This document shows positions 1 to 64,000 of a DNA stretch of 64,000 nt, piece by piece. How positions within the stretch are numbered: position 1 is the stretch's first letter; every line of letters starts with the position of its first letter. A program made the position numbers and the translations under genes. Under the pieces are notes generated by a model. That model had not been told where the DNA came from and ran no database searches. It saw only the letters and a program-made list of their open reading frames with translations. The stretch is from Candidatus Latescibacterota bacterium (GTDB lineage: Bacteria; Latescibacterota; UBA2968; SICM01), in NCBI GenBank assembly GCA_965217865.1, contig CBDCJO010000002.1:1216001-1280000 (forward strand), given 5' to 3'.

Positions 1-999
1 TGAGAAGGCCTTGGCCTGTTCCTCGATGATGGTGTTAACTTTCGAGGATTCCCGTTCCCGTTTCGCCAGGTTGATCCCGACGACCGATTGAAGGTCGTCG
101 ATGTTATACAGAAAGACGTTGTAGAGACTCCCCACCTCCGGCTCGATATCTCTCGGCACCGCGATATCGATCAAAAACATCGGATCGTTGCGGCGGCGCT
201 GCATGGCCTCCACAACCGCATCCCGACGGAGAATGGGGTGCGGGGCCCCCGTAGAACTGATGACGACGTCCACCTCGTGAAGCCTTTCCAAGGCCCCCCC
301 GAACGCCACGGCTTCTGCCCCGATCCGATCGGAAAGCTCCCTTGCCCTTTCGGTGGTGCGACTGGTCACACGAAGCGACCGGATTCCGTTGGCCACCAGA
401 TGCCTTGCGGTCAATTCGCTCATCTCACCCGCCCCGATGACCAGGGCGGTGTGACCCTTCAAATCTCCGAAGATTTTCTTTGCCAGTCCTACCGCCGCGT
501 AGGGGACAGATACCGCCCCCGCCCCGATCTCCGTCTCGGTTCGGGCTCTTTTGGATGTCTCAGCCGCCATCTGGAACAGACGGTTCAGGACGACACCAGC
601 CGCTTCGCTGTTGAGGGCTGCGGCGTGGGCATCCTTGACCTGTCCCCCTATCTGAGGCTCACCTACAATCATGGAGTCCAGGCCGGCGGCCACCCGGAAA
701 ACGTGACGGACGGCTTCCCCCTCGCGCAGGAAGAATAAGTGACCCTCGAGCTCGGTTCGGGGTTGTCCGTGGAAATCGCAGAGCCGCGCGATGACTTTGT
801 CGCTTGCCGTCTCCGGGTCATCGGCGACGACATAGATCTCGGAGCGGTTGCAGGTGGAGAGGATCACGCATTCCCGGACATCCGAATCCTCACGAAATCC
901 GGATAAAGCCCGGTCGAGGTTCTGCGCCGTGAAAGCAACCCGGTCCCGAACATCCACCGGGGCCGTATGATGGCTAAGGCCGACGACGAGGATAGACAA
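1..999 (-). CDS. hemA: Glutamyl-tRNA reductase (3' end runs off the window)
   Basis: Not in the ORF track; manual translation from TTG at 999 gives LSILVVGLSHHTAPVDVRDR...ILSTCNRSEIY...AAGLDSMIVGEPQI...VIGAGEM...DIAVPRDIE, the standard HemA motifs. Confidence 0.93.
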   Translation of the reverse strand, partial: MSILVVGLSHHTAPVDVRDRVAFTAQNLDRALSGFREDSDVRECVILSTCNRSEIYVVADDPETASDKVIARLCDFHGQPRTELEGHLFFLREGEAVRHVFRVAAGLDSMIVGEPQIGGQVKDAHAAALNSEAAGVVLNRLFQMAAETSKRARTETEIGAGAVSVPYAAVGLAKKIFGDLKGHTALVIGAGEMSELTARHLVANGIRSLRVTSRTTERARELSDRIGAEAVAFGGALERLHEVDVVISSTGAPHPILRRDAVVEAMQRRRNDPMFLIDIAVPRDIEPEVGSLYNVFLYNIDDLQSVVGINLAKRERESSKVNTIIEEQAKAFS

Positions 1000-1095
1000 G
1001 GGGTTACCGCCTTTTCCAACTGATTCGTTGGATTGCAAGCGGAGAAGACAAAGAGATGCTTTTGTGGAGAAAAAATCTGGCGCTGCGGCTTAAGG

Positions 1096-1923
1096 TCAAT
1101 TCGCAAACGAATGTTTCCCCGGAAAGAAGATTCCGACGACCGGGAAGGTGAACAGGACCAATGTAAATCCAACGATCGAGAAGAAAGCCGCCCGTTTCCC
1201 CCCCCAACCGGCGACCAGACGGGCGAACAGATGGCCCGCATAGATGAACCAGGCGATCAGGGCACCCGCAAATGCGGGTTCATCCCATACCCACGGACGG
1301 CCGAGGGCCTGATGGGCCCACATCGAACTGGCGAAGAGGCCGAGGGACAAAAAGACAAGGCCGAACGAGGCTGCCCGCCCGTTGATCTGATCCAGCGTTT
1401 GAAGGGAAGGGAGTCGTTTATAAAAAAACCCGAGGTGTTTGGTTTGAATCTCTCCCAGAAGAAACACATACATCACCGAACTGACCCATGAAATGGAAAA
1501 TGCAGTATAGGCGAGAATGTTTGAAAAAACGTGGGTCTCGAACCACCTCCCCCTTGTCAAAAGCTGGAGGGGCACATCCAGCTGACCAAACCCGAAGGAG
1601 GCGAAGCCGTGGAGGATGGTTACGATTGGTGCGACCAAGGCGCCCAGGGCCCGGTCTTTCGTGCTGATCTCCAGATAGACGTAGACGACGACAAGGAGCC
1701 AGGCACACGTGGACAGGACCTCAGGGGTGTTCGCTAGGGGGGCTCGACCGGTGGAGATCGTCCGCCAGCTCAGGAGCAAGGTGTGAATCCCCCAACCTGC
1801 GATGAGGACCGCGGTGGCGGTGCGTCCCACCGGATCCCTCCTCCTCCTGAAGTGGGCGGCATAGAGCGCAGACGCCCCGGCATAGGTGAGTGGGATCAAT
1901 ATGAGAAGCAAGTTCTGGTTCAT
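1096..1923 (-). CDS. ccsA: CcsA/HemX-like cytochrome c assembly membrane protein
   Basis: About 8 hydrophobic segments, H...AY motif, LPSLQTLD and a W-rich loop WAHQALGRPWVWD; lies directly upstream of hemA. Start moved to the ATG at 1923 (MNQNLL). Confidence 0.8.
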   Translation of the reverse strand: MNQNLLLILIPLTYAGASALYAAHFRRRRDPVGRTATAVLIAGWGIHTLLLSWRTISTGRAPLANTPEVLSTCAWLLVVVYVYLEISTKDRALGALVAPIVTILHGFASFGFGQLDVPLQLLTRGRWFETHVFSNILAYTAFSISWVSSVMYVFLLGEIQTKHLGFFYKRLPSLQTLDQINGRAASFGLVFLSLGLFASSMWAHQALGRPWVWDEPAFAGALIAWFIYAGHLFARLVAGWGGKRAAFFSIVGFTLVLFTFPVVGIFFPGKHSFAN

Positions 1924-2010
1924 TTTCCACCTGACGCAAACAAGGGGGTCAGGATCCTGGGTTTGGTCTCCGCCAAGCCTATAGAATCCCACCCCCACGC
2001 CCGTCTAATC

Positions 2011-3275
2011 CTATCCCGATATGTAATCTGCTATGTCGACGTCGTATTTCTTGGGATCATCCGCTTCGACAATCGTTCGTTCCTCACCCCCCGTCGTCTC
2101 ATAAAGATCCGCCACGAACATACTGGAACGACGTTTTCCGAACCGCGTGAAGATAACCCCGATCTTCGGTTTGAGAGAGTCCAGTGGATTGGTCTCTACC
2201 ACGACGCCCATCTCTCCGGTATTCAGCTTCACAAAACTCCCCATCGGGTAGATCCCCAGGTTTTTAATGAAAAAGTCCACCACCTTCTCATCGAACTCCC
2301 TGCCCCTCCCGTCGAACACGTGTCGTAGGGCGATATAGGGGGGGAGACCCGGCTTATACGGGCGGGGCGAAGTCAGGGCATCGTAGATGTCGGCCACAGC
2401 CGCCATGCTCCCGAAAGGGTGCATCTGATCCCCCGTCAGCCCTCGTGGGTAACCGCTTCCGTTCACCTTCTCGTGATGCTGTCCCGCGATCGCGATGGCC
2501 TCCTCCGGCATGTTCCCCATATCCTTCAGGATCTCTTCGCTGAGCAGGGGATGGCTCATGATGATCTTCCGCTCTTCAGGGGTCAAGGGACCTGGTTTGT
2601 CGAGGATTTCCAGGGGGATCTTGGACTTGCCGATGTCGTGAAGAAGTCCCCCCACCCCGATCACCTCCGCCTCCTCCTCACTCACCCCTGCGGAATGGGC
2701 GATCGCCAGGGTCAGGATACTGACATTGACGGAGTGGGTGTAGGTATGCTCGCTGTAGTTTTTGAGCGTCGTCAGGCTGAGCAGCGCATCCACATTTCGG
2801 AAGACGCTTCCGGTAAGGGTCTTTGAAGCGAGCTGGACCTTCTTCGTATCGATGCTCTGTCCCGTGGCCGCATTGCCCATAAACTCCTTGACGACCTGAA
2901 TGGAGGCCCCCCGAATCTTACGAGCAACCTTTATCTCCTCCTTGAAGAACTCCTTTCTGCCCGGGGGGGCTTTTGAGCCTGCGGCATCTTGATGACCGGC
3001 GCCGGGGCATCCACCTGCTTGCCTCCGGCCACATCCTTCCCCTTCGAGGTGTCGATCACCACCTCTTTCAGGCCGGCTTCCTGCAACCGTCTGATCTGGT
3101 TCTCTGAGGTAAGCAGGATGCCTTTCCCCAGGAGAAGAACCTTTTTGTTCCCGCCCGTGGAATCCTTCACATCCACTTCCATGTACATCCCGACCTGAAG
3201 CTTGGAAAGGGATATCTTCTTCTTCACGCGGAATCCGATCGATTTTCCCGACCCATCGGTGTCCTCCCTCCACAC
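2011..3275 (-). pseudogene. DUF3391 + HD-GYP c-di-GMP phosphodiesterase, split by a single frameshift near 2963-2974
   Basis: ORF 2931-3275 gives KKISLSKLQVGMYM...VVIDTSKG (DUF3391-like); ORF 2011-3273 is sensible only from about KEFFKEEIKVAR onward, with intact LLHDIGK, HHEKVNGSGYP and DIYDALTSPRPYK. The junction sits on a G7 run (2963-2969). Confidence 0.75.
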
Positions 3276-3344
3276 CCGATAACCACAGATTTTAAATTAC
3301 ATAAAACAGGAGAAGGAATCAATTGAAATCCCGAAAAATTCGGG

Positions 3345-4535
3345 TCAGACGGGGACTATCTTTCCCAGGATCACCCCACGGGAGGCCCCCGTGACCCGGG
3401 GAAGATTTCCCGGGTTTCCGAAAAGGGTTTCGTTGGCCAGAATGGCGAAAGCCAGGGCTTCTTTTGCCTCGGCGGAGACCCCGAGCTCATCGATGGACCG
3501 TATTCTGAGGTCCGGCATCCCATCTCGCAGGCTCTTCATCATCGCGGTGTTGTGGACGCCCCCCCCGCTCACGATCACCTCCTGGACCGGTTCCCGGACA
3601 TGACGACTCAACCCGTCAGAGATGCACGCCGACGTGAAAGCCGTGGCCGTGGCCACTGCATCCGCGTCGGATATCCCCATATCCCGGGCTTTCACGAGAT
3701 ATGCGTCCGCATACGCGATCCCGAACGTCTCCCTTCCGGTCGATTTGGGTGGCGGAATATCCAGGAACGGATGCCCCATCATCTCCGCAAGAAGGCCGGA
3801 ATGAACGCGACCTGTCCGGGCCATCTCCCCATCCCGATCAAAGGCAACGCGCCCATCGCTGATTCGATCGATCAGCCGGTCCCCGATCATGTTTCCGGGC
3901 CCAAGGTCAAAACCAAAGACGCCGTTCGAAAGGCAGCCGGCCGGGAGAATCGTCGCGTTCGCGATGCCTCCGATGTTAAGCATGACCCGTCCCGCCCCTT
4001 CCGACCGGAACAGCAGGTAGTCGGCCAGGGAGACGAGAGGCGCACCCTGGCCCCCGGCTGCCGCGTCCCGAACCCGAAAGTCCGCGATCGTGACAATACC
4101 TGTCCTCTCGGCGATCACGCAGGGATCGCCGATTTGCAACGTGGATCGGATCGGATACCCGTGCATCCGGGTGGGATCCGGAAGGTGGTGAACCGTCTGT
4201 CCGTGAGAGCCGATCAGATCGATATCGGCCAGGGAACATCCAGCCCTTTGCCCGACGCTTCGAACGGCCTCCGAGAACCACTCCCCAAGCACGAAATTCA
4301 TCCTGCAAACCTGCTCGACAGTCCCGGTCCTCCCGTCGCACAGGGTCAATACATCCGTCTTCAGGTCGGGCGGATACGGAAGGCAGTCGAAAGCGATCAG
4401 GCGTGCATGGGTGTCAAGGCCGGAACCGGCGATTTCGGCCAGCGCGGCATCGATCCCGTCGGCGGATGTCCCGGAGATCAAACCCACGATAAGCCTGCTT
4501 GGTTTCTCCGCGATGCGAAGCAGGCGATGTGTCAT
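3345..4535 (-). CDS. anmK: Anhydro-N-acetylmuramic acid kinase
   Basis: GLISGTSADGID, IGSHGQTVHH, DFRVRDAAAGGQGAPL, NIGGIAN, PPKSTGRE, KEALAFA motifs. Confidence 0.95.
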   Translation of the reverse strand: MTHRLLRIAEKPSRLIVGLISGTSADGIDAALAEIAGSGLDTHARLIAFDCLPYPPDLKTDVLTLCDGRTGTVEQVCRMNFVLGEWFSEAVRSVGQRAGCSLADIDLIGSHGQTVHHLPDPTRMHGYPIRSTLQIGDPCVIAERTGIVTIADFRVRDAAAGGQGAPLVSLADYLLFRSEGAGRVMLNIGGIANATILPAGCLSNGVFGFDLGPGNMIGDRLIDRISDGRVAFDRDGEMARTGRVHSGLLAEMMGHPFLDIPPPKSTGRETFGIAYADAYLVKARDMGISDADAVATATAFTSACISDGLSRHVREPVQEVIVSGGGVHNTAMMKSLRDGMPDLRIRSIDELGVSAEAKEALAFAILANETLFGNPGNLPRVTGASRGVILGKIVPV

Positions 4536-4617
4536 GTCCTGTCACTCCGGGGAAGGCGATAGACGGGGGCACCATTCGAATGCGACAGCCCCCCTGAACC
4601 ACGATGCCCATTTGCGG

Positions 4618-4652
4618 TTTTCCATTTTCCACTTTTCACTTTCCACTTTTCA
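4618..4652. repeat. Five imperfect tandem heptamers (consensus YTTTYCA)
   Basis: ttttcca ttttcca cttttca ctttcca cttttca read directly, just 3' of the lpdA stop. Confidence 0.8.
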
Positions 4653-4659
4653 TTTCCCT

Positions 4660-6066
4660 TTATACATGAATCGCTTTCCCTTCTGTCCCGAGCGCGGCTT
4701 CAACGATGGCCTCGTGAAGCGTGGGATGGGCGTGGATCGTCCTGCCCAGCTCCGATGTGGTGGCCTCCAGTCCACGGGCAAGGACGATTTCGGCAATCAT
4801 CTCCGCGGCGTCCGAACCGACGATGTGAGCGCCCAGGATCTCGCCGTACTTGGCATCCACCACCAGTTTGACCATCCCCTCCTGTTCGCCGGAAACCAGG
4901 GCCTTTCCGAGCGATCGAAACGGAAACCGACCCACCTTGATATCGTGTCCTTGGGACACCGCGGCTTCCTCCGTCAGCCCCGTAGAGGCGACCTGAGGCT
5001 GGGAATACACGCAGTTCGGGATGTTTGAATAGTCGAGACGGGCGTCCTCCTCCCCTTTCATCCGCTCAACGGCAACCACCCCCTCTGCAGTAGCGACGTG
5101 GGCCAGGAGGGGGGTCTGAATCACGTCCCCCACCGCATAAATACCCTCTGAAGAGCACCGATAGTTTTCATCCACGCTAATGAAACCGCGGTCCGTCTCC
5201 ACGCCCACTTCCTCCAGGCCCACCTCCCCCGTAAAGGGACCGCGTCCCAGGGCGACCAGGATCCTCTCGGCCTTGATCGAGTCTGAGCCCGATTCGGAAG
5301 AGACCGTCGCAATGACCCCGTCCCCATCCGGCGCCACCCCATCCACTTTCGTTCCCGCCCTGATCGTGACCCCGATCCGCCTTAGGGATTTTGCCAGCAA
5401 GTCGGCCGCCTCCCGGTCCTCCTCGGGGAGGATCGAGGGCAGCATCTCAATCATCGTGATCTCGACGCCGAAAACCGCCAGAAGATATGCGAACTCCACG
5501 GCGATCACGCCCCCGCCCAGGATCAACATCGACTTTGGAAGCGACTCCATCACCATGGCCTCTTTGCTCGTGATCACCCGTTCTCCATCGGGCTCGATCC
5601 CCGGGATCGTCCTCGGCTTCGAGCCTGTGGCGATAACGATCCGCGGAGCCTTCAAATCCTGTAACCCATTCCCCTCCTCATCCGAAACCATCACCGTTTT
5701 TTTTTGTGAGAGTCGACCGTGACCGTTGAACGTCATCACCCCGTTCTTTTTCATCAAATATTCGAGCCCCTTTGTCAGCTTCGATACCGCATCACGACTC
5801 CGTTTGACCGCCGAAGAAAAGTCGGCCTTCAACACCCCGCACGAAATCCCGAATTCATCCCCCCTCTTGAACAGCGAGAACACCTCCGCGTTGCGGATAA
5901 GCGATTTGGTAGGAATGCATCCCCAGTTCAGGCACGTGCCGCCAACCCGTTCCCGCTCCACCACGGCCACTTTCATGCCGAGTTGTCCGGCTCTTATCGC
6001 CGCGGCATAACCGCCGGGCCCTCCTCCGATGACGATGAGATCAAAATCGGACGGTGGCATTTGCAT
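4660..6066 (-). CDS. lpdA: Dihydrolipoyl dehydrogenase (E3)
   Basis: GGGPGGY FAD motif, GGTCLNWGCIPTK redox disulfide, C-terminal HAHPTLHE. Confidence 0.96.
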   Translation of the reverse strand: MQMPPSDFDLIVIGGGPGGYAAAIRAGQLGMKVAVVERERVGGTCLNWGCIPTKSLIRNAEVFSLFKRGDEFGISCGVLKADFSSAVKRSRDAVSKLTKGLEYLMKKNGVMTFNGHGRLSQKKTVMVSDEEGNGLQDLKAPRIVIATGSKPRTIPGIEPDGERVITSKEAMVMESLPKSMLILGGGVIAVEFAYLLAVFGVEITMIEMLPSILPEEDREAADLLAKSLRRIGVTIRAGTKVDGVAPDGDGVIATVSSESGSDSIKAERILVALGRGPFTGEVGLEEVGVETDRGFISVDENYRCSSEGIYAVGDVIQTPLLAHVATAEGVVAVERMKGEEDARLDYSNIPNCVYSQPQVASTGLTEEAAVSQGHDIKVGRFPFRSLGKALVSGEQEGMVKLVVDAKYGEILGAHIVGSDAAEMIAEIVLARGLEATTSELGRTIHAHPTLHEAIVEAALGTEGKAIHV

Positions 6067-6258
6067 CTCTCCTCAAAATATTTCAATGGATGAATCACGA
6101 GGATGACGATGATGTCAGCGCTCCCCAACCTCGATCGGACCTTCAATACATGAGGATGGCTAAACGGGGAAGAAAAGGCAGGCTTGGTGCCAGGACGCGG
6201 ATGCGGGTCGAATTGAGACCCGACCCTTTTTTACCCTGAATCCCCTCTGGAAAAACGG

Positions 6259-7386
6259 TCAACCGACAGGTAGGCTTTCAGTTTTGATTTGAGCCATGTC
6301 CTTTTCCGGCCGACCATATTGCTGAAAGAGTCGTCCCCATTCGGTCGAAAGGAATTCCCGGATGATGGGTTTGCCCACGATGGGGTACCAGAAGAAATCG
6401 TGGTAGAGATTGGAGGCGAAGGGTGCCCATACGACAAGGGGTGAATGGAGCAGAATCCCCTCGAAGGGACGTAGAACGCCCTTCCGGATCATCTGATCCC
6501 CGAAGATGACAAGGCTTCGCTTTGACTTGAAATGGAAATCCACCTCCGCTATGTCGACCCCCACCACCTCGATGTTTCGGGGATCACCCACCCCCAATCC
6601 TCGCTCGTCGCACATTCGGATGTAGGGAATGGACATCGGATCGAATCCCATCATCCGCGCAGCGATCGCGTCGATGGCGACCGAATCCGAACTGGCCAGG
6701 ATGAAGTTCTTGATCTTCGGTTCCATCGTCCGGGGACCCGCACCGTCTCCGCAGACCGTCCCATCCATGACCGCAAAGATGCCCGGGTGGATTTCCGTTT
6801 GCATGATCATCAGATCGACCATGACCTCGTGAATGTTCTTATGCGCGTAGTGCCGGACCTCCTTGAGCAGCCCTCCAAATGCATTCTTGATCGCCCCGGT
6901 GGTGGTGGTGTGGCCGTGCGTCTTAACGGTCGGAAGATGAACGACCTGCTTCCCGATGAACATCTTGGGTATCTCAATCCCGTCCGGAAAAATCTTGTCC
7001 ACCATCATCAGATCGCCTTTGAATTCGTAGCGTTCCCACGCCACCTCCGGAAGCGGGATAAACGGCAACCCGTAACGTTCAAGAACCGGGGACCATTGGT
7101 TTTCCAGAGCCCCCTGGCGGGGATCGGTCACCACGGTCTTGTTCTCGACCGGAAAGAGACGGTTTACCGCAAAACCATCTTCGATCAGAGTCTTCAAGAC
7201 ACCTTCCAACTGCCAGGGTTGGGTCGAACAGGCAGGGAAGTACTTCGTCCACGAGAGGTTCAGCTTGACCACGGTATCCAGGTCAGGCGAGATCGCCTCC
7301 CGATAACCCGCGAGGGCCATGACCTCACGATAGTCCTCCAGAACGGTCTCGGGCCTCGTGTTGATCACAGCGACTTTTCCGGGCAT
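6259..7386 (-). CDS. DUF362-family protein
   Basis: KLNLSW...STQPWQLEGV, LPTVKTHGHTTTTGAIKNAFGG, DGTVCGDGAGP, SSDSVAIDAIAARMMG pattern. Confidence 0.82.
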   Translation of the reverse strand: MPGKVAVINTRPETVLEDYREVMALAGYREAISPDLDTVVKLNLSWTKYFPACSTQPWQLEGVLKTLIEDGFAVNRLFPVENKTVVTDPRQGALENQWSPVLERYGLPFIPLPEVAWERYEFKGDLMMVDKIFPDGIEIPKMFIGKQVVHLPTVKTHGHTTTTGAIKNAFGGLLKEVRHYAHKNIHEVMVDLMIMQTEIHPGIFAVMDGTVCGDGAGPRTMEPKIKNFILASSDSVAIDAIAARMMGFDPMSIPYIRMCDERGLGVGDPRNIEVVGVDIAEVDFHFKSKRSLVIFGDQMIRKGVLRPFEGILLHSPLVVWAPFASNLYHDFFWYPIVGKPIIREFLSTEWGRLFQQYGRPEKDMAQIKTESLPVG

Positions 7387-7421
7387 GGCGTTCCTCTTTC
7401 AGGGGGGTTGAATGAATGGGC

Positions 7422-7832
7422 CTATGTTTGAACCCGCTCCTGCGCGCTCTCCTCCTCGTCAGGTTCCGTTTCGGCCTCCCCTCGGCGAACCCCACCCTCT
7501 CGCACCTCCTGTTCAAGGAGCGCTACGGATTGCGTAAGCCGTTTGATCCGACCGGCCATTTTGGAAATCTGGACCGTGAGGAAGACCATGAAGAAGAAGA
7601 TAAAGGCCAGGCTGAAAAGTGTAAGAATCGAAGTGGGCTGTCTCGCTCCCATCAAGAACGTAAGCCGGAAAAGGAGCCACTTCCATCCGACCACGACGAG
7701 CACTCCGGCCGTGAGGAGCAGCCACAGCAATCCATATTCGACGTTTAACCGCCGCCGCCGTAGGAGATCGAACGTGAACGCTCCGAAAAGGACGGCGATC
7801 ACGAGGATGAGCGCCTGATTATAACCGCTCAC
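7422..7832 (-). CDS. DUF2304-family membrane protein
   Basis: Three TM helices, LRRRRL...YGLLWL and a C-terminal coiled coil (RIKRLTQSVALLE); overlaps the GT2 stop. Confidence 0.8.
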   Translation of the reverse strand: MSGYNQALILVIAVLFGAFTFDLLRRRRLNVEYGLLWLLLTAGVLVVVGWKWLLFRLTFLMGARQPTSILTLFSLAFIFFFMVFLTVQISKMAGRIKRLTQSVALLEQEVREGGVRRGEAETEPDEEESAQERVQT

Positions 7833-8551
7833 GTCGCCTCCCTGGGACGCGCCAGCGTTTGGAGGATGACAACGGCGATACCCAGCAACGCACGAAAAGG
7901 ATAATAAAAGACCCGAAAGCCAGAGTGCATGGAGGTCCCACTCCTCCGCGGCCTGACATCGACGCGTTGTTCCACCACGCCGAGGCCAGAGCGTGCGACC
8001 AGGATAACGATCTCTGCATCGGGGTAGTCCAAGGGATATTTCTCGGCAAGGAACGCGATCGCGCGCTTCCCGATGGCCTGGAATCCCGATGTGACGTCAC
8101 GGACGTGAACGCCCGAGAGGGCCCACGTCAGGAGCGAGAAGAAGCCCATCACGATCCGCCTGATGATCGGGACGCGATAACCGGTGCGTTCAACAAACCG
8201 GGAACCGATGACCAGGTCGGCGCCCGTTCGCGACAGGGTTTCCAAAAGGGATCCAATCTGCCCGGGATCGTGCTGGCCGTCCCCGTCCATCAGAACGACG
8301 GCTTCATACGCATTGGAGCGCGCATAACGCAATCCGGTCTGGACCGCCCCCCCATATCCGAGGTTGTAGGGATGACACACGCAGGTGACCCCGAGATTGC
8401 GTACGACCTTCGAGGTGTCGTCGCGGGAACCATCGTCGATGACCGCCACGTCCCAGTTGGGGGCCAGGTGCCGGACCTCGTCCAACACAGTCCCGATGTT
8501 TCCCGCTTCATCGTAAACGGGGATCACGATCAGGACGCGCGCGTTTTCCAT
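7829..8551 (-). CDS. Glycosyltransferase family 2 (DPM/DPG synthase-like)
   Basis: VIPVYDEA, IDDGSRD, NLGYGGAVQTG, MDGDGQHDP, IGSRF, DVTSGF. Start moved to MENARV (8551). Confidence 0.9.
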   Translation of the reverse strand: MENARVLIVIPVYDEAGNIGTVLDEVRHLAPNWDVAVIDDGSRDDTSKVVRNLGVTCVCHPYNLGYGGAVQTGLRYARSNAYEAVVLMDGDGQHDPGQIGSLLETLSRTGADLVIGSRFVERTGYRVPIIRRIVMGFFSLLTWALSGVHVRDVTSGFQAIGKRAIAFLAEKYPLDYPDAEIVILVARSGLGVVEQRVDVRPRRSGTSMHSGFRVFYYPFRALLGIAVVILQTLARPREAT

Positions 8552-8632
8552 GCCCGTGAAGGAATAGTGTAGAACCAAAAAAGGCTAAACCCCTGACACC
8601 CGCTCCCGATTTTTGTCTCACGTTTGACGGTC

Positions 8633-8687
8633 TTTTGCAATTTCCATTTTACAATTTCCACTTTACAATTCCATCTGACCCCTGACC
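8633..8687. repeat. Imperfect tandem heptamers (ttttgca atttcca ttttaca atttcca ctttaca, then tctgacc cctgacc)
   Basis: Read directly; resembles the tract at 4618-4652. Confidence 0.7.
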
Positions 8688-9129
8688 CCTAGTCTAAATC
8701 GAGAATCCGAACAGAATGCGATGCCTGTCCACCCGGTCTGTCTCATCCGGAAAGTTACGATCTCGAACGTCCCGGGTGAGGGGCATGGCGAACTGGAAGA
8801 ACCCGATCATGGGCATACGGTAGAATGAAAACATCTGCATCCGAAGTTCAATTCCGAAGTTGCTCAGGAACGATTTTTTGTTGAAGTTGAGGTCGGTCAA
8901 CTTCTGGACCCCTAGTCTAAATCGAGAATCCGAACAGAATGCGATGCCTGTCCACCCGGTCTGTCTCATCCGGAAAGTTACGATCTCGAACGTCCCGGGT
9001 GAGGGGCATGGCGAACTGGAAGAACCCGATCATGGGCATACGGTAGAATGAAAACATCTGCATCCGAAGTTCAATTCCGAAGTTGCTCAGGAACGATTTT
9101 TTGTTGAAGTTGAGGTCGGTCAACTTCTG
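8684..9129. repeat. Tandem direct duplication, 2 x 223 bp (8684-8906 and 8907-9129), identical by eye, covering the 3' end of the 1154-aa gene
   Basis: Both copies begin gacccctagtctaaatcgagaatcc and end gaggtcggtcaacttctg; ORF 8694-8969 repeats the last ~70 aa of ORF 8917-12381. Confidence 0.95.
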
Positions 9130-12100
9130 GGCATCGCTCGTGGCCCCCGTCTCCAGGTAGACCGTTGCGTACAGACGGTCGAAGTAGAACGGCGGAAGCT
9201 CCTTGCCGATCCTCTGGATAAGGGGAAAGGTGAGGGAGGCCCTGCCGAAGAGAGCTTTGCCCCCCTGGAGCGAAAAGTAGGGATACCCACGGAGGCTGCC
9301 CCAACCCCCGAGATAGTAGCGGAGCGGGTAGTAGAAGAGCCCTTCAAAGGGCCCCCCGTCCGGCTGGAACCCTTTAACCGGCTGGTCCTTGTAACCGATG
9401 AAAGTCTGAAGGGCGAGGGTTGACCGGCCCCCCAGGCGGATAAACTCATTCCACGAAAAGGTAATCTCATTGATGCCCAACTTCAGATCATCGAACCGGA
9501 ACGGATCGGGGCTTGGATCCCCGGAGGTCGGGACCGGCAGCCCCGTCTGGGGGTCAATCGTGGCCTGAGCGAGGGAGTCCCCCACTGTGGCGTTGATCCT
9601 CCGATATCCCAGGGAGACATACCGGCCCGCGGGATTGATATAGGCGTCGACCGTCGGTGTGATATTAAGGTAGCGCCAGGAGATCCCCAGATTGCTGCTC
9701 TTGAAAAACGGACCGGAATCGCTGCTGTAGAGATTTCGATCGTCAAGGACCTCCGGACGGCCAAATCGTGGATCCAGGACCTTGATGGAATCCGTGATCT
9801 CCACGCCCCGCTGGAACACGCGTGAACTGTCGAATAGCGTGGACGTTGCCCGCATGGTCTCATAGAGTTTCCGATAGGTGTAATTCAAAGTGAGAGCCTG
9901 CTTGGAAGAGAGCGGGAGTTCCACGCCCGTCAGGAAAGTGTTGAACACGTCCTTGAACCGGTCGGTCTCATCGATCGTCAGGTGGAGGAACTCCAAGGCG
10001 TCCGGAATCAGGAACCGGCCTTCGTCCGTGTCGATTCGGAGCGTCCCCTGAAGCGTATCCCGCTGGATCGCCACGGTCCCGAGATCCAGGACGCTGTTGA
10101 TCGTCTCCCGGTTGAATATCGTGTAGAAGGTGGGAAAATAAGCCTTCCGCTCACCTGAAACCGGGGTCAGGCGCTTCTGATAGGCCAGGGTGATGTCGGA
10201 GTTGATATCCCCGCTCCGACGGAGGTTTTTCCCGATCGTGACCCCCCCGTAGATCTGGTCACTCCCGAGCAGATCCCCGGCAGCCACTTGAAGCCCCCCG
10301 CTGATCTGGTCCAGTCCGAACCGGTTTCCGATAAACGTAGGGCCAAGAACGATGCTGGAAGCGATCCCCTGCAGAGTCAGTCGGGTGCCGTAGCCCCCGA
10401 CCTTGTAGAGTTTGTCGATCGGCTCTCCCGTGTAGACCTCCCGGTAATCGCGGTCCAGCAGGCTGAGTCCGTGCACATCACGCGCCCCCGACCGTCCTAC
10501 CCGGTAGACGCTGTAATCCGCCGCGTGAAAGTTGCCGTATAGAATCTCATCCCCCGACGGTGACGTAGACGGGCAAAACGCCCCTCCCGGGACATTCGTG
10601 ATCTGTTTGACCTGCTTCGAGTCGAGATCGTATTCGTAGAGATTGAAGATCCCCGTACGGTCCGAGGCGAAGACCAGGCCGCTGCCATCCGGAAGCCAGC
10701 ACGGATCCCGCTCATCGGCGTCCGTCCGGATGATCGCCTCGAAACCGGCGTTGTCCGCATAAGCCAGGCTGTCCGGGAAGGTCTTGCTGCTGTCCGCCTT
10801 CGACTTGCGTGGCTTCTTGACCGGTTCCGCGTCCGCTCGGATCACCGCGATGTCACGATCCTTTCCCCGGAACACGCTGAAGGCGATTCGTTTCCCGTCC
10901 GGCGACCAGCGGGGTCCGTAGTATTGCGTGCCGTCGTTGTGGCGGGTGAGATCGCGGATCTTCGTGCCGTTCGCGTTCATCAGGCCCAGGTTGTGCGTCC
11001 CGTCTTTGTGACGGACGAAAGCGATCTGTTTGCCGTCAGGTGAGACAGCCGGGTCCTTCGCCCGGAGCGAGAGGGTCAGTCTCCGTTCCTCCTCCGTATC
11101 CAGGTCGTAGGAATAGATGTCATTAGTGCCCCCGGGCGCTCTGTTGAAAAAGATCTTCTTCCCATCCGGGGACCACGAGAATCGTGTTCCCACCCGCTTT
11201 GCGATCGTCCTGGCCTTCCCCGTGGCCAGATCCCGGACTCGAAGGTCCGTCAACTGGAAATCGCTCTTCAGGTTGCTGAGATAGGCCACACGTCCCCCGT
11301 CGGGCGAATACATCGGATAATAATCGAAATCCCCCTCGTCGATGACCTTGTCCCCCTCGGCCAGACCGATCCCCTCCAGGGAATCCGCCACCGCCTCGTA
11401 GTCCACCTGGAGGCGGGCCTTCCAATCCCGGTAGATCTCATCCGCGGACTTGCCCAGGACCTTGCTCAGGGCGGATTTGAAATTGACGATACCCGCGTTC
11501 TCCGCCAGGGCGCGGACCTTATCCGAACCGTAAACCTCGTCGATGTATCGGAGGAAGCTGTATCCCTGATTGTAAGCCATCTCGAAATGGTGTTGGCTCC
11601 GGGAGAAAACCCCCATCTCCGTGTAGGACAACAGGTCGTCCTCAAGGGTTGCCATCCGAAGGAGCATGTCCCGGTGCGTGTCCCACGACTCGGTCCCGGA
11701 GTTCTCGTCCTCGTACTGCGCGATCCCCTCGACAAACCAGGTGGGTAGGGCGATGTCCCTCAGGGGGATCGATGCGATATAATCGGGGTTCTTGTTCAGC
11801 TCGGCGACCTGGGTGATCGCAACGTTAAACGGAAATCCCCGCCGAGCGGCCTTCATCGTGACGATATGCGTAAACTCGTGCGTGAACACGCCCTTGATCC
11901 AATCGCGGGTCCCCCGACGCTCGGTTTCCAGATGAGCCGCCCACAACACGATCAGGTTGAGATTAAAACTGGCGTACCCGTTGCCGAAGTCCAGGTCGTC
12001 CCGGATTTCCACGTGAACCCGCCGGTAGCTCTTGAAGTAGCTAGGATATAGGGGCGCGATCGACTCGAAGACCTCCTCCGCCACCTCGGCCACGAGACGG

Positions 12101-12381
12101 GCGGTCCGTTTGGCATCCCCATAGTAGATGGTAAAGTGGTCCGTGCGGACCGATTTGAACCCCGGACGGCCAAGCCCGAGCAGGGAGGGGAAGAACCGGT
12201 CTTTCCGGAGCCGGGGGTCCAGGCCGGAGGAGATGTCGACGTCCCGACCCGGAAAGACGGGGCTTAATGTCTTTCCGGGATGACTAAATCTCCCCTGGGC
12301 TTCTGCTCCCGGCAGGTGGATCAGAATCGCGAGGCCTATCGCGAGCATGACCCAGAACGTCTTGTTAAGATGGAACGTCAC
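8917..12381 (-). CDS. Secreted/outer-membrane protein: HExxH metallopeptidase-like domain + PD40 (TolB-like) propeller + Omp85/BamA-like barrel
   Basis: Signal peptide; FTHEFTHIV and WFVEGIAQY; several SPDG repeats; YLGGWGSLRGYP resembling the Omp85 loop-6 VRGY motif; amphipathic C-terminal strand. Confidence 0.78.
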   Translation of the reverse strand: MTFHLNKTFWVMLAIGLAILIHLPGAEAQGRFSHPGKTLSPVFPGRDVDISSGLDPRLRKDRFFPSLLGLGRPGFKSVRTDHFTIYYGDAKRTARLVAEVAEEVFESIAPLYPSYFKSYRRVHVEIRDDLDFGNGYASFNLNLIVLWAAHLETERRGTRDWIKGVFTHEFTHIVTMKAARRGFPFNVAITQVAELNKNPDYIASIPLRDIALPTWFVEGIAQYEDENSGTESWDTHRDMLLRMATLEDDLLSYTEMGVFSRSQHHFEMAYNQGYSFLRYIDEVYGSDKVRALAENAGIVNFKSALSKVLGKSADEIYRDWKARLQVDYEAVADSLEGIGLAEGDKVIDEGDFDYYPMYSPDGGRVAYLSNLKSDFQLTDLRVRDLATGKARTIAKRVGTRFSWSPDGKKIFFNRAPGGTNDIYSYDLDTEEERRLTLSLRAKDPAVSPDGKQIAFVRHKDGTHNLGLMNANGTKIRDLTRHNDGTQYYGPRWSPDGKRIAFSVFRGKDRDIAVIRADAEPVKKPRKSKADSSKTFPDSLAYADNAGFEAIIRTDADERDPCWLPDGSGLVFASDRTGIFNLYEYDLDSKQVKQITNVPGGAFCPSTSPSGDEILYGNFHAADYSVYRVGRSGARDVHGLSLLDRDYREVYTGEPIDKLYKVGGYGTRLTLQGIASSIVLGPTFIGNRFGLDQISGGLQVAAGDLLGSDQIYGGVTIGKNLRRSGDINSDITLAYQKRLTPVSGERKAYFPTFYTIFNRETINSVLDLGTVAIQRDTLQGTLRIDTDEGRFLIPDALEFLHLTIDETDRFKDVFNTFLTGVELPLSSKQALTLNYTYRKLYETMRATSTLFDSSRVFQRGVEITDSIKVLDPRFGRPEVLDDRNLYSSDSGPFFKSSNLGISWRYLNITPTVDAYINPAGRYVSLGYRRINATVGDSLAQATIDPQTGLPVPTSGDPSPDPFRFDDLKLGINEITFSWNEFIRLGGRSTLALQTFIGYKDQPVKGFQPDGGPFEGLFYYPLRYYLGGWGSLRGYPYFSLQGGKALFGRASLTFPLIQRIGKELPPFYFDRLYATVYLETGATSDAQKLTDLNFNKKSFLSNFGIELRMQMFSFYRMPMIGFFQFAMPLTRDVRDRNFPDETDRVDRHRILFGFSI

Positions 12382-12486
12382 AGGTTCCCCCTTCTGATGT
12401 GGTCGGAAAAGGCCGGCATTAAACAGTATCCTTGAGATGACTTGTGAGAATAGGTTCCTGCTTTCCCTTATTTTTCGCCTCGCACA

Positions 12487-13464
12487 TCAATTGCCCGCCT
12501 GTCTCAGCAGGCACGAAACAAAATGTCCCACCGCAACCTCCTTCAACTCCGGGACATCGCGGGTACACGCCTCGACCCTTTCGGGACAACGGGGGTGGAA
12601 CGGACAGCCGCTCGGTACGGCCGCAGGGTTCGGTACGTCTCCCTCCAGAGTCGTTCGCCCGCGTCGCGCGGCCGGGTCCGGGACCGGAACGACCGAGAGG
12701 AGCGCCTGCGTGTAGGGATGCTGAGGGTTCGCGTAAAGGCGGTCTCGATCGCTGATTTCCACGATCTTACCCAGGTACATCACGGCAATCCGGTCGGAAA
12801 AATGGGCCACTACGTTCAGGTCGTGGGCGATGAAAAGATAGGTCAGACCGAACGACTTCTTCAGATCCTGAAGCAGATTGAGCACCTGGGCTTGAATCGA
12901 AACGTCAAGAGCGGAGACCGGTTCGTCCGCCACGATGAACTTGGGTTCCACGGCCAGCGCGCGGGCGATCCCGATCCGCTGTCGCTGTCCCCCGCTGAAT
13001 TCGTGAGGATATCGCCTGGCGTGGTCCGGGGAAAGCCCAACCGTCTCCAGGAGTTCGGCCACCCGGCTCCGGAGGGCCTTGCCCTTTGCCAGGTTGTGAA
13101 CCACCAATGCCTCTCCCAGCATTCCCCCGACGGTCATCCGGGGATTCAGGGAGCTGTAGGGATCCTGGAAGATGATCTGCATCTGCCGCCGCATGGCCCT
13201 CAGTTCCCGACGGTCCAGCGAAAGCACGTCGATCCCCTCGAAGAGGACCGCCCCTCCCGTCGCGTCGATCAGCCTCAGGATGGCCCTTCCCGTCGTCGTC
13301 TTTCCGCAGCCTGACTCCCCGACAAGACCGAGGGTTTCACCCCGACCGATCGAGAAGGAGACGCCGTCTACGGCCTTGACATATCCGGCCGACCGGGAGA
13401 AGAACCCCCTTGTAACAGGAAAATACTTCTTTAGGTCCTGGACTTTCAACAGCGCGTTTTCCAT
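12487..13464 (-). CDS. oppF: Oligopeptide ABC transporter ATP-binding subunit (OppF/DppF type)
   Basis: [48 protein letters not shown]. Start moved to MENALL (13464). Confidence 0.92.
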
Positions 13465-13492
13465 CCGGGGTGTTCCCTCCCGAAAACACGGG

Positions 13493-14488
13493 CTAATCGC
13501 CTTCAGACTGGGTTTCCGGGTATCCCTCCGCCTTCCAGCAGGCCACCCGCCGGCCACCCGCCAACTCCAGGAGGTCCGGTTCTCTCTCTCGACAGATCTC
13601 CTCGGCCTGCGGACACCTTGGGTGAAACCGGCAACCCGAAGGGAACAGGACGGCGTCGGGAACCGTACCCGGGATGGTATGCAGCCTGGAACGTTCCTGG
13701 GTCCACTTCGGGATCGAAGCGAGAAGACCCTGGGTGTACGGATGCAGGGGAGAGGCGAAGATCTCACCGACCTCTCCCTGTTCAACGATCTTTCCGGCAT
13801 ACATCACCGCCACCCGATCCGCAACTTCCGCGATGACCCCGAGATCGTGGGTGATCATCAATACCGCCATACCGAATTTGCGCTGAAGCTGACCCAGAAG
13901 TTCCAGGATCTGTGCCTGAATGGTCACGTCCAGAGCGGTGGTCGGTTCGTCGGCGATCAACAGGTCCGGGTTGCAGCTCAAGGCCATCGCGATCATCACC
14001 CGCTGGCGCATCCCCCCGGAGAGCTGGTGCGGGTACTCTTCCGAACGTTGGGGTGGGTCCGGGATGCCGACGCGACCGAGCATCTCTTCGGTCTTCTCCC
14101 TTGCCCCCTTTCTGCCCAACCCCTGGTGAAGCATCACCGCCTCATCGATCTGGTAACCGCACGTGAAGACCGGGTTCAGGCTGGTCATCGGTTCCTGGAA
14201 GATCATCGCGATGTCGTTTCCTCGAACCTGCTGCATCTCCTTTTCGTTTAACCGCAGGAGGTCTCGATCCTTGAATCGGATTTGCCCACCCCCGATCCGT
14301 CCCGGAGGATCGGGGATCAGCCGCATAATCGAGAGAGACGTCACGCTCTTTCCGCACCCGGACTCCCCCACCAGCCCCAGCGTCTCGCCGCTCCGGATGT
14401 GAAAACTCACCCCATCTACCGCCCGGGCGACGCCGTCTTCCGTGTAGAAATATGTTTTTAGGCCTTCAATCTCTAGAAGGGGTTCCAT
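13493..14488 (-). CDS. oppD: Oligopeptide ABC transporter ATP-binding subunit (OppD/DppD type)
   Basis: [47 protein letters not shown]. Start moved to MEPLLE (14488). Confidence 0.92.
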
Positions 14489-14545
14489 CCCAACACCCCC
14501 GAGGATCGGGTATTGAACTCCCGACAACGCATTCCGTTCCCGTCA

Positions 14546-15280
14546 TCACCCCACCACCTGCAACCACTTTTCCAATAGAAAACTCACCCTTCCGATCAAA
14601 AGGGAGAGACGGGCCATGACCGTATAGCCGAATGAGGCACCAAAGGAGATCATCAGGAACCATATCCCGACTCTGGAGACCCCGCCGACAACGCCCTTGT
14701 GTTCCACAGAGAAGGAGAAGTAGACCAGGACGCTGACCACGCCCACCAGAACGAGAACCGTGTCCAATGTCCCCCAGGTCAGCCCAGCTGGGCCACTCCA
14801 GAGGGGCAGGAGGCTGGGTCCGATCTGCTGGAGGATAAACGAGGCGATTTTTCGCGGAATGGCCAGCCCGGCCCCGAGTCCCACGATAAAAGCGAAGGAA
14901 AGGCGGCTGAGCCAGACCCCTTTTCCAATGAATCGGGTCATCAGGAAGAGCCCCAGGACGGTAGGGACGAGGACGAGCCACTTCGATTTTCCATCCGGCG
15001 ACGATTCTACCAGAGGATTAATGACGTCCGCCAGGATGTTCTGGTACCAGACCTGAGCGAGTTCATAAGCCGCAACCACCCCCACATAGAGGTGCTCCGC
15101 AATCTTGAACAGGGGGTTGTCTTTGTAGAGGGAGCTGTATAATGCGAGCGTGATCCCGGCCGCCAGGATCGTTCCGAACCCTCCCCAGTCCGCGGCGAGT
15201 TTCCCCGAGTCCATCAGGTAGAGGTTTACAGCTCCGAAAACGGCGATAAAGACCAGAAAGATGATCGTGTCCCTGTTCAT
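14546..15280 (-). CDS. Hypothetical polytopic membrane protein
   Basis: About 7 TM segments; LYKDNPLFKIAEHLYVG and MISFGASFGYTVMARLSLLIGR blocks; 10 bp from the upstream gene. Confidence 0.85.
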   Translation of the reverse strand: MNRDTIIFLVFIAVFGAVNLYLMDSGKLAADWGGFGTILAAGITLALYSSLYKDNPLFKIAEHLYVGVVAAYELAQVWYQNILADVINPLVESSPDGKSKWLVLVPTVLGLFLMTRFIGKGVWLSRLSFAFIVGLGAGLAIPRKIASFILQQIGPSLLPLWSGPAGLTWGTLDTVLVLVGVVSVLVYFSFSVEHKGVVGGVSRVGIWFLMISFGASFGYTVMARLSLLIGRVSFLLEKWLQVVG

Positions 15281-15290
15281 GAAGCTTCCC

Positions 15291-16121
15291 TCACCGAGGC
15301 GATTTTGAAAACCTGCGATGGGTGAAATAGACGATGTTTCCCAGCAGGATGAAGGCGATGATGATCACGTGCGCCACAGATTGGGGCCGCATTCCGCTCA
15401 CCGCCAGATCTTTCCTGTCGATCAGGGTTTCGTATTCGGCGGCCCCGGCCAACCCGCCGATCATGCCGTTGAGCTGTTTGGACTGGAGAAACGGGAAGAA
15501 ATCCGGTGCCATCACCGCCGTGCATCCACAGCCCAGGAGGAACCGGTAGCGCTCCTGTCCGTAGGCGATCCACTCTTCGACCCCGGGGTAACCCGCCGCA
15601 AGATCGATGACGTAGTCCAGGTCTTTCAGAGATCGGATTCCTCGGGTCACTTCCATCTCATTTGTTGGGTGCCCCCGGAAATCCTCTGAAAAGGTTCCGT
15701 GAAAATCCTGGCCCATGTTGAGGATCAGAATCGGGCCTCCGGCCTTGAATCCGAGGAAAGCATAATCCCTGCCGTATTCCCGTTCAAATTCCTCTGCGGC
15801 GGTCTCGAAGGCATGCTCGGCCAGACCAACCCCCTCAGCAATGAGGGTGACGCCGATCACCCGGATTCCCCGACTGAAGCAGTGTCGGAGGATCGCCACG
15901 GCCATCGGTTGGAGCTCCGGCTGTGAGGTTGGGCCATAGTCGAATGAGATCAGGACGGTGGCCCCCTCCTTTCCCGCCAGGTTTTCGATCGTATCGTGGA
16001 CCGCCCGCACGTTGGGGGTGGCCCGGATCGGGAGCTCGAAGTCGATCAAAAGGGGAATCGAGACGCCCAGGAAGATAAAGAGGTAAACGATGCGGCGATC
16101 GATGTTCAGAAGCCTTTCCAT
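15291..16121 (-). CDS. Hypothetical membrane-anchored alpha/beta protein (TM - soluble domain - TM)
   Basis: N- and C-terminal TM helices; DYGPTSQPELQP and GGLAGAAEYE blocks; start overlaps the upstream stop at 16121. Confidence 0.85.
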   Translation of the reverse strand: MERLLNIDRRIVYLFIFLGVSIPLLIDFELPIRATPNVRAVHDTIENLAGKEGATVLISFDYGPTSQPELQPMAVAILRHCFSRGIRVIGVTLIAEGVGLAEHAFETAAEEFEREYGRDYAFLGFKAGGPILILNMGQDFHGTFSEDFRGHPTNEMEVTRGIRSLKDLDYVIDLAAGYPGVEEWIAYGQERYRFLLGCGCTAVMAPDFFPFLQSKQLNGMIGGLAGAAEYETLIDRKDLAVSGMRPQSVAHVIIIAFILLGNIVYFTHRRFSKSPR

Positions 16122-16771
16122 CAGGACTCTTCCCCCCCGAGGTATGCCCGTTCAATCCCAAAGATGATTCGGAGGGCGGTCGCGATGGCCCCGAGGCTGA
16201 CCCCGAGCAGGATGCCGCGTCGCGCGGCCATGTTGGGAATGTCCATCAGCCACTGTGAGATCGTCGGAAGGTAATCTGAGATATAAGCCCCTACCGGAAC
16301 CCGGCCGAGCATCACAACGACAGCGGCCACCAAGAGGATGACGGCCTCCGTGGACCGGGCACGAAAGGTCCGGTACGCGGCCGATGCGATGAAGAAGGCA
16401 AGCAACGAAAACATCGTCCCGCCCGCGGCCACCTGGATGTTGGTGTACATCCAGCCCAGCCCACCTCCCGTGGTCTGCGGCTCAAAAGGGCCCTCACCGT
16501 TGTTGTAGATCGCGAAGATGAAGGCCAGGCCGAATCCCGCGTAGGTGATCAGACTGAATCCCCATCCTGGGTTTTTCCGTCTGATCCGGGTCCAGTGGAG
16601 GTGCAACAGGCTGTGGATCCCGAGGAACATCGCGAAGGCCGCAATGATCCGGTACCAGGTGGCCGTCTCCTTCTCGATCACCTGGGCGACCGGGATATAG
16701 TAGGTAAATATCCCGATTATACCCGCCAAAAAGGCGATAATCAGGGGGAGTGTCCGCTGAAAAAAAGGCAT
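16121..16771 (-). CDS. Hypothetical polytopic membrane protein
   Basis: About 6 TM segments; TMFSLLAFFIASAAYRTFRARS and LRIIFGIERAYLG blocks. Confidence 0.85.
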   Translation of the reverse strand: MPFFQRTLPLIIAFLAGIIGIFTYYIPVAQVIEKETATWYRIIAAFAMFLGIHSLLHLHWTRIRRKNPGWGFSLITYAGFGLAFIFAIYNNGEGPFEPQTTGGGLGWMYTNIQVAAGGTMFSLLAFFIASAAYRTFRARSTEAVILLVAAVVVMLGRVPVGAYISDYLPTISQWLMDIPNMAARRGILLGVSLGAIATALRIIFGIERAYLGGEES

Positions 16772-16791
16772 AAATTATCCGAGCAAATTCC

Positions 16792-18003
16792 TCAGTAGGA
16801 TGTGAACAGGGGTGTGAGCCACGGATGTCCGACGGTGGCCATGAGGGTCCCAACCAGGATCACCAGGATGAGAAATCCCTTCCCGACGTCCTGACCCTTC
16901 AGGCTGCCCAGGAGTTTAGGGTCCCGCGAGAGATACGCGCTTGCCGCATAGAGCTCCTCGCCCATCAGCGTATAGTCGCACGTCGTCACCAGGAACGGGA
17001 GCTGCGTATAGGCGTCCGTTCCTGCGATCTGGATCGCCCCCGTGACAGAGCCTGGTTCGGCAAGGAGGAGGGACTCCGCATAGAAATAACCCATCATGAT
17101 ATGGGCGGCCGGTCGTTCCCGCATCATAATCCCCTGAAGTGCCGCCGCATAGCTGAACTGGTCCGCCGCGGCCATGAAGATGTTATCCTCGTTGTACGCA
17201 TCGGGCCGACCCACATCGATACACGCCTCTTTGACCACCTCCTGACTCACCAGCATAACGATAGGATACCGGTTGGACACCTTCAGCTGCGTATCGAATT
17301 CCGCGGTGCGGCGGGCCACCTGGCTCAGGATGTTCACCGCAGCGATGGTGGATGGGCTTTCCATATCGTGCAGGCCGTGGATGAAAAGCACGGGCTTCCC
17401 CATCTCCGTCGCGCGGCCGAGGGCCTCGTCAAGGGCCTCCAGACCTGCGATCCGCCGGACGTAAAGGTCCTTCCGTCTCGCCATCCCAATAAAGGCCAGG
17501 ATGAGGACAGAAATAAGGGAACCCAGGATGAAATTGTTCAACTTCGACCAGTTGAACCAGTTTCCATAGGCCTCCGCCCGGAAGACCGTCGGGATCTCTG
17601 TGGTCGTTTCGCCAACCTGGATCCCCATTCGGAGATAATAGGTCCTGTTGTCCGCAAGATCAACGGTCCTGCCGTCCGGAAGGGTATAACCTTTAAGCCG
17701 GACGAAGTGATAGTCTTTGTTCTCTTCGCTCAGCCCGAAGGTGCCGGGTTCGTCGGCCATGGTCCCCACTGCTGCTGCGTCGATCTCCAAGGCCGGGTAA
17801 AAAGGCCCGCCGGGAGACTCGCCGACTACGATCTTGTAAAGCCCCTCGACGGGGGTCTCGGGCCGCCGCCACGTGAAGGTGATGCTGCCCCCGGTGTCGT
17901 TCCGGGTGTCGAAAACAGCGGCCTCCAGCGGGAGGTATTCCTGTTCATCAGCAGAACCGGTGTAAGGCGTAAGAAACAAAAAACAAAAGGCTGTCAGATT
18001 CAT
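16792..18003 (-). CDS. DUF6754-like membrane protein with N-terminal FN3-like exported domain
   Basis: DTRNDTGGSITFTW beta domain, TM helix, then RRIAGLEALDEALGRATEMGKPV...QLPFLVTTCDYTLMGEELYAASAYLSR...GSLKGQD; family assignment from recall. Confidence 0.75.
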   Translation of the reverse strand: MNLTAFCFLFLTPYTGSADEQEYLPLEAAVFDTRNDTGGSITFTWRRPETPVEGLYKIVVGESPGGPFYPALEIDAAAVGTMADEPGTFGLSEENKDYHFVRLKGYTLPDGRTVDLADNRTYYLRMGIQVGETTTEIPTVFRAEAYGNWFNWSKLNNFILGSLISVLILAFIGMARRKDLYVRRIAGLEALDEALGRATEMGKPVLFIHGLHDMESPSTIAAVNILSQVARRTAEFDTQLKVSNRYPIVMLVSQEVVKEACIDVGRPDAYNEDNIFMAAADQFSYAAALQGIMMRERPAAHIMMGYFYAESLLLAEPGSVTGAIQIAGTDAYTQLPFLVTTCDYTLMGEELYAASAYLSRDPKLLGSLKGQDVGKGFLILVILVGTLMATVGHPWLTPLFTSY

Positions 18004-18047
18004 GGGCTCAGGTCCGATCGTCCCCGGGTCGCACCCGGGAATATTTA

Positions 18048-19175
18048 CTATTCGGCCATCAACTCCACATTCGCTCGCGGTACGATCGTTCGAGTACCGT
18101 CCTCCAGCTCAACTTCCAGGACCCGTACCATTGCTTCGGAGGAGACTTTCTGAAGATCCGTCGGAAGCGCGGTTACCCGGCCGATCCTACCGAAGTATGG
18201 GGACCGGATGATCCGAAGCAATGCCCCAAGGCCGAGCCCCTCCTCGAGGGATCCGGTCTCCGAGCCGTCACCCCCAACCCCGCTCGGATCGGGAACGATG
18301 ATCTCCGGACGCATGACACCCGCTCGAATCTGGGTGGCGCCCGATACGGAGGCGTCCATTCCCGAATGGTCTGCGAGGATCTCAAAGGTCCTTTCGGCCA
18401 TTCGGATCTCCCCGAACCCTTCGGTCACAATCACGGTCAGTCCGATCTCCTCCGGGCCGGTGATGGCCACCCCCAGATCATAACCCAGCAGCTCCCGCAG
18501 GTCCTGGTCCCGGATTCCGCCACCAATCACCCCAGCCGCGCCCAATTCCCGGGCCCGGCGGACCCCCTCGAGGGTGATCCGTCTCCCGGAGACGAGAATT
18601 TTATCCCGGCAGTCTGAATCGAGCCGCTCTGTCGAAAGATCCTGATCCGGGGCATCGGTCACCAAATGGATAGGACCCCAGCGTTCACCGCCCACCCCGA
18701 AGATGCCCTGAATGAAGGCCCCCTTTGTCTCGATCACGACCCCTTCGTCAGGGATGATCTCCACGGCCCACCCATCTACAAAAGCTTGAATCTCAACCCG
18801 ACGAGGGGATTCACGCAGCAGGACCTGCCCGGTCACTGAGGAGAGGCTTTCAACCGTTCCTGCAACGGGCGATTCGACAGTCGTTTTGAACCACTTGATG
18901 AAAGGTCGGGTCTCGGCTATCGTTTCCCCGACCTCCACCGTTTCACCCTCTTTCTTCAACATGTAGGCGGACAGTTCAGACGGGGTTACGCCGAGTCGGT
19001 TGACCAGATTCAACGTGGTCACATCTCCAGGCAGGTTCGTTCGTGCGACCACCTGATCCCTTCGGACCCGGTCTCCTCCTGAGACCAGCACCTCTCCTTT
19101 CAGGGGAAGCTGTCGCCGTTTTCTGACGGTGGCCCGTCGGGTTACGCGAAGACCTGGGGTGTAAGCGTGAGCCAT
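18048..19175 (-). CDS. Hypothetical soluble protein with biotinyl/lipoyl-like (barrel-sandwich hybrid) motifs and a C-terminal KOW/SH3-like domain
   Basis: Start MAHAYTPGL at 19175; VLVSGGDRVRRDQVVA and LKKEGETVEVGETIA...VESPVAGTV motifs; C-terminal LRIIRSPYFGRIGRV...VPRANVE. Confidence 0.8.
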   Translation of the reverse strand: MAHAYTPGLRVTRRATVRKRRQLPLKGEVLVSGGDRVRRDQVVARTNLPGDVTTLNLVNRLGVTPSELSAYMLKKEGETVEVGETIAETRPFIKWFKTTVESPVAGTVESLSSVTGQVLLRESPRRVEIQAFVDGWAVEIIPDEGVVIETKGAFIQGIFGVGGERWGPIHLVTDAPDQDLSTERLDSDCRDKILVSGRRITLEGVRRARELGAAGVIGGGIRDQDLRELLGYDLGVAITGPEEIGLTVIVTEGFGEIRMAERTFEILADHSGMDASVSGATQIRAGVMRPEIIVPDPSGVGGDGSETGSLEEGLGLGALLRIIRSPYFGRIGRVTALPTDLQKVSSEAMVRVLEVELEDGTRTIVPRANVELMAE

Positions 19176-19227
19176 CTTTGATTCGTTAGGGCACTGCCCC
19201 GATTTAATCTTCAATCCCAGTCGGGAT

Positions 19228-20268
19228 CTATTCAAACCTCATCTTGGGATCGAGGGCGTCCCGGAGCCCGTCCCCCAGCAGGTTGTAGACCGTCACCGTC
19301 CAGAAGATTGCAAACCCCGGCACCACCACCAGCCACCAGGCCGAGACATTGCTGCGTGCCCCTGCAAGGAGCGAACCCCAAGTGATCGCCTCCGCGGGAA
19401 CCCCGATCCCGAGAAAGCTTAAACCCGATTCCGTAAGAATCGCTCCAGCCACCCCGAACGCTGCAGGGATGAGCACCGGTGCGATGGCGTTTGGCAGAAT
19501 GTGGATAAACATGATCCTGGGTGTGGAGTAGCCTAAACTGGCCGCAGCGGACACGTAGTCGTAACTTCGAACCTGCAGGAACTGTGAACGCGTCAACCGG
19601 GCGATCCCGACCCAACTCGTAAACCCGATAATGATCATGATAAAAAAGAGGCTGGGCGGAAAGAAGGCCGCAGCAGTGATGATCAGAAAGAAACTGGGGA
19701 TGGCCGCCCACAATTCGAAAACCCGGGATAGGGCAAGGTCCATCCAACCGCCAAAATAACCCGCCAGAGCCCCCAGAGAGACGCCGATGACCATAGAGAT
19801 TCCAACCGAGACAAGCCCGATCGTCAGTGCATACCGGGATCCGTGAATCAAACCCGCGAGCACGTCTCTTCCAAGCCGATCCGTGCCCATCAGGTGATCC
19901 GGTCCGGGAGGCTGATATCTCTCGGACAGCCGGATCTCCCCCGGCGCGTAGGGGATCGGGGGAAAGACCGCTAAGGTGGTCCTGAATCGCTTGAAGTTCC
20001 GGCGCCGTTTCAGTTCCGGCTGCCATTCCATCAGCCCGAGGTTCACGGCATACTGGCGAAACGCCGGAAAATAGATCTCTCCCTGGAACGACATGAGATA
20101 AGGCTTGTCCCCGGCCAGGAGGTCCGCAAAGAGGGCGATCAGGGCAAGGAGACCGATGGCTGCAAGGCTGGCGACGGCGGGCCGGTTTTTTCGGAACTGT
20201 TTCCACACCAGCTTCGAAAACGTCTCCCCCCCCGTTTCAACGCCATCGATCTCGGTTGTGCGTCCCAT
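19228..20268 (-). CDS. oppC: Oligopeptide ABC transporter permease (OppC type)
   Basis: HLMGTDRLGRDV, HILPNAIAP, ESGLSFLG, NLLGDGLRDALDP. Confidence 0.92.
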   Translation of the reverse strand: MGRTTEIDGVETGGETFSKLVWKQFRKNRPAVASLAAIGLLALIALFADLLAGDKPYLMSFQGEIYFPAFRQYAVNLGLMEWQPELKRRRNFKRFRTTLAVFPPIPYAPGEIRLSERYQPPGPDHLMGTDRLGRDVLAGLIHGSRYALTIGLVSVGISMVIGVSLGALAGYFGGWMDLALSRVFELWAAIPSFFLIITAAAFFPPSLFFIMIIIGFTSWVGIARLTRSQFLQVRSYDYVSAAASLGYSTPRIMFIHILPNAIAPVLIPAAFGVAGAILTESGLSFLGIGVPAEAITWGSLLAGARSNVSAWWLVVVPGFAIFWTVTVYNLLGDGLRDALDPKMRFE

Positions 20269-20271
20269 GGG

Positions 20272-21570
20272 CTATCCTTGAATCTGAGAAAATTCGATGC
20301 GCGGATCCACCGCTCTCAAGAGGATGTCCGCGATCAAGATTCCGACCAGCGAAAGCGTCGACCCGATCGTAAAGATCGCCATGACCATCGGGTAATCCCG
20401 AACCAACACGGATTCATAAGCCAGGAACCCCATTCCCGGAATCGTGAAGATCGTCTCGATAAACACCGAACCCGCGATCAGGATCGGGAGGAGATTTCCC
20501 ATGATCGTGACGATCGGAATCAGGGAATTTCGAAACACGTGGCGGAACACCACCGCCCTTTCGGACAGCCCTTTTGCCCGCGCGGTACGCACATAATCGA
20601 GTCGAAGGTTTTCCAGCATACTCGTGCGCATAAATCGGGAAATTCCGGCAAAACTGGCATAACAGGATGCGAGGATTGGCAATGCAATGTGGTGGGCGTG
20701 ATCTTTCAAAAGGCGCCAAAATCCCCACTCACGGGATGCTTCGAGCGATTGGATGCCCGATGCGGGAAACCAGTAAAAAAATTCTTTATTGCAGAAAAAG
20801 ATGATTAGGAGCATCCCCAACCAGAAGGAGGGCATGGACCAGAGCATAAAGGTCCCGGTGGTGAGCGCCCTGTCCGCGGCGGTATTCTGTCTGACGGAGA
20901 GAAAAACCCCCAGGGGTAATCCGATGAGATAGGCTGCGATAAGGCTGATCACGTTGATCTCGATCGTAATCGGAAGCCGCTCCAGGATCCTGGCGATCAC
21001 GGACTGTTGGTCCTTGAATGACCGGCCGAAATTCAGCGTAATAAATCGCCTGTCGAACAGGTGAAAAACAAGGCCCGAGCCGCGATACTCATAATTCCGA
21101 TCGGCTTTCAACGTCTTCCCCTCCCAGAAAGAGGACGCGATCAATTCCGGAACCCGGTCGGGATTTCGAAACCGGAGATGCTTCAGGAAACGGTCTTTTC
21201 GGGCTTGGTCCTCAAGGCGTTCGAGCTCCGCTTTTTGCGCGTCGTCAAGGCCCTGGAGGACGCGATCGGCCAGTCTTGCCGCGCGATCGTAGTCGTTCAG
21301 AGGCTCCACGCGGAGCAACAGGTTGGAAAGCCAGCTCAAGTACTGGATGTGCATGGGTTTATCCAACCCGAGCTGGCGCCGAAGATCCTGAACCGTCTTC
21401 TCCATGTCCGCCTGTCGGTCGGTCGAAATTCCCTCTCCGCCGGCGAATCCCCCTATGAACAGGTCCACCGGATCCCCCGGAGCCAGGTGCATGATGAAGA
21501 AAGAGATAAGCGTGATCCCGACGAGGGTGGGGATCAGAAGCAAGATTCGTCTGGCGACATACTGTAACAT
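20272..21570 (-). CDS. oppB: Oligopeptide ABC transporter permease (OppB type) with an enlarged loop
   Basis: APGDPV, LGLDKP..IQY..WL, DYVRTARAKGL, RHVFRNSLIP, RDYP, DPRI. Confidence 0.92.
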   Translation of the reverse strand: MLQYVARRILLLIPTLVGITLISFFIMHLAPGDPVDLFIGGFAGGEGISTDRQADMEKTVQDLRRQLGLDKPMHIQYLSWLSNLLLRVEPLNDYDRAARLADRVLQGLDDAQKAELERLEDQARKDRFLKHLRFRNPDRVPELIASSFWEGKTLKADRNYEYRGSGLVFHLFDRRFITLNFGRSFKDQQSVIARILERLPITIEINVISLIAAYLIGLPLGVFLSVRQNTAADRALTTGTFMLWSMPSFWLGMLLIIFFCNKEFFYWFPASGIQSLEASREWGFWRLLKDHAHHIALPILASCYASFAGISRFMRTSMLENLRLDYVRTARAKGLSERAVVFRHVFRNSLIPIVTIMGNLLPILIAGSVFIETIFTIPGMGFLAYESVLVRDYPMVMAIFTIGSTLSLVGILIADILLRAVDPRIEFSQIQG

Positions 21571-21600
21571 ATAAGGATAGGAATGTCCGAAGCCACGATC

Positions 21601-23469
21601 CTAACGATAAACGACGTCTTCGGGTGAGACCCACCACTCCTGGGTATCGGCGCCCCCGGGGTACCAGTTCACGCCGCGAAACCGACGGCTGTATGCCGTG
21701 GCCGACCGTTGCTTCCAGAGAAAGGTATAAGGCTGTTCTTCGTGAAGGACTTCCTGGAAACGCCGGTAGAGCGAAATCCGGTTTTCCAGATCGAATTCCT
21801 GGCGATAAGTTTCCAGAATCCGGTCAACCTCGGGGTTGACGAAGCTGATAAAATTCGACCCGGTTCCCTCCGCCTGAGAGGAATGCCAGATCTGGTAGCC
21901 ATCGGGGGGAAAGCGAAGGCTGCCCGTCCATCCAAGGGTGATAGCGGCAAAATTCTTGCCCTTGACCCGCTCCAGGAAGATAGACCAGTCGAGCTGCCGC
22001 ACCTGGCAGACGATCCCGATGTCGTTGAGTTCGCTCTGGACAATCAACGCGATATCCTTTCGGAGTTGGTTCCCGGAGTTGACCAGGAATTCGAACTCGA
22101 ACGGCCTCTTCTCCCCATCGATGATTTTGTCCAGAACCCCGTCGCCGTCCGTATCCCCCCAACCGGCCGCTTCGAGCAAATCAAAAGCTTTGTCCGGATC
22201 AAAAGTATAAGGTGTTAAATCGTGGTTATACTCGGGTCGGAACTTGTGAATGGGTCCCTCCACGGCTTCTCCGAGACCGAAAAGGAGATTCTTTATCATC
22301 TTCTCCCGGTTCGTCAAATGAGTCATGGCCATTCGGACCCTCTTGTCACGGAATATGGGATGGGCGTTGTTCCAGCCGATGTAGGTAAATCCGCCCGAGT
22401 ACTCGATTCCCTTCAAGAAGCGACTCGTGAAATCAGGCGACCAGCTCTTGTCCTTGAATTCCAGGGGACGGAGCCCGTAGAGGTCAAGATTACCGTTCGT
22501 CAACTCGATAAAGGCCGCATCGGTGTTGTTGATGATCTTGAAGACGATCTTATCGACGTACCCGGTCGGAGGAAGTCCTTCCACACCGTGGCCCCAATAC
22601 TCCGGGTTTCGGGTGAGCGTCACCTTCTGGCCGGTCACAACGTCATTTTGCCAGTCCTCGACGAAGTAGGGACCGGACCCGAGCATTCGGCGGTTGTATT
22701 CCTGGTTGAACCGCTCAGCGAATTTGGTGACGCGGTCGGCATGGAGGCCGCCCTCCCAGGTCCCGTCGATCAGGCTTTGAACCGAAACCGGATCCATCAG
22801 TCCGTCCGGGTCGTAAAAATGCTTGGGAAGGATCTCAAAACTGCCCAGGGCGAGATCATTCCGAAAGTAGGGTTGCTTGCAGACGAAGACGACCCGGTTT
22901 CCATCCGCTTTTTTCACCGCTTTTACAGCCGAGTAATAATTCCGCAGGTGAGGCGCCAAGACCTTGGGATTCTGGATCACTTTCATGCTGAAAATCACAT
23001 CATCCGCAGTCAGGGGCGCACCATCTGCGAAAGTGACGCCCTCCCGCAATGCGAAAGCGTACGAAAGCTTGTCCTCCGAGATCTCAGGATAATCCCTGGC
23101 CACCATCCCCTTCAGTGGATAAGGCTTCTCGTGTTCCGGGTAAAGCAGGGACTCGAACACATACCCGGACACGGTCGAGGCCCCCGCGTCGTTGGAGGTG
23201 TAGGGGTTGAAGTTTTCTGGGTCCGAGAGGAAGTGGCGGACGATCCAGTCGCCGAAAACCGGATTCTCATCACTCGAGAATCGCAAAGGGGCTTTTTCGC
23301 TCCCGTCCAACACCACGATGTCCTTCGTCTCAACGAGGAGCTTCTGGACTTCATTCCAGGGCCCTTCGGGCCCGGAATCGATGGCCGTTTTTGTGTCGTT
23401 CCCACAGGAGTGTAAAAACAACGCGGATATCGACAGCCCGTATCGTACAACCAGATCCCCACCTGACAT
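21601..23469 (-). CDS. oppA: Peptide ABC transporter substrate-binding lipoprotein (family 5)
   Basis: Lipobox-like FLHSC; FALREGVTFADGAPLTADDVIFS; GSGPY; FRDKRVRMAM. Confidence 0.88.
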   Translation of the reverse strand: MSGGDLVVRYGLSISALFLHSCGNDTKTAIDSGPEGPWNEVQKLLVETKDIVVLDGSEKAPLRFSSDENPVFGDWIVRHFLSDPENFNPYTSNDAGASTVSGYVFESLLYPEHEKPYPLKGMVARDYPEISEDKLSYAFALREGVTFADGAPLTADDVIFSMKVIQNPKVLAPHLRNYYSAVKAVKKADGNRVVFVCKQPYFRNDLALGSFEILPKHFYDPDGLMDPVSVQSLIDGTWEGGLHADRVTKFAERFNQEYNRRMLGSGPYFVEDWQNDVVTGQKVTLTRNPEYWGHGVEGLPPTGYVDKIVFKIINNTDAAFIELTNGNLDLYGLRPLEFKDKSWSPDFTSRFLKGIEYSGGFTYIGWNNAHPIFRDKRVRMAMTHLTNREKMIKNLLFGLGEAVEGPIHKFRPEYNHDLTPYTFDPDKAFDLLEAAGWGDTDGDGVLDKIIDGEKRPFEFEFLVNSGNQLRKDIALIVQSELNDIGIVCQVRQLDWSIFLERVKGKNFAAITLGWTGSLRFPPDGYQIWHSSQAEGTGSNFISFVNPEVDRILETYRQEFDLENRISLYRRFQEVLHEEQPYTFLWKQRSATAYSRRFRGVNWYPGGADTQEWWVSPEDVVYR

Positions 23470-23490
23470 TGGCCTCTTATTCCCCCTGTG

Positions 23491-25278
23491 TCAGTTTGGA
23501 TAGAGCTTGAATGCCTTGTGCCATCCTGAAATCTGTTCCACCCGGTCCCCGAGGTCCTTCGCGAAGGCAATCGGTCGGCCCCGACCGTCCAGGATCAAGC
23601 CCACGACCCCCCCATACACCGTCGTGCTGATCTCCTGCCCCCGTCCGGCTCCAGCGTCCCACTTCCGGTCGGGTTGCAGGACGATCTCCGCCGGGGCATC
23701 TTCCGGAAGGGAAAATCTTAGCAGTTCCCCGGCCTTGAGCTCACCCGACGTTTCGCCGTTGGGGAATCGAATTTGAAAAGTGCAACAGACATCCCCTGAT
23801 TTTCCAGATCCTGTCGGTGCCACACACGTGCCCAGATAGATCATACAGTCCCGTTCAAACACCTCTGTGGCGGCCTTTTCGTTGACCTGGGATAAGACCC
23901 CCAGGTGGGGCATCATAAACACGCTGTCGACCCCGATCCGGGTGACCCCCTCCGGTTGAAACGCATCGATGATCATGGCCATCGACTGGGCGCGACGTGG
24001 AGCGTGCGACAGGACTCCCCCGCTGCCCACAATCAGGTCAAGATCCATCATCCGAATCAGACTCTCTCCCGTCCCAACCTGATCGAATACGTCCGAAAGG
24101 CTTCGCTCGGTTTGCACCCCCTTTAGCCCGACGGCAAGCTTTCGGTGCTGGAGGAACGCAAGTCGCAAGGCTTCCCGGGCGAGAGCTTGCTCAATTTTGA
24201 GTTCGTCCAGGGTTTGCGGGATGGTCGTGGGGCGAATCATCTTGTTCTTGACCCGATCGCGCAGGTCCGCCTCATCCACCGGGAAAGGCACCCAGCGAAC
24301 GATGTTCGGCAATCCGGCCTCTGCAAGGACATTCGATACGCTGTACGACATGCCCAGATTGGCGCTGACCGTCCGGTGAAAGCTGCCTCCGAACACGCTG
24401 AAGATGTCCGTTGTGGCCCCCCCGATATCCACCCCGATCACGTGGATATCCTTCTTTTCGGCGATCTTCTGTATGATCAACCCGACCGCCCCCGGTGTGG
24501 GTACGATCGGTGCCCCGGACCAGGATATCAACTTCGGATACCCGGGTGCCTGGGCCATCACGTGCTCGAGGAACAGGTCGTGTATCTTTTCCCTGGCCGG
24601 ACCCAGGTTCTCTCGCTCCAATACAGGCCGGAGATTTTCGGTGATGGTCAGCGCCGTTTTCTCCCCAAGGGTTTTCTCCACCACCTGGCTGACATCCCGG
24701 TTTCCAGCATAGATCACAGGCAGTTTGAAACCGACCCCGAACCTTGGACTGGGGTTCGCGGCAGCGATAAACTCGGCCATCTCCACCACGTGGGTCACCG
24801 TGCCCCCGTCCGTGCCCCCCGACAAGAGGACCATATCGGGACGGAGTTGCCGAATGCGTTCGATCTTCTGATGGGGAAGCCGCCCATCGTCGGTGGAAAG
24901 CACATCCATGACGATGGCCCCTGCACCGAGGGCACACCGCTGAGCGCTTTCACCCGTCATAGCCTTTACGACCCCGGCCACCATCATCTGAAGTCCACCC
25001 CCCGCACTGCTCGTGGAGATGTAGATGTCCACCCCCTCCCCGCCGTTCGCCGGGGTGATGATCCGCTCCCCATCGAGGATCCGCCTTCCCGACAGCTCTT
25101 CGATCTCCTGGATGGCGTTGAGCACCCCGCGCGTGACATCTTCGAACGGCGCCTCCACCGTGGTGGGCGCCTCCCCCCGATGGGTCTGACGATAGGCGTC
25201 TCCTTTTTTTTCTATTAGGATCGCCTTGGTCGTGGTGCTTCCGCAGTCGGTGGCGATGATAACGTTCAGGTCTTTCAC
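23491..25278 (-). CDS. glmL: GlmL/MutL(glutamate-mutase-associated)-like ASKHA ATPase
   Basis: DCGSTTTKA (phosphate 1), APTTVE, SSAGGGL, LSGGTDGG, PTPGAV, DIGGATTD (phosphate 2), GSGGVLSHAP; GTG start overlaps the upstream TGA. Confidence 0.85.
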   Translation of the reverse strand: MKDLNVIIATDCGSTTTKAILIEKKGDAYRQTHRGEAPTTVEAPFEDVTRGVLNAIQEIEELSGRRILDGERIITPANGGEGVDIYISTSSAGGGLQMMVAGVVKAMTGESAQRCALGAGAIVMDVLSTDDGRLPHQKIERIRQLRPDMVLLSGGTDGGTVTHVVEMAEFIAAANPSPRFGVGFKLPVIYAGNRDVSQVVEKTLGEKTALTITENLRPVLERENLGPAREKIHDLFLEHVMAQAPGYPKLISWSGAPIVPTPGAVGLIIQKIAEKKDIHVIGVDIGGATTDIFSVFGGSFHRTVSANLGMSYSVSNVLAEAGLPNIVRWVPFPVDEADLRDRVKNKMIRPTTIPQTLDELKIEQALAREALRLAFLQHRKLAVGLKGVQTERSLSDVFDQVGTGESLIRMMDLDLIVGSGGVLSHAPRRAQSMAMIIDAFQPEGVTRIGVDSVFMMPHLGVLSQVNEKAATEVFERDCMIYLGTCVAPTGSGKSGDVCCTFQIRFPNGETSGELKAGELLRFSLPEDAPAEIVLQPDRKWDAGAGRGQEISTTVYGGVVGLILDGRGRPIAFAKDLGDRVEQISGWHKAFKLYPN

Positions 25279-25670
25279 AACCGGTTTATGCTTCCCCGCT
25301 TTGGGTTGATGTCAGGCGGCACCCCGTCCTCGATCCGTTGTTCTTGGTGTTTCACGATCCGGTCGATGATAACGTCGATGCAGCCGCGCTTTTCAAGGAT
25401 CCGGGTGAAACGGGCGTATTTCTCACCGGATAAGAACATCGTCGCGAACGGGGAAAGGAAGACCAGGAACTGACTCCCGATAAAATTCAGAGGTCGACCC
25501 GATTCCAGGAGCATGAGCGATGGGACGGTCATCTTTCGTCCGACCAGATACGCAGCCAGGCTGTCGATCAGAGCGATATCCTGATCTTCAAAAGAATCGT
25601 GCTTTGGGATGGAAAACGCGTGTGAAAACCACGCCTTAATCCCTTCCCCCTTGGATGCTGCAGTCGACAA
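25275..25670 (-). CDS. Hypothetical protein
   Basis: Coupled to glmL by a GTGA overlap; block PSLMLLESGRPLNFIGSQFLVFLSPF. Start uncertain. Confidence 0.72.
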   Translation of the reverse strand: MSTAASKGEGIKAWFSHAFSIPKHDSFEDQDIALIDSLAAYLVGRKMTVPSLMLLESGRPLNFIGSQFLVFLSPFATMFLSGEKYARFTRILEKRGCIDVIIDRIVKHQEQRIEDGVPPDINPKRGSINRL

Positions 25671-26112
25671 AGTCGAGCACCTCGTTCCGATTGTCTTTGA
25701 ATCTGAGAAAGCAGCCCCGGAAGGCGTCCAAACGGCTGGGCACGCCGAAGGGGGTTAGAAAGACCCCTTCACGATGGACGTAGTGGTTCCTGAAACGTTC
25801 CCAAGGTATCCTTCGGGTCCATCCCGCGTGTTTGACGGCAACCTCTTGTTCGGTAAGGGAATAGCGGACCGGGAAAAAATATCGGGACATGGAGGATCCC
25901 AGAATCGTGAACGAGACGAAAGATAAGACCAGGCTTTCGAGGCTAAAATAGACCCCCACGGAGAAGCCGCTGATCGCGAGGACCAACCCCCCGGACTTCC
26001 ACCCCGGATCGTCCCGCACGGGGTGAGAAGTCCACGAAAGGCCGCCTGAAGCAGGCCTTGAGCCCTGTGAATTTCCGCTCGATTCAACCGCTTCATCACC
26101 CATTATAGTCAC
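25636..26112 (-). CDS. Hypothetical membrane protein (2 TM + small beta domain)
   Basis: LSWTSHP, two TM helices, YFFPVRYSLT...PSRLDAFRG; GTGA overlap with the upstream ligase stop. Confidence 0.72.
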   Translation of the reverse strand: MTIMGDEAVESSGNSQGSRPASGGLSWTSHPVRDDPGWKSGGLVLAISGFSVGVYFSLESLVLSFVSFTILGSSMSRYFFPVRYSLTEQEVAVKHAGWTRRIPWERFRNHYVHREGVFLTPFGVPSRLDAFRGCFLRFKDNRNEVLDFVDCSIQGGRD

Positions 26113-26954
26113 CGGATCACCCGCCGTTGCGGGGCGAAATTCCAGGCCTCGGTGCCGTACTTCTCGTTCACAAGGAGATCCACACGGTTGCGTTCGCGAT
26201 CCATCAACGGCCTTTCCACAAGCGGGATTTCAAGTTCCTGCTCAAAACCCTTCCGGAGATTCTCCGCAAGGTTATCGAAATCGATCGATCGACCCAATTC
26301 CTCCTCCATCGAGGTCGCCTTCTCCAGCTCCTCTCGAAATCGTTCCCTCTGATCCTCGGAATCGATACGAAGAAGCTCTATGATCTGCTTGTGTTCCACC
26401 CCTATGATCAGGGAGCCGTGCTGAAGAAGCATGTCCCCCATCCGCCGCTGGGCACTCCCGATCAGCTTTTTCTCCCCAACGACCACCTCGTATCTGGCCG
26501 CAGACGAAAAACACGGGGATGTGATCGAAGCACCCGTCGGACGAACCGAGGGAACATCCCCTCGAACGATGTCCGCGGCCAAACCGAAGAGACGAAGCCC
26601 GGCCACGAGGCATTCGCTGATTTGTCGGTAGGCCTCAGTCACCCCCCCGCGGACCATCGGGTCATCACCCCTGCAGAGCACACTATAGGTCAACTCGTTC
26701 CAATGCAGAACCGCACGCCCTCCGGTCGGTCGGCGCACGACCTCTACGCCCAACTCCCGGCACCGATCAAGGTCCACCTCCTTGTCCACCCGCTGGGCAT
26801 ACCCGAAAGAGAGGCCCGGAGGATGCCATCCGAATGTCCGAAAGACGGGGGGCGAGGCCCCCTCCTGGACGGAACCCAGGACGGCCTCATCCACGGCCAT
26901 ATTAAAAAAGGCGTTTTCAAAACGGGTGTTCAGAAAACGCCAAGTCGCTTTCAT
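26109..26954 (-). CDS. lipM: Lipoate-protein ligase family protein, LipM-like octanoyltransferase
   Basis: NMAVDEA, VVRRPTGGRAVLH.ELTYSV, CF....YE, KLIGSAQRR, LQHGSL; no LplA C-terminal extension. Confidence 0.78.
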   Translation of the reverse strand: MKATWRFLNTRFENAFFNMAVDEAVLGSVQEGASPPVFRTFGWHPPGLSFGYAQRVDKEVDLDRCRELGVEVVRRPTGGRAVLHWNELTYSVLCRGDDPMVRGGVTEAYRQISECLVAGLRLFGLAADIVRGDVPSVRPTGASITSPCFSSAARYEVVVGEKKLIGSAQRRMGDMLLQHGSLIIGVEHKQIIELLRIDSEDQRERFREELEKATSMEEELGRSIDFDNLAENLRKGFEQELEIPLVERPLMDRERNRVDLLVNEKYGTEAWNFAPQRRVIR

Positions 26955-26983
26955 CTTTGAGGTCGATTCTAAAACGTCTTAGG

Positions 26984-27745
26984 TTACACCGCGCCAATAC
27001 TTCTGAGGGCCTCCTTGGCGGCCATCTGCTGCGCTTCCTTCTTGCTCCGTCCCTTTCCCTCCCCCATAATCTCTCCTCCGATCGCCACCTCCACGGTAAA
27101 TATCTTCTCGTGATCGGGCCCGTCCTCCGAGTTGACAAAGTAGCGGGGATGGCCCCTCCCTTCGCTCTGGACGTGTTCGAGGAGAACACTCTTGAAATTG
27201 AGATTATCACCGTTGGTGCTGATCTCCTCCACATCGCAAAGGAGGTGCCGGGCGACAAAAGTCCGTGAACCGTCGAGCCCCCCGTCCAGGTAGATCGCGC
27301 CCAAAACGGCCTCGTACGCGTCCCCGATGATCGACGTCCTTTCCCGCCCCCCGGACTGTTCTTCCTCTTTGCTTAAAAGGATATATTTGCCAAGGCCCAT
27401 CTCCCGTCCTTTTTGGGCAAGCACACTTTTGCTGACGATCAGAGACTTAACCTGAGTCAGCTCACCTTCGCGCTTCGATCGAAAGGACCGGTACAGATAT
27501 TCCGTGACCACCAGATCGAGGACGGCGTCTCCCAGGAATTCAAGCCGCTCATTCGACTCGATCCCGCTTCCGTCCGATGCGAATACATACGATCGATGTT
27601 TTATGGCTAGGGACAGAAGAGAACGGTCGAAAAAACGGTAGCCGATGACCGCCTCGAGGGTGTCGAGATCCCTTTCGACCTTTTCGGGTTTCGAGAAGAT
27701 TTTCCCGATCCGCCCGAACAATTCGTTAAATTTTAATAAAATCAT
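26984..27745 (-). CDS. rnc: Ribonuclease III
   Basis: NERLEFLGDAVL, DAYEAVLGAIYLDGG, dsRBD GPDHEKIF...GRSKKEAQQMAA. Confidence 0.97.
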   Translation of the reverse strand: MILLKFNELFGRIGKIFSKPEKVERDLDTLEAVIGYRFFDRSLLSLAIKHRSYVFASDGSGIESNERLEFLGDAVLDLVVTEYLYRSFRSKREGELTQVKSLIVSKSVLAQKGREMGLGKYILLSKEEEQSGGRERTSIIGDAYEAVLGAIYLDGGLDGSRTFVARHLLCDVEEISTNGDNLNFKSVLLEHVQSEGRGHPRYFVNSEDGPDHEKIFTVEVAIGGEIMGEGKGRSKKEAQQMAAKEALRSIGAV

Positions 27746-27858
27746 TTTCCCATCGGAACGGTGCCCTGTTTAGTTTACCGGGGCGATCAATACCGAAAGT
27801 ACCCCCCTGGGCATCCATGGATCGTCCGGTCAATTCCAAAGCCTACAGGGAATGGGAC

Positions 27859-29103
27859 CTACGATCCCATTTGATATTTTCCAAAGACCGTGACGGCATT
27901 ATGGCCCCCGAACCCGAAGGAGTTGTTCATGGCGATGGATACCTCTTTCCGCCTCGCACGGTTGGGGACGTAGTCCAGGTCACATTCAGGATCGGGATTC
28001 GCTTGGTTGATCGTGGGCGGGATAATGTCCTGATGGATACTGAGGATGCATCCGATGGACTCCACTGCGCCTGATGCACCCAGGAGATGGCCGACCATCG
28101 ACTTGGTCGAACTCACGGCCAGCTTGTAAGCGTGATCCCCGAAGACCCTCTTGATCGCTCGGGTCTCGTTTTTATCCCCGATCGGCGTTGAAGTCCCGTG
28201 GGCGTTGATATAATCGACATCCCCCGGGTCTATTCCCGACTGTTTAATGGCCAACCGCATGGCTTGAGCCGGCCCCTCGTCCGAGGGATTGGTCTGGTGG
28301 TAGGCGTCTGCGGAAAAGCCGAATCCCAGAACCTCGGCATATACCCGAGCACCTCTGGCCTCGGCGTGGGCCAGATCCTCAAGAATTAAAGTCCCGGCGC
28401 CCTCACCCAGAACGAACCCATCCCGTTTCGCATCGAACGGGCAACTGGCCATTTCCGGACTATCATTGCGGCGCGAGAGCGCCTTCATGTTTGAGAACCC
28501 CCCGACCGCCATGGGACTCACCGCGGCTTCGCCCCCCCCGGTGATCATCACGTCCGCCTCCCCGTCCCGGATGGTCTTGAAAGCGGATCCGATCGCATGT
28601 CCCGCTGACGAACACGCGGAGACAGTCGTATAGTTTGGTCCCCTGGCGCCCAGGGTGATCGAGATTTGTCCGGAGGTCATATCCGCGATCATCATGGGGA
28701 TAAAGAAAGGACTGATCCGGCGGGGCCCCTTCTGCAGGAGCCGTCTATGCTGCTCCTCGAACGTCCAGATCCCACCGATGCCCGAGCCGTAGATGACCCC
28801 AACAAGATCCGGGTCTTCGGCCTCCATATCAAGTCCAGCGTCCCGGACGGCCTCGAGGGTTGCACAGACGGCATATTGGACGCAGGGATCGTTCCGGTTC
28901 GCCTCCTTCTTATTCATCCCCATGGAAACCGGGTCGAAACCCTTCAACTCCCCGGCGAACTTCACGTCGAACGCAGAGGTGTCGAACCCGACGATGGGTG
29001 CGATCCCACTTTTGCCATTGCAGATCGCCTCCCAGAAGGTCGGTGCGGAAAGGCCGTTGCACGCCAGGACGCCCACACCGGTCACGACGACTCTACGTCC
29101 CAT
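27859..29103 (-). CDS. fabF: 3-oxoacyl-ACP synthase II
   Basis: SACSS, YINAHGTST, KSMVGHLLGA, NSFGFGGHNA. Confidence 0.97.
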   Translation of the reverse strand: MGRRVVVTGVGVLACNGLSAPTFWEAICNGKSGIAPIVGFDTSAFDVKFAGELKGFDPVSMGMNKKEANRNDPCVQYAVCATLEAVRDAGLDMEAEDPDLVGVIYGSGIGGIWTFEEQHRRLLQKGPRRISPFFIPMMIADMTSGQISITLGARGPNYTTVSACSSAGHAIGSAFKTIRDGEADVMITGGGEAAVSPMAVGGFSNMKALSRRNDSPEMASCPFDAKRDGFVLGEGAGTLILEDLAHAEARGARVYAEVLGFGFSADAYHQTNPSDEGPAQAMRLAIKQSGIDPGDVDYINAHGTSTPIGDKNETRAIKRVFGDHAYKLAVSSTKSMVGHLLGASGAVESIGCILSIHQDIIPPTINQANPDPECDLDYVPNRARRKEVSIAMNNSFGFGGHNAVTVFGKYQMGS

Positions 29104-29132
29104 AAGGAACCTCTCGGATACGGATCCCCGAC

Positions 29133-29381
29133 CTATTCCCCGGACCCTTCCTGTTTTCCCTCGAGATATTTTACCGCGTCGCCGACCGTGACCATCTTCT
29201 CGGCATCCTCATCTGGAATCTCCAGGTCGAAAGCCTCCTCGAATGCCATCACGAGCTCGACCGTATCCAGGGAGTCTGCCCCCAGATCATCGATAAAAGA
29301 TGCATCGGGATTTACATCCTCGGGCTTCACGCCGAGCTGTTCAACGACAAGATCAAGCACCCGATCCTCAATGGAAGCCAT
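29133..29381 (-). CDS. acpP: Acyl carrier protein
   Basis: [18 protein letters not shown]. Confidence 0.98.
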
Positions 29382-29455
29382 GCGCTTTCCTCCGTGATTA
29401 ACCGGACCCGCTTAAGAGCCCTTTCGTTTGATCTTGACCGCTTGGTGAAACTCGT

Positions 29456-30202
29456 TCACATCGTCATCCCGCCGTCCACGACGATCACCTGCCCCGTGAT
29501 GTATTCTGCATCGTCTGAAGCAAGATACGCGACGGCAGCGGCAACATCTTCGGCGTTTCCGGGCCGCCCCATCGGCACCCGCGCCAAAAGAGCGCTTTTG
29601 ACCTCAGGGGGGAGACCCTCCGTCATCTCCGTAGGGATATAACCCGGGGCTACCGCGTTTGCTGTGATACCCCGGGAAACGAATTCCCGAGCTACGGACT
29701 TCGTCAAGCCGATCAGCCCGGCCTTTGAAGCCGCATAGTTCGCTTGGGCGGCGTTGCCTGTAAGAGCAACGACCGATGAGATATTGATGATCCGCCCCCG
29801 TTTTGCTTTTATCATCGGCCGGACCGCCGCGCGCATGGTAAGGAACGCCCCCTTGAGGTTCACCTCAAGGACCCGTCCCCAGTCCTCCTCTTTCATCCTC
29901 AGGAGCATGCCGTCCCGGGCGACCCCCGCGTTATTAACAAGAATATCCAGTCTCCCTAACTCGGAGACCACGGAGGCGATGAAAGGATTGACCGTTCCGG
30001 AGTCGGAAACGTCCACCTGACGAACGATCGCCCGCCTGCCCAGCGACTTGACCTCTTCGGCCACCCGTTCGGCTGCCTCAACGCTGCGGCTGGAACAAAG
30101 CGCCAAGTCTGCACCCTCCGAAGCGAGACGTATCGCTACGGCCCTGCCGATCCCTCGTGACCCCCCGGTCACCACCGCAACCTGTCCTTCGAGTCGTCTC
30201 AT
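29456..30202 (-). CDS. fabG: 3-oxoacyl-ACP reductase
   Basis: TGGSRGIG, NNAG, YAASK; fab operon context. Confidence 0.96.
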   Translation of the reverse strand: MRRLEGQVAVVTGGSRGIGRAVAIRLASEGADLALCSSRSVEAAERVAEEVKSLGRRAIVRQVDVSDSGTVNPFIASVVSELGRLDILVNNAGVARDGMLLRMKEEDWGRVLEVNLKGAFLTMRAAVRPMIKAKRGRIINISSVVALTGNAAQANYAASKAGLIGLTKSVAREFVSRGITANAVAPGYIPTEMTEGLPPEVKSALLARVPMGRPGNAEDVAAAVAYLASDDAEYITGQVIVVDGGMTM

Positions 30203-31125
30203 GCTGCCTTCGAAAACGCTTCCAGATCCTCCGGTCCCCCTACACAGCTGACTCGGATCTCCGGATCGATTCTACGAGCGAGCCCCTTCAGGACGTTTCC
30301 CGGACCGACCTCGATCATATCTCGGACCCCCTCGTTCACGATCCTCCGGACAGATGTATGCCATAGGACAGGACACGTCAACTGCTTCAAAAAAAGATCT
30401 TTAAGTCGTTCGGATTTTGTCTCGGGCTGGGCGGTCGTGTTGCTGACGATCGGCAGGGTTGCACGGGAAAATCGGATCCCCTCCAAAACGGGTCGCAGGA
30501 ATTCGATCGCGGGGGCCATCAGTTCGGTATGGAATGCCCCGCTGACGGCCAGTTCAATCGCACGCGTGGCCCCCCGGGATTTGGCCGATTTCATCGCAGA
30601 ACGGACGGCCTCAACCTCCCCGGAGATGACGATCTGTTCGGGGGAGTTCAGGTTGGCCGGAAAGACGGTCCCAGGTACTTCGGAGCAGAGGCCCGCAACC
30701 TGCTCTGCGTCCAGGCCGATGATCGCGGCCATCGTCCCCGTCCTCCTGGCCCCTGCGGCCTCCATGGCCCTCCCACGCGCGGCGACCAGTTTCAGTCCCT
30801 CTTCAAATCCGAAGACATCCGCCGCATACAACGCCGCACATTCACCGACGCTGTGTCCCGCCACAATCGTGGATGAGACGCCCGTCTCTCTAAGGGCCTC
30901 ATACGCCACGAGGCTATGGACGAACACGGCAGGTTGTGTGACCGAGGTCTTTTTCAAGTCCTCCTCGGGCCCTTCAAACGAAACCCGTTTAAGATCGTAG
31001 TCCAGAATTTCGCTCGCACGGTCATAAAGGCCGCGGGCGACATCGGAGACTTCGTAGAAGGCCTTTCCCATGCCCACATACTGGGATGCCTGTCCGGGAA
31101 AGAGGAATGCGAATCGACGGCTCAA
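30199..31125 (-). CDS. fabD: Malonyl-CoA:ACP transacylase
   Basis: FPGQASQ, TQPA, GHSVGE, VSGAFH. Confidence 0.96.
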
Positions 31126-32120
31126 AACGCCCAGCGCAACAGAGCGCTGCCCCAGGTATAACCCGCCCCGGCACTGGCCAGAACGACCAGATCACCCTGT
31201 TTGATCCGGCCTTCGTCTGCAGCTTCGCAAAGCCCGATAGGAATCGTGCCGCACGTCGTGTTCCCGTAACGATCGATGTTGGCGACCACTTTGTCTTTTT
31301 CGAGACCCATCCGCCGTGCGGCCGCGTCGATGATCCGATTATTGGCCTGATGCGGAACGAAAAGGTCAACATCCTTTCCCGTCAGATCGTTTCGACGCAG
31401 GATCTCCGCGGAGATGTCGGCCATGCTCGAAACGGCAAACTTGAACACCGCGCGACCGTCCTGATGCACGAAGTGCATCTTTTTATCGACGGTATCGTGA
31501 GTTGCGGGGTTCAAACTGCCACCTCCAGGCATATACAGAAATCTTCCGCCGGACCCATCGACCTGGAACCGAAAATCCAGAAGCCCAGACGTCAGGTCTT
31601 CGGTCGGCTCCAAAAGGACCGCTCCTGCCCCGTCTCCGAAAAGGACGCAGGTCTCCCGGTCGGAATAGTCGACGATCGACGACATCTTGTCTGCTCCGAT
31701 CACCAGGACCTTTTTGTGGGCACCGGTCAGGATGAATTGGGCCCCTACGACCAGCGCGTAAAGAAAACCGCAACAGGCCCCTGACAGGTCGAAACCCCAA
31801 GCCCGACCCGCGTTGATCCCCTCCTGGACCAGGCAGGCCGTGGCCGGAAACATCATGTCAGGTGTTACGGTGGACACCACGATCAGGTCGATCTCATCCG
31901 GGGAAACGCCTCGATTCTCGAGGACCTGTCTGGCCGCCTGGATGGCCATGGTGGAGCTCCCGAGCCCTTTATCCAGGATCCGACGCTCGGAAATACCGGT
32001 CCGGGTTCGAATCCATTCATCGGACGTATCCACCTTCTTCTCAAGGTCGGAATTCGTCAACCGCCGCTCGGGCAGATATTTTGCGACGGCTGTGACCGCC
32101 GCATTGAATCGACCGGCCAT
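31122..32120 (-). CDS. fabH: 3-oxoacyl-ACP synthase III
   Basis: [36 protein letters not shown]. Confidence 0.96.
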
Positions 32121-32125
32121 GAGGC

Positions 32126-32308
32126 TTATGTTTCACGAGGTCGAATGATTTCGCGGCCCTTGTAATAGCCGCAGTTCGGACAAACCCGATGGCCGAGCTT
32201 GGGTCGCTTGCAGTTAGAACAGAGGGAAAGCGACGGCGCCTTCGCCTTCCAGTGCGTCCGGCGCTTCCGGGTGCGGGTATTCGAATGTCTTCGTTTCGGG
32301 TTGGGCAC
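32126..32308 (-). CDS. rpmF: 50S ribosomal protein L32
   Basis: MPNPKRRHS...CSNC...[13 protein letters not shown]. Confidence 0.97.
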
Positions 32309-32372
32309 GGTTTGGCTCCACGGTGATTCGATCAGGAAAACGATAGTTTTTTTGCCCTTATGCTCTTCCGTT

Positions 32373-32906
32373 TTATGATTCTTGTTCCTCCTTAAATTTC
32401 CTCAAAGCATCCCACCTTGGGTCGACCTCCTCTCTAATGCAGGAACAGGACTCGCTGTTCCGATTGGCTCCGCACACGGGGCAAAGACCGGGACACGATT
32501 CAGAACAAAGCGGCTTCACCGGGGTTTCGAGGATTATGGCATCCCGGATTTGAGGTGAGATGTCCACCGAGACGGCGTTCTCCTCGTAGGGGATCACATC
32601 GGTGTCTCCCGCCTCCTCCAGATCGTCAAGTGTCTCCTTTGTCCCTTTTTGAAAAATCAGGTCCACGGCCGTCTCCACGTCGCGATGAATGGGTTCTAGG
32701 CATCGGCAACATGCCAGCCTTAGGTGGAAGGCGATTTCGCCGTGGGCAACGAGGGAACCACCTGTCTTGATCAGGTTTAGGATGACCTTCGTAGGGCCAT
32801 CCAGGCCAAGATCCTCTTCTGAGAGGTCCAGTTCCGAAGAGGAAGGCGTCCATTCGATCTTGTTTGTTCCCTCCGTCAGGCGCCGAAGTTCGATTTCAAG
32901 GCTCAT
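32373..32906 (-). CDS. yceD: YceD/DUF177 family protein
   Basis: CCRCLE and KPLCSESCPGLCPVCG...C.C...DPRW; upstream of rpmF. Confidence 0.93.
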   Translation of the reverse strand: MSLEIELRRLTEGTNKIEWTPSSSELDLSEEDLGLDGPTKVILNLIKTGGSLVAHGEIAFHLRLACCRCLEPIHRDVETAVDLIFQKGTKETLDDLEEAGDTDVIPYEENAVSVDISPQIRDAIILETPVKPLCSESCPGLCPVCGANRNSESCSCIREEVDPRWDALRKFKEEQES

Positions 32907-32955
32907 CGTCTAGACTGAATTCGCGTACGTCCGATAGGTCCGTGTTTTTTGTACG

Positions 32956-33372
32956 TTATCGGGCCGATGCCTCCGACCCAAAAAAGAAAGCAATCTCTTT
33001 TTGCGCATTTTCGGGTGAATCGGATGCGTGGACTGCATTTTTCTGAACGCTAACGGCCATGTCCTTTCGGATGGTTCCGGGTTCGGCCTTGGCCAGATCT
33101 GTGTTACCGATCACCTGGCGCAGATAAGATACGGCATCGTCCCGCTCAAGGACAACGGGGACGACTCTGTCGGAGGTCATGAAATCCAGGAGGTCGCGGT
33201 AGAAAGGCCGTTCTGTATGGACAGCATAAAACTCGCCTGCCTGCGATCGGGAGAGCCGGATCATCTTCATCTCCACCACCTGAAACCCCTCCGATTCGAC
33301 CCTTCGGATGATCTCACCCACCAGGTTTCTGGAGACCGCATCCGGTTTGATGATCATCAAGGTGCGTGTCAT
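32956..33372 (-). CDS. ndk: Nucleoside diphosphate kinase
   Basis: TLMIIKPDAV, PGTIR, NAVHASDS. Start moved to MTRTLM (33372). Confidence 0.96.
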   Translation of the reverse strand: MTRTLMIIKPDAVSRNLVGEIIRRVESEGFQVVEMKMIRLSRSQAGEFYAVHTERPFYRDLLDFMTSDRVVPVVLERDDAVSYLRQVIGNTDLAKAEPGTIRKDMAVSVQKNAVHASDSPENAQKEIAFFFGSEASAR

Positions 33373-33476
33373 GAAGGCGAGACCCATCCCTCTAATCTTG
33401 CTCGTTCCAAAAACGGTGGTAAAGATAAGTATAATAGAGTATTTCTTCAAGATTGTCAATCAGATTTTGGCCGCTC

Positions 33477-34997
33477 CTACGCTTCTGATCCAAACAGTTC
33501 TGCGAACATGAAAAAGTCGTCCAGGTCGATGACATCGTCTCCGTCAAGGTCAAAAAGGAGGTTGAAACCCTCCTGCCCGGATGCCAGCCCGAACCCATCC
33601 GCAAACAGAAAAAAATCGTCGAGATCCACTCTGCCATCCCCATCAAAATCCGAGCGGGAGGCCGAAGAAGGCTCGAAGGGGTCCGCTGAGATGAAGAAAG
33701 AGCCCTCTTCTGCCCCCCCTCCGGTCCGGGCGACAACCGCGACCACACGATCGGCCTGAACCGTCCGGATCTCCCCTTTCCGTGCAGTCAAGGCCATTTT
33801 AAGCACGAAGGGAGATCCAGATCGAATCGATACGACGTGAACCCGGAAGCTATCTTGTACCCCGCCTTCGAATCCGATCCGGAGTCCCTCTTGACCTCCG
33901 AAGTCGAAGTAACGCGCAGCCCAGAGTTCGACCTGCCGGAGGGAGGACCCCATCGGAAATTGCGTGACCGTCTCCGCGGACAGGTCGGAGATCTGAAATT
34001 CCGAATATCCAAACCGTCCGGTCGTGTCCAGGAGATTTGCCACGGTCCAGTCTGCGAATACCCCCTCGAAGGTGGATGCCCCCTGGATCTCCGAGAGGGC
34101 CGATTCGAATCCTTCGATCCCGTGTATCGGGTTCTGTACCAGGTTATGTATGGCGGACAAACCGTAGCGGTCTGCGAAATAAGAGACGAACAGGAACGCT
34201 TTTTCGTCCTCGAGAGGCCGACGGTCATCCTGCCAGCCGGTCAGATCGATATTTGTAAATTCCAGAAAAGTGGATGCGACGTCGATCGTATCCGTGTATC
34301 CGTTCAGGAGTTCTGAATATCCGGCGCACCCCTCATCGACCCATATCGCCTCCGTCGGATCGGCGTTCCAGTGGATCATGTGCTGAAGTTCGTGGGCCAG
34401 CGTAGAACGGGCAAGCCGACTGTCGATGTCGAGGGGGCGATCATCGATATAGATAATCTCACGGCCTATGGGAGCGGATTGATTCTCGATATCGAAATAA
34501 CCTGAGAAAAAGTTGCCCGTCGTCGCGTGGTCGTCTACGATATCAAGAACGAGGATCAAGATCTTGGGATCCCCGTCCACGTCCGGAGGAGGGCCAAAGG
34601 TCTCGGTGTTGAGCTGGTGGATCCCCTTCGAGGGGTCGGCCGACGAAGCGCGATCAAAGGCATCGGCCAGGCGATCGACCTCGGGGAAATGAACCCGATT
34701 TCCCCATTCCTCATCCTGTACGAACACGTAGCAATGCACTCCGACGAACTGGCAGGTGGCCGTTAAGGTATAACGGTCGAATGTGGAGAAGTTTAAGGCA
34801 CGAAAACTCAGCGTGTCACCCACGACGAATGGCAGGATCTGGGATCGGACGGACGTTTTGAGAGATCGCGTAATTTGGGAATGGGATAGGGAAAGGGACC
34901 CGCACATCGCTGGGGGTTCGAGCCCGTCCAAAGGGAGGGGGAGGACGGCGTATGCGAGTATGAAAAGGAAGATGTTGAACGTCCGTACTCGGATCAT
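33477..34997 (-). CDS. Secreted HExxH metallopeptidase-like protein with C-terminal paired EF-hand/dockerin-like repeat
   Basis: Signal peptide; TLAHELQHMIH and WVDEGCA; C-terminal DFDGDGRVDLDDFFLFADGFG...FDLDGDDVIDLDDFFMFAELFG. Confidence 0.8.
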   Translation of the reverse strand: MIRVRTFNIFLFILAYAVLPLPLDGLEPPAMCGSLSLSHSQITRSLKTSVRSQILPFVVGDTLSFRALNFSTFDRYTLTATCQFVGVHCYVFVQDEEWGNRVHFPEVDRLADAFDRASSADPSKGIHQLNTETFGPPPDVDGDPKILILVLDIVDDHATTGNFFSGYFDIENQSAPIGREIIYIDDRPLDIDSRLARSTLAHELQHMIHWNADPTEAIWVDEGCAGYSELLNGYTDTIDVASTFLEFTNIDLTGWQDDRRPLEDEKAFLFVSYFADRYGLSAIHNLVQNPIHGIEGFESALSEIQGASTFEGVFADWTVANLLDTTGRFGYSEFQISDLSAETVTQFPMGSSLRQVELWAARYFDFGGQEGLRIGFEGGVQDSFRVHVVSIRSGSPFVLKMALTARKGEIRTVQADRVVAVVARTGGGAEEGSFFISADPFEPSSASRSDFDGDGRVDLDDFFLFADGFGLASGQEGFNLLFDLDGDDVIDLDDFFMFAELFGSEA

Positions 34998-35006
34998 GGC
35001 CGAACT

Positions 35007-35858
35007 TCAAAACCTCCGCGTCATCGCCATCACCCACCCTCCCCTGGGGTTGGGGAGGAGCACCACACCCGAGGCGTCCGGGGGAGCGGACCCGCTTCGT
35101 GCGGCCGATGCGGCGTGGATCGCCCCGATGAATCGGTTCAGAACAAGGCCTCCGACAAACAAAAGGGCATTCCTTCGGGCGGAAGTGCTGGCGCTACGGA
35201 GTTTCTGAAACCTTATCCGGGAAGCCTCTGAATCCCATTCCCACACGTTCTCCGGTGTTTCAGAGAGCTGGTCAGCGTCGGGGCCATCCAGGAACCTGGC
35301 GACACTGTTCCGGATGTAGATACTCATATACGACGCGACCTCGTCGAAATATCGCTCCCCTTTATTTTCGACCCGGACACCGGCGTGCGCTGCTGAAAAT
35401 CCCTTGAAGGATTTGTCTCGGGCCCCGGCAAGAAGCCTGAATCCGATTTGACCCACCCAGAGCGCCCCTTCCGTGAAGAGAAAAAATCGGGCGGATGTTC
35501 CCCTTCCCGCATAAGCCTGCCCCGCGCCCGGGACGGCCAGGGACAGGAGGGCGGCCATTCCAGAGGACCTGCCGTCACCCCGGGACCGGGCGGTGTCCGA
35601 GACCGTTCTCCCGGGACGGTCCTCACCGTCTCCCGTTACCTTTTCCATCTTATTGGCCTGCCTGATCGATTTCGGAACGGTTTTTTCAAGAGTCCTTTCC
35701 GACCCTTGAATCGATCCCCATGGAGGATAGGTTCCAGGAAGGGGGGAGAAGGGAACCGATGATGACCCCGGTTGACGAAGCCTGTCCGGATCGGACCTTG
35801 CAACCGATGAGGTGGCCAGAATGGCCAAGCCCGTGAAAAAATACAAGCGAAGGGTCAC
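35007..35858 (-). CDS. Hypothetical exported/membrane protein (DUF5683-like)
   Basis: Probable GTG start at 35858 with signal peptide; LSLAVPGAGQAYAG motif; resembles its upstream neighbour. Confidence 0.65.
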   Translation of the reverse strand: MTLRLYFFTGLAILATSSVARSDPDRLRQPGSSSVPFSPLPGTYPPWGSIQGSERTLEKTVPKSIRQANKMEKVTGDGEDRPGRTVSDTARSRGDGRSSGMAALLSLAVPGAGQAYAGRGTSARFFLFTEGALWVGQIGFRLLAGARDKSFKGFSAAHAGVRVENKGERYFDEVASYMSIYIRNSVARFLDGPDADQLSETPENVWEWDSEASRIRFQKLRSASTSARRNALLFVGGLVLNRFIGAIHAASAARSGSAPPDASGVVLLPNPRGGWVMAMTRRF

Positions 35859-35878
35859 TCGATATCCTATTGAGATGA

Positions 35879-36631
35879 TTAAAACCCGAGGTTGACCCGG
35901 AACGCAGGAACCGGGTCGGCCCCCCCCCCTCCGATCAACGCTGTGTCCACCCATAACCGTGCCCCAAGCCCCCTTGCGTGAATCGAGGCATCTATGGCGC
36001 TGACGACGTGATTGAAGACAACCAGGCCCAGGATCCGTGAAGAGCGTTTGAAATATCGGTTGCTTCGATTTCGTTCGGTTTCATAGTTAAGCCTGTTCGC
36101 AGAGAGAACCTGGCCGGGATCCACGTCATACGGGATTTCTTGGCCTACGCGTCCCTCCGGGTCTTTTCCATCGTCCCAGCCGAAGACGAACTGATTGTAC
36201 TTTCCGATCAATTCATAGTATTGTTGGATATCCTCCTGTTTGGAGGGAAGGGTTTCCGCCCGCACGTAATTCGCCGACAGGGGATCGTTATCCCAATCAC
36301 GGAATCTGCTTTCGTCCCAGTGGCGATCTGCGAAGGACCGGAAATCGCGTTCTATCGATTGTCCATTGTTGGACCAGTGGGCATAGGTGATCCAGGTGCC
36401 GACCTCAACCGCCAAAAAGGCGGCCCCCCGTTTCTCCGCGCCGTAATAGAGCTCTCCGAGCCCGGGGAGAATCAGGGACATCGCGAAGGCGATCTTGGAC
36501 GATTTATCGATGGCTTCTACTTTTGATGGCTCTTTGCCGCCCTCATTCGGACCCTCAGCGAGTGCTTGAGAAGCGAAAGGACCAGCGACTGCCGCAGCCA
36601 TCGCCAGGTGCATGACGAAGACGTGTCTCAC
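35879..36631 (-). CDS. Hypothetical exported/membrane protein (DUF5683-like)
   Basis: GTG start at 36631 after a GAGGT RBS; SLILPGLGELYYG, QQYYELIGKYNQFVFGWDD, NHVVSAIDA. Confidence 0.7.
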   Translation of the reverse strand: MRHVFVMHLAMAAAVAGPFASQALAEGPNEGGKEPSKVEAIDKSSKIAFAMSLILPGLGELYYGAEKRGAAFLAVEVGTWITYAHWSNNGQSIERDFRSFADRHWDESRFRDWDNDPLSANYVRAETLPSKQEDIQQYYELIGKYNQFVFGWDDGKDPEGRVGQEIPYDVDPGQVLSANRLNYETERNRSNRYFKRSSRILGLVVFNHVVSAIDASIHARGLGARLWVDTALIGGGGADPVPAFRVNLGF

Positions 36632-36747
36632 TGTTACCTCATACCTATCCATTGAGATAGACAAGAAAAGCGGTTCGGCTTGAAAGAAAATTCGGATCCG
36701 GGATCCTGGAGCCCCGGCAAACAACCCCCGTCTCCCTATCCTTCGGT

Positions 36748-39700
36748 TTAAAGATACCCGAAAAGAAGCGAGAAGTAAAACTTAAGGCCGGAGCGCAGCT
36801 CAGGGTCCCCTGCTGATTGAAGGGGAACGGTATCGAGCCCGTAAGCCGCATCCACACTGAAGCGGGTTGGGAAGATGTGAAACGAGACGGCGTCGAACCG
36901 GATCTGGGCCCCCAGATCTTTCTTGACCCCCCGTTTCAGGATACGATCCATCCCGTCCCCATCCCAGGCCCGACCCAAATCCGCATACAGGGCCCCATAG
37001 ATTTTGTCCAGGAAGATCGGGCCCGCTTGTCGCTTGATGCTGGGAAACAGCGGAAATCGGTAGGTCGCATTCAGAAAGGCGACCCGTCGTCCTTCCAGGC
37101 TGTAGTAGGTATAACCCTTCATGCCGGGAAGTCCGCCTATCCGTAGGGAAAAGAAAGGGTCGACTTTTCGATCCACCATGCCCCCGAACAGATTGAAGGC
37201 AACCGTGCTCCGCCCCAGAACCGGAAGATATTCATGCCAATCGAGTAAAACCTGGCCGTAGATATACCGGTCGTAGATCTCCTGTACGATCGAAGCGTCG
37301 TCCCTGAATCCCTTTAGAAAATAGTTAAAGAAACGATCGTAACGGAAGAATACCTCGCGGCCTCCTCGCGGGTTGATGTCGGTATCCCGCCTCCTCGGGA
37401 TACTTTGGTGTCGATAGGTAAAGGCCATGTCGAGGCCGCTCAGGTAGTTCGCCGTGACCCTACCCCTCGGCACATCGATCCGATTGAAGCTCGACTGATC
37501 TATCGTGGTGTTATAACGACTGTAGATCGCGGCCCCGGATGCTGTTCCCCCCTTGAATTTTCCCCTCAATCCCAGTCCAATCTCATTGAGGGCGAATATC
37601 CGCTCATAGAGCCGAAAGTCCTCATCACGATTGACGATCTGCTCATCTTGGTGTCTCACTTGACGGTAATATTCCAGATAGAAAGTAGGCCGGAATTGCC
37701 TTAATTCGAAGATCCCGAACAGGTCCTGGTCGAAGTTACGGCCCAGGAGGACACCGGCAAACAATGATTGTTTGCCCAGAATGTCATCCGAAGCGAAGAA
37801 GGACCCGACCTTCGGTATCCCATCGTCGATCGCGACTCTAGGGAGGAGGGTGAGGGCCGAAAATTCGTTTCGGTACGGCCTGGATGGGATCTGGATCTCC
37901 TCTCCGGAGGAAACCGGAGGGACCGAAGCGGTAAAGTTCTGGTCAGATTCCTCAATCTGGTTCGATGTCCCTGAGCCGGCCGTTGCATCCGCGCCAATCT
38001 CCCCTTGGGGGTTCTTGATCGGGTCGGGAGGAATTGGGAGATTGAACAAGCCCGGATCGACTGAACGCCAGGATCGGACATCCGGCAGGATGCGAATTTC
38101 GTATCCGTTGTGTCCGTAATGCGAGAATGCAATCCGACCGTCCTGGGAATTTACGTCCGGGAAGAGAGCCCCACCCAATACGTTTGTAACCTGGGTGATC
38201 GTACCGTCTTCAAAGTCAAAGGCATAGATGTTGAATATACCCGTGACATCCGAGCAGAAGAAAAGCCTTCTCCCGTCGAGCGACCAGCAAGGATCCCGGT
38301 CTGTCCCTTCCGAACGAATCAGGATTTCACCACGCCCCCCCTCCGGGGACATCACGCCGATATCCCGACGCTTCCCGTCCGATTGGGAGTACGCGATTCT
38401 TCGTCCATCCGGGGACCACCGTGGGGTATAGATCTGAGTGCCCCCCCGGTTGATGGAAAGGGCTTTCCCGTCCGTCCCGTCCGACCTGGATAACCAGAGA
38501 TCGGAATTCCCCCGCGCGTTCTTGACAAAAGCGATCCACTCCCCGTCAGGGGAGATGTCGGGTTGGGTTGCGCGAAGTCCGTGCGTCAGGCGGCGAGCCT
38601 CTTTTCCATCCGGGGCGATCTCGTAAAGATCCCAGTATCGGGATCCGTTCCGGTCGGGGTCGCTTCTTTTTGAAAAGACAATAGCCTTCCCGTCAGGACG
38701 CCACGTCGCAGAGGTGACTGCGCCGCCGGGGAGTCGTTCGTCGGGTCCTTCGGACGATACGTTCAGATAGAGGCCCAATCGGCCATAATCCCCCCCCTTG
38801 TTCGAGAGGTAGATAAGACGGTTCCCCTTCGGGGACCAGCGGGGGATAATGTTCAGATACCCATCCGCTCGAAAACCAACGCCGTCGATCCGGGACACGT
38901 TCACGGAGTCCGCAACCGCACCGTATTTCGCTTTGAGGTCGGCCTTCCAACGATCGTGGAGTTCCACCCCGGAGATACCCAGAGCCCGCTGGATGGCCGA
39001 TGAGAAATTGAAACGCCACCACGATGACATCCCCCTCGTGATCTTTTCAATCTTGTCTTCTCCGAACTCACGGGCGATGTATCGGGTCAGAGAATAACCG
39101 TGGTCGTAAACTTTCTCGTTTCCCAGGCCATTTTTTTCGAAGACCCCCATCTCGTCGTAGGAAAGCAGTTTGTCGTGGAGGGTCGCCATACGGAGAATCA
39201 TGTCCCGATGGGAATCCCACCGGTCGAATTTCGCACCTGAGGCCTGGTACTGCGCGACACCTTCGGCAAACCACGGGGGGCAGACGACCGACGGAACGGC
39301 GTATGAAGTGATGACGTCCGGGAAGCCCTGAAGGATGTCCTTTCTGTTTTCCTCCTGTTGATAGCCCAGATAGTGGAAGTAGAATCCCGGGATGCGGGCC
39401 GGGGCCTTCTGTGCGACCTGGAGGGAAACCACGTGGGTGTACTCGTGGGTGATCACATTTCTGAGCCAATCGCTCGTCCCTCGAAGCTCGAACTCAAGGG
39501 CTAGGTTCGTGGTCCAGATCTCGATCGTATTTTGATAATACAGGGCGACGCCGTTGGCAAAGTCATCCGTATCCCGAAGGATAATTCGGACCTTTTCCGG
39601 GGGCACATGCCGATATAAAGAGGTGATCGGCCCAAATGCCGCTTCGGCAACCTCGGCCGCACGACGAGCGATCTCCTCCAACTCGCGGTCATAATAGATC

Positions 39701-39921
39701 TTAAAATGGGGGGTCTCAACCACCTGCCAGGATAGTTCCGGATGATTGGCCGACAGGGGATACTGTCCGGATGCAGGCCCGGGGGAATGGAACCAAAGGA
39801 TGGCCAGGAGGCAAACGACCCTCAGAAAGTCCTTATTTAACCGCTGCTTTGACAAATCGCACCTCTTTTTGTCCACCGCGATCAGTGGCCTCAACACGAC
39901 AGATATAGAGTCCTGTGGCAT
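36748..39921 (-). CDS. HExxH metallopeptidase-like + PD40 propeller + Omp85/BamA-like barrel protein (paralogue of 8917-12381)
   Basis: ITHEYTHVV, WFAEGVAQY, WDSHRDMILRMATL, SPDG repeats, IGGLPGMKGYTYY. The true start is probably somewhat downstream of 39921. Confidence 0.78.
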   Translation of the reverse strand: MPQDSISVVLRPLIAVDKKRCDLSKQRLNKDFLRVVCLLAILWFHSPGPASGQYPLSANHPELSWQVVETPHFKIYYDRELEEIARRAAEVAEAAFGPITSLYRHVPPEKVRIILRDTDDFANGVALYYQNTIEIWTTNLALEFELRGTSDWLRNVITHEYTHVVSLQVAQKAPARIPGFYFHYLGYQQEENRKDILQGFPDVITSYAVPSVVCPPWFAEGVAQYQASGAKFDRWDSHRDMILRMATLHDKLLSYDEMGVFEKNGLGNEKVYDHGYSLTRYIAREFGEDKIEKITRGMSSWWRFNFSSAIQRALGISGVELHDRWKADLKAKYGAVADSVNVSRIDGVGFRADGYLNIIPRWSPKGNRLIYLSNKGGDYGRLGLYLNVSSEGPDERLPGGAVTSATWRPDGKAIVFSKRSDPDRNGSRYWDLYEIAPDGKEARRLTHGLRATQPDISPDGEWIAFVKNARGNSDLWLSRSDGTDGKALSINRGGTQIYTPRWSPDGRRIAYSQSDGKRRDIGVMSPEGGRGEILIRSEGTDRDPCWSLDGRRLFFCSDVTGIFNIYAFDFEDGTITQVTNVLGGALFPDVNSQDGRIAFSHYGHNGYEIRILPDVRSWRSVDPGLFNLPIPPDPIKNPQGEIGADATAGSGTSNQIEESDQNFTASVPPVSSGEEIQIPSRPYRNEFSALTLLPRVAIDDGIPKVGSFFASDDILGKQSLFAGVLLGRNFDQDLFGIFELRQFRPTFYLEYYRQVRHQDEQIVNRDEDFRLYERIFALNEIGLGLRGKFKGGTASGAAIYSRYNTTIDQSSFNRIDVPRGRVTANYLSGLDMAFTYRHQSIPRRRDTDINPRGGREVFFRYDRFFNYFLKGFRDDASIVQEIYDRYIYGQVLLDWHEYLPVLGRSTVAFNLFGGMVDRKVDPFFSLRIGGLPGMKGYTYYSLEGRRVAFLNATYRFPLFPSIKRQAGPIFLDKIYGALYADLGRAWDGDGMDRILKRGVKKDLGAQIRFDAVSFHIFPTRFSVDAAYGLDTVPLQSAGDPELRSGLKFYFSLLFGYL

Positions 39922-42913
39922 AGCCTGAAGTGTCCCATACGATCTCGTTATCGGTCCCCGGCAACGGGTTTGCCAGGCTCATGGACCCGACGAGATCCGC
40001 GGATGTGTTAAATATCTTGACTTCAATCCTGGCTTCCCGCCCCAGGAAAAACCGCAATCGGGCGCCGCCGCCTACGATCGGATTCGGATAACAATAGACC
40101 CGTTCGGCCGGCAGGAACGAATCAGAAGGCCCTGGCCCTGGAGCTTGCTGTGTCAATGCCGAATTCCGGTTCCCGGGGCCTCCCCCTTCCTGGCCCCATT
40201 GGACCGACTCTCCGTTGAGATCCTCATCCAGGCGAATAAGATCCCACAGGCTGATGCCACCGGGCGAAGTAACTGCGATCAGGTCAAGGCCTCCATCCCC
40301 CTCCAGGTCTTCCAAAAGCGGAGAGGCAACAATAGGTCCCAGGGTCGCCAGCGGGAAACCGGGTAAGGGGTTCCCGTCACCGCGAAGTCCATAGAGATAA
40401 CCACCGGCCGAAAAAACCAGGTCGGGCCTTCCGTCCTTGTCCAAGTCACCGATCACAGGCGGCGCCATAATCTCTGTGGCGCGGTCTTTAACCGGAAGGT
40501 TGAAGGGACTGCCCACCTGAGCGACACCGTTGTGTCTCAAGATCTGAAGACCGGATCCCCCGGATGCCACCTCCAGAAACCCATCGCCGTCCACGTCGGC
40601 CACCGCGGCCCCGGAGCGAAATCCCCCGCCGCTGTTGGTAGGGACGACCCGTCCCTGACGGAGGTAAAAAACCTCACCGCCATCTGTGATGACGACCACT
40701 TCTGCGGCCTTGTCCCCGTCAAGATCCCCCAGAACCGGAGGCAGGGACACACGTCCCGGGATGCGGTCGATTATTCGGGACCCATCCGACCCCACCCGAT
40801 AGACCCCGCCTTCCGATCCGATCAGGACCACTTCTGGCGTTCCGTCCCCATCCAGATCCCCGACTGCAAGGCCGGCGACAGAGGATTCGGCCACGGGTTC
40901 ATCCAATCCGGTCACACGCCCGTTTTGTCCTTGTAAAGAGATCAGTTCACCCCCTCCCCCCCCCAGCAGCACGCTCGATCCCAGACCCAGGTCGGCTATG
41001 GTCGGAGGGGTTGAAGGTGGCCGATCAAGGCGAACCGACCACAAAAGCCCCTTCCCGGATCGGGCGGTGATCAGGCCGGAGGATCCAGCCGTAACTAGGT
41101 CTTGGGTCCCATCCCCGTCTAGGTCTCCTACCGCTGGGGTAAATATCGTCGAGTCCCCTGTCTCCACCCAAAGGCCTTGAGGGTCGGCACCGAACGGCTG
41201 ACCGTCGGCGCGGAAGGCCAAAAGGAGACCGTCAAGGGTGGTGGCTACGACCTCCTTGATCCCGTCCCCGTCCAGGTCGATGACCCGGGCGGCGTTCCGC
41301 CCGAATGCCGGGAGGCCCGTAACGGGCCATCTTCCCCCGGTTCGTTCGAACGATACGGAGACCGCCATGGTATCTCCGGGGGGACTCTGCACGGTGATTT
41401 GGATGCCCGTGTGATAACCCGCATTGCTTCGAGAGTCCGGGATGGTCGTCGGGCCGAAAGATATGCCTTTCCCTCCAACGTAAAAGGGGTCATCGGGCCC
41501 CCCCTCGATCTGGTCCACCCGGTCAAAAGGGACAAAGATGTTTCCGATGTCGAAATATCCGTCCGCCTCCACCAACCTCAACCCGCGACGATGGGGGTCG
41601 TCGTTGACGCCTCGGTCCTGGTCCGCCCCGCGGATAACCGACTCATCTACGTGCCAAATCAAAAGACCCGACCCCGGGATGAATGCGTCGTAGTGCTCTC
41701 TCGAAACCCATACACCTCCCGAATCGCCTCTCGAGAAGACCACGGTCGGGGTCTCTCCCGGCATCAGGCGGGATTCCCGATTTTCGAGGAGGAAATATTC
41801 ATCTGAAGTGATCGGGACTTTCACGACACGGGGAAGGCCTGTCCGGATATCCGCAGCCCCAATCTCGATCGTCGTGTCACGGCTAACCGTCAAGGGTGAA
41901 ATCCAACCCAGACGGACCCTGGACCACGCCTCGGGAAAAACAGGTGCGAAACCGACCAATCCGGTGCCGTCACGAAGAAATCCCGGAAGTCGCTCTGCAA
42001 TCTCCTTCCCGATAATTCGATTGGAGCCGACATCCATCAGGCTCCATCCCCCGGCCGCAGGAAGATCGTCCTTGAAATTGGACAGGCCTGGAAGGCCGAG
42101 TTGGCTCCCGAAGAACCGCGCCAGCGTGCCGTTGAGCCCACCCCGACCATCGGTGCTAATGGCTTCCGGCAGGAGCATGCCGTTGGCGACCAGGTGGCTC
42201 CCGTTTTGTACCGGGATCGCACCTCCCAAGTGGCTTTGGAGGTCGTTTTCGTCCACAAACGCAGAAGCCACATCGTTAAAAGTCCTTCCTGACCGCGCCT
42301 CTGCACCGATTCCGGCGTGAAATACGATATACGAACGAAATCCCGAAAAATCCAGCTCTCCCTTCTCAGTCGAGTCCGCTGCCACAATCCCATCCCGGAA
42401 AAGCTCCGTGATCCGTGAGGCAATTTCATCACTTGTCCTTCCGCTCCCATAACTTAATAGCGTTCGGGGGAGTCGATAGCTCTCGTTGAGGTCTTTCGGC
42501 CAGACCTCATATGTGATCTCCACCTGTCCGTCCGAGACTGTCCGGTAGTAGTCGGCCAGCGCGGTCAGGTGTGCTTCAAAATATGCCCCGTCATGAGGAG
42601 GTGTGTCGTAGAGGAACCGGTAATCGGGTCGGGCGGTTTCCAAAGGACGCTTGTCAAATGTCCCGTCGCCCGAAGTGGTAGGATTGTCTGGGTTTTCCTG
42701 GGGGAATGATACGCGAATGGCCAGAATACGCCACTGATCCGCCGCTGATGAGCGCTCGGCTGTCAGGTGGAACACGATGGGGAGAAGGAGGAGATGAAGC
42801 AGACGGATCAAGACTGGCCCTATGCGGTTTCGTACAAACGGAAGCCACAAAGCTGGGTCCGGCAATCCAAACTGCGCCCGGCGCGACCCAGATTTGTGGC
42901 TACGGTCATGCAC
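39833..42913 (-). CDS. T9SS-type secreted protein: M6/immune-inhibitor-A-like domain (degenerate zinc motif) + FG-GAP repeats + C-terminal sorting domain
   Basis: VFHAG, WSLMDVG, AWSRVRLGW, EYFLLENR, GLLIWHVDE, LVEADG; many DLDGDG repeats; C-terminal YCYPNP...WD...ATGLYICRV. Start uncertain. Confidence 0.78.
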   Translation of the reverse strand: MHDRSHKSGSRRAQFGLPDPALWLPFVRNRIGPVLIRLLHLLLLPIVFHLTAERSSAADQWRILAIRVSFPQENPDNPTTSGDGTFDKRPLETARPDYRFLYDTPPHDGAYFEAHLTALADYYRTVSDGQVEITYEVWPKDLNESYRLPRTLLSYGSGRTSDEIASRITELFRDGIVAADSTEKGELDFSGFRSYIVFHAGIGAEARSGRTFNDVASAFVDENDLQSHLGGAIPVQNGSHLVANGMLLPEAISTDGRGGLNGTLARFFGSQLGLPGLSNFKDDLPAAGGWSLMDVGSNRIIGKEIAERLPGFLRDGTGLVGFAPVFPEAWSRVRLGWISPLTVSRDTTIEIGAADIRTGLPRVVKVPITSDEYFLLENRESRLMPGETPTVVFSRGDSGGVWVSREHYDAFIPGSGLLIWHVDESVIRGADQDRGVNDDPHRRGLRLVEADGYFDIGNIFVPFDRVDQIEGGPDDPFYVGGKGISFGPTTIPDSRSNAGYHTGIQITVQSPPGDTMAVSVSFERTGGRWPVTGLPAFGRNAARVIDLDGDGIKEVVATTLDGLLLAFRADGQPFGADPQGLWVETGDSTIFTPAVGDLDGDGTQDLVTAGSSGLITARSGKGLLWSVRLDRPPSTPPTIADLGLGSSVLLGGGGGELISLQGQNGRVTGLDEPVAESSVAGLAVGDLDGDGTPEVVLIGSEGGVYRVGSDGSRIIDRIPGRVSLPPVLGDLDGDKAAEVVVITDGGEVFYLRQGRVVPTNSGGGFRSGAAVADVDGDGFLEVASGGSGLQILRHNGVAQVGSPFNLPVKDRATEIMAPPVIGDLDKDGRPDLVFSAGGYLYGLRGDGNPLPGFPLATLGPIVASPLLEDLEGDGGLDLIAVTSPGGISLWDLIRLDEDLNGESVQWGQEGGGPGNRNSALTQQAPGPGPSDSFLPAERVYCYPNPIVGGGARLRFFLGREARIEVKIFNTSADLVGSMSLANPLPGTDNEIVWDTSGYATGLYICRVEATDRGGQKEVRFVKAAVK

Positions 42914-42971
42914 ACCCTCAGAAACGATGGGAACGGACCCTCCCCAACCTCCCTATACCGGGGATTGGGTC

Positions 42972-44006
42972 TCAGAAATGGAATCCCCCTGTGAATCGGA
43001 ATTCGTTTCTGAGAGGGGTATTATTTGCCGTGAAGTATGCCACGTCAAACGTCATCCAGTTGTATTTCAGGCCGATTCCGAAGGTCGGTGTCTTGATTTT
43101 CCCGTCCCGATCGTGGGTGTAGCCTCCACGGACCGCGACAGCGGAGGCATCGGTCAAACTGAGCTGATACTCCGATCCGACCCGGAAGTCCATGGCCTCG
43201 AATTGCTGACTTGCGGATTCGTCCTTCCAGGAGGTGATGAATGAAAAGAACCCATCCCCGACGAGGGGCTTGTAAAGGTCGGTGGTCACCAGTACGGTGT
43301 GAGGCCCCTTCCGATAGGTTTTGTAGGCGAACCCCACGACCAGATGCTGGGGCAGGGGATCCGACTGCCGCTGATCGATGAAAGTGATATTGGGGCCTAT
43401 GTTCCGGAGCACGCCGGCGAATGTCAGGCGATCCGTGGGCCGATACATGAATCCAAAGTCGCCCGCGAACGATGTGCCGTTCCCCTTCCCCTGCTCGGCT
43501 CCCGCTCCGCTATCAGCCAGGTGTTCGTGGATGAATTTGAGTGAGACCCCTGTTGAGAGTTTGTTCCACATCCGCATACCATAAGAGACGCCCACAGCCA
43601 GATCGAAACTGGTAAACTGACCCAGTTCCTGACCCGTCTCGCTTGTTCGGAACTGCGTCCCCAGGGAGACATAACTCATACTGAAGCCCATGTTGCCGAT
43701 CTCACCGACGGGTTGGGAATATGTACCATAGGCGAAAAACACATCCGATGCGAGGGCAGGAATGGGTTTGTACATCGTAAAACTCATGTCCTTGCGGGTA
43801 TTGTCGACCAGAGCTGACGGATTGTAATAGGTCGCGTTGGCATCGTCCGATATCGCAATATATGCCTTCCCCATGGCTGCCGAACGCGCACTGGGCTCGA
43901 AAAGGAGAAAGCTTGCTGCGGCCTTGCTTTCGGGTGTTGCGTGCGCCACGGACACCGCAAAGCCCGATAATGCGAATAGCACGCCTGCGAGGGTGATCTT
44001 TTTCAT
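42972..44006 (-). CDS. porV: PorV/PorQ-family outer-membrane beta-barrel (type IX secretion)
   Basis: Signal peptide; FLLFEPSARSAAMG.AY.AISDDANATYYNPSAL; NIGP..TF.....DPLP; terminal Phe. Confidence 0.85.
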   Translation of the reverse strand: MKKITLAGVLFALSGFAVSVAHATPESKAAASFLLFEPSARSAAMGKAYIAISDDANATYYNPSALVDNTRKDMSFTMYKPIPALASDVFFAYGTYSQPVGEIGNMGFSMSYVSLGTQFRTSETGQELGQFTSFDLAVGVSYGMRMWNKLSTGVSLKFIHEHLADSGAGAEQGKGNGTSFAGDFGFMYRPTDRLTFAGVLRNIGPNITFIDQRQSDPLPQHLVVGFAYKTYRKGPHTVLVTTDLYKPLVGDGFFSFITSWKDESASQQFEAMDFRVGSEYQLSLTDASAVAVRGGYTHDRDGKIKTPTFGIGLKYNWMTFDVAYFTANNTPLRNEFRFTGGFHF

Positions 44007-44141
44007 CTCGGACCTCCTGGATAGATTAACCTTTCCAATCCTTAAAAGAAACCCTTTCCAAAGGAAAAATCAAGAAAAGATATTCAATTAAAGGTTTGAT
44101 TTACTCCAAATTATCGAATCAGCAAATCCGGGTCCAAAAAT

Positions 44142-44184
44142 AAAAAAACCGAGCAAAAAAGCCGACGACCCGGCCGCTCGGTTT
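44142..44184 (-). terminator. Candidate intrinsic terminator
   Basis: Inverted repeat aaaccgagc (44146-44154) / gctcggttt (44176-44184) with an inner gccg/cggc stem, followed on the minus strand by a U-run. Confidence 0.55.
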
Positions 44185-44568
44185 GAATTTTTTCGAATTG
44201 CGATCAACCAGGAAATTACAATATCGGAATACGACTTAGGCGCCCAGATACTACGGCAATATGGGCACCAAACACTAATGCGATGGTTTGCGAGCATCAT
44301 GCAAGTCGGGGAATGAGAATCACTGTCCACCTTGAATCCATTGACGAGCTGGTGATTGAAACACGGGTACAATCCATTGTCCCACAAGTTGTAGAGCGAA
44401 CGACAACCATTGGTCACAAACCATAAGACGTTACATGCGGCTTGGTGCCTGTATCCGGAATTTACCCTTAAATGGGACATTCCGTAACCTAACCCTAAAG
44501 GTATAGGGGATACACCACGTATTGTCACCTTTAAGAAACGACCCGTCGGTGATCGGTGAGTTAAAAAA

Positions 44569-44838
44569 ATGAGACTATTTGCAATAATGACCGATACTGT
44601 CAATAAAGAATTGGAAATAGCCCTTAAAAGGGATTTTCCCAAAAGGTATTACGACTTTGGGGATGGCCAATGGTTTGTTGCTGGAAACGGTACCGCAACT
44701 TATGTTTATAAGACCCTTGATAGAGATGAAAACTTGGACATTGGCTCAGTTGTGGTTATGTCAATCGTTGGTTATAACGGCTATGCCAGCACGGATTTGT
44801 GGGATTGGATGCAGGCGATGAGCGAAGAAAATGGCTAA
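44569..44838 (+). CDS. Small hypothetical protein, possible Cas2/ferredoxin-like fold; possible IS passenger
   Basis: 89 aa, AT-richer than flanks; QWFV...T...VVV...GY.....W.WM pattern; overlaps the next ORF by 8 nt. Confidence 0.65.
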   Translation: MRLFAIMTDTVNKELEIALKRDFPKRYYDFGDGQWFVAGNGTATYVYKTLDRDENLDIGSVVVMSIVGYNGYASTDLWDWMQAMSEENG

Positions 44839-45061
44839 CGGGCATCACGCTGAAGCACCAAGACCGCCCCTGTCTGAAGGTCAGCCGGCAGAGAAAGAGA
44901 ATTTTGAGAGGTTGGTGCGCTTGGAAACTCGCATCGAATACATTGCCACCAAAGAAGACATTCAAAAGTTGAAAGTTTGGGTTCTTGGTGGCGTGATTGC
45001 CGCAATAATTATCGCCTTCACGGTTTTAAAGTGGTTCCCTCCCCAATCACCCCCTACGTAA
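44831..45061 (+). CDS. Small coiled-coil + single-TM protein (XhlA/DUF1640-like); possible IS passenger
   Basis: ERLVRLETRIEYIATKEDIQKLK followed by hydrophobic VWVLGGVIAAIIIAFTVL. Confidence 0.65.
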   Translation: MANGHHAEAPRPPLSEGQPAEKENFERLVRLETRIEYIATKEDIQKLKVWVLGGVIAAIIIAFTVLKWFPPQSPPT

Positions 45062-45092
45062 ACTTACGCTCCCAGAAATTCAAACTGAGCCC

Positions 45093-45977
45093 CTATGCGA
45101 AGCACCCCTTCATGAACGTATCGAACGTCCGCTTGTTCTTTCGGTTGTTGTATTTATAGCACGCCTCGGCCACGTAGAACGGCGTGTAACGCTTCGTGTA
45201 GTGATGATGGGAACCGTACCAGGCACGCTTGAGCAAGGACCACACGCCTTCAATCGTGTTGGTGTGTATATCACCGTCCGCATAATGCCTGGCGTGGTGG
45301 ATCACAGCGTGGCTCATGATTTGCCTTACGGTGTTATAAGCACTAAATTCGTCCGTGACAAGCACCGAATCTTCCGAAGGGTCTATCGCCTGCTTGACGA
45401 AGGCCAGAACCCCCGCACCCGACAGATCGTCCGCCACACGGGCAACTACCTTGCCGCCACGCTCCACGGCTCCTATAACCGGAGTCTTGCGGGTCCCGCG
45501 CCCCCTGGGAGCGTTGCCGCCGCCTGATCGCCTGTTGCGTTTCCGTGGCTTGCCTCCGACGTAGGTCTCGTCGGCTTCGACGATCCCGCGCAACAATATT
45601 TTCCCCTGCCTCGTTGCCATCTCTGCTCGAATCCGCTGTTGCATGTACCATGCCGACCGTTGGTTAAGGTTCAGGTCGCGGGCAAGCTGGCAACTGGACA
45701 GGCTCTTCTTGGCGTTCACGATCAAGGCTATAGCCATAAACCACTTCTGAAGCGGAAGGTGAGTGCCCTGAAATATCGTCCCGGAAAGGACGTTGAAGCT
45801 GGACCCACAGGCATGGCAGTTCCAACGCCCGACAAGAGTTCCCTCTTTCTTCCGGGCGCACTCCCCAACCGCCCCACACAGCGGACAAAACGGATCATCC
45901 CCAAACCGCACCCGCTCAAGATGCTCAATACATGATTCCTGATCCGGGAACTTTTCAATCGCCGTCAACAAGTTCAT
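45093..45977 (-). mobile_element. IS1595-family transposase (intact ORF)
   Basis: CPLCG...CHAC zinc ribbon, SGTIF..TH.PL.KWF, SS.QLARDL HTH, EADETYVGG, VTDEF.AY, HTNTIEGVWSLLKR. Confidence 0.93.
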
Positions 45978-46025
45978 TTTCCTTCCTCCCTTTTTTTGGT
46001 TAAGTTAGTTGTTTTCACTACACTT

Positions 46026-46054
46026 AATATAACTAAAAAGGGATTGAAAGTCAA
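46026..46054 (-). promoter_or_regulatory. Sigma70-type promoter for the IS1595 transposase
   Basis: TTGACT-N17-TATATT on the minus strand, ~50 nt before the ATG. Confidence 0.7.
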
Positions 46055-46074
46055 GCCTTAATCTGCTAATTGCC

Positions 46075-46699
46075 TTTACTTTATCTGTTTGTATTGGGAG
46101 TGCCCTCTTACCGATCCAGGCACTACCTGTCCGTATCGCTGAAAACGGCTCAGCGGATTTATACCACGTTTCGCCAGGCCATCTACGATCATAGCTTTAC
46201 GGACCAGGTGCTTTGGGGTGAGATCGAGTTGGACGAGGCGATGTATGGAGGTCATCATAAGGGTAAGCGTGGATGGGGAGCAGCCGGAAAACACTTGGTT
46301 TTCGGGCTTTATCAGAGGAACGGAAAAGTCCTCACCTTTCCCATTCCGGATCGAAGTCGAAACACCCTTACACCGCTTGTGACCTCACACACCAAAGCAG
46401 GCAGTCTATACTACACCGATGACTGGCACGCCTACACTTGGCTGTCAGTCAAAGGTGACCACGTGGTTGTTCGAAAAGAAGAAGGGGTGCCCAAAGGCAA
46501 AGGCCGACATCACATCAATGGCATCGAAGGCTTCTGGAGTTTTTCTAAAAATTGGCTATCAATACAGAGGAATCCCTCGACATCATTTCCATTTATACCT
46601 GAAGGAAACAGAGTTCAGATTCAACCAGGAAGACGAGGATCTCTTCCCAATTATTGCTTCATATCTGGTGAATCTGGTACCAATATCTTCCTAATTACC
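46075..46699 (+). pseudogene. Second IS1595-family transposase, 5'-truncated and frameshifted
   Basis: ELDEAMYGG..KGKRGWGAAGK, YTDDWHAY, HINGIEGFWSFSKNWL in one frame; YQYRGI...FHLYLKETEFRFN continues in another (shift near 46557); no zinc ribbon. Confidence 0.88.
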
Positions 46700-46755
46700 T
46701 AAATTTTTAACTTAGGCGAAGTCTTTGTTAAAGTCAAGCCATTTCTGTGCTCGGA

Positions 46756-46926
46756 TTAGTCGATCTCGTCAGCTTCATCGATCAGCATGATCGGAATATC
46801 ATCTTCAATCCGGTAACGAAGTTTACAGGCCCGACACGTCAGGGTTTCTTTTTCCCGATCGTATTCCAGGTCCCCTTTGCATTTTGGGCAGGCCAGGATG
46901 TCGAGAAGGTCCTGTTGAAGAGGCAT
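46756..46926 (-). CDS. Trm112/YcaR-family small zinc-binding protein (56 aa)
   Basis: Not in the ORF track; MPLQQDLLDILACPKCKGDL...LTCRACKLRYRIEDDIPIMLIDEA; GGAG RBS. Confidence 0.92.
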   Translation of the reverse strand: MPLQQDLLDILACPKCKGDLEYDREKETLTCRACKLRYRIEDDIPIMLIDEADEID

Positions 46927-46990
46927 AGGGCTCCACTCTCAAGCTTATCGGCAAATACGGCGATTCCTTAACCAATTCTTTGCACGAGAA

Positions 46991-47020
46991 AATCTATTAA
47001 ATCGAAGACGGCCTTGTCAA
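46991..47020 (-). promoter_or_regulatory. Candidate sigma70 promoter for the Trm112-like gene
   Basis: TTGACA-N18-TAGATT in an AT-rich divergent intergenic region. Confidence 0.5.
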
Positions 47021-47055
47021 GGTAATTTATATAAATTATGGGGCTTGCTTTTTTA

Positions 47056-47085
47056 TTGACACCCCTTATGGGGATTGTATAAATT
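47056..47085 (+). promoter_or_regulatory. Candidate sigma70 promoter for rmlD
   Basis: TTGACA followed by TATAAA (16-nt spacer) or TAAATT (18-nt spacer). Confidence 0.5.
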
Positions 47086-47142
47086 CAATTCTTATAAGAG
47101 TTTTTATCCATATTCACGCAGTCAGAGCCGAACTGTGGATGC

Positions 47143-48054
47143 ATGAAGTTGTTGATCACCGGGTCCAACGGACTCCTTGGACAAAGGCTGATTGCCCGGG
47201 CACCTGCCGACGCTCAAATAATCCCCACTTTTCATTCCCATCCTGGAATTCAGCCCAACTTCGAGCTTCTCGACGTCACAGAACGAAGGCAGGTTGAATC
47301 TCTACTCGAACGGATCCGTCCGGATTGGGTCATTCACACCGCAGCCCTTACGGATGTGGACGGCTGCGAGTTAAAAAGGGATCTGGCCTGGAGGGCCAAC
47401 GTGGTGGGGACGGAAAACATCGCCCGCGCGTGTGAATCTATTGGATCCGGACTTATACACGTCTCCACAGATTATGTCTTCGATGGGACCTCAGGTCCAT
47501 ATGACGAAACGGCCCCAACCCATCCAATCAACATCTATGGCTTGACTAAATTAGAGGCGGAACAGCGGGTTTTGTCCGTGAAATCTCATGCGGCCGTTGT
47601 GCGCACAATCGTTCTGTACGGCTATTCCACGGGCGTCCGACCGAATTTTGTCACGTGGCTCATCCAATCCCTTCAAAATGCTGGGTCGGCTCGGGTGGTC
47701 ACAGACCAGTGGAGTACCCCTACCTTCGCCGACGACCTTGCCGATTTTTTAATAATCCTTTGCAAAAAACGTGCCACCGGACTGTTTCATTTTGCCGGTT
47801 CTGATCTTTTGACTCGTCACGATATGGCGCTCCGGGTCTGCCGGCGATTCGGCCTGGATGGGACCGTTGTTCCTGTCTCCACTTCAGAGCTCGGCCAGAG
47901 TGCAAGGAGGCCCCTGCGATCGGGCTTGAAGACAGGTCTTGTGCAACGCCTGTTTCAGATTCGTCCCAGGTCATTCGATGATGGGTTGAATATCCTGGCC
48001 GAACAGTTCGAAGACTTAAACCCCCACGGCCTTAATAAAGTTCCCGGACGTTGA
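47143..48054 (+). CDS. rmlD: dTDP-4-dehydrorhamnose reductase
   Basis: ITGSNGLLG, HTAALTDVDGCE, STDYVFDG, YGLTKLEAE, DQWSTPT. Confidence 0.88.
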   Translation: MKLLITGSNGLLGQRLIARAPADAQIIPTFHSHPGIQPNFELLDVTERRQVESLLERIRPDWVIHTAALTDVDGCELKRDLAWRANVVGTENIARACESIGSGLIHVSTDYVFDGTSGPYDETAPTHPINIYGLTKLEAEQRVLSVKSHAAVVRTIVLYGYSTGVRPNFVTWLIQSLQNAGSARVVTDQWSTPTFADDLADFLIILCKKRATGLFHFAGSDLLTRHDMALRVCRRFGLDGTVVPVSTSELGQSARRPLRSGLKTGLVQRLFQIRPRSFDDGLNILAEQFEDLNPHGLNKVPGR

Positions 48055-48097
48055 ACAACGCATCTCTCAGGACCCCCTTCTTCCAGAGTACCCCACG

Positions 48098-48847
48098 ATG
48101 CCGAATCCAGGATTTCGCGTGTCCCTCGTCACGCCAACCTACAACGAAAGGGAGAACATCCCGATCCTGGCGCAGGAGGTATTCGCGATTGTCCGGAAGT
48201 ACCCTTCAATCGACCTCGAGCTGATCATCGTCGATGACAACTCCCCGGACGGAACCGGAGATGTCGCCGACCAGTTGAGCGACCGGTATCCGATCAGGGT
48301 GATCCACCGTTCGGGCCGGTTGGGGTTGGGAAGCGCGGTGATGGAAGGATTTATGTCCTCCGATTACCCTCTTTTAGGGGTGATCGATGCCGATCTTAGC
48401 CACGATCCGGTCGTCCTCCCAAAACTGATCACCAGCCTCGAAAAATACGACATCACCATCGGAAGCCGATACAATCCCGAAAGCCGTGTGGAGAGATGGC
48501 CGTTACATAGAAAGCTGATCTCTCAGGCGGGAGTCCTTTTTGCCAGGTTTTTGACCGGCGTTCACGACCCCCTGAGCGGATACTTCTTCCTTCACCGATC
48601 CGTCCTGGACGGTTTGCAGCTTACTTCGCCGGGATTCAAGATCCTCCTGGAAATCCTGGTTAAAGGGACCTATAACTCTGTCCTCGAAACCCCTTTTATC
48701 TTCAGGGACCGAGAGCACAGTTCCAGCAAGCTAAATTATCTGGAATACATCCTTTTCACCAAACAACTGATCACGTTTTCCCTGGTGTATGGATCCCGCA
48801 ACCAGAGGGTCAACAGGCCATCCAGAGCCACCGACAAATTGTCTTGA
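48098..48847 (+). CDS. Polyprenol-monophosphomannose synthase (Dpm1-like GT2)
   Basis: PTYNERENI, VDDNSPDGT, GLGSA, DADLSHDP, DPLSGYF, GFKILLEIL. Confidence 0.88.
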   Translation: MPNPGFRVSLVTPTYNERENIPILAQEVFAIVRKYPSIDLELIIVDDNSPDGTGDVADQLSDRYPIRVIHRSGRLGLGSAVMEGFMSSDYPLLGVIDADLSHDPVVLPKLITSLEKYDITIGSRYNPESRVERWPLHRKLISQAGVLFARFLTGVHDPLSGYFFLHRSVLDGLQLTSPGFKILLEILVKGTYNSVLETPFIFRDREHSSSKLNYLEYILFTKQLITFSLVYGSRNQRVNRPSRATDKLS

Positions 48848-48872
48848 CAACTTATACCTTGAATTGTAAGTT
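48844..48872 (+). promoter_or_regulatory. Candidate sigma70 promoter for the S41 protease gene
   Basis: TTGACA-N17-TAAGTT. Confidence 0.55.
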
Positions 48873-48938
48873 AAATTTCCTTCGATGATTATTCATATAT
48901 GGCCGCTTGAATTGGGTTTCGCACCCTTGAGGTAATTC

Positions 48939-50588
48939 GTGCCAAAAAATCGAAATATCATCGGCCTTCTTGTTTTGGTGGTCGTTATTTTGGTCGGGTC
49001 TTTTGGGATCGACTATGTCCAGGCGTACGGCCGGGGAACATCCATCCAGCAATGGGGCGTACTCAATCGCATCGCCTACCTCATCCGTGAAAATTATGTT
49101 GAGGAGGTCGAACAGAAGAAGCTGATCGACGGGGCGATCGAAGGTATGCTGATGAAGCTCGACCCCCACTCCACCTATATTTTGCCTGAAGACAGCAAAC
49201 TCGTCCAGGAAAGGTTTGAAGGGGAATTCGAGGGGATCGGCATTCATTTCGATATCATCAATAACATTCTAACCGTCCTGTCGCCGATTCCGGGTTCACC
49301 GGCCTACGCGGTAGGCCTTCAGCCCGGGGACAAAATTGTAAAAATCGAAGGAAAATCGGCCATCGGAATCAAAAGCTACCAGGTGATGGAAAAACTGAAA
49401 GGGCCAAAGGGCACAAAAGTTCGTGTTACCGTCAGGCGAGAGGGAGAGGAAAACCTCCTTGAATTCACGATCACCCGGGACAAGATCGACATTCCGAGCG
49501 TACAGCCTGCCTTTATGATCCGGCCCGGCGTGGCCTATATCAAAATAACCCGCTTTTCCAAAAAGACCGCGGAGGAGTTTGATGAAGCCCTTCATCGACT
49601 CAAAGAAAATGGCATGGAAAAGCTCATCCTCAATCTGATAAACAATGGAGGGGGATATCTTGACCAGGCCGTCGCGGTTGCTCAGCATTTCATCGACAAA
49701 GAGAAGATGATTGTCTATACCCAGGGTCGCCGTTCAAATTCAAGTGAGGAACATCGATCCCAGCGGGAAATCGCCCACGAACCCTACCCCATCATTATCC
49801 TGATCAACAACGTCTCCGCTTCTGCGTCAGAAATCGTCGCGGGGGCCCTGCAGGACCACGACCGAGCCCTGATCGCGGGCCAGACGAGTTTTGGAAAAGG
49901 GCTGGTTCAAAATAAGTTTGACCTGAAAAACGGCGGCGCCGTACTGTTGACCGTAGCGCGCTATTATACTCCGAGCGGAAGACTGATCCAACGTCCCTAC
50001 ACCGAAGACCGAGTCTCCTACATACAGGAGGCTGGCACCAGTCAGGTTGATTCCGTCGGGGAAACCGAAAGGCCTGTTTATTATACGATGAATCTCCGAA
50101 GAAAGGTTTATGGCGGAGGTGGGATCGCCCCGGATGTGGTTTTGACACCGGACACAATGAACGTCTTCGAGCGACGCCTGAACAGGCACAATGTCCTGTT
50201 CGAATTTGCCAATCGGTATGTCGGTAAACACCGGACCGAGTTGAACGATCTGGAAACCTTCATCGAAAGTTTCCACACGACCGAAGAGGATATCGAGGAG
50301 ATCAAAAGGTTCATTCAAGACAAGGGGATTGAGGGGGGAGAGGCGGCTTTCCGGGAGAGCCGCGATTTCATTCGACGTATCGTCATGCAGGAGATCGCCC
50401 TCTCCAGATGGGGCCGAGAAGCCCTGGTCCGGGTTCAGGCCAGCCTCAGTCCGGAAGTCCAAAAAGCCCTGGGGCTGTTCGATCAAGCGTCGTCGATTCT
50501 GGCAAGATCGGAACAGGGGACCCCGGATGCTGCCTCAAGTCGTGTTCCTGAAACTGAAGAGCGATCTAAAGCCGGAAGAATTCGATAG
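48939..50588 (+). CDS. ctpA: Carboxyl-terminal processing protease, S41 family
   Basis: LDPHS, GEFEGIG PDZ domain, NGGGYL, SASASEIVAGALQDHDR, SFGKGLVQ, RYYTPSGR. Confidence 0.92.
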   Translation: MPKNRNIIGLLVLVVVILVGSFGIDYVQAYGRGTSIQQWGVLNRIAYLIRENYVEEVEQKKLIDGAIEGMLMKLDPHSTYILPEDSKLVQERFEGEFEGIGIHFDIINNILTVLSPIPGSPAYAVGLQPGDKIVKIEGKSAIGIKSYQVMEKLKGPKGTKVRVTVRREGEENLLEFTITRDKIDIPSVQPAFMIRPGVAYIKITRFSKKTAEEFDEALHRLKENGMEKLILNLINNGGGYLDQAVAVAQHFIDKEKMIVYTQGRRSNSSEEHRSQREIAHEPYPIIILINNVSASASEIVAGALQDHDRALIAGQTSFGKGLVQNKFDLKNGGAVLLTVARYYTPSGRLIQRPYTEDRVSYIQEAGTSQVDSVGETERPVYYTMNLRRKVYGGGGIAPDVVLTPDTMNVFERRLNRHNVLFEFANRYVGKHRTELNDLETFIESFHTTEEDIEEIKRFIQDKGIEGGEAAFRESRDFIRRIVMQEIALSRWGREALVRVQASLSPEVQKALGLFDQASSILARSEQGTPDAASSRVPETEERSKAGRIR

Positions 50589-50606
50589 GACTGAAAGGAG
50601 TCTTTG

Positions 50607-51605
50607 ATGGGTTGGAATATCTTTGTCACCCGGTTGCTGCCAAAGCCAGGGATGGACCTTCTATACGAACAATGCGATGTAGTCGACGTGAATCCCAACG
50701 ATCGAATGCTTACAAGGGATGAATTTCTCGATAACATCAAAGGCCGTGACGGTGTGATCACCCTGCTCACAGAACGCGTGGACCAGGAGGCCTGTGAGGT
50801 GGCCGACAGGACCCTCATTTTCGCGAATTACGCCGTGGGGTTCAATAACATCGACGTCCCGACATGCACGAAGTACGGCATCCAGGTCTCAAACACCCCG
50901 GGCGTACTGACCGAGGCGACCTCCGATATGGCGTGGGCGCTTCTTTTTTCATTGACCCGGAGGATCGTTGAATCTGATAAATTCCTCAGAGCTGGCAATT
51001 ACGAAGGTTGGGCGCCGATGATGTATCGAGGGGGAGACATCGTGGGCAAGACCCTCGGAATCTGCGGGGCCGGCCGCATCGGGACCTCAATGGCCAAGAA
51101 ATCCAGGGGTTGGGATATGAAAGTCCTCTACTGCGACCTCTACCGCAACGAGAAATTGGAAAAAGACCTGGGGGCCCGTCAAGTCGATAAGGAAACCCTG
51201 TTGAAGGAATCGGACTTCATCTCCCTTCACGTGTCGCTTGACCCCGGGACAACCCACTACATCGGGGAAAAGGAACTCAAGATGATGAAGCCCACGGCAT
51301 ACCTGATCAATACCTCCCGGGGACCTGTCGTAGACGAACAAGTCCTCGTTCACGCCCTCAGGGAGGGATGGATCGCCGGGGCCGGTCTCGATGTGTTCGA
51401 AAGCGAACCGCTTCTGACGCCTGGGCTGGTGGGTTTGGACAACGTCGTGATCTGTCCTCACATTGCCAGCGCCACGGTTCAAACCCGCAACGACATGGCA
51501 ACCCTGGCCGCGGAAAACCTGTTCGCCGCACTCAAAGGGGAAAAGCCCCCTACGATCGTGAACCCCGAAGTCCTGGACGCCCCAAATCTTCGGAAGCTAT
51601 CGTAA
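50607..51605 (+). CDS. D-2-hydroxyacid dehydrogenase (glyoxylate/hydroxypyruvate reductase-like)
   Basis: AVGFNNID, NTPGVLTEAT, GAGRIG, INTSRGPVVDE, GLDVFE.EP, PHIASAT. Confidence 0.9.
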   Translation: MGWNIFVTRLLPKPGMDLLYEQCDVVDVNPNDRMLTRDEFLDNIKGRDGVITLLTERVDQEACEVADRTLIFANYAVGFNNIDVPTCTKYGIQVSNTPGVLTEATSDMAWALLFSLTRRIVESDKFLRAGNYEGWAPMMYRGGDIVGKTLGICGAGRIGTSMAKKSRGWDMKVLYCDLYRNEKLEKDLGARQVDKETLLKESDFISLHVSLDPGTTHYIGEKELKMMKPTAYLINTSRGPVVDEQVLVHALREGWIAGAGLDVFESEPLLTPGLVGLDNVVICPHIASATVQTRNDMATLAAENLFAALKGEKPPTIVNPEVLDAPNLRKLS

Positions 51606-51638
51606 CGACATCGCAAATTTTTAGGTAATGAGGTAATA

Positions 51639-52337
51639 GTGATGGCCATCGAGCAACCCATCGCCAAATCCGGCACCGTTGAGATTGCCAAGCAGATCAA
51701 TCTGTCTTGGAGCAAGGCGGTGGAGATCAGCATCAACAGCGTTCGAATTCGGTTCGGTCGGTCTATGATCACCTCAAGCGGCATCATCCTGGCCATCGCA
51801 TTCTTGATGTCGATCTGGACAACCAACGCCATTATCTCAGAGCTCAAGAAGGCCAACGACCCCATCATCAACCTCCAGCTCCAACAAAAGGGCGTCGATA
51901 TCGAGGGGGGCAGCGAATCGGCGATCCAGGAAAGATCGAAGAACACCTGGTTGGTGGTCCTATCCCTCCTGGTCTGCCTGGTGGGAATTACCAACGCGAT
52001 GCTCATGTCCGTCACTGAACGGTTTCGTGAGATTGGGACAATGAAATGTTTGGGGGCACTCGATTCGTTCATCATCAAACTTTTTCTCCTTGAATCCGCT
52101 TTCCAGGGAAGTGCAGGTACGATCATCGGCGTGGGTGTCGGGCTTCTCCTGACCCTTCTGCTGAACCTGGTGAGCTATGGAAGCTTGATCTTCGGATATC
52201 TTCCGGGAATTGAAATTCTGAAAAGCGGGATCTTAGCCATTGCCATCGGTTCCTTTCTTTCGCTGGCCGGAGGCATCCTGCCCGCCTACAGGGCGGCCAA
52301 GATGGAACCTGTCGATGCCATGCGGTTGGAAGTCTAG
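51639..52337 (+). CDS. Minimal FtsX/MacB-family ABC permease
   Basis: Four TM helices; GITNAMLMSVTERFREIGTMKCLGA; PAYRAAKMEPVDAMR. Confidence 0.88.
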   Translation: MMAIEQPIAKSGTVEIAKQINLSWSKAVEISINSVRIRFGRSMITSSGIILAIAFLMSIWTTNAIISELKKANDPIINLQLQQKGVDIEGGSESAIQERSKNTWLVVLSLLVCLVGITNAMLMSVTERFREIGTMKCLGALDSFIIKLFLLESAFQGSAGTIIGVGVGLLLTLLLNLVSYGSLIFGYLPGIEILKSGILAIAIGSFLSLAGGILPAYRAAKMEPVDAMRLEV

Positions 52338-52376
52338 ACCCGGGAATCGCATTCCAACAAGAAAGCAGGTTAGTCC

Positions 52377-53105
52377 ATGGCAATTGTGCGGACGCAGGAA
52401 GTAAAAAAGGTTTATAAAATGGGGGAAACCGATCTGGAGGCCCTTAAGGGAGTCGACATCGAGATCGAGACGGGGGAGTATATTTCGATCATGGGCCCAT
52501 CCGGATCAGGAAAAACCACCCTCTTCAACATGGTCGGAGGCTTGGATAAGCCGACCGACGGAAAGGTCTACATCGACGATGTGGACGTTGCGCAACTGGA
52601 TGCCTATGAATTGGCTTGGCTCCGCTGCCGGAAGATCGGATATATCTTTCAATCATTTAACCTCATCCCGGTGATGACCGCCCTCGAGAACGTCACCCTC
52701 CCGATGGTGTTCGCCGGACTCACATCCGACGACGCCCGGGACAAAGGCGTCCGTTTGCTGAACAGGGTCGGGCTTGGTGAGAGGGTCACTCACAAACCTT
52801 ATGAACTGTCCGGGGGCCAACAACAACGCGTGGCCGTCGCACGAGCCATGGCCAACGATCCCGCGATTGTCCTGGCGGATGAACCGACTGGGAACCTTGA
52901 TCTAAAGACCGGGACGGAGATCATAAATCTGCTCCGCGAGATGAACAAAGAGTCGGGCGTCACCGTCGTCACAGCCACTCACGACCACAAGATGCTCGAC
53001 GTTTCCGACAGGGTCGTCTGGATCTCCGACGGCCTAATTGAAAAAATCATGAATCGTGAGGACCTGAAGATCGAAGTGGGAACGATCGACGGACAGACCC
53101 AGTAA
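52377..53105 (+). CDS. ABC transporter ATP-binding protein (LolD/MacB type)
   Basis: [35 protein letters not shown]. Confidence 0.93.
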
Positions 53106-53144
53106 ATCGATCTGTTTCCGTCAGCTATTTGGGCATTATTGCCC

Positions 53145-53173
53145 TTGACTTCCTCCCTTAAATCTATTATCTT
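53145..53173 (+). promoter_or_regulatory. Sigma70 promoter of the aromatic operon leader
   Basis: TTGACT-N17-TATCTT, 29 nt before the leader ATG. Confidence 0.7.
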
Positions 53174-53202
53174 GTGAGCTAATCTTTCAAAGGAATTCGA
53201 AA

Positions 53203-53289
53203 ATGGTTCAAAAAGGGGCGATCTTTTTCGATTATTTCCGCGCTTATTGGTGGGAGCGTGCACTTGAGGAGGACTGCCCATTGCACTGA
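53203..53289 (+). CDS. trpL: Attenuator leader peptide MVQKGAIFFDYFRAYWWERALEEDCPLH
   Basis: Manual translation; AAGGA RBS; 7 aromatic codons within 10 (3 Phe, 2 Tyr, 2 Trp); lies between a promoter and a terminator upstream of trpE. Confidence 0.85.
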   Translation: MVQKGAIFFDYFRAYWWERALEEDCPLH

Positions 53290-53324
53290 CTGTCTTTGAC
53301 CTGAACGATAGGATACAAAAAGAA

Positions 53325-53360
53325 GCCGTGGGCACCTTTAACCGCCCACGGCCTTTTTTT
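53325..53360 (+). terminator. Attenuator terminator hairpin
   Basis: gccgtgggc (53325-53333) / gcccacggc (53344-53352), perfect 9-bp stem, then c and T7. Confidence 0.88.
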
Positions 53361-53583
53361 ATTCGAAGGTCCCGCTCGCGGGGCAGAAGGGAAAGCGATT
53401 TTCCCCTCGCTCCCCGCACCTTGACTTTTAGGTGGATGTGTAGTATATAATCAGGTTAAGCCGAGGCATTTCTACGGATCCGGCAATCGTCGGTTTGATT
53501 CTCACGCTCCCTCGATTTTAGCGGAATCCGCCCAGGATCCGAATATTCCAAGAGAAGGTTTTCTATTCCGATCAGGAGCCGGT

Positions 53584-55068
53584 TTGATCCGACCAACGCT
53601 CGAAGAAATAGAGGGGATGTCCAAAGAGGGAAATACAGTCCCGGTGTACAGGGAACTGCTTGGAGATACCGAGACCCCCGTATCCGCATACTTGAAGATT
53701 CGGGCCCGAGACCCATACTCCTTCCTGTTCGAAAGCGTGGAAGGTGGGGAAAAGATCGCCCGATATTCCTTCCTCGGCATCGCACCCTTTATGATCTTCC
53801 GGAGCCGGGGCCATCGTATCACGGTTGAAGATCGCGTGCGGAAGGATACCAGGTCTTTTGACGGGGACCCGATCGCAGAACTTCGAACGCAGATACGCCG
53901 CTTCCGTTCCGTCCACCTCAAGGGGTTGCCGCGGTTTACCGGGGGGGCGGTGGGATATGTCTCTTACGACGCCATCCGCCTGAGCGAAGACATCCCCGAT
54001 TCGACTTTGGACGATCTGAACCTAGACGAAATCTTCTTTCTCTTTTTCGACACACTGATGGCCTTCGATAACCTCAAGCACAGAATTCTGCTGATTTCCA
54101 ACGTGTTAATAGATGCTGAAGAGGGAAGCCTGGCCGAACGATATGATAAAGCCCTGGAACGGATCGAATCCTTGGAAGAGGCGCTTGGGGGACCCACCCA
54201 AGTCTCCACCAGGAACGGCTCTGGCGGATGCAGGCTCTCATCGAACATGGCAAAGGAAGACTACCTCGAAAAGGTGCGGATTTGCAAGGAATACATCCTG
54301 GCAGGAGACATCTTTCAGGTGGTGTTATCCCAGCGGTTCCGGACCCAATTGACCGTCGACCCGTTCGAAATCTACAGGATGCTCCGGATCGTCAATCCCT
54401 CCCCTTACATGTTCAATGTGTCTTTTGACGGGCTTCACCTGGTGGGGGCATCGCCGGAGCTCCTGGTCCGTGTTGAAGATGACTTGGTCCAGGTGCGGCC
54501 CATCGCCGGAACACGATGGCGGGGTGAAACCGACGAAGAGGACAACGCCCTGGAGCTTGAGCTCCTGTCGGACCCCAAAGACCGCGCCGAACATATCATG
54601 CTCGTGGACCTGGGGCGAAACGATGTGGGAAGAGTGGCCTGTTTTGACACCGTTCGTGTGACCGAACAGATGATCGTCGAGCGTTACTCCCACGTCATGC
54701 ACATCGTCTCAAACGTGATCGGTCGACTAAGACCTGATGTGGATCCCCTGGACGCCCTCTTCGCCTGTTACCCGGCGGGTACAGTCTCGGGCGCTCCAAA
54801 AATTCGAGCGATGGAGATCCTCGACGAACTCGAACCGACCCGGCGGGGGATCTATGCCGGCGCAGTTGGCTACCTGGACTTTAACGGAAACCTCGACACC
54901 TGCATTGCCATCCGGACCATTGTCATCAAAGACGGAGTGGCCTATATCCAGGCTGGCGGCGGCCTTGTCGCCGACTCCGTCCCTGAGGAAGAATACCAGG
55001 AGACCGTTAACAAATCCAAGGCCATGATCCGGGCAATCGAAATGGCTCAGAAGGGTGAATTGATGTAA
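53584..55068 (+). CDS. trpE: Anthranilate synthase component I
   Basis: [57 protein letters not shown]; TTG start with AGGAG RBS. Confidence 0.96.
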
Positions 55069-55631
55069 TGGTCCTCGTGATCGACAACTATGATTCTTTC
55101 ACCTACAATCTTGTCCAGTACCTCGGAGAGTTGGGTGCGAAAATGCAGGTCTTCCGGAACGATAAGATCACCCTCGACCAGATTGAAGAGATGGCCCCTC
55201 GGAAAATCCTCATGTCACCCGGTCCTGGTACTCCCGACAATGCTGGCATATGCCTGAGCCTGGTGAGGCAATTCTCAGGGGTGATCCCTATGCTCGGCGT
55301 TTGCCTGGGACACCAGGCCATCGGCCAGGCCTTCGGGGGAGAGATCATTCGCGCCCCTTATCTGATGCACGGAAAAGTGTCCCAGATTCATCACGATGGC
55401 CGCACCCTGTTTCAAAGTTTGGAGAATCCTTTCACGGCCACGCGCTATCACTCTCTGATCGTGAAACGAGAGAACCTTCCGGATTGTCTGGAGATCTCCG
55501 CGGAAACGGAAGACGGGCTGATCATGGGTTTCAGACACCGTACCCATCCGGTGGAAGGTGTACAATTCCATCCCGAATCGATCCTGACCCCCTCGGGGAA
55601 AAAATTCCTCAAGTCCTTCCTGGATTCTTGA
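55068..55631 (+). CDS. trpG: Anthranilate synthase component II
   Basis: [34 protein letters not shown]. Confidence 0.95.
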
Positions 55632-55662
55632 TGCCTTAATCGATAAAGATGTGAGGAAGCTT

Positions 55663-56676
55663 ATGATTCGTGAAGCCATTTCCAAACTGATAGATGGACG
55701 GCACCTCACGCAGGTCGAAGCCGCCGGGGTGATGGAAGGAATTATGTCCGGGGAGTCCACTCCCGCTCAGATCGGAGCCTTTCTCATCGCACTCCGAATT
55801 AAGGGGGAGACGGTTGATGAGATCGCGGGGTGCGCAGAAGCCATGCGGGGGAAGGCCACGCGGATTACAACCCGTCACCCCTCTGTTGTCGATACGTGTG
55901 GAACAGGCGGCGATAATTCATCCACCTTCAACATTTCCACCGCGGCCGCTTTCGTCCTGGCTGGGGCTGGCCTCTGCGTGGCCAAGCACGGAAACAGAGC
56001 GATGTCCAGCCGATGTGGGAGCGCTGATGTGCTGAAGGCACTGGGTATCAACCTGGACCTTACCCCAGAGCAGGTTGGACGCTGCCTGGACGAAGTGGGA
56101 ATCGGGTTTCTCTTCGCGCCCATGCTCCACACGGCGATGAAACACGCCGTCGGACCTAGGCGGGAAATCGGGACCCGGACGGTGTTCAACGTCCTCGGCC
56201 CCCTGACGAATCCTGCCGGAGCCCGCAGGCAACTGATCGGGGTTTACAGTCCGACCCTGACGGACATATTGGCAGAGGTTCTCCTCCGGCTCGGTTCCGA
56301 GAGGGCGTTCGTGGTACACGGGTCGGATGGATTGGATGAGATCACAACGACGGGGGAAACCAAAGTCAGCGAGTTGCGGGACGGTACGGTCCAAACCTAC
56401 CCCATCCAGCCGGAAGACTTCGGATTGAAAAGGGCGTCCCTTCAGGACCTCAAAGGGGCCGATGAGGAGACGAATGCTAAGATCCTCACAGATGTGTTGA
56501 AGGGTGCAGAGGGCCCCAAACGAGACGCCGTGCTCCTCAATGCCGCTGCCGGCATCACCGCCGGAGGGAGTGCGCCTGATATCGGCGAGGGCATCTCCAT
56601 CGCACGGGATTCGATCGATTCAGGACGAGCCATGAAAAAACTGGAGGGGTTGCGGAAAATGAGCAACGCCGGGTAA
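55663..56676 (+). CDS. trpD: Anthranilate phosphoribosyltransferase
   Basis: DTCGTGGD, FNIST, KHGNR, GSADVL, NVLGPLTNP, DGLDEI. Confidence 0.96.
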   Translation: MIREAISKLIDGRHLTQVEAAGVMEGIMSGESTPAQIGAFLIALRIKGETVDEIAGCAEAMRGKATRITTRHPSVVDTCGTGGDNSSTFNISTAAAFVLAGAGLCVAKHGNRAMSSRCGSADVLKALGINLDLTPEQVGRCLDEVGIGFLFAPMLHTAMKHAVGPRREIGTRTVFNVLGPLTNPAGARRQLIGVYSPTLTDILAEVLLRLGSERAFVVHGSDGLDEITTTGETKVSELRDGTVQTYPIQPEDFGLKRASLQDLKGADEETNAKILTDVLKGAEGPKRDAVLLNAAAGITAGGSAPDIGEGISIARDSIDSGRAMKKLEGLRKMSNAG

Positions 56677-56704
56677 ATCCGTCGACCAGCAGGTAAGCGC
56701 GTTT

Positions 56705-57496
56705 ATGTCTACGATCCTCGACGATATTGTCGCCTATAAGAGGGAGTTCATCGACGAATGCAAACGACGGATTCCCCTTGAAAGCCTGAATGCGCCCGCT
56801 GCGGGGGAATCCGCTGAGACCGACTTCAAAACCGCGCTTCAGAAGTCTAATGGCATCGGCGTTATCGCTGAGATCAAGAAGGCGTCCCCTTCAAAAGGGA
56901 TCATCAGGGAGGATCTCGAACCCGTTGAGATCGCCGGGATCTACGAGACAAATGGGGCGAGGGCCATCTCTGTCCTCACGGACGAGCGGTACTTCCAGGG
57001 AAGCGCGTGCACCTTGACTCAGGTCCGTCAGGTCACCGAACTCCCGATCCTCAGGAAGGACTTCATTATCGATCCCTACCAGATCTATGAAGCCCGGGCG
57101 ATCGGCGCAAACGCCGTCCTGCTCATCGTTCGCATCCTCTCGACCCAACAACTGAGGGACTATCTCGATCTTTCCCACGGCTTGAGCCTGGACGCCCTCG
57201 TGGAAGTCCATACTCAGGAGGAAATTGAGATCGCGCTTTCCGTGAACGCGCCGATCATCGGAATCAACAACCGGGATCTCCGTACCTTTCAGACGGACCT
57301 GAACGTGACCGAAAAGCTGATCGGGGGGTTGAAAGAGGATACGATCGCCGTCAGTGAGAGCGGTATCTACACCCGGAGAGACGTAGAGCGATTGCAAGAG
57401 GCCGGGGCGAACGCAGTCCTTGTGGGAGAAGGCCTGATGCGAGAACCGGACATCGGGAAAAAATTGCGAGAGTTGTTGGGACATGGTAAGGGTTAA
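56705..57496 (+). CDS. trpC: Indole-3-glycerol phosphate synthase
   Basis: IAEIKKASPSKG, SVLTD..YFQG, LRKDF, GINNRDL, SESGI. Confidence 0.96.
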   Translation: MSTILDDIVAYKREFIDECKRRIPLESLNAPAAGESAETDFKTALQKSNGIGVIAEIKKASPSKGIIREDLEPVEIAGIYETNGARAISVLTDERYFQGSACTLTQVRQVTELPILRKDFIIDPYQIYEARAIGANAVLLIVRILSTQQLRDYLDLSHGLSLDALVEVHTQEEIEIALSVNAPIIGINNRDLRTFQTDLNVTEKLIGGLKEDTIAVSESGIYTRRDVERLQEAGANAVLVGEGLMREPDIGKKLRELLGHGKG

Positions 57497-58145
57497 AATC
57501 TGCCGGACAACAACGCTGGAGGATGCCGAGTTTGCCGTTGAGAACGGGGCGGATGCCCTGGGCTTCATTTTTTATCCCATGGCCGCGTCCTACATCCAAC
57601 CGGAAAAGGCCGCAGCAATCGTTGAGAAACTCCCCCCTTTTGTCACATCCGTAGGGGTTTTCGTGGACGAACCACCTGATCGGGTTGCCGGGATCGCGGG
57701 TACGGTCGGGCTGCGCACGGTGCAGCTCCACGGGGAGGAAACCCCCGAGTACTGTCGGGCGCTCCAGGGCGTTCAAATAATCAAGGCATTCCGGGTGGTG
57801 GATGGGTTCGATACCGAACGGCTGGCCGACTATAAGGTGGACGCCTTCCTGTTGGATTCCTATGATCCGAAGCTAAAAGGCGGGACAGGACGCACCTTCA
57901 ATTGGGACGTTGCCGTGCACGCGAAGCGTTTCGGACGGGTCATCCTTTCAGGAGGACTGACGCCGGAAAACGTAGGGGAGGCAGTCGCACAGGTCAACCC
58001 CTACGGGGTGGACGTGGGGAGCGGGGTTGAGGCCGAACCCGGAAAAAAGGACAGGGACAAACTCCTTGCTTTCCTCTGGGCGGCAAGATCATCGGACCTC
58101 CAAGAACATTCCTTACGGGAGTCTCACCAGGATGGAAGCAGTTAA
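57483..58145 (+). CDS. trpF: Phosphoribosylanthranilate isomerase
   Basis: VKIC, VGVF, QLHGEE, GGTG..FNW, SGGL.PENV, GVD..SGVE. Confidence 0.94.
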
Positions 58146-59352
58146 TACGGAAGTGGCCTTCCACAACCTCCCCGACGAAACCGGACACTTCGGTGTCTAT
58201 GGCGGGCAGTTTGTGCCGGAGATCTTGATGGCTCTCCTGGAAGACCTGGAATCGGCCTACCGTCAGGCAAAGGACGATCCCTCGTTTCAAGAAGAACTCC
58301 GGCGCTATCTGAGGGAGTTCGTTGGAAGGCCCACGCCGCTTTACTTCGCACAACGGCTTACCGAGAAACTCGGAGGGGCCAAGATCTATTTGAAACGAGA
58401 GGACCTCTGCCATACCGGCGCGCACAAGATCAATAATACCATGGGTCAGATTCTCCTGGCCAGACGCATGGGCAAGAAGCGCATCATCGCGGAGACGGGA
58501 GCCGGGCAACACGGTGTCGCGACGGCCACGGTGGCGGCGATGTTCGGCCTGGAATGTGAGATCTTCATGGGTGTCGAAGATATGGAACGCCAGGGCTTAA
58601 ATGTATTCAGGATGCGCCTGCTCGGCTCCAGGGTAACAGCGGTAAAGTCAGGAAGCTGCACCCTCAAAGATGCGATCAACGAAGCGATTCGTGACTGGGT
58701 GACTAACGTTGAGTCCACCTTCTACATCTTCGGCTCGGTCCTGGGCCCTCACCCGTATCCGATGATGGTTCGGGACTTTCAGCGGGTCATCGGGACGGAG
58801 GTGCGGGACCAAATTCTCACCCTGGAAGGACGGCTGCCGGACGTGCTGGTGGCCTGCGTGGGGGGTGGGAGCAATGCGATGGGCCTGTTTCACGATTTTC
58901 TGAACGAAAAGGACGTCGCCATGGTCGGGGTGGAGGCCGGGGGATATGGCATCGCTTCAGGTAAGCACGCCGCGCGATTCCAGAACGGTCGGCTCGGGGT
59001 CCTGCACGGTGCTAAAATCTACCTCCTCCAGGATGATGACGGGCAGATCGGAATCACCCACTCCGTTTCCGCAGGGTTAGACTATTCGGGGGTAGGCCCC
59101 GAACACTGCCTTATGAAGGACAAGGGACGTATCGAATACACCTTCGCCACCGATGAAGAGGCGCTCGATGGATTCCGCTTGCTCAGCCAGACGGAGGGAA
59201 TCATCCCCGCCCTGGAGAGTGCTCACGCCATCGCGCACCTCCTCAAACTCGTCCCGAAAATGAGGTCCGATCAGATCGTTGTCGTCAATCTTTCCGGACG
59301 CGGCGACAAAGATGTACAGAGTGCGACAAAATTCATTAAGGATCTAGATTGA
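58132..59352 (+). CDS. trpB: Tryptophan synthase beta subunit
   Basis: [46 protein letters not shown]. Start moved to 58132. Confidence 0.97.
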
Positions 59353-60152
59353 GCCGCATATCGGGCAAGTTCAAAGAATTAAAGCGGAACAACCGAAAAG
59401 GGTTCATTGCCTACCTCACCGCCGGTGACCCGGATCTGGACAGTACCCGACGATTGATTTTGGAGTTTGACCGTCGGGGCGTGGACGTGGTAGAGCTTGG
59501 AATCCCATTCTCGGACCCCCTGGCGGACGGGCCCGTCATCCAGGAGGCCTCCCAGAGGGCGCTCGAAAAAGGGATTTCGATGGGCCAGATCCTGGATGCC
59601 GTCGCGGATCTGAGGCGGAAGACAGAGATCCCCATCGTCCTGTTCACCTACTTTAATCCGGTACACAATTACGGACTGGATCGTTTCGGGCACGATGTCC
59701 AGGCGGTCGGCGTAGATGGGGTCCTCGTTTTGGACCTTCCCCCGGAGGAAGGAAAAGACTATAAGCGGGTGATGGACGACCGGACGGTGGATACCGTTTT
59801 TCTCCTAACCCCCACCAGCAGAGAGGATCGCATTCGTCTGATCTCGGAGTGGTCCAGGGGTTTCATCTATTATGTATCTCGCACGGGCGTTACCGGGGAG
59901 CGGGAGAATTTGGAGGGGACCATCGGCTCCAAAGTTAAGAAAATTCGGGCTTATACTTCCAAACCCATCGCGGTTGGATTCGGAATCTCAAAACCTTCGC
60001 AATCGGAGGAAGTTGGACGTCACGCCGACGCCGTAGTCGTCGGCAGCGCCATCGTTAGACAGATCGGCGAGCTTGCAAATCAACCGGACATGGTGGACCG
60101 AGTTGGCGGGTTTGTGGGGACCCTCATCGAACCTCTCAAGGGAGGGGCATAG
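59349..60152 (+). CDS. trpA: Tryptophan synthase alpha subunit
   Basis: [37 protein letters not shown]. Confidence 0.97.
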
Positions 60153-60440
60153 ATGGACATCGAAGACTGGCGCAAACAGATCGATGAGATCGATTCTTCC
60201 ATCGTTGAGATCCTCAACCGAAGGATGGCCTGTTCATTGAAAATCGGCGGGATCAAGAAAACTTCTGGAAAACCGGTTTACGCACCCCAACGGGAAATGG
60301 CCATCCTGGATCGCATCCAGAGTCTCAATGGAGGCCCCCTGGGCGGAGAGGCCCTCAAGCGTATCTTCCAACTTATTATCGAGGAGTCCCGGAGGCTTGA
60401 ACAGGAACATTCGGACGAAAATCATCCATCAGAGACATGA
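60153..60440 (+). CDS. Stand-alone chorismate mutase (AroQ type)
   Basis: WRKQIDEID..I...LNRR...IG.IK...P.RE...IF..II.ESR. Confidence 0.9.
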   Translation: MDIEDWRKQIDEIDSSIVEILNRRMACSLKIGGIKKTSGKPVYAPQREMAILDRIQSLNGGPLGGEALKRIFQLIIEESRRLEQEHSDENHPSET

Positions 60441-60513
60441 GATCGGCGTTGCCAAGCTCGATGTCGATCCGACTCCTTGAGAAGATCCACCTCGGAGGTA
60501 AAGGAGCGGGTTC

Positions 60514-61527
60514 ATGGTAATCGTCATGGAGATTCAGGCAACCGAGGAGCAGATCCAAACAGTTGCCGACAGGCTCAAGGTTATGGGTTTCAGCACGCAC
60601 AGGTCGACCGGGGTCACCCGCACCGTGATCGGGGCCATTGGGGACAAAAGCGGTTTCGACGAGAGGGAAATCCAGATGCTGGATGGTGTGCACGAGGTGG
60701 TGCGGATCAGCGAGCCATACAAACTGGCCAGCAGGACATTTCGTTCGGAAAACACCGTCATCAATTTGAATGGAGTGGAGATCGGCGGAGAAAAAGTGGT
60801 TGTCATGGCAGGTCCCTGTTCTGTGGAGAGTCGGGATCAGATCATGACGATCGCCGAACACGTCAGCAAAGCCGGGGCTAAAATCCTTCGGGGGGGGGCA
60901 TTCAAACCCCGAAGTTCACCCTACAGCTTCCAGGGTTTGGGAGAAGAGGGCCTCAAGTTGCTTCGCGAAGCCGCAGACCGCTTTGGGATGCTTGTCGTCA
61001 CGGAAGTCATGGACCGGAGTCAAATCCCTCTTGTGGACAAATATGCGGACATTTTCCAGACCGGGGCCAGGAACATGCAGAACTTCAACCTGCTTAGGGG
61101 CCTCGGCCAAATCAAAAAGCCGGTCTTCCTGAAACGGGGATTGGCCGCCACCATCGAGGAATGGCTTATGTCGGCGGAGTACGTGATGTCGGAGGGTAAT
61201 CACGAGCTGATGCTCTGCGAGCGGGGCATCCGCACTTTCGAAACATACACCCGAAATACCCTGGATATCAGTGCGATCCCTGTGGTTCACAAACTATCGC
61301 ACCTGCCCGTGATCGCTGACCCGAGTCACGGAACCGGCATCCGGGACAAGGTTCTCCCGATGGCGAGAGCAGCCGTGGCCGCGGGATCGGACGGATTGAT
61401 GATCGAAGTCCATAACGATCCCACCCAAGCCCTTTCAGACGGCGCGCAGTCCTTGTGGCCTGACCAGTTCGACGAACTGATGAAGGAACTCCGGATCATC
61501 GTACCGGCCCTGAATAAGACGATATAA
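60514..61527 (+). CDS. aroF: DAHP synthase, class I-beta with N-terminal ferredoxin-like regulatory domain
   Basis: MVIVM...IGAIGD, AGPCSVES, RGGAFKPRSSPYSFQG, GARNMQN, CERGIRTFE, DPSH. Confidence 0.95.
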   Translation: MVIVMEIQATEEQIQTVADRLKVMGFSTHRSTGVTRTVIGAIGDKSGFDEREIQMLDGVHEVVRISEPYKLASRTFRSENTVINLNGVEIGGEKVVVMAGPCSVESRDQIMTIAEHVSKAGAKILRGGAFKPRSSPYSFQGLGEEGLKLLREAADRFGMLVVTEVMDRSQIPLVDKYADIFQTGARNMQNFNLLRGLGQIKKPVFLKRGLAATIEEWLMSAEYVMSEGNHELMLCERGIRTFETYTRNTLDISAIPVVHKLSHLPVIADPSHGTGIRDKVLPMARAAVAAGSDGLMIEVHNDPTQALSDGAQSLWPDQFDELMKELRIIVPALNKTI

Positions 61528-61567
61528 ACCTTTTTTCGTTTAAGTCTCACGTTGACGTATTCCTGCT

Positions 61568-62674
61568 ATGGCCGAAGGACCTTTTTTCAATCGTGTCGCC
61601 GTCGTGGGGGTAGGACTGATTGGCGGGTCCATCGGCCTGGCCTGCAAACGGGTCCTCGCATGCCGGGAAATCGTGGGGGTCAGCCGTCCCCAAACCTTGA
61701 AAGAGGCCCTTCAAGTCGGGGCGATTGATCGCGGGGTCGATTACGATGAGATGGCCGATGGGATTGGGGAAGCCGATGTTGTCTTCCTGTGCACACCGAT
61801 CTCTCGAATCCTGAGTTTGATCGAAGAGGTGATCCTCAAGGTCAAACCCGGAGCTTTGGTAACGGATGTTGGGAGCACAAAGGCGCAAATCGTATCGAAG
61901 GCCAGGTCCGTCGCCCGGTCCGAAGTTCATTTCATCGGGGGGCACCCCATGGCCGGATCGGAACGGAGCCGGGTGTCCGCAGCAGATCCGTTCATGTTTC
62001 AGAACGCGATCTATGTATTAACCCCTGCTCCGGGTGTGCCAGATGATGTGCAGGAGAAATTTACCGCATTTATCCGGCGCATCGGGGCCCAACCAATTTT
62101 GATCGATCCAGATGCCCACGACCATGCTGCAGCCCTCATCAGCCATCTTCCTCAGATGATCGCCACATCGCTTGTCGGAATGGTCGGAAAATTGGACAAA
62201 GGGGATGGGCTCCTCCTCCGATTGGCGGCCGGAGGCTTCCGAGACATGACCCGGGTCGCCTCTAGCCCTTTCGAAATGTGGAGAGACATCTGCAGCACCA
62301 ACGGTGAGGTCATCCAGGAGATGATCGACCGTTATATTTCGAGTTTGAAAACCCTGAGGAATCGGATCGGCGACGATTCTCTTGCCGAGAATTTCGGATA
62401 TGCGAATCGGATACGAGGGAGCATCCCGAAGGACTCCAAGGGTTTTCTCCACACCCTTCACGAGATCCTGATCGTCGTGGAGGATAAACCTGGGGTAATC
62501 TCCGATATCACAGGGACCCTGTCGGACGAGATGATCAACATCAACGATATTGAGGTTCTCAAGGTGCGGGAGGGTGAAGGTGGGACCCTCCGGTTGGGAT
62601 TCGATTCCATACAGGCGGCGAATCGATCCGTGGAAATCCTTTCCCGGAAGGGATATCAAGTGAGACCCAGGTGA
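61568..62674 (+). CDS. tyrA: Prephenate/arogenate dehydrogenase with C-terminal ACT domain
   Basis: GVGLIGGS, DVGSTK, GGHPMAGSE, SHLP, GGFRDMTRVA, DKPGVI ACT motif. Confidence 0.93.
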   Translation: MAEGPFFNRVAVVGVGLIGGSIGLACKRVLACREIVGVSRPQTLKEALQVGAIDRGVDYDEMADGIGEADVVFLCTPISRILSLIEEVILKVKPGALVTDVGSTKAQIVSKARSVARSEVHFIGGHPMAGSERSRVSAADPFMFQNAIYVLTPAPGVPDDVQEKFTAFIRRIGAQPILIDPDAHDHAAALISHLPQMIATSLVGMVGKLDKGDGLLLRLAAGGFRDMTRVASSPFEMWRDICSTNGEVIQEMIDRYISSLKTLRNRIGDDSLAENFGYANRIRGSIPKDSKGFLHTLHEILIVVEDKPGVISDITGTLSDEMININDIEVLKVREGEGGTLRLGFDSIQAANRSVEILSRKGYQVRPR

Positions 62675-62716
62675 TGGGTGCGGGATAATTAACCCCTGTT
62701 GGTAGCAAGATCCCAT

Positions 62717-63364
62717 ATGGATATACTCATAAACCCGATAAAAGGCCTGAACGGAGAGATCGTATTGCCCGAAGGCAAGTGGAACACCCTGTGCGCTATG
62801 GCGATGGTTTTGGCGGCCTCGTCCTATCCCAAATCCGACCTGACCCTCCAGGGCGTGTCCCTGGATCCTAAAGGGAGGCGGATGATTCAGGTTTTCAGAT
62901 GGATGAATGTAGGAATCGAATCCGAGAACCGACAAAGAGAGCGAACCGGAAGCCTCCGCATCAAAGGGTCGAAGATGCGTCCAACAAAAGTGGGTGGAGA
63001 AACGGCGGGATTGTTTCTTCAAGAGATCCCGATGTGGATTGTTGCCGGAATCTTTACTTCCGGGGAGATGGTCATTCGAGACATAGGGCAACTTCGGGAA
63101 GGAGAGTTTGACCGGCTCGAACAGCTGGTCGATAATCTGCGAAAGATGGGCATCCGTGTTGGGGAGATGCCCGATGGCGTCGTAGTCGAAGGCAACCGAA
63201 GGCCGCAAGGAACGGAGCTTGATGCCAGGAGAGATGGACCTCTTGCCATGGCCCTGGCATTGGCGGGATTTCGGGCGGAGGGAGAGAAAACGGTCATTCA
63301 CAACGCAGATGGATTGGATCCCATCTGGCCGGGTTTCATTCAATCCGTGACAGAACGGTGTTGA
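62717..63364 (+). CDS. Half-length (215 aa) EPSP-synthase-like protein with degenerate active site
   Basis: LNGEIVLPEGK resembles the AroA N-terminus and joins directly to AroA C-terminal-half-like sequence (LQEIP, LREGEFDRL..L..NL.KMG, DG..V.G, DGPLAMA, WPGF). Confidence 0.75.
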   Translation: MDILINPIKGLNGEIVLPEGKWNTLCAMAMVLAASSYPKSDLTLQGVSLDPKGRRMIQVFRWMNVGIESENRQRERTGSLRIKGSKMRPTKVGGETAGLFLQEIPMWIVAGIFTSGEMVIRDIGQLREGEFDRLEQLVDNLRKMGIRVGEMPDGVVVEGNRRPQGTELDARRDGPLAMALALAGFRAEGEKTVIHNADGLDPIWPGFIQSVTERC

Positions 63365-63373
63365 GGGTCCGTC

Positions 63374-63514
63374 ATGAAATTTCTTTTTAAACTATCGCTT
63401 CTGGCCCTGCTGGTCATCGCCGGTGGAATTTTTTATATCCGGCACCGCTATGGATGCTCGTGGGGTGAGAGCTTTGAAATCGCCGACCAGTTTGTGGCCG
63501 ACCTTTTATGGTGA
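63374..63514 (+). CDS. Small single-TM protein (46 aa)
   Basis: MKFLFKLSLLALLVIAGGIFYIRHRYGCSWGESFEIADQFVADLLW; GAGG RBS; 9 nt after the upstream stop. Confidence 0.55.
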   Translation: MKFLFKLSLLALLVIAGGIFYIRHRYGCSWGESFEIADQFVADLLW

Positions 63515-63594
63515 GAATCGGAGGTTCAGGCAAACAGGGTGCGCCATGGAAATGGTTTAGTTGAATCTTCGATATCACACAGGTGCGCTGCAAG

Positions 63595-64000
63595 ATGGAT
63601 ATCTTTGCCACGACCAGGATCCTAGGCGTGATCGGTCATCCGGTCGCCCACTCCTATTCTCCCGCCATGCACAACGCCGCGATTGCGGACCTCGGGATCG
63701 ACTATGGGTATGTGGCATTTTGTGTGAAGCCTGAAGAGGTGGAAGGAGCCGTTCGAGGGATAAAGGCGCTCAATATCCGGGGTCTAAATGTTACGGTCCC
63801 TCATAAACTGGCCGTTATGGATTACCTCGATGAAATTTCGGAAGAGGCCAGCGTCGTGGGTGCCGTCAACACGATATCCTTTGAATCTGATGGCCGCCTG
63901 ATCGGTTATAACACCGATGTCTACGGGGCTTTGACAGCCCTCAGCCTCTCAGGAGGACTGGATCCGCTTCCCCCAGAAGTCGTTGTCCTCGGTGCGGGAG
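63595..64000 (+). CDS. aroE: Shikimate dehydrogenase (runs off the window)
   Basis: Manual translation: GVIGHPVAHSYSPAMHN...GLNVTVPHK...GAVNT...GYNTD...VLGAG. Confidence 0.95.
   Translation, partial: MDIFATTRILGVIGHPVAHSYSPAMHNAAIADLGIDYGYVAFCVKPEEVEGAVRGIKALNIRGLNVTVPHKLAVMDYLDEISEEASVVGAVNTISFESDGRLIGYNTDVYGALTALSLSGGLDPLPPEVVVLGAG

What the first reader, a model, noticed from the sequence alone, without database searches (positions are those of the whole stretch)
12487..26954. Candidate undescribed system: orphan GlmL-like ATPase, lipoyl-like protein, DUF6754-like protein and three membrane proteins interleaved with a peptide ABC transporter
Seen: 14 co-oriented genes with gaps under 60 bp and several overlapping stop/start junctions (lipM-like, two small genes, glmL-like, oppABC, the MAHAYTPG protein, DUF6754-like, three membrane proteins, oppDF). 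The five unknown genes sit inside the opp cluster, which argues for co-transcription. Known: GlmL/MutL-type ASKHA proteins normally accompany B12 mutases such as glutamate mutase or ornithine aminomutase, as presumed reactivases; no B12 mutase or cobalamin gene occurs in these 64 kb. Inference: the ATPase has a different client, and the block may encode an ATP-driven membrane complex that modifies, processes or transports a peptide or cell-wall-derived substrate (lpdA and anmK lie further down the same strand).
Basis: partly seen in the sequence, partly recalled or inferred. Interest (0 to 1): 0.85.

Follow-up and report, generated by a model that had tools for sequence, protein, structure and literature searches.

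The report
Candidate new ATP-driven uptake machine
Eight genes of unknown function, found together or co-occurring in many little-studied bacterial groups and one archaeal group, encode a predicted actin-fold ATPase with a partner protein and four predicted membrane proteins that likely form an undescribed ATP-driven uptake machine, while the peptide transporter interleaved with them here is a lineage-specific neighbour.

Summary
The 14-gene run is real. Its core is eight genes: two small genes, a 595-aa GlmL-like ASKHA protein, its 375-aa partner, and a four-gene membrane cassette (DUF6754 plus three Pfam-less proteins). In 42 same-phylum genomes the ATPase, partner and DUF6754 were all present in 28 and all absent in 14. 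Of 35 more distant genomes picked by the partner, 34 hold DUF6754. Glutamate mutase occurred in 2 of 77 genomes, each with its own short GlmL. The window's protein fails all three NCBIfam GlmL/Or-4 cut-offs. The partner folds as barrel-sandwich, swivel and KOW domains, with no conserved histidine or lipoyl-lysine. DUF6754 has a predicted cytoplasmic Rossmann-like domain; the 276-aa subunit has a predicted outside domain. Some genomes hold five cassettes per ATPase; Bacillota and Bathyarchaeia copies sit beside amidohydrolases and peptidases. Opp, lipM, lpdA and anmK are not core. Best reading: a modular ATP-driven importer (0.45); binding and transport are unshown. No paper found describes it. 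This scan has noted the system before, in at least 18 other genomes.

The parts
25636..26112 (-). Small accessory protein (158 aa), two hydrophobic segments then a soluble domain; no Pfam family
   Evidence: In 50 of 80 partner loci; hydropathy; one relative has a faint bPH_6 hit, E 0.035
25275..25670 (-). Small accessory protein (131 aa), no family
   Evidence: In 62 of 80 loci; also beside cassettes in Bathyarchaeia and Armatimonadota stretches
23491..25278 (-). Long GlmL-like ASKHA-fold predicted ATPase (595 aa), with about 110 C-terminal residues that true GlmL lacks
   Evidence: PF13941 421 bits; under the NF040745, NF040744 and TIGR01319 cut-offs; phosphate-1, phosphate-2 and adenosine motifs conserved
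18048..19175 (-). ATPase partner (375 aa): barrel-sandwich hybrid, swivelling beta/beta/alpha and KOW/SH3 domains
16792..18003 (-). DUF6754 subunit (403 aa): N-terminal hydrophobic leader, FN3-like outside domain, TM, predicted cytoplasmic Rossmann-like domain, TM
   Evidence: PF20539 377 bits; FN3 hits E 2.6e-5; model pLDDT 90.8; fold search; positive-inside counts
16121..16771 (-). Polytopic membrane subunit (216 aa), conserved Arg residues; no family
15291..16121 (-). Membrane subunit (276 aa): TM, predicted outside alpha/beta domain, TM; weakly like DUF6754
   Evidence: Positive-inside counts; CARDB insert in relative P0186; hhalign E 5.5e-4, probability 30%
14546..15280 (-). Polytopic membrane subunit (244 aa); no family
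21601..23469 (-). OppA-type solute-binding protein (lineage-specific neighbour)
   Evidence: PF00496; relative at 55% identity or more in 26 of 80 loci, none among the 35 distant loci
19228..21570 (-). OppB and OppC permeases (lineage-specific neighbours)
   Evidence: 3 and 2 of 80 loci
12487..14488 (-). OppD and OppF ABC ATPases (lineage-specific neighbours)
   Evidence: 12 of 80 loci
26109..26954 (-). LipM/LplA-like ligase, continuing the fab-rnc run; not core
   Evidence: PF21948; 12 of 80 loci, all titled Latescibacterota

Best explanation
The eight core genes co-occur as one gene system, which likely works as a modular ATP-driven importer in which the predicted actin-fold ATPase and its partner would energise a predicted four-subunit membrane unit that would take up amino-acid, peptide or amide compounds. 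Shown: co-occurrence, fixed cassette order, cassette multiplication over ATPase copies, intact ASKHA motifs. Predicted: the 276-aa subunit's domain faces outward and DUF6754's Rossmann-like domain faces the cytoplasm. Inferred: the outer domain picks the substrate, the 216- and 244-aa subunits form the path, DUF6754's inner domain is the dock for the ATPase pair, and ATP turnover drives the cycle, possibly by phosphorylating the cargo as hydantoinase-type ASKHA subunits do (recalled). In this lineage the unit shares an operon with an Opp transporter because both likely serve peptide use.
For: Co-occurrence: 28 of 42 phylum genomes hold ATPase, partner and DUF6754, and 14 of 42 hold none; no discordant genome. 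Of 35 distant genomes picked by the partner, 34 hold DUF6754 and 35 a PF13941 match, although the halves are often unlinked. Order: DUF6754-216-276-244 is never permuted in the 56 of 80 loci and 40 of 60 fetched stretches that hold cassette genes. Shared energiser: G069, G072 and G081 have 5 DUF6754 matches and 1 ATPase; G071 has 9 and 5; G087 has 11 and 4. The 276-aa gene is duplicated in L038 and present four times in L174, and takes large inserts. One amidohydrolase family follows cassettes in two Bacillota genomes and a Bathyarchaeia genome (L120, L129, L139; 43-45% identity). M20, S9, M24, C26 and M14 peptidases, allantoinase and hut genes flank other copies. K+R counts give opposite sidedness for the two domain-bearing subunits.
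Against: No membrane subunit resembles a known transporter, so transport is argued from context alone. Most genomes have one highly conserved copy (ATPase 62% mean identity in distant loci) among housekeeping genes. These include Brocadia- and Scalindua-labelled genomes, autotrophs by established knowledge, which fits catabolic uptake poorly. Neighbours outside Bacillota and Bathyarchaeia are mostly unrelated, and I ran no enrichment control for peptidase neighbours. Six Bacillota ATPase pairs sit with another unknown 300-330-aa protein and not with a cassette. Kin are not independent in the 28/14 split.
Confidence: 0.45

Rival explanations
1. A transmembrane sensing device: the outside domain binds a ligand, the cytoplasmic Rossmann-like domain switches the ATPase pair, and the pair regulates a target (compare Mlc sequestration by a PTS permease, recalled).
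For: An outside domain and an inside nucleotide-binding-type fold; RCK/KTN gating domains are among the tied fold matches. The partner has a KOW domain and its best Foldseek hit is T. maritima NusG (E 1e-4, TM 0.16). PilZ fusions to the partner in P0039, P0045 and P0106.
Against: Two extra polytopic subunits with conserved Arg residues are more than a sensor needs. No regulator gene is conserved in the 80 loci. The NusG match is not global.
Confidence: 0.2
2. A housekeeping envelope machine (export, insertion or modification of a lipid or protein) powered by the ATPase pair.
For: Single copy and high conservation across lifestyles. Neighbours include fab/rnc, Lgt, Lit and glycosyltransferase-like genes in scattered loci. 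FN3-like outside domain.
Against: Absent from 14 of 42 phylum genomes, including a one-contig genome of the same class (G047). Multiplied up to about nine-fold beside catabolic hydrolases. No envelope gene is conserved next to it.
Confidence: 0.2
3. An accessory of the Opp transporter that processes imported peptides.
For: The same oppA stays next to the core in 26 of 80 loci, in shuffled orders. In 6 of 7 phylum genomes that hold both, it lies within a few kb of the core, in 4 between ATPase and partner.
Against: This oppA was not found in 21 of 28 system-bearing phylum genomes, nor beside any of 35 distant loci. G047 has it without the system.
Confidence: 0.08
4. A reactivase for a B12 enzyme encoded elsewhere.
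For: PF13941 match. PF09043 in 7 of 77 genomes. Methylmalonyl-CoA mutase genes near one cassette (L167) and a cobalamin adenosyltransferase near the ATPase in L161.
Against: The own genome (96% complete) gave no GlmE, MCM, PF09043, PF02286 or EutB match. 54 of 63 partner-bearing genomes have neither GlmE nor PF09043 over cut-off. The two GlmE genomes carry a separate short GlmL between glmE and an upstream gene.
Confidence: 0.03

Closest known systems
GlmL/MutL of glutamate (methylaspartate) mutase and Or-4 (PF13941; NF040745, NF040744, TIGR01319)
   Same: ASKHA fold and motifs; PF13941 over cut-off. PMC4682846 (one passage seen) calls MutL/GlmL a chaperone for reactivating glutamate mutase.
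   Different: Under all three NCBIfam cut-offs, about 110 extra C-terminal residues, separate branch in a quick tree, no mutase neighbours; has a dedicated partner and a membrane cassette.
ECF and ABC importers with a shared energising module (recalled)
   Same: One ATPase module with several exchangeable membrane units.
   Different: The ATPase is ASKHA, not ABC; the membrane subunits match no ABC or ECF family.
Diol dehydratase reactivase DdrA (ASKHA plus swivelling domain)
   Same: The ATPase and partner together hold the same two fold types.
   Different: No profile similarity of the partner to 20 DdrA-locus sequences (E 0.43); DdrA not among the listed fold matches; no dehydratase found in this genome.
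PTS enzyme I phosphohistidine domain / RraA
   Different: No conserved His in the partner; its conserved residues lie in the GITGxE and GxTxIRAGxxRPE segments.
Membrane-tethered Rossmann domains: transhydrogenase dIII, RCK/KTN

Membership tests
GlmL/MutL | PF13941 over cut-off, with ASKHA phosphate motifs | tested here: met
   421 > 27 bits; motifs
GlmL/MutL | NF040745 >= 475 or TIGR01319 >= 204 | tested here: not met
   225.9 and 170.2. Controls: L148 scores 574.6 and 404; L149 scores 446.5 and 412
GlmL/MutL | Encoded with glmS and glmE | tested here: not met
   No glmE in the window or own genome; 2 of 77 genomes have it, beside a different gene
GlmL/MutL | Reactivates an adenosylcobalamin mutase | not testable with these tools
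   Needs an assay
Or-4 | NF040744 >= 600 and an aminomutase in the genome | tested here: not met
   204.5; PF09043 not found in the own genome, while the same query rang in 7 genomes
DdrA-type reactivase | Swivelling domain homologous to PF18427 | tested here: inconclusive
   hhalign E 0.43 on shallow profiles; not listed in the top fold matches
Lipoyl/biotinyl carrier | PF00364 over cut-off and a conserved hairpin lysine | tested here: not met
   19.1 < 22.1; no lysine conserved in that domain at 60% over 39 non-redundant rows
PTS phosphohistidine carrier | Conserved His on the swivel domain | tested here: not met
   No His among conserved residues of that domain; only the fold is alike
Transhydrogenase beta / RCK | Specific homology of the Rossmann domain | tested here: inconclusive
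ABC/ECF importer (core eight genes) | ABC-type ATPase and permease families | tested here: not met
   No such Pfam or NCBIfam match in the core
Opp/Dpp ABC importer (the five opp genes) | SBP_bac_5, two BPD_transp_1, two ABC_tran with oligo_HPY | tested here: met
Known anti-phage systems | Match to a PADLOC model | tested here: not met
   0 of 8 proteins

The most novel reading that the evidence does not exclude
A new class of primary active transporter, in bacteria and archaea, driven by an actin/Hsp70-fold ATPase shared among exchangeable four-subunit membrane units. Each unit is built around two inverted-topology paralogues, and the ATPase may phosphorylate the cargo as it enters.
Probability: 0.35. 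Interest if true: 0.92.

Novelty: categorically new. Interest (0 to 1): 0.72.

Why it matters
I know of no transporter class driven by an ASKHA-fold ATPase (recalled; paper searches found no description). The families are large: 5,325 clusters at 50% identity for the 276-aa subunit, and at least 8,000 relatives of the partner. They span many phyla and Bathyarchaeia. The 'glutamate mutase L' label is misleading for them, so glutamate fermentation inferred from it would be wrong. Named Bacillota carry DUF6754 (Anaerobranca gottschalkii, Alkalicella caledoniensis, Clostridium sp. 'deep sea'), so the system can be tested.

Full report
Observation. The fourteen genes are present on the minus strand with gaps under 60 bp once oppD and oppF get their proper starts; four junctions overlap. 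Family scans give LplA/LipM-like, PF13941, OppABCDF and DUF6754, and nothing for the two small genes and the three membrane genes. Contigs of a close strain in another run bridge the same order. The closest relatives are titled Latescibacterota. The genome is 96% complete with 9% contamination, and each core gene is single-copy.

What travels together. I fetched 80 loci with the 375-aa partner, the best 80 of 546 confirmed. The GlmL-like gene is in 69 (directly upstream in 65), the small genes in 62 and 50, and DUF6754 and the three membrane genes in 56, 55, 54 and 53. Record titles include Clostridia, Planctomycetota, Elusimicrobia, Ignavibacteria, Zixiibacteriota, Armatimonadota, Poribacteria and Bathyarchaeia. 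In a phylum sample DUF6754 was in 47 of 61 genomes. For 42 of those genomes I also searched the ATPase and the partner: 28 had all three and 14 none, counting fragment hits to PF13941 of E above 1e-7 as absent. For 35 loci that I classed as distant by title and lower identity, 34 of the genomes hold DUF6754; the 35th shows its start at a contig end. The samples may overlap, and kin are not independent. The cassette order is never permuted.

What does not travel. lpdA and anmK are in 0 of 80 loci and lipM in 12. Close oppA, oppB, oppC and oppD/F relatives are in 26, 3, 2 and 12, none in the 35 distant loci. This oppA was found in 8 of 42 phylum genomes, 7 with the system and one without. The link persists through rearrangement: oppA upstream, oppDF downstream, or oppABC inside. 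That suggests a shared regulon in this class, but not a subunit.

The ATPase is not GlmL. It keeps the ASKHA motifs but scores 226, 205 and 170 bits against cut-offs of 475, 600 and 204. Glutamate mutase E passed its cut-off in 2 of 77 genomes. Each of these has a second GlmL beside glmE that passes TIGR01319, lacks the 110-residue C-terminal part and branches apart in a quick tree. The own genome gave no match for five B12-enzyme families. Four of its 11 B12-binding hits were read and look like corrinoid methyltransferase proteins or radical SAM enzymes (my reading). Against this: PF09043 is in 7 of 77 genomes, and two stretches have B12 genes nearby.

Anatomy. The partner model (pLDDT 87) has a barrel-sandwich hybrid like NqrA/RnfC, a swivelling domain like PTS enzyme I and RraA, and a KOW barrel. 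Neither a His nor a hairpin Lys is conserved. Its most conserved parts are two Gly/Thr/Arg/Glu segments kept even in divergent paralogues. The DUF6754 core model (pLDDT 91) is helix, Rossmann-like domain, helix, with only generic tied matches. Mean K+R counts flanking the helices are 1.7/4.2 and 2.4/0.65 for DUF6754, and 3.5/1.5 and 1.5/3.9 for the 276-aa subunit. This predicts opposite sidedness, and a CARDB insert in one relative agrees. The two subunits are weakly alike (E 5.5e-4, probability 30%), so inverted paralogy is a lead only.

Mechanism. Cassettes outnumber ATPases in several genomes (5 to 1 in three), and tandem cassettes occur. In Bacillota and Bathyarchaeia, cassettes and ATPase pairs sit beside amidohydrolases, peptidases, allantoinase and histidine-utilisation genes; one amidohydrolase family follows cassettes in both domains. 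I picked these neighbours as co-oriented genes within 3.8 kb (218 found, about 160 scanned), with no background control. Elsewhere the neighbours are mixed. I therefore favour a modular ATP-driven importer of amino-acid, peptide or amide compounds (0.45) over a sensor (0.2), an envelope machine (0.2), an Opp accessory (0.08) and a B12 reactivase (0.03).

Literature. 'DUF6754' is in 0 papers. Searches were seen as listings with abstract starts, and none describes the system. I saw passages only of PMC4682846 (GlmL as a reactivating chaperone), PMC5167688 (not relevant) and PMC5597319 (glutamate mutase-named and reactivase families in the actin superfamily). Subscription journals and supplements were not searched. 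The scan has noted the system in at least 18 other genomes.

Verdict. A real, widespread, undescribed eight-gene system with a lineage-specific Opp insertion. Interest 0.72; categorically new as far as I could search.

Noticed in passing
P0039, P0045, P0106; L045:8986-9828: PilZ domain fused to the front of the partner protein, or encoded just before it: possible c-di-GMP input.
   Followed up: no
L126, L127, L130, L133, L134, L178 (after the partner gene): A family of 300-330-aa unknown proteins follows ATPase pairs that have no cassette nearby; no Pfam, NCBIfam or PDB match in those scanned. Possibly another client of the pair.
   Followed up: partly
L119:8699-9604, L137:6885-7793, L140:7512-8405: A DUF483-like gene of about 300 aa directly follows cassettes in Bacillota and Bathyarchaeia.
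   Followed up: partly
L151, L154; L150, L153: PTS enzyme I and a SIS/PGI gene lie directly upstream of a cassette in two genomes; pyruvate phosphate dikinase follows triple cassettes in two.
   Followed up: no
L125:6360-7706, L133:9106-10413: Partner proteins with a duplicated N-terminal barrel-sandwich region.
   Followed up: no
P0186, P0222, P0135: Relatives of the 276-aa subunit with CARDB, HEAT-repeat or duplicated inserts.
   Followed up: partly
window 8917-12381, 36748-44006: Two large PD40/peptidase-MA proteins, an FG-GAP protein with a weak Por secretion tail hit, and a PorV-like gene; the 8917-12381 gene follows oppF in 12 of 80 loci.
   Followed up: no
window 44000-50000: Lower-GC stretch with two IS1595 transposase genes; gene strand and cumulative GC skew both turn here.
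   Followed up: no
L081, L082 (own genome): Corrinoid-protein clusters, one with methyltransferase-like and ferredoxin-ASKHA-activator-like neighbours by my reading.
   Followed up: no
L160, L162: In two Armatimonadota-labelled genomes a second cassette is followed by a choice-of-anchor X protein and a Tubulin_2 gene.
   Followed up: no
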